A stretch of 32,000 nucleotides of DNA from Gammaproteobacteria bacterium (GTDB taxonomy: Bacteria; Pseudomonadota; Gammaproteobacteria; JBIOEC01): NCBI GenBank assembly GCA_965279305.1, contig OZ257143.1, forward strand, positions 1,410,001-1,442,000, in the 5' to 3' direction. The notes below the pieces were generated by a model. That model made no database searches and was not told the DNA's origin. It saw nothing but the letters and a program-made list of their open reading frames with translations. The position numbers and the translations under genes were made by a program. Shown here one piece after another: positions 1 to 32,000 of the stretch. Position 1 is the stretch's first letter; the number at the start of each line of letters is the position of its first letter.

Positions 1-769
1 ACTCAGCATGCGTAATGCCTTGAGAGCCTTCTACAATATTGGCTGCATCTTGGCCTGTGGCTAAATAAAGCGCTAGTAATATATTCGCAAAATGAGCGTT
101 AGCGGTGCGTAGAGCACCAGCATTAATGCTACCTATAAAATTCTTTTTAATATTGAGATCGACTATTTTAGCCGGTGTGGTATGTAATACATCAATAATG
201 ATTTTTTCAGGAATAATGATTTCAGCAATCACATTTTTTCCACGTCCTAAAATACCATTAACAGCACTGGCTTTTTTGTCTGTGCAATAGTTTCCGGATA
301 ACGATACATAAGATAATTCAGGATATTCTTTTAGGATCCAATGCACTAAATGCTCGCTGGCTTTTGTGGTCATATTGTGACCAGATGCATCGCCTGTGCT
401 AAACGCAAATCGCAAAAAAAGTAGATTAGCGGTAATTTGGGAATGGAATTCTAGTAAGGTGGCATAGCGGCTAGATTCTTTTACGATTTTATCGAGTTCG
501 GTGCGGCGTTCTTGTAGTTTTTTCAAACATTCAGCTGCTTTAATCGCGCTAGGTGCTTCAAGTAATACTGAGCGGGTCATTCGGTCATCGATAATAACGG
601 CACTAATCCCTCCGGCTAAACGGGATACTTTGGCGCCTCGGTTGGTCGATGGCCATAATGTGGTTTCATAAGTGGCCAGGGGAACTAGCACTTCGTCGTT
701 CACTTCGGAGCCTAGGATTTTGATAGGCCCGATGGTATTTAATGGAATATTGGCTGTTTTTGTAGACAT
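1..769 (-). CDS. Hydroxymethylglutaryl-CoA reductase (class I type), N-terminal ~256 codons; the 3' end runs off the left edge of the window
   Basis: Absent from the supplied ORF track because the window edge truncates it. The reverse complement from the ATG at 769..767 reads MSTKTANIPLNTIGPIKILGSE...LATYETTLWPSTNRGAKV...FSTGDASGHNMTTKA...SGNYCTDKKASAVNGILGRGKNV...LATGQDAANIVEGSQG with no stop down to position 1. These match conserved HMGR motifs (TTNRG, DAxGxNM, GNYCxDKK, GQDxAxxVE). It is divergently arranged with mevalonate kinase. Confidence 0.85.
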   Translation of the reverse strand, partial: MSTKTANIPLNTIGPIKILGSEVNDEVLVPLATYETTLWPSTNRGAKVSRLAGGISAVIIDDRMTRSVLLEAPSAIKAAECLKKLQERRTELDKIVKESSRYATLLEFHSQITANLLFLRFAFSTGDASGHNMTTKASEHLVHWILKEYPELSYVSLSGNYCTDKKASAVNGILGRGKNVIAEIIIPEKIIIDVLHTTPAKIVDLNIKKNFIGSINAGALRTANAHFANILLALYLATGQDAANIVEGSQGITHAE

Positions 770-857
770 AAAATATAGCCCCATGGGGCCTGTTTTGGCT
801 GAAAAATTAAGGCTTAAGTATATGCTAATTAGCTAAGAAAGGCTATCATAGTGCCCT

Positions 858-1865
858 ATGTTACAAGTCACTATTCCAGGTAAATTAATTATTTCAGGAG
901 AACATGCGGTTCTCTACGGTAGCCCCGCTTTGGCGGCGGCTATAGAACGTTGCGTGCAGGTTAGGCTTGCCCCTTCCGATTCTACTGTGGAACTGGCTTT
1001 AGCTGAATATCAAACCCCAGTAATGAGCTTGAGCTTAGAGGATTTTTGGAAGCAGTTTGAGGTATTAGAGTCTCATTATCGTGAATTTCTTCAAGGGGAT
1101 AGGGCGGTAGGGGCTATTACCACCCGCTTATATGATTTACCGCTTTATGCCTTGGGCGTTTTTTTGAGATATAGCGGGATCTCTTTGGATAAGGGCGTGC
1201 GACTCATTATTAGCGGCGATTTGCCCATGGGTTATGGTTTGGGATCATCCGCAGCCGTAGTGGTGGGCATATTACGTATTGCTAGCCAGTATTTTCAACA
1301 TCCTCTTTCTTTACAAGAATTATTAACTTTGGCTAAACAAGTGGAAAACTTACAGCACGGATTATCGAGTGGTATTGACCCTAGTGTTTGTTTATATGAA
1401 GGGGTTTTGCTGTATACCATGAGTGCTATTCAGCCTCGTTCATTAGACCCTTGGCCTGCTTATTTAATTAATACGGGACAACCTGCTAGCAGTACAGGGG
1501 AATGTGTTGAGCAGGTGAAAGCACGAGCTTTTCCGGCTTCTTTTTGGGTACAATTTACTGAAACTACGTTGATGTGTGATGAGGCATTGAAACGACAAGA
1601 TCCCTTGCAATTACGACAAGCCATTACTCAAAATCATCGATTATTATGTGAGATTGGGGTAGTGCCCGAACGTATTCAATTATTTATTAAAGAAATAGAA
1701 GCATTGGGTGGTGCAGCGAAAATTTGTGGGGCAGGGTGTGTGAAAGGCGATAACGCAGGTTTTTTATTATTATTGCCTGGCGATCATTTGGAAAAAATCG
1801 AAGCGCTTACACATGATGTTGGTTTTACAATGGAACGTACCCAGCTAGGTGTTAAGATCAACTAG
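858..1865 (+). CDS. mvk: Mevalonate kinase (GHMP kinase family)
   Basis: 335-aa ORF. It has the N-terminal GKLIISGEHAVLYG motif and the GHMP ATP-binding motif PMGYGLGSSAAVVVG, with KICGAG near the C-terminus. It lies next to HMG-CoA reductase. Confidence 0.9.
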   Translation: MLQVTIPGKLIISGEHAVLYGSPALAAAIERCVQVRLAPSDSTVELALAEYQTPVMSLSLEDFWKQFEVLESHYREFLQGDRAVGAITTRLYDLPLYALGVFLRYSGISLDKGVRLIISGDLPMGYGLGSSAAVVVGILRIASQYFQHPLSLQELLTLAKQVENLQHGLSSGIDPSVCLYEGVLLYTMSAIQPRSLDPWPAYLINTGQPASSTGECVEQVKARAFPASFWVQFTETTLMCDEALKRQDPLQLRQAITQNHRLLCEIGVVPERIQLFIKEIEALGGAAKICGAGCVKGDNAGFLLLLPGDHLEKIEALTHDVGFTMERTQLGVKIN

Positions 1866-2238
1866 ATTTTTCTATTATCAAAGCGACGACGACGGGCCTA
1901 CCTTCTGCCACTAAAAGATTAAACGTGTGACAAGCGGCTTGTGTGGTCATTATTTCTACACCTATATGTTGTTGATAAAAAGGTTTGAGTAGAGCTTGAG
2001 AAGGGAATATATGTTTTTCACCTACGCCTAGTAGAACCACTTGAGGTTTTAGTTCAAGAATAGGTGTCAGATCATCTAATGTTATGTCATTAAGATGTTG
2101 CGGTCTCCAATCTGGGATCAATTGATTGGCGCTGAGAATAAGACTTTTTGTATATTCGATTTCATTGACGGTGATGCTGGTCGATGAGCACCGTCTGATC
2201 GTGTAAGATGTATTGGATGAATCGGGAGTAATTTCCAT
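1858..2238 (-). CDS. Small Mth938-like / DUF498-type protein, function unknown
   Basis: The track ORF 1858..2256 begins at a TTG and the first ATG is at 2238, so the start is uncertain. ...LKPQVVLLGVGEKHIFPSQ...GVEIMTTQAACHTFNLLVAEGRPVVVALI resembles the Mth938-like fold family, recalled from memory and not searched. Its 3' end overlaps the mvk stop by 8 nt, convergently. Confidence 0.55.
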   Translation of the reverse strand: MEITPDSSNTSYTIRRCSSTSITVNEIEYTKSLILSANQLIPDWRPQHLNDITLDDLTPILELKPQVVLLGVGEKHIFPSQALLKPFYQQHIGVEIMTTQAACHTFNLLVAEGRPVVVALIIEKSS

Positions 2239-2279
2239 AACTGTATTATAATGCAAATGGAATAATAAGGATATTAGGC

Positions 2280-3833
2280 ATGCATTCGAATAATAGATTG
2301 GCCAAGTTTGTAGCTGCTTTTGCGAGCACCACTTTTATTTCCCGCTTGGTGGGTTTTTGGCGAGATGTGGTAGTGGCCAGTGTTTTTGGTGCGGGCGCTT
2401 ATTACGATGCTTTTTTAGTGGCATTTAAAATTCCTAATTTTTTACGCCGTCTTTCCGCTGAAGGTGCTTTTTCTCAAGCCTTTGTTCCACTTTTATCCGA
2501 ATATCAAACACGTGGGAATCACGAAGAAATTCAAGTACTGATTGATAAAGTGGCAGGTTCGTTAGCTTTTGTTTTATTTTGGGTCACTTTAGCGGGTGTT
2601 CTTGCAGCACCTTTTTTAATTTATATCTTTGCTCCTGGTTTTCAAGATGACACTACGCGTTGGGAGCTTTCAGTGGTGATGTTGCGGATCACTTTTCCTT
2701 ATTTATTTTTTATTTCTTTAACCGCTTTGGCTAGCAGTATATTAAATACTTACGGTAAATTTGCTGTGCCTGGTTTTACTCCGGTATGGTTAAATTTAAT
2801 TATGATTGCAGGTGCTCTTTATGCGGCGCCTTATTTTGATGAACCCATTTTAGCATTGGCGTGGAGTGTGTTTATAGCCGGCATAGTACAGTTACTTTTT
2901 CAGTTGCCGTTTTTATGGAAGTTGCGTGTATTTCCTCGTTTTCGCTGGGGATTTAATGATCCGGGAGTGAAGCGATTATTGGTAATGATGACGCCAATTA
3001 TGTTTGGTGCATCCGTTGCACAAGTCAATTTATTATTAGGAACTTTATTTGCTTCATTTCTACCGGCAGGTAGCCTATCATGGTTATACTTTGCTGAGCG
3101 TTTAATGGAATTTCCCTTAGGCATTTTTGGTGTTGCTTTAGCAACGGCGATATTGCCTGAACTTTCTCGTGAACATGCGGCGCAAAAACCTAAACAGTAT
3201 TCAGCTACTTTAGATTGGTCGATACGCAATATTTGTATTATTGGTTTACCTGCCGCGATTGGTTTAGGTGTGTTAGCTGAACCATTAATTACGACATTGT
3301 TTCATTATGGTGAGTTTACGATTAAAGATGTGTACGCTGTGGTTCCTGCTTTAGAAGCATTAGCGATTGGTGTATGGGCTTTTATGTTGGTTAAAATTTT
3401 AGCAGGTGCATTTTATGCTAAGCAAAATGTACGTACGCCGGTGCGAGTAGCCGTGTTTGCTGTAGTGATTAATATTATACTAAACTTATTATTGATGCCT
3501 AGCTTGGCGCATGTAGGTTTGGCCTTAGCAACAGTGCTTTCTGCTTTATTTAATGCCTTCACATTGCTAGTATTATTATGGTATCGTGGTCACTATAATC
3601 CTATGGATGGTTGGTTGAAGTTTAGTGTGCAATTATTGATCGCTTTAGGAATAATGTTGTTTTTCTTATGGTGGGGAATGGGTGAGTTAGCAGATTGGGT
3701 AAACAGAGTTTGGTGGGAGCGTTTGGGTTACCTACTAAGCTTAATTACAGGTGCTGTTGTTATTTATTTTGCCACTTTGCATATAAGTGGTTTGCGGGTA
3801 CAGCAAATGCTTCGTCCACAAAAAGTAGAATAA
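2280..3833 (+). CDS. murJ: Lipid II flippase MurJ (MviN)
   Basis: 517 aa and polytopic. The N-terminus is the typical MurJ signature, ...SRLVGFWRDVVVASVFGAGAYYDAFLVAFKIPNFLRRLSAEGAFSQAFVPLLSEY, followed by about 14 hydrophobic segments. Confidence 0.95.
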   Translation: MHSNNRLAKFVAAFASTTFISRLVGFWRDVVVASVFGAGAYYDAFLVAFKIPNFLRRLSAEGAFSQAFVPLLSEYQTRGNHEEIQVLIDKVAGSLAFVLFWVTLAGVLAAPFLIYIFAPGFQDDTTRWELSVVMLRITFPYLFFISLTALASSILNTYGKFAVPGFTPVWLNLIMIAGALYAAPYFDEPILALAWSVFIAGIVQLLFQLPFLWKLRVFPRFRWGFNDPGVKRLLVMMTPIMFGASVAQVNLLLGTLFASFLPAGSLSWLYFAERLMEFPLGIFGVALATAILPELSREHAAQKPKQYSATLDWSIRNICIIGLPAAIGLGVLAEPLITTLFHYGEFTIKDVYAVVPALEALAIGVWAFMLVKILAGAFYAKQNVRTPVRVAVFAVVINIILNLLLMPSLAHVGLALATVLSALFNAFTLLVLLWYRGHYNPMDGWLKFSVQLLIALGIMLFFLWWGMGELADWVNRVWWERLGYLLSLITGAVVIYFATLHISGLRVQQMLRPQKVE

Positions 3834-3862
3834 GCTTTTGTTTGCAAAACAGGGACTGTCTC

Positions 3863-4642
3863 ATGCAAAGTAAGTTTTTTATTACTATCATTTCGTTTTC
3901 TTTATTTTTATTTTCTCCTTTTTTGCGTGCAGAATCACTATTTCAACAAGCTTTACAAAATGGACACATAGAGTTAAAGGGATCAATAGGTGGTGGCTGG
4001 CTGTCGGCTGATGATACTAGTTTGCACGTTACTAATACTGAAACAGATAGACTGACTTTTGATAATGCCGATGCTTTGTTTGTTTCTTTAGGCTTAGCTT
4101 ATGCTTATCCTTTAAATTATCGATTTTGGGAAACGTGGAGATGGTTTCCTGAGATTACGGCAAGTTTTGATGTGACAGAGCAATTTGAAACTACATTAGA
4201 TGGTGATGTTGATTTGTACGGTGCTGATTATCTTTTTCCTGGTTATGATTCTAAAACGGATGTTTCTAATACGAATTTGATGGCAAATTTAAGTTTGGAT
4301 GTTTTGAAGTATAAGGATTTGTCATTTTTTATTATAGGTGGAATAGGAGCTGCATGGACGGATATTTCTTATGCAGAAACACCTGATCCTGGTGTTGATC
4401 GAGGAAATATTACCCTGGATAGTAAAGCCAGTGTTACCTTTGCTATTCAAGTAGGCGGAGGCATAGGTTATCAATTGGCTCCTGATCTGAATGTGACAGT
4501 GACGTATCTTTACACAGATTTGGGATCACCCGAAACCGGTGATATGGGGAAAATAAACGGAATTCCTCATCCTGATGTTGAACCAATAACAATTAATCTA
4601 ATACAGCAGAGTATATTGTTGGGGTTGGAGTATGCATTCTAA
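3863..4642 (+). CDS. Small outer-membrane beta-barrel protein (OmpW/Opa-like OMP_b-brl type), 259 aa
   Basis: Track ORF 3695..4642 overlaps murJ. The in-frame ATG at 3863 gives a Sec signal peptide, MQSKFFITIISFSLFLFSPFLRA|ES. The sequence has alternating amphipathic strands (VTFAIQVGGGIGYQLAPDLNVTVTYLYTDLG) and ends in LLGLEYAF, a terminal aromatic residue typical of a BAM beta-signal. Its stop overlaps the start of the next gene. Confidence 0.75.
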   Translation: MQSKFFITIISFSLFLFSPFLRAESLFQQALQNGHIELKGSIGGGWLSADDTSLHVTNTETDRLTFDNADALFVSLGLAYAYPLNYRFWETWRWFPEITASFDVTEQFETTLDGDVDLYGADYLFPGYDSKTDVSNTNLMANLSLDVLKYKDLSFFIIGGIGAAWTDISYAETPDPGVDRGNITLDSKASVTFAIQVGGGIGYQLAPDLNVTVTYLYTDLGSPETGDMGKINGIPHPDVEPITINLIQQSILLGLEYAF

Positions 4643-7600
4643 AATAATGCATATTTTAGCTATTTTTTTTTCTCTACTTTCCACAAGTATAAATCTGGTT
4701 TTTGCAGACTCTACTACATTCGTAGAACCGCTAGCTTTCGTTCCACCATTACCCACTATTCCTTCCGATATAGGTGTGGGAGATTCAGTTCAAGTCACCT
4801 ACACTATTGTTAATAATGTGCCTACTACTTATTTACCTATCAGTACAGAAATTTTGGATTCGCATGATGTTCCTATCGACACGGTTATTACTCGGATCAA
4901 TATTGGCGTAGGTAATGATTGTGGACCGCAAGGTAATTTATTAAAACCCCTTGCTGAATGTAGTATTACTTTATCAATCGATCCTGTAGTGCCTGGTGCT
5001 CAAAGTTATACTTTGTCTATAGACTATGATGGACGTGATAATTTACTTTCACCTATTTCTTTTAATGGCGGTGCATTATCTGATTTTGTGTATGTGACGA
5101 ATAATACGGATGATACCGTAAGTGTTTGTGCAGAAGGTGCAGCCGGTGCTTTGGAGAGTTGTGCTACGGCGAGCACAGGTGTTAGCTTGAGTGGTCCTAC
5201 TGGAATTGCTATTCAAACTATTCCTGCTGTTACGGGCACAGCTTATGCTTATATTGTTAATGAAACCGCTCAAACGGTAACTCAATGTCCTATTGATACC
5301 AGCACTGGCGAATTTGTATCAGGAAGTTGTATCATAGCAACATCAGGATTATCTTCACCGGTGGGAATTGCTTTTCAGTCGTTTTCGGGAGATTTATATG
5401 CTTATATTACAGACTCTAATGTTTCAACACCGGGGGTAACTAAATGTGCGGTTAGTCAATCCAATGGAACATTCAGCGGGTGTGTTTTAGAAACTTCATC
5501 ACCTTTTAATGATCCGCATGGTATTACTGTTCGAACTATCAATAGCAGTGATTATGCTTATGTGACCAATGAAGCAACAGGAAGTGTGTCGCAATGTAGC
5601 ATAGATGTAAGTACAGGTGTTTTAGAAGGATGTTTTGATTCTGGAGCTGGAGATGTTTTTGATACGCCCGAAAATATTGCCTTTTTTACTTCAAATGCAC
5701 TGTATGCGTATGTGACTGATGCGGGCAGCTCAACACCTGGAGTCTGGCAATGCAATGTAAATACAACCACAGGAACCTTAAGCAGTTGTGTTCGTACTAC
5801 GGGTTTTACAGCGCCTAATGGAATTGCGTTTTCAACATTTGGTGGAACAAATTATGCGTATGTGACAAACGCAACAGGAGATCAAGTATCTCGATGTGCT
5901 GTTTCTCCTTCTAACGGAAATTTGGGAAGTTGTGTTTTTACTAGTGTCGGCATCACCATTTCGAATCCTACTGGAATTGCTGCATTTCAAGCAGGAGGCA
6001 ATCGTTATATTTATCCAGTAAATACCGATGGTAGTATTTTTCAATGTAGAGAAACCACATCGACAGGACAACTCTATTGTATTGATTCGGGGTTAGGAAC
6101 GGAATTTACTGCTCCGCAAGATTTAACTTTTCAAACGGTTAGCGGTAGTACTTATGCTTATGTCACCGATCCTAGCGTTCATACTATATTTCAGTGTAAT
6201 GTAAATTCGGGAACTGGGGGATTATCGGGTTGTGTCAATGCGGGCCCACTCGGATTTTCCGCTCCTTTTGATGTGGCATTTGGTACTGTTACTTCTACGC
6301 TTTATGCTTATGTTTCAGATGTTGCTTACGGTACTATTTTTAGATGTGATGTAACATTGACAGCGGGTGGTGGTCTTGTTGTGGGCGAATTATGTAATTG
6401 TACGGATGCGGATCAAAATATTGTTTCACCTCCTTATGTTGAACCTACGGGAATATCTTTCCAAACCTTTAGCGGTACAAATTTTATTTACACGGTGGAT
6501 CAAACTAATAATGCTGCTTATCGTTGTACTTTAAATAGTTCAGGTTTATTTACTGCCTGCTCTAATTTAAGTGTGGGGGGATTAAGCGATCCACAATCGA
6601 TTGGTTTTCAATCTGTGGGTGGAAATATCTATGCGTATATTCCTAATCATGGCGCTCAAACGGTTACCGTGTGTTTAGTTAATACTACAACGGGTGCATT
6701 GGGTTCGTGTTCTACTAGCAGCAGTTTAGGAGCAGTGCCTAATTCCATTACTTTTGATACGTTGAGTGGAACTACTTATGCTTATATCACCATGAATACG
6801 GGTTTGGTGGAACAATGTACCTTGAATTCTTCCACAGGATTATTAACGAGTTGTACTTCCTCGTTTGGTAATCCGATTAGTGTTGCCTTTAAAACGATTA
6901 CAGGGCCTCAGACATTGATGTATATCTTGCAAAGTGGTGGCAATGGGCTTGAAATTTGTGATGTCAGTTCAGGTGGCTTGGTTACTGCTTGTGAAGATTC
7001 CGGCACAGCATTTTCTTTTTCATTTCCTTATGTGCCTACTTCTCTAAGTTTTGGACCTGCAGTGGGTGGTGGACCTTTTGCTTATGTGACTAATGCACAA
7101 AGCACAGGTAGTGTGAGCGTATGTACTTGGAATGCAACAACAGGAGCCGTTTCAGCCTGTGCTGATTCTGGAGCTTCATTTAGTTTTGGAACACCGACCA
7201 GCATTTCCTTTGATCTGGTGGCCAGTGTTCTTTATGCGTATGTAGTGGATGAAGCAGGGGATAGAGTTATTAAATGTACCGTCAATCAGCCTGACGGAAA
7301 ATTAAGTAGTTGTGCAGCAGTATCGGTTTCTACTTTTGTACAACCTGAAGGTATTGCCTTCAGTGGTGATCAAGCTTATATCACGGATGCAGGAACCGAT
7401 CAGGTAGTTATTTGTACTCAAGGGACGAGTGGGTCATTAACAGTGTGCGCTAATTCTAGTGTGGGTGCTATTTTTTCTGAGCCTAATGCGATTGCTTTTT
7501 CTCTGGCTGACGTATCAGGTGCGCCTAATGCGTATGTGACTAATGATACGGGAGTAGCGACACAATGTATTATTGATGTTTCTAGCGGATTATTTTCATC

Positions 7601-7820
7601 TTGCTCTAATTCAGATGCAACAGGTATCGCGGATCCGAGTGGTATTGCATTTGAATCGGTGGAAGGTTCGACTTATGGTTATATTAGCAAAAGCACGGCC
7701 AATTCTGTGCAGAAATGCTTGTTTAATACGAGTACGGGAAAAATGAGTGGATGTGTAGATTCTGGTGCTGGGGCCATTTTTGCAGGTGCGGCTGGAATTG
7801 CATTTTTAAATCCGGGTTAA
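4632..7820 (+). CDS. Paralog 1 (1062 aa): secreted Cys-paired 18-unit beta-propeller-repeat protein with an N-terminal beta-sandwich-like domain; function unknown
   Basis: Long uninterrupted ORF. Signal peptide MHSKIMHILAIFFSLLSTSINLVFA|DS; the alternative ATG at 4647 lacks a basic n-region. The N-terminal domain spans about aa 30-150, followed by 18 YAYVTN...C...C...P.GIAF units. It ends ...GIAFLNPG. Confidence 0.9.
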   Translation: MHSKIMHILAIFFSLLSTSINLVFADSTTFVEPLAFVPPLPTIPSDIGVGDSVQVTYTIVNNVPTTYLPISTEILDSHDVPIDTVITRINIGVGNDCGPQGNLLKPLAECSITLSIDPVVPGAQSYTLSIDYDGRDNLLSPISFNGGALSDFVYVTNNTDDTVSVCAEGAAGALESCATASTGVSLSGPTGIAIQTIPAVTGTAYAYIVNETAQTVTQCPIDTSTGEFVSGSCIIATSGLSSPVGIAFQSFSGDLYAYITDSNVSTPGVTKCAVSQSNGTFSGCVLETSSPFNDPHGITVRTINSSDYAYVTNEATGSVSQCSIDVSTGVLEGCFDSGAGDVFDTPENIAFFTSNALYAYVTDAGSSTPGVWQCNVNTTTGTLSSCVRTTGFTAPNGIAFSTFGGTNYAYVTNATGDQVSRCAVSPSNGNLGSCVFTSVGITISNPTGIAAFQAGGNRYIYPVNTDGSIFQCRETTSTGQLYCIDSGLGTEFTAPQDLTFQTVSGSTYAYVTDPSVHTIFQCNVNSGTGGLSGCVNAGPLGFSAPFDVAFGTVTSTLYAYVSDVAYGTIFRCDVTLTAGGGLVVGELCNCTDADQNIVSPPYVEPTGISFQTFSGTNFIYTVDQTNNAAYRCTLNSSGLFTACSNLSVGGLSDPQSIGFQSVGGNIYAYIPNHGAQTVTVCLVNTTTGALGSCSTSSSLGAVPNSITFDTLSGTTYAYITMNTGLVEQCTLNSSTGLLTSCTSSFGNPISVAFKTITGPQTLMYILQSGGNGLEICDVSSGGLVTACEDSGTAFSFSFPYVPTSLSFGPAVGGGPFAYVTNAQSTGSVSVCTWNATTGAVSACADSGASFSFGTPTSISFDLVASVLYAYVVDEAGDRVIKCTVNQPDGKLSSCAAVSVSTFVQPEGIAFSGDQAYITDAGTDQVVICTQGTSGSLTVCANSSVGAIFSEPNAIAFSLADVSGAPNAYVTNDTGVATQCIIDVSSGLFSSCSNSDATGIADPSGIAFESVEGSTYGYISKSTANSVQKCLFNTSTGKMSGCVDSGAGAIFAGAAGIAFLNPG
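5082..7817 (+). repeat. Intragenic array of 18 ~50-aa (about 150-nt) blade-like units in paralog 1
   Basis: Units were delimited by hand from DFVYVTNNTDDTVSVC... to ...YGYISKSTANSVQKCLFNTSTGKMSGCVDSGAGAIFAGAAGIAFLNPG. The periodicity is at protein level and the DNA copies are diverged. Confidence 0.85.
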
Positions 7821-7843
7821 CGAGTAAAAGTTTGTATATTAAT

Positions 7844-7871
7844 TTGACATCCGACTAATTGATTTTATACT
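7844..7871 (+). promoter_or_regulatory. Candidate sigma70-type promoter upstream of paralog 2
   Basis: TTGACA (7844-7849), a 16-nt spacer, then TATACT (7866-7871), within the 82-nt spacer between paralogs 1 and 2. The AATTTGACAT context recurs upstream of paralog 5. Confidence 0.4.
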
Positions 7872-7902
7872 TTGATAATCTTTAATGAGATAAAGGAATA
7901 CC

Positions 7903-10900
7903 ATGAGAAAAATAGCAAAATATAGTCTTTCTATTTTTCTTCCTTGTTTATTATTAATGCATGCTAGCGCTGCTTTTTCTCAATGTGATCAAAAGTTAGA
8001 TACCGATCCTATCGCATTTACCGCTATTCCTACGTATCCAACGAATATTGCTATTGGTGAAACTATTGATTTTGATTACACTGTCACTAATAACTCTAGT
8101 CGAATAACCATGACGGTGACATCATCACTGAATGGAACGCCGGCGGATCAAGCCTCAATTGTAGTAGGTGCCGATGATTGTTCAACAGGTGATATAGGTC
8201 CTTTTGGAGATAGTTGCCATCTCACGGTTGAAGTCAGCCCCACTACAACAGGAGCGACTTCCTACGTGCTTGCTATTAATTATACGGTCAGTGGTGATCC
8301 TTCTTGTTTTGATGATGTTACCACTCCTATTTCTTTTAATGCTGTTCCCGCTGTTAATTACGCCTATATTCCGAATCAAGATGGAAACTCAGTAACGGTT
8401 TGCGATAATACAGGTGCTAGTGGTTTAGATAATTGTATTGATACGGGTGCAACTAGTTTGACTGCACCTTCTGCTATAGAAATTTTACCCGCTTCGTCAG
8501 CATTTTCATCTTTTATGAGTGTCTTTAACATTGCTTATATCACCAATTCTGGCGCAAATACGGTTACTCGATGTTCTATTAATGTGGCTGATGGTACTTT
8601 TGATTTATGTGGGGACTCAGGTGCAGGTAATATTTTTAATGAACCTCTTGGACTTGCTTTTGATACCAGTGATTTTCTTTATGGCTATGTCGTTAATGTT
8701 AATGGCGCAGATATTACCAAATGCCAAGTGGCGTCTGCCGATGGTGCTTTTTCAGGTTGTATTAATGCTGTAGAGATCCTTTCTATACCGAGTGGTATTG
8801 CCATACAAACTTTCGGCGGAACGGATTATGCCTATATTGCTAATGCCGCTTCTGGAACGATAACGCAATGCACAGTAAATTCAGGTACGGGCGCATTAGA
8901 ACTGTGTGTAGATTCTGGTTTGGGCTCTGTTTTTTCTTCTCCTAATAGCATAGGGTTTTTTACCAGTGCAGACACTTATGCCTATGTAGCTGATATCGCT
9001 GAAGGTGGGAGTGGAGGAGTGTGGCAATGTGATGTGGATACTTCTACCGGAATATTAAGCAATTGTATATTCGTTTCAGACGGCGCTCTTGCTGGTGCTA
9101 AAGGCATTACTTTTGCTGAAGAGGATACTGATAATTATCTTTATGTAGGTGGTGCCGGTACTGATCGGACCGGCGCTTGTGTAATAGATTTTGCTACCGG
9201 CAATTTAACGTCTTGCGCGGCTTATTTCTTATATTCCTCAGATGAGGTTTCGGATATGGTCGCGCAGACTTTTAATAGTATTGATTATTTGTATACAGCA
9301 GAGCCTGTTACGGGTGCAATGTTGCAATGCAAAATATCAGATGACGTGGGCAGACTTTATTGTATTGAAGCGGGAACTAGTCTTCCTTTTTTGACTCCGG
9401 TATCTATTATTTTTAATGTTAATGCAGATACTAATACTTACGCGTATGTGCCTGATCCCGGATCAAATTTAGTGTGGGTATGCGATGTTAATATTACCAC
9501 AGGCCAATTAAGTGCTTGTGTGGATTCCGGCGGTGTGTTGCTTGCATCGTTTGATATGGTATTTACTACGGTTAATTCTGTTCCGTATGCTTATGTGAGT
9601 GATGCTTCTTCAACAGTATGGCAATGCCAGGTTGCTTCAGGCGGCGCTCTCAGTGGATGTACGGATGCTGGGGTATCTTTAGGAACGCCACCTTATGCAG
9701 TTCCCACGGGGCTTTCATTTCAACTATTTGGAGGTGTTGATTATATTTATGTAAGTGACAGCACCAATAATGCGGTATATCAGTGTGCTTTAGATAATAC
9801 GACAGGTTTATTTACGGCTTGTCCTGATTCTGGAGCGGGTGCAGTGTTTGATATGCCTACTTTTACAACATTTCAAGAAGTGACTTCTGTTTTATATGCT
9901 TATATTAGCAACTCCAACATAAGTGGTGCATTGACAATGGGGCAATGTACGGTTGATACCAGTACAGGATTGTTTAGTGCTTGCACAACATCTACTTTGT
10001 CAGCAGCTCCTGTGGGTTCTGCTTTTAAAACAGTTGATGCAATTCTTTATGCTTATGTGGCACTTGAGGGCGCTTCTGAGGGGGCTATTAATCGGTGTAA
10101 TGTTTTATCGGGTGGAGGCTTAAACCAGTGTAGTACTGTTTTTGGAGCGCCTTCTAGTGTTGAAATAAGTAGTATCAATAGTGGTGCTAATCAAGTTTTA
10201 TATGTGACAGAAAATGGAGGCAGTGGTGTTCTAGGTTGTCTTGTTGACACGACCGATGGTTCAATTGTTTTCTGTCAAGATGCGGGAACTGGTTTTATGT
10301 TTGATGCTCCTACTGATATCACTTTTCTTTCTATTGGTGGTAATAATTTTGCTTATATTAGCGATTCTACTCTTGGAACGGTAACCCAATGTTTGCAAAA
10401 TAATACAACGGGAATTCTTTCCAGTTGTGTGGATTCTGGCGCTACATTTTCACTGCCCACGGCGATTACCTTTGATACGCTTTCAGGACCCGTGATTTAT
10501 GCTTATGTGTTAGATCTTAATGGAAATATCGCCGAGCAATGTTTAGTGGATGATACAACAGGACTTTTTAGCGGCTGTACAACCACGGCCACTTTATTTG
10601 AGCATCCATTAGCTATCGTATTTAATGGAGATTTTGCTTATATTTCAGATCAAACCTTAAGCAGAGTGTTGATGTGTCAAAAAAATTCATCTGGCGTATT
10701 AATGTTGTGTGTTGATTCCGGTGCTGGAAACGTTTTTGTCGCTCCAGCAGGAGTTGCTCTTTTTACGGATACAGATGCCGATTTAAATATGTATGTGACT
10801 GAGCTAGGAACTAATAGTGTGACATTTTGCTTGGTAGACGCTATGACTGGATTAGCTAATCCAGCAAGCTGTGCCGATTCGGGTGTGGGCGCTGCATTTG

Positions 10901-11097
10901 CGCTTCCTGCGGGTCTTAAATTTGAACCTTTTATGGGCACATCTTATGTTTATGTACCTAATATTGCGACTTCAGATCCATTGTCGAATACGGTTTCACA
11001 ATGTACTTTAAATGCCGATGGTAGTTTTAATGCGTGTAGTGATTCGGGCGCCACATTATTAGATAAGCCTTTTAGTATTACTTTCTTCAATCCTTAA
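7903..11097 (+). CDS. Paralog 2 (1064 aa): same family, long form
   Basis: AAGGA Shine-Dalgarno sequence 6 nt upstream. Signal peptide MRKIAKYSLSIFLPCLLLMHASA|AF. The N-terminal domain includes ...CHLTVEVSPTTTGATSYVLAINYTVSGDPSCFDDVT. There are 18 repeat units, ending ...FSITFFNP. Confidence 0.9.
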   Translation: MRKIAKYSLSIFLPCLLLMHASAAFSQCDQKLDTDPIAFTAIPTYPTNIAIGETIDFDYTVTNNSSRITMTVTSSLNGTPADQASIVVGADDCSTGDIGPFGDSCHLTVEVSPTTTGATSYVLAINYTVSGDPSCFDDVTTPISFNAVPAVNYAYIPNQDGNSVTVCDNTGASGLDNCIDTGATSLTAPSAIEILPASSAFSSFMSVFNIAYITNSGANTVTRCSINVADGTFDLCGDSGAGNIFNEPLGLAFDTSDFLYGYVVNVNGADITKCQVASADGAFSGCINAVEILSIPSGIAIQTFGGTDYAYIANAASGTITQCTVNSGTGALELCVDSGLGSVFSSPNSIGFFTSADTYAYVADIAEGGSGGVWQCDVDTSTGILSNCIFVSDGALAGAKGITFAEEDTDNYLYVGGAGTDRTGACVIDFATGNLTSCAAYFLYSSDEVSDMVAQTFNSIDYLYTAEPVTGAMLQCKISDDVGRLYCIEAGTSLPFLTPVSIIFNVNADTNTYAYVPDPGSNLVWVCDVNITTGQLSACVDSGGVLLASFDMVFTTVNSVPYAYVSDASSTVWQCQVASGGALSGCTDAGVSLGTPPYAVPTGLSFQLFGGVDYIYVSDSTNNAVYQCALDNTTGLFTACPDSGAGAVFDMPTFTTFQEVTSVLYAYISNSNISGALTMGQCTVDTSTGLFSACTTSTLSAAPVGSAFKTVDAILYAYVALEGASEGAINRCNVLSGGGLNQCSTVFGAPSSVEISSINSGANQVLYVTENGGSGVLGCLVDTTDGSIVFCQDAGTGFMFDAPTDITFLSIGGNNFAYISDSTLGTVTQCLQNNTTGILSSCVDSGATFSLPTAITFDTLSGPVIYAYVLDLNGNIAEQCLVDDTTGLFSGCTTTATLFEHPLAIVFNGDFAYISDQTLSRVLMCQKNSSGVLMLCVDSGAGNVFVAPAGVALFTDTDADLNMYVTELGTNSVTFCLVDAMTGLANPASCADSGVGAAFALPAGLKFEPFMGTSYVYVPNIATSDPLSNTVSQCTLNADGSFNACSDSGATLLDKPFSITFFNP
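8356..11094 (+). repeat. Intragenic array of 18 blade-like units in paralog 2
   Basis: Hand-delimited from NYAYIPNQDGNSVTVC... to ...YVYVPNIATSDPLSNTVSQCTLNADGSFNACSDSGATLLDKPFSITFFNP. Confidence 0.85.
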
Positions 11098-11120
11098 TGG
11101 AAAAGTGAGTTGATGGATCG

Positions 11121-14100
11121 ATGAATACCAATAGAAAATTAAAAACGAATATTTATTTGTTCATTTCACTTTTTTTAATGAGTGCAACTACTTTTGCTAA
11201 TAAAATAGAGGAAAAAAATGTTTGTATTCCCAAAAAAGATAGTATTGAACAATTACCTTTGGAGTTTCAATCTAATATTCCTGTTCCCCCCATTCCTGCC
11301 AATATTTCAATAGGTAATTTAGCCAGTTATGATTTTACTTTAGTAAATAATAGTCCTGATACCATAGGTATTACGGCTTCTATAACCGGCTCTCCTATCG
11401 GTGATGCTACCGTAGATTCGGGTTCACAATGTTTATCAGGAACATGGGCGCCAGCAGCAACTTGTACTTTAACCGTTGATATTGATCCCACGGTAACAGG
11501 TGCCGCTACTTATGTTCTTTCTGCGAATTACACCGTGAGTGGCGATCCTTCATGTTTTAATGATGTGACGGTTGATATTGATTACAATGCTATCGATGCT
11601 TTTGTTTATGTTTCTAATTCTCAGGGTGATTCCGTCACGGTATGTAAAAATACAGGACCTAGTGGTTTTACCGATTGTGGTGATGCCGGTGCGACCAGCA
11701 CATTTGATGGGCCCGGTGGAATTAGAGTTCCTGTTGAAACGTTTTCTGGCGATAAATATGCTTATGTCACTAGTTTCGGTACAAACACCGTTTCACAATG
11801 TTTAATTGATCTGACAGATGGAACATTTGCTGATCCCTGTGTGGATTCCGGGGCTGGTACTATTTTTTCATTACCCGCCGATATCGCATTTAATGCGGCG
11901 AGCAGCACATTATATGCTTATATTACTAATAGCGGCGGGTTTGATGTAATAAAATGTGTGACGGATCTTTCTGATGGAACATTAGGCACGTGTGGAACGG
12001 CATCAGCTCCTTTTGATTCGCCTTTTGGGATCGCACATCAAACCGTAACGGGTTTAAGTGTAGAGGCCGCTTATATTACTAATCAAGATGCAGGAACCGT
12101 AACTCAATGCGCCATTACCGGTGAATCAGGACAATTGGTTCATTGTTTTGATTCGGGCCCTGGAGATATATTTACTACACCCACGAATATTACCTTTTTT
12201 GAAACCGCGGATATTTATGCTTATATTACTGATTTTGATTACTTAAGCGCGGGAGCGGTTTGGCAGTGTCTTTTTAGTCCATCAAACGGATTATTAAGTG
12301 CTTGTGCTACAACAGGTTCTGGTTTTGATCATCCTTTGGGTATTTCATTTGAAACAGTGAACAGTGTTGATTATGCGTATGTAACGAATGCTTTAACAAA
12401 TACGGTAGAAACCTGCGATGTGGATTCCGGTAGTGGAAACTTAACTTCATGCGCGAGTAGTTCTTTGCTTTCAACCGATATTTTGATTGATATTACTCAG
12501 CAGAGTTTTTCAGGTTCTGATTATTTATATGTAGCTGATGCAGTACAGGAGTCTATTTTACAATGCAAAATAGATAGCACGACTATAGAAACGGCCAATA
12601 TTTATTGTATTGATTCAGGAACAGCGGGTGTGTTTTCAAATCCCCCAAGCTCTGTGACTTTTCAAGTGGTTAATGGAACCACGTATGGTTATGTGAATGA
12701 ACCCGAAAGTGGGATTGTTTGGCAATGTACGGTAAATACTAGCACAGGACAATTTACAGGATGTGTGGATTCGGGTCCTATTGGTTTTGAGGCGCCTTAT
12801 GTTACGACGTTAGGTACGGTGAATTCAGTTTTGTATGCCTATGTTTCTGATGTGGATTTTGATACTGTATGGCAATGTGAGGTGGATGCAGTGACCGGAG
12901 CTTTGTGCGATTGTACGAATGCAGCCCAAAATATAGGGGATCCTCTAGATAGCCCTATAGGAGTATCATTCCAAACGTTTGCAGGTACAAGTTATGTTTA
13001 TGTAGGAGAGCTTGTTAATGGTGATATTCAAAAATGTACTCTGAATGCCACTACAGGTTTGTTCACTGCCTGTGTAGACTCAGGCGCCTCTGCACTGAAT
13101 CAGCCCGCAGCGTTTGAATTTAAGACTATTAATTCTAATTTGTATATTTATATTCCTAATCTAGATCCTACCGTGATGACACCTTTTTTAACTAAATGTC
13201 TTGTTAATACCACCACAGGACAATTTTCAGCGTGTTCTGATAATGATTTTGATAGCGGGCAGGCTGGAATTGCATTTCAAGCAGTGGATGGCACTAATTA
13301 TGCTTATGTCACCGTAGGTGATTCGACTACTTTTGGAGAAATTTTGCGTTGTGTAGTAGGCAGTGATGGCAGTTTGTCTACTTGTGTATCTCCTTTTGGA
13401 GAGCCCAATAGTATTGCATTGCAACTTTTAACGGGAGGCAGCACGGTTGCTTATGTTGCACAAGCAGGAGGAAGCGGTATTTTAGAATGCCAAGTCAATA
13501 ATTCTAATGGTTCAATCACTAGTTGTGCAGATGCGGGAACCCGTTTTTCTTTTTCTTCTCCTGTAGAAATCATGTTGGAAACGATTGGCTCCACTACTTT
13601 TGCTTATATTTCGGATAGTGTTTTAAATACGGTAACTCAATGTATCCCAAATTTAACTACAGGTGCTTTGGCTTCGTGTGTGGATTCAGGTGCTGGTGCT
13701 ATTTTTACACAACCGGCGGGCGTTACATTTGATTTGGTAGACAGTGGGTTTTTTGCTTATGTGGTGGATGAGGCAGGTGATACCGTGACTCAATGTATAG
13801 CAGATGAAATTACAGGGTTGTTTAGTGCCTGCGAAACCACGGGAACATTTTTTGTTGATCCATTGGGAATTACTTTTAACGACAATAAAGTTTATATTGC
13901 CGAAAGTACACAAGCGGAAGTGACTACTTGTGATCAACGTAGCGATGGTTTTTTGATCAATTGTATAAATTCAGGACCCGATCCTTCGGTATTTGCTAGG
14001 CCTACCGGTGTTGGCGTTTTCAATGATGCAGATGGTGATGAACATCTTTATGTATCTAATTCTCTCAATGTAGGTGGGCCTCCTGATAGCACCGTTGCTT

Positions 14101-14369
14101 ATTGTCTTGTAGATCCGACTACGGGTTTATTAAGTGCTTGCGCTGATTCTGGTTTAGGTCAAATTTTTGCGTCTCCTGCGGGGCTTGCTTTTCAAGCTTT
14201 TGACGGAACATTTTTTCTGTATATCACTAATTCTGATACAGTAGAGACTCCTAATAATTCGGTTTCTCGTTGTACGTTAAACGCAGATGGTACTTTAAAT
14301 GCCTGTGTGGATTCAGGCGCTGGTATGATATTTAATAATCCAGTGGGAATTGCGTTTTTAAATCCATAA
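11121..14369 (+). CDS. Paralog 3 (1082 aa): same family, long form
   Basis: Starts 23 nt after the paralog 2 stop. Signal peptide ...IYLFISLFLMSATTFA|NK. The N-terminal domain includes ...CTLTVDIDPTVTGAATYVLSANYTVSGDPSCFNDVT. There are 18 repeat units, ending ...VGIAFLNP. Confidence 0.9.
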   Translation: MNTNRKLKTNIYLFISLFLMSATTFANKIEEKNVCIPKKDSIEQLPLEFQSNIPVPPIPANISIGNLASYDFTLVNNSPDTIGITASITGSPIGDATVDSGSQCLSGTWAPAATCTLTVDIDPTVTGAATYVLSANYTVSGDPSCFNDVTVDIDYNAIDAFVYVSNSQGDSVTVCKNTGPSGFTDCGDAGATSTFDGPGGIRVPVETFSGDKYAYVTSFGTNTVSQCLIDLTDGTFADPCVDSGAGTIFSLPADIAFNAASSTLYAYITNSGGFDVIKCVTDLSDGTLGTCGTASAPFDSPFGIAHQTVTGLSVEAAYITNQDAGTVTQCAITGESGQLVHCFDSGPGDIFTTPTNITFFETADIYAYITDFDYLSAGAVWQCLFSPSNGLLSACATTGSGFDHPLGISFETVNSVDYAYVTNALTNTVETCDVDSGSGNLTSCASSSLLSTDILIDITQQSFSGSDYLYVADAVQESILQCKIDSTTIETANIYCIDSGTAGVFSNPPSSVTFQVVNGTTYGYVNEPESGIVWQCTVNTSTGQFTGCVDSGPIGFEAPYVTTLGTVNSVLYAYVSDVDFDTVWQCEVDAVTGALCDCTNAAQNIGDPLDSPIGVSFQTFAGTSYVYVGELVNGDIQKCTLNATTGLFTACVDSGASALNQPAAFEFKTINSNLYIYIPNLDPTVMTPFLTKCLVNTTTGQFSACSDNDFDSGQAGIAFQAVDGTNYAYVTVGDSTTFGEILRCVVGSDGSLSTCVSPFGEPNSIALQLLTGGSTVAYVAQAGGSGILECQVNNSNGSITSCADAGTRFSFSSPVEIMLETIGSTTFAYISDSVLNTVTQCIPNLTTGALASCVDSGAGAIFTQPAGVTFDLVDSGFFAYVVDEAGDTVTQCIADEITGLFSACETTGTFFVDPLGITFNDNKVYIAESTQAEVTTCDQRSDGFLINCINSGPDPSVFARPTGVGVFNDADGDEHLYVSNSLNVGGPPDSTVAYCLVDPTTGLLSACADSGLGQIFASPAGLAFQAFDGTFFLYITNSDTVETPNNSVSRCTLNADGTLNACVDSGAGMIFNNPVGIAFLNP
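11598..14366 (+). repeat. Intragenic array of 18 blade-like units in paralog 3
   Basis: Hand-delimited from AFVYVSNSQGDSVTVC... to ...FLYITNSDTVETPNNSVSRCTLNADGTLNACVDSGAGMIFNNPVGIAFLNP. Confidence 0.85.
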
Positions 14370-14379
14370 ATATTAATAT

Positions 14380-14407
14380 TTGACTTTTGAGCAAACTATT
14401 CCATAAT
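14380..14407 (+). promoter_or_regulatory. Candidate sigma70-type promoter upstream of paralog 4
   Basis: TTGACT (14380-14385), a 16-nt spacer, then CATAAT (14402-14407), within the 67-nt spacer. The local string TTTGACTTTTGAG parallels TTTGACATTTGAG at 17753. Confidence 0.35.
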
Positions 14408-14436
14408 TGTATAGATAAGTTATAAAGGATGAAAAA

Positions 14437-17400
14437 ATGAAAAGGAATTTTACAATCAGCGCAGGTGTTTTCCTTTCATTCTTATTTAGTGGTTATTCAC
14501 TTGCAGCAGAAACCGCTTGTGACAAACCTAAATACAATTTGCTTACTTTGCCTTTAGAATTTGTTTCTACTACTCCAACGCCACCCATTCCTGCTAATCT
14601 GCCATTGGGAGAGACCAGTACCTATATTTATTCATTGGTTAATAATAGCCCTAATATTATACGAGTTGATCCATCGATTATTCCACAAGGAGGATCGCCT
14701 TCAGGGGATGTGACTATTGACGCAAGCTCAACGTGTTCGCTAAGCGTAGACACCACCGCTAATGGAGGTACGTGTACAGTTGTTGTTGATATCGAACCTA
14801 CTGTGCTAGGTGCTGCTTCTTATATATTAAGTGCGGTGTTTGAAATAGGGGGCGATCCTTCGTGTTTCGTCCCTGTTACAGCGGATATTTCTTATACTGC
14901 AATACCGGGTGCTTATGCGTACATTACTAATGGATCTAACGATAGCGTGACATATTGTGTGTATGGGATTGCAGGTGCGTTTAGTGATTGTGCCGATTCA
15001 GGTGCTACAGGCGGTACTTTTGACGCACCAGCGGGAATTGCCATTCCGAGTACCACTTTTACCGGTTTTAGTTATGCCTATGTAGCCAATGCGGGCGATA
15101 ATACGGTGTCGCAATGTTTAATAGATTCATCTACAGGAGCCTTTGATTCTTGTGGTGATTCTGGCGCGAGTACAGCGTTTGATGTGCCAACAGGAATTAC
15201 TTTTTACACAGTGGTATCTGCCTTAGAATCATATGTAAGCACGCTCTATTCTTATATAGTTGATAACGGCGGCGCAAATGTCACTCAATGTGACGTTTCT
15301 ACGGTTAACGGCGCTTTAAGCAGCTGTAGCAGCGCAACCGCCAGTGCATTTGATGCGCCGGAAGGGATCGCTGTGGAAGATTTTGGTGGTGCTACCGATT
15401 ATACTTATATTGTTAATAATGGTGCTGGAACGGTAACGCAATGCAGAACGAATGGTTCTGGTTTACTCGTTAATTGTTTTGATTCTGGATTAGCGCCTGA
15501 TTTTACCTTTGTTGATCCGGTTGATATCGCCTTTTTTGAATCCACTGATTGGTATGCTTATGTAACCGATTCTTCTGCGAATATTGTTTATCAATGTACG
15601 GTCGATACAGCATCGGGACAATTGCTAGATTGCGTAACAAGTGAGGCTACGGGTGTTAATTTGCCTAATGGTATTACTTTCGCAACCGTAAACAGCATTG
15701 ATTATGCTTATGTCACCGATTTTGGTGATAATACACTCTCGGTTTGTACTATTGATCCGGGCCCTGGGGTAACGGATGGAAACCTGACTTGTGGTACGGC
15801 AGATTCTCTTCGTTTTTCTACAGCCGCTGTAGGTCTTACTCGTCAGGTTTTTAATAGCGTAAATTATCTTTACGTGACCGATCAGACTAATAGTAAAATT
15901 TCGCAATGTAAAATGTATTCGCCTAATGGCCAAATCTATTGTATTGATGCAGGTACCGGCAATAGTTTTTTTGAAAGACCTCTTTCATTGGTGTTTAATA
16001 CCAATCCAGGCAATGCAACGGTATACGCCTATATCACTGATATAGATACTTCTGTGCGTGATATTTTTCGTTGTATTCCCAATTCGACTACAGGACAATT
16101 GGGTAGTTGTGTAAATGCAGGGCCTCTTGGTTTTTCACAGCCGTTTGATTTAACGTTTGCCACAGCCGCTATTAATAGTAATTATTATGTTTACATCAGC
16201 GATCAGGATTATGGCACGGTTTTTCAATGCGAATTGGACACCGATGGAACTATTACTGGCACTGTGGGCGCATTATGTAATTGTACCGATGCCGCTCAAA
16301 ATTTAGTGAGTGTTCCTTATAGTCAGATTTCGGGCGTGAGTTATCAAGCTTTTACTGATGGCCCGTTTGTTTATGTTGCTGATGAGGTTGATGGTCAGGT
16401 TTATAGATGTACGGTGGATGCGGGTGTGAGCGGAACAGGTTTATTTACCGCTTGCACGGATTCAGGGGCTGGCAGTGCGTTTACAGCACCTGCTGATATT
16501 GCTTTTCAGGCTGTCACAGGTACTACCTATGTCTATGTGACAGCTCAAACTGCAAGCGAAGTGAATAAATGTACGGTGAATACGACTACCGGTGTTTTCT
16601 CTGCTTGCACGGATTATGTGACGCCAGAAGATTCGTTATCGATCACTTTTGATGCGGCGTCTCCTCCACTTTATGCATATATTTCAACGGTTCCAACAAC
16701 CGATGGATTTACATTAAATAAATGTTCACTAGGAGCAGCGGGTGCTATTTCTTCTTGTGTTACCCCTTTTGGTAACCCTACCAGCCTGGCCGTAAATAAT
16801 CCTTCTGTTTATACGGGCACTGGTTCCGTAGGATATATTACTCAATTAGGTGGTTCTGGATTGGCTGCCTGTCTTTTGGTGAATGCCGATGGAACAGTAG
16901 GAGGATGCTTTGATTCTGGAACCGGTTTTCTTTTCAGCGGGCCTTCGGATGTTATTTTTGGTACTTATTCGGCCGTAACTTATGCTTATATTGCAGATGC
17001 TGATGGTCATATTTATAAATGTACCTGGAATAGTACTTCCGGTGTACTTTCTGCTTGCGCCGCTTCTTCAGCAACCTTTACTAATCCTGACGGAATTGCC
17101 TTTAGCGAAGATGGAACTCATCTTTATGTCACAAGCGAAGGAGCCAATATAGTTAGCGAATGTAGTATGAATTCTGTGGGTGTTATTGGTTCTTGTGTGA
17201 CTACAGGATCTATTTTTGAAACACCCGCTGATATAGTATTTGGCGATACACAAGCTTATATTACGGATCAAGGAAACGATAGCGTAATAATGTGCGATAT
17301 CAATTCTTCAGGGTTATTAACCGCGTGTGTGGACTCAGGTGCCACCGATATATTAACGCCTAACGGTATTACACTTTATGAAGACACTAATTCAGTTACA

Positions 17401-17742
17401 CATGCTTATATTACGAATGATACCGCTTCAGGTGGAGTAGCTAATTCTGTCACTTCATGTGTGGTTGATGGTGGTACTGGATTACTCTCTGCTTGCACAG
17501 ATTCAGGTGTAACAGATGCATTTGATTTGCCTTATGGTATAGCTTTCCAAGCTTTTGATGGAACACCTTTTGCTTATGTTACCAACTCGGATGATGCGGG
17601 TGTTGATCCTTTATCTAACACTGTTTCTAAATGTGAAGTAGATGATGATGGTGTTCTAAGCACTTGTGTAGATTCAGGGGCAGGTGATGCTGATTTTGAT
17701 GGACCACAAGGCATTGCATTCTTTCCGTCTGTGACTAATTAA
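14437..17742 (+). CDS. Paralog 4 (1101 aa): same family, long form
   Basis: AAAGGA Shine-Dalgarno sequence 7 nt upstream. Signal peptide MKRNFTISAGVFLSFLFSGYSLA|AE. The N-terminal domain includes ...CTVVVDIEPTVLGAASYILSAVFEIGGDPSCFVPVT. There are 18 repeat units, ending ...QGIAFFPSVTN. Confidence 0.9.
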   Translation: MKRNFTISAGVFLSFLFSGYSLAAETACDKPKYNLLTLPLEFVSTTPTPPIPANLPLGETSTYIYSLVNNSPNIIRVDPSIIPQGGSPSGDVTIDASSTCSLSVDTTANGGTCTVVVDIEPTVLGAASYILSAVFEIGGDPSCFVPVTADISYTAIPGAYAYITNGSNDSVTYCVYGIAGAFSDCADSGATGGTFDAPAGIAIPSTTFTGFSYAYVANAGDNTVSQCLIDSSTGAFDSCGDSGASTAFDVPTGITFYTVVSALESYVSTLYSYIVDNGGANVTQCDVSTVNGALSSCSSATASAFDAPEGIAVEDFGGATDYTYIVNNGAGTVTQCRTNGSGLLVNCFDSGLAPDFTFVDPVDIAFFESTDWYAYVTDSSANIVYQCTVDTASGQLLDCVTSEATGVNLPNGITFATVNSIDYAYVTDFGDNTLSVCTIDPGPGVTDGNLTCGTADSLRFSTAAVGLTRQVFNSVNYLYVTDQTNSKISQCKMYSPNGQIYCIDAGTGNSFFERPLSLVFNTNPGNATVYAYITDIDTSVRDIFRCIPNSTTGQLGSCVNAGPLGFSQPFDLTFATAAINSNYYVYISDQDYGTVFQCELDTDGTITGTVGALCNCTDAAQNLVSVPYSQISGVSYQAFTDGPFVYVADEVDGQVYRCTVDAGVSGTGLFTACTDSGAGSAFTAPADIAFQAVTGTTYVYVTAQTASEVNKCTVNTTTGVFSACTDYVTPEDSLSITFDAASPPLYAYISTVPTTDGFTLNKCSLGAAGAISSCVTPFGNPTSLAVNNPSVYTGTGSVGYITQLGGSGLAACLLVNADGTVGGCFDSGTGFLFSGPSDVIFGTYSAVTYAYIADADGHIYKCTWNSTSGVLSACAASSATFTNPDGIAFSEDGTHLYVTSEGANIVSECSMNSVGVIGSCVTTGSIFETPADIVFGDTQAYITDQGNDSVIMCDINSSGLLTACVDSGATDILTPNGITLYEDTNSVTHAYITNDTASGGVANSVTSCVVDGGTGLLSACTDSGVTDAFDLPYGIAFQAFDGTPFAYVTNSDDAGVDPLSNTVSKCEVDDDGVLSTCVDSGAGDADFDGPQGIAFFPSVTN
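14911..17739 (+). repeat. Intragenic array of 18 blade-like units in paralog 4
   Basis: Hand-delimited from AYAYITNGSNDSVTYC... to ...FAYVTNSDDAGVDPLSNTVSKCEVDDDGVLSTCVDSGAGDADFDGPQGIAFFPSVTN. Confidence 0.85.
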
Positions 17743-17753
17743 CGCCTGTTAAT

Positions 17754-17781
17754 TTGACATTTGAGAAATAAAACCTACACT
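17754..17781 (+). promoter_or_regulatory. Candidate sigma70-type promoter upstream of paralog 5
   Basis: TTGACA (17754-17759), a 16-nt spacer, then TACACT (17776-17781). A perfect TATAAT also occurs at 17792-17797. Confidence 0.35.
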
Positions 17782-17837
17782 CAGTGGGGTTTATAATATT
17801 CTCAGAAATAGTATTTTCACATGACGCAAGGATGGCC

Positions 17838-32000: not shown

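Follow-up and report, generated by a model that had tools for sequence, protein, structure and literature searches.

Beta-Propellers Comparable to the Repeat Proteins

Among described beta-propellers, those built of NHL repeats are represented by PknD of M. tuberculosis (1RWI), Pizza6, and NHLRC2; the propeller of PknD is extracytoplasmic, and the Pizza6 designs were derived from it. They resemble the proteins reported here in having six four-stranded blades of about 42–50 aa, while in the latter the units are longer and three predicted propellers are fused head to tail. We know of no conserved cysteine pair per blade in NHL proteins. The NHL profile PF01436 did not reach its threshold (best 13.9 bits, E 0.056, versus a cutoff of 20), and the similarity to Pizza6 and PknD is a remote one, apparent in profile comparisons only.

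Propellers of the YVTN or "Lactonase" type (PF10282, TIGR02276) are seven-bladed, and many of them are surface-exposed binders; examples are the S-layer protein of Methanosarcina (1L0Q), YbhE/Pgl (1RI6), YncE, and BtuG of Bacteroides. The strand motif YVxN ... P.GIA is common to them and to our repeats, but they have seven blades and no cysteine hairpin, whereas a hairpin and six units per module are found here. The superposition of a module on these propellers gave an rmsd of about 6 Å, as compared to 4.5 Å for six-bladed folds. The TIGR02276 profile scored 11.6 bits versus a cutoff of 27.85.

Several propellers in one chain, as proposed here, are known in LRP6 and LRP2 (megalin), which are extracellular ligand binders with tandem six-bladed YWTD propellers, and in DDB1, which contains three seven-bladed propellers. 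The proteins of this locus lack EGF spacers as well as YWTD and WD40 motifs, and their propellers appear to be arranged differently, since the whole-chain TM-scores were only 0.1–0.23.

Stapling of blades by disulfides has been described for CyRPA of Plasmodium falciparum, a secreted six-bladed binding protein in which five sequential intra-blade disulfides stabilise the blades (PMC5349852). CyRPA, however, consists of a single propeller, and its velcro blade carries no disulfide. Because it has a sialidase-type fold with Asp-box and is eukaryotic, the likeness is one of analogy rather than homology, and CyRPA was absent from the top 50 Foldseek matches of the module.

Organisation of the Six-Gene Locus

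The window analysed here, a stretch of DNA of 32,000 nucleotides, contains six neighbouring genes on the forward strand, each encoding an exported protein of 18 cysteine-paired repeats. The block of about 19 kb occupies approximately 1% of the 1.87 Mb contig, which may represent most of the genome. Homologs of MurJ place the organism merely as a deep gammaproteobacterium, with 52–56% identity to the nearest named relatives.

Paralog 1 (4632..7820, +) encodes a protein of 1062 aa, or 1057 aa if translated from the ATG at 4647, in which a signal peptide and an Ig-like N-terminal domain precede the 18 units. The whole repeat region spans positions 5082–7817 (residues 151–1062), and the C-terminus lies four residues past the last GIAF strand. 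The N-terminal domain (4707..5081, +; residues 26–150), with one cysteine pair (C97 and C110), was predicted by AF2 to form a beta-sandwich of eight strands; such an Ig-like domain would stand ahead of the propellers in paralogs 1–4. Profile matches of the N-terminal domains were all below thresholds and were obtained for paralogs 2 and 3 only, with none in paralog 1; they comprised choice-of-anchor D (NF012200, 25.7 bits versus a cutoff of 45) and the ASH and HYDIN/VesB-like profiles (E 0.05–0.08).

Paralog 2 (7903..11097, +; 1064 aa) likewise consists of a signal peptide, an Ig-like domain, and 18 units, followed by paralogs 3 (11121..14369, +; 1082 aa) and 4 (14437..17742, +; 1101 aa), also with 18 units each. 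The Ig-like domain is missing from the two remaining proteins of 18 units, paralog 5 (17784..20714, +), which is listed with 976 aa and probably starts at an ATG near 17832, and paralog 6 (20734..23595, +; 953 aa).

A search of the window for DNA repeats revealed only diverged ones (60–85% identity) at the level of units, and long recent conversion tracts were not found. Scans of the window for Rfam families and tRNA genes returned no matches.

Number and Divergence of the Repeat Units

The first-pass annotation of this DNA, in which the units were delimited by eye, had counted 18 of them in every paralog. An HMM of the unit, iterated from one arbitrary 52-aa unit, identified 18 non-overlapping units in each of paralogs 1–4, every one with an E-value between 1e-6 and 1e-22, and 16 and 17 units in paralogs 5 and 6, respectively. 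The gaps left by the HMM in paralog 5 (residues 571–669) and paralog 6 (residues 533–591) hold degenerate units in which YAYV-like and GIAF-like strands can be read by eye; therefore, each of the six proteins has 18 units, as originally counted, with one or two sub-threshold units in each of the last two. The same number was found in 10 of 10 full-length members among the relatives P0001–P0010 and in all eight full-length genes of loci L001 and L002. This periodicity far exceeds chance expectation. Units of the same index in different paralogs are more similar (score of 96) than units of different indices (54). The proteins were also correctly described as stopping just after the final GIAF strand: they end 3–6 residues past it, within the proposed range of 2–7.

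The description of units 1, 7, and 13 as atypical was borne out in part: the motifs quoted for them are present, but units 12 and 6 deviate most in terms of HMM score. The mean score was lowest for unit 12 (27 bits) and unit 6 (34 bits), followed by units 9, 1, 13, and 7 (36–40 bits), with 42–60 bits for the others. The lowest-scoring units are mainly those flanking the junctions between units 6 and 7 and between units 12 and 13. Unit-to-unit similarity, analysed as a test for an ancestral triplication of six units, showed weak peaks only, at lags of 3, 6, and 12. Since alignments of distant relatives with the paralogs are possible in any register, orthologous modules are not assignable.

Cysteine Pairs and Predicted Disulfides

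The cysteines of the repeats form pairs of the type Cys-x(9–17)-Cys, 10–18 residues apart from start to start, which alternate with gaps of 33–47 residues. Eighteen such pairs are present in each of paralogs 1–4 and 17 in each of paralogs 5 and 6, the total cysteine counts of paralogs 1–6 being 39, 41, 41, 41, 35, and 36. The earlier assertion of a cysteine hairpin in every unit of all six proteins thus holds for paralogs 1–4 and is slightly overstated for the other two, since unit 11 has lost both cysteines in paralog 5 (residues 571–620, nucleotides 19494–19643), where unit 12 is degenerate as well, and in paralog 6 (residues 533–591, nucleotides 22330–22506).

In 17 of the 18 units in the structural model of paralog 1, the first cysteine (C1) is placed in strand C and the second (C2) in the neighbouring strand D, at matching depth. 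Irrespective of loop length, 16 units have C1 positioned two residues ahead of the strand C terminus and C2 three residues inside strand D; the exceptions are unit 7, with distances of two and two, and unit 2, where C2 falls just outside strand D. Among 1,571 units of cysteine-type proteins, about 1,552 have both cysteines, approximately 5–12 have one, and seven have neither, while independent loss would predict only about 0.1 double losses. Since the cysteines are predicted to lie in adjacent strands and are lost as a pair, one intra-blade disulfide per blade is likely. Oxidation of C1 and C2 in the periplasm would then staple the outer hairpin of each blade, and 17–18 disulfides per protein would produce a very rigid extracytoplasmic scaffold.

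One could also suppose that the cysteine pairs, instead of forming structural disulfides, bind metal or act as redox-active thiols, taking into account the odd number of cysteines in paralogs 1, 3, and 4 and the C-x-C arrangement in unit 9, where an insertion in paralog 1 brings an extra cysteine (C588 in C-N-C). However, this appears extremely improbable for exported proteins in which each unit has two cysteines only, situated at matching depth in adjacent antiparallel strands and disappearing together, and in which no conserved histidine or additional cysteine is available to complete a metal site. If the 18 sequential hairpin disulfides are indeed present, such a protein would serve as a difficult and instructive substrate in studies of Dsb-dependent oxidative folding, as well as a natural template for the design of hyper-stable propellers.

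Probable Arrangement of the Units in Three Six-Bladed Propellers

The 18 units most likely fold as three six-bladed beta-propellers. This arrangement, which the first-pass annotation had offered as speculation, is well supported by the unit counts of relatives, the model of the first module, fold matches, and the divergence of units at the junctions. Of 219 relatives with the same cysteine hairpin, 168 have six units, 12 have 11–12, and 17 have 16–18, and the six-unit module is nearly always located at the C-terminus. Relatives devoid of the cysteines show no peak at six and include several runs of 7 or 14 units (7, 8, 14, and 21 units in all), such runs being confined to this group. In paralog 1, the three predicted propellers correspond to module 1 (units 1–6; 5082..5999, +; residues 151–456), module 2 (units 7–12; 6000..6905, +; residues 457–758), and module 3 (units 13–18; 6906..7817, +; residues 759–1062).

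Modelled alone, module 1 was predicted to be a compact all-beta domain of 24 strands with a pLDDT of 92.8 and a pTM of 0.92, the latter in all five models, although its closure is partly built in because exactly six units were supplied. The AF2 model of full-length paralog 1 (pTM 0.55) contains 72 strands, four per unit, and displays three plateaus of pLDDT that shift at units 7 and 13, the highest of them (about 92) corresponding to module 2. Units 6, 7, 12, and 13, which flank the junctions, are among the most divergent. In the model, successive propellers are joined by 2–5 residues, and the junction from strand A of unit 6 to strand B of unit 7 consists of two residues; therefore, closure of each propeller by its own last strand is hard to reconcile with the model. 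Each unit of about 50 aa would supply three strands (B, C, and D) to one four-stranded blade and the remaining one, A, to the blade that follows, and the units, grouped 6+6+6, would form three propellers of a remote NHL/YVTN-like type; this exact blade and closure topology is inferred.

Comparison with solved structures pointed to the same class of folds. The best superpositions of the module were obtained with the six-bladed propellers of LRP6, megalin, and phytase (TMq 0.64–0.66, rmsd 4.5–4.6), TM-scores against solved six-bladed propellers reaching only 0.60–0.66, and the lowest Foldseek E-value was recorded for the seven-bladed YVTN protein 1L0Q. Structural neighbours of the module include binders of the S-layer, BtuG, LRP, and PknD-sensor types, as well as periplasmic propellers of the YncE type. 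In sequence-profile searches against PDB, the best matches were Pizza6 (5e-10), PknD (1e-4), and NHLRC2 (1.5e-4), and the top Foldseek matches of the full-length protein were the multi-propeller proteins megalin/LRP2, DDB1, and LRP6, with E-values of 1e-21 to 1e-14.

The limited pTM of the full-length model, the lengths of the A–B junctions, which do not single out the one between units 6 and 7, and the seven-bladed protein with the lowest Foldseek E-value could also be accommodated by another partition of the blades, such as 9+9 or 7+7+4, or by an open superstructure resembling a beta-solenoid. We consider this very improbable, given that relatives have 6, 12, or 18 units with a six-unit module ending at the C-terminus, that all five models of module 1 reached the same high pTM, that the pLDDT plateaus shift at units 7 and 13, and that the lowest rmsd was achieved with six-bladed propellers.

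Export and the Adjacent Outer-Membrane Barrel

From the paired cysteines, an oxidising destination, periplasmic or extracellular, had been deduced. It is supported by the Sec-type signal peptides recognised in the N-terminal sequences of all six paralogs and by a crude hydropathy test of the family, in which 159 of 189 members (about 84%) have a hydrophobic N-terminal segment compatible with a signal peptide. Lipobox-like sites were detected in 46 of the 189.

Directly upstream of paralog 1 is a gene for an outer-membrane beta-barrel protein (OMP) of 259 aa (3863..4642, +) with a signal peptide and the C-terminal sequence ...LEYAF. Its match to Pfam OMP_b-brl scored 28.5 bits, just below the cutoff of 28.7, and it has no sequence relative in PDB. 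The stop codon at 4642 abuts or overlaps the start of paralog 1. A homologous gene adjoins 18-unit genes in loci L001, L002, and L004 and in one JGI contig, and altogether the adjacency of propeller and OMP genes was observed in five independent contigs, with the OMPs of the relatives sharing only 27–51% identity. The OMP is probably the partner of paralog 1, and this conserved barrel of about 260 aa probably acts together with the propeller proteins as their anchor or partner.

Putative Function

The automatic annotation of the repeat proteins as "beta-propeller fold lactonase family protein" would suggest periplasmic or secreted enzymes, such as lactonases, arylesterases, or cycloisomerase-like hydrolases, with an active site in the central channel of each propeller. 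The cutoff of the PF10282 Lactonase profile was indeed passed by paralogs 1 (42.7 bits), 4 (32.2 bits), and 5 (25.1 bits), precomputed matches to PF10282, PF01731, and PF08450 are attached to relatives, and JGI and NCBI label these as lactonase or 6-phosphogluconolactonase. However, the PF10282 matches span only about 55–75 of the 344 profile positions, paralogs 2, 3, and 6 failed the cutoff, and the family is seven-bladed, as opposed to the six units of these modules. Candidate catalytic residues are not conserved either: the residues invariant across 14 homologs or across 16 modules are almost exclusively C, Y, G, P, and F, with no invariant His, Glu, Asn, Arg, or Lys in either set. Together with the adhesin-like domain context, these observations make an enzymatic role quite unlikely.

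That context comes from single-module relatives, in which the module is located C-terminal to stalks composed of Big_2, fn3, TIG, ASH, or CARDB domains. Because hundreds of other bacteria carry the module singly atop Ig-like stalks, we infer that the proteins are non-enzymatic binding modules, displayed on the cell surface or released from it. Our best guess for the proteins of this locus is that they are binding proteins, either surface-located or secreted, whose partner is the conserved adjacent outer-membrane barrel; variation in loop surfaces, and hence in ligand, would distinguish the paralogs. Altogether, we regard as probable, while far from assured, an explanation in which the six genes encode Sec-exported, disulfide-stapled triple six-bladed propellers acting as non-enzymatic binders, with the OMP as their probable anchor or partner.

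The evolution of the genes bears on this question. Identity to relatives is 55% for paralog 1 and 53% for paralog 4, as compared to 87–98% for neighbouring genes, while paralog 2 is the most conserved of the six (86–92%). The propeller genes diverge much faster than the flanking genes and show a mosaic dS pattern. Such fast evolution and the size of the six-gene block suggest an important exposed function.

Alternatively, the proteins could be soluble periplasmic scaffolds or sensors, comparable to TolB or YncE, that are not exposed at the surface, the OMP being merely a conserved neighbour. The paralogs have signal peptides but lack a lipobox, neither a C-terminal sorting domain nor an autotransporter domain is recognisable in them, the window contains no genes of a secretion system, and YncE-type propellers are among the structural neighbours, some relatives being named YncE by JGI. 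We nevertheless consider a purely periplasmic role rather unlikely, since single-module relatives are often lipoproteins or stand on long stalks of Ig-like domains, as is typical of surface proteins, the divergence and mosaic dS pattern are those expected of exposed proteins, and the adjacency to the OMP gene is retained across relatives despite the low identity of the OMPs themselves.

A more far-reaching version of the surface-binding explanation could be proposed, in which the triple propellers and the small conserved outer-membrane barrel constitute a hitherto undescribed module for surface display in a gammaproteobacterial lineage that is uncultured and probably host-associated, with the six paralogs as a set of recombining and rapidly diversifying heads that bind host or prey. 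The three propellers would be locked into a triangle, because each would hand its last strand (A) to the following one and blade 1 would be completed by the C-terminal strand. In this complete form, the proposal is unlikely.

Distribution of the Family

At thresholds of E ≤ 1e-3 and E ≤ 1e-30, an exhaustive profile search yielded 9,767 and 837 cluster representatives, respectively; cysteine-less relatives of the YVTN type are included in both numbers. None of the libraries searched contains a model dedicated to the family, and no description of it was found in literature searches. Its members, mis-filed as "seven-bladed lactonase", are better described as six-bladed extracytoplasmic propellers with one predicted disulfide per blade, present in one to three copies per chain. 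Should these proteins differ only in structure and have an ordinary binding role, the finding would be of value mainly for their correct annotation.

The triple form is an unusual expansion of this family, which has no name and is widespread in bacteria, its members presumably being surface-located or secreted. It is rare, being seen only in the lineage studied here and in a few metagenomic relatives, and the sole match obtained when genome contigs were scanned with paralog 1 was a distant one in Bathyarchaeota.

Eighteen-unit architecture

The array consists of six neighbouring, co-directional genes on the + strand, designated par1 (4632–7820), par2 (7903–11097), par3 (11121–14369), par4 (14437–17742), par5 (17784–20714) and par6 (20734–23595). 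Their products of 953–1101 aa share 31–43% pairwise identity, and the stretch 5082–7817 corresponds to residues 151–1062 of par1.

Iterated phmmer/hmmbuild/hmmsearch runs over the six proteins, starting from one arbitrary 52-aa stretch, converged after one round and detected 18, 18, 18, 18, 16 and 17 units in par1 to par6, respectively (E-values of 1e-6 to 1e-22 each), the units running contiguously from the initial YAYV-like strand up to the C-terminus. The stretches missed by the HMM (residues 571–669 of par5 and 533–591 of par6) contain, by eye, units with the usual four strands, and the C-terminal half of par5 unit 12 was picked up at a looser threshold. These results confirm the 18 units counted in all six paralogs in the first-pass annotation; the same number was found in all ten full-length close homologues (P0001–P0010) and in all eight full-length genes of two related metagenomic loci. 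Between paralogs, units of the same index are much more alike than units of different indices (BLOSUM score of 96 versus 54), which shows that the 18-unit architecture is older than the paralog duplications.

Units 1, 7 and 13 had been described as atypical. The quoted motifs are indeed present, but ranking by mean HMM score places units 12 and 6 as the most atypical, followed by 9, 1, 13 and 7. Identity among paralogs is lowest in units 12, 6 and 11, and divergence thus clusters at the 6|7 and 12|13 junctions.

Modules of six units and predicted fold

A first homology search yielded about 12 close relatives and some distant ones. The seven most distant matches each carry exactly six units at the extreme C-terminus, and one further match has twelve. 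A profile search against 1.84 billion representative proteins produced 9,767 matches at E<=1e-3 and 837 at E<=1e-30, and units were counted in the best 150 of these pooled with matches from word-indexed searches. Among the 219 proteins with Cys hairpins, 168 have six units, 14 have five, 12 have 11–12 and 17 have 16–18, whereas the counts in Cys-less relatives vary widely (3 to 21), without a maximum at six and with runs of 7 or 14 in several, indicating that the Cys-hairpin unit occurs in sixes. The six-unit module has constant bounds, starting with the YAYV (B) strand and ending with the GIAF (A) strand. Each window protein consists of three of these modules, all sharing one phase. Among the relatives counted, the triple form was found only in this lineage and in a few metagenomic relatives (P0027–P0031).

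AlphaFold2 modelling of full-length par1 from an alignment of 14 sequences gave an all-beta structure (mean pLDDT 81.5, pTM 0.55), with eight strands in the N-terminal domain and exactly 72 in the repeat region, four per unit. Its pLDDT forms plateaus of about 84 (residues 151–456), 92 (457–758) and 80 (759–1062), with steps at units 7 and 13. A Foldseek search of the PDB with the whole model gave multi-propeller matches to megalin/LRP2 and LRP6, which have six-bladed YWTD propellers in tandem, and to DDB1, which has three seven-bladed ones. Units 1–6 of par1, modelled alone on an alignment of 16 six-unit modules, form a single compact domain of 24 strands (pLDDT 92.8, pTM 0.92; 92.0–92.8 across five models). 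By E-value, Foldseek ranks 1L0Q, a seven-bladed YVTN S-layer protein, first for this model. The best superpositions are all six-bladed, namely LRP6 (TMq 0.66, 4.5 Å), megalin (0.65, 4.5 Å) and phytase (0.64, 4.6 Å); for the seven-bladed BtuG, YbhE and YncE the fit is about 6 Å or poorer. The predominance of six-unit relatives, the high pTM of the isolated module and these superpositions support the earlier proposal of three six-bladed propellers.

Compared with PDB sequences, the module profile matched the designed six-bladed Pizza6 (5e-10), the PknD NHL sensor domain from which Pizza6 derives (1e-4), and NHLRC2. Pfam matches of the window paralogs were partial for Lactonase (PF10282) and sub-threshold for NHL.

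Cysteine pairs

Cysteines 10–18 residues apart alternate with gaps of 33–47 residues in all six proteins. The proposed Cys hairpin in every unit holds throughout par1–4, with 18 pairs each, while par5 and par6 have 17 pairs and one gap of 90–94 residues, both cysteines of unit 11 being substituted (e.g., VKSYFLDTSGDFTYSYT); par5 unit 12 retains its pair (C639, C650). The joint loss at unit 11 argues for pairing within units rather than between neighbours. In all, 1,783 aligned units were examined for co-occurrence; in Cys-type proteins, about 1,552 have both cysteines, 7 have neither and about 5–12 have one, several of the last being truncated envelopes. Only about 0.1 double losses would be expected under independent loss, against the 7 observed.

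Each of the 18 units in the full-length par1 model has its first cysteine two residues short of the end of strand C. The second cysteine sits three residues inside strand D in 16 of these units, regardless of a loop length of 5–12 residues; in unit 7 it is two residues inside, and in unit 2 just outside the assigned strand. In the model, these positions place the cysteines at equal depth on adjacent antiparallel strands. An analogous, not homologous, arrangement is PfCyRPA, a solved six-bladed propeller with one disulfide within each of five blades (PMC5349852).

Sec-type signal peptides are present in all six paralogs, and a hydrophobic N-terminal segment compatible with a signal peptide occurs in about 84% of the family (lipobox-like sites in about a quarter), in agreement with the oxidising, extracytoplasmic destination suggested initially.

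Unit 9 of par1 (C588/C590; window 6387–6395), par3 (C596/C598) and par4 (C614/C616) has an insertion with an additional cysteine (L-C-N-C-T-D-A), making their total Cys count odd; par2 lacks it. This residue could be a free thiol, pair alternatively or form an intermolecular bond.

Propeller closure

In the par1 model, two residues connect the A strand of unit 6 to the B strand of unit 7, as in an ordinary intra-blade hairpin, and five residues span the 12-to-13 junction. Two closure arrangements are possible: every propeller may be closed by its own last strand, or the last strand may be passed to the next propeller, with the C-terminal strand completing blade 1. Units 1, 17 and 18 of par5 and par6 are 61–74% identical, compared with 18–49% for the other units; the conserved ends lie approximately at 17919–18070 and 20390–20711 in par5 and 20809–20970 and 23250–23592 in par6, and unit 1 shows 83% nucleotide identity over 92 nt. 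This similarity is consistent with strand hand-over without proving it, and points to either conversion or a constraint common to both chain ends.

In par1–4, the last strand of the Ig-like domain (P-ISFNA consensus, with YAYI 4–6 residues on) resembles the P-x-GIAF motif of the A strand; in par1 it occupies window 5040–5081 (residues ~137–150), with equivalents in par2–4. Blade 1 of these four proteins might obtain its A strand from this segment, which par5 and par6 lack.

Outer-membrane protein gene and divergence of the array

A gene for a small outer-membrane beta-barrel protein of about 260 aa (OMP_b-brl; 3863–4642, + strand) abuts par1, its stop at 4642 overlapping or preceding the par1 ATG (4632/4647). 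Homologous genes, with products 27–94% identical, adjoin 18-unit genes in four other contigs, including the metagenomic loci L001 (1682–2461) and L002 (1448–2239), and locus L004 (13947–14723). The conserved adjacency suggests that the barrel and propeller proteins are functionally partnered. In two of the four contigs, a predicted protein of about 125 aa is encoded between them; the L004 copy has hydrophobic, membrane-like segments.

Relative to L001, flanking proteins are 87–98% identical, versus 55% for par1, 69% for par3 and 53% for par4; the propeller genes thus evolve much faster than their neighbours. The corresponding dS values are 0.27–0.68 for flanks and 1.0–1.6 for par1, par3 and par4, while against L002 dS is about 3.9 for murJ and 0.33 for par2. 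This mosaic region (4632–17742, compared with L001 2451–15486 and L002 5420–11966) suggests recombination or allele exchange, as expected where exposed proteins are encoded; chimeric metagenome assemblies could possibly produce the same pattern. The L001 array has five genes, with no counterpart of par5/par6, and the L002 array has an additional gene before the par1 ortholog.

Possible function

Residues invariant across the 14 homologs and the 16 modules are, with few exceptions, C, Y, G, P and F; the small number of polar invariants belong mainly to the recurring DSGAG loop motif. In single-module relatives, some of which are lipoproteins, the propeller is the C-terminal tip of chains of Big_2, fn3, TIG, ASH, CARDB or cadherin-like domains, an arrangement typical of bacterial surface and adhesin-like proteins. 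Structural neighbours of the module are mostly extracytoplasmic binders. A catalytic role found no support in the invariant residues, domain context or structural neighbours.

Taken with the outer-membrane gene adjacency and fast mosaic divergence, the invariants and stalk context are best explained by exported triple-propeller binding proteins. The paralogs would be exported via their Sec signal peptides and rigidified by intra-blade disulfides, an architecture we consider very likely; more tentatively, they may bind targets at or beyond the outer membrane jointly with the barrel protein.

The NHL/YVTN-like fold class is already known, and relatives are automatically annotated as 'beta-propeller fold lactonase family'. 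The six-bladed sub-family with one predicted disulfide per blade, its 6/12/18 modularity and the triple-propeller, six-paralog locus linked to an outer-membrane protein gene appear undescribed in the searched libraries and literature.

Genomic neighbourhood

Upstream of the array are a mevalonate kinase-like GHMP-kinase gene (858–1865) and murJ (2280–3833). With only 52–56% identity of MurJ to its closest named relatives (Methylophaga, Nitrosococcus and a Piscirickettsiaceae MAG), the source is, by this marker, a deep gammaproteobacterial lineage, represented by a 1.87-Mb contig and a small number of metagenomic contigs; the named family members closest to the propeller proteins belong to Legionella and Legionellales MAGs. 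No ORF of at least 150 aa lies on the strand opposite the array, and Rfam and tRNA scans found no Rfam families or tRNAs in the window. Near-consensus sigma-70-like promoter hexamers (10–11 of 12 matches) occur in the short gaps before par2 (7844–7871), par4 (14380–14407) and par5 (17754–17781), and the paralogs may be transcribed individually; promoter-like sites in the region overall are fewer than in shuffled sequence.

Downstream are ribF, an MFS transporter gene (- strand) and a DJ-1/PfpI gene. Two paralogous proteins with proline-rich C-termini and no Pfam match (26777–28393 and 28448–29866; 24% identity, E 5e-17) are followed by a eukaryotic-type Ser/Thr kinase domain protein (29899–31707). 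The resemblance of these three proteins to effectors hints at a host-associated lifestyle. The N-terminal region of the kinase protein, about 270 aa without a Pfam match, appears leucine-rich-repeat-like by eye.
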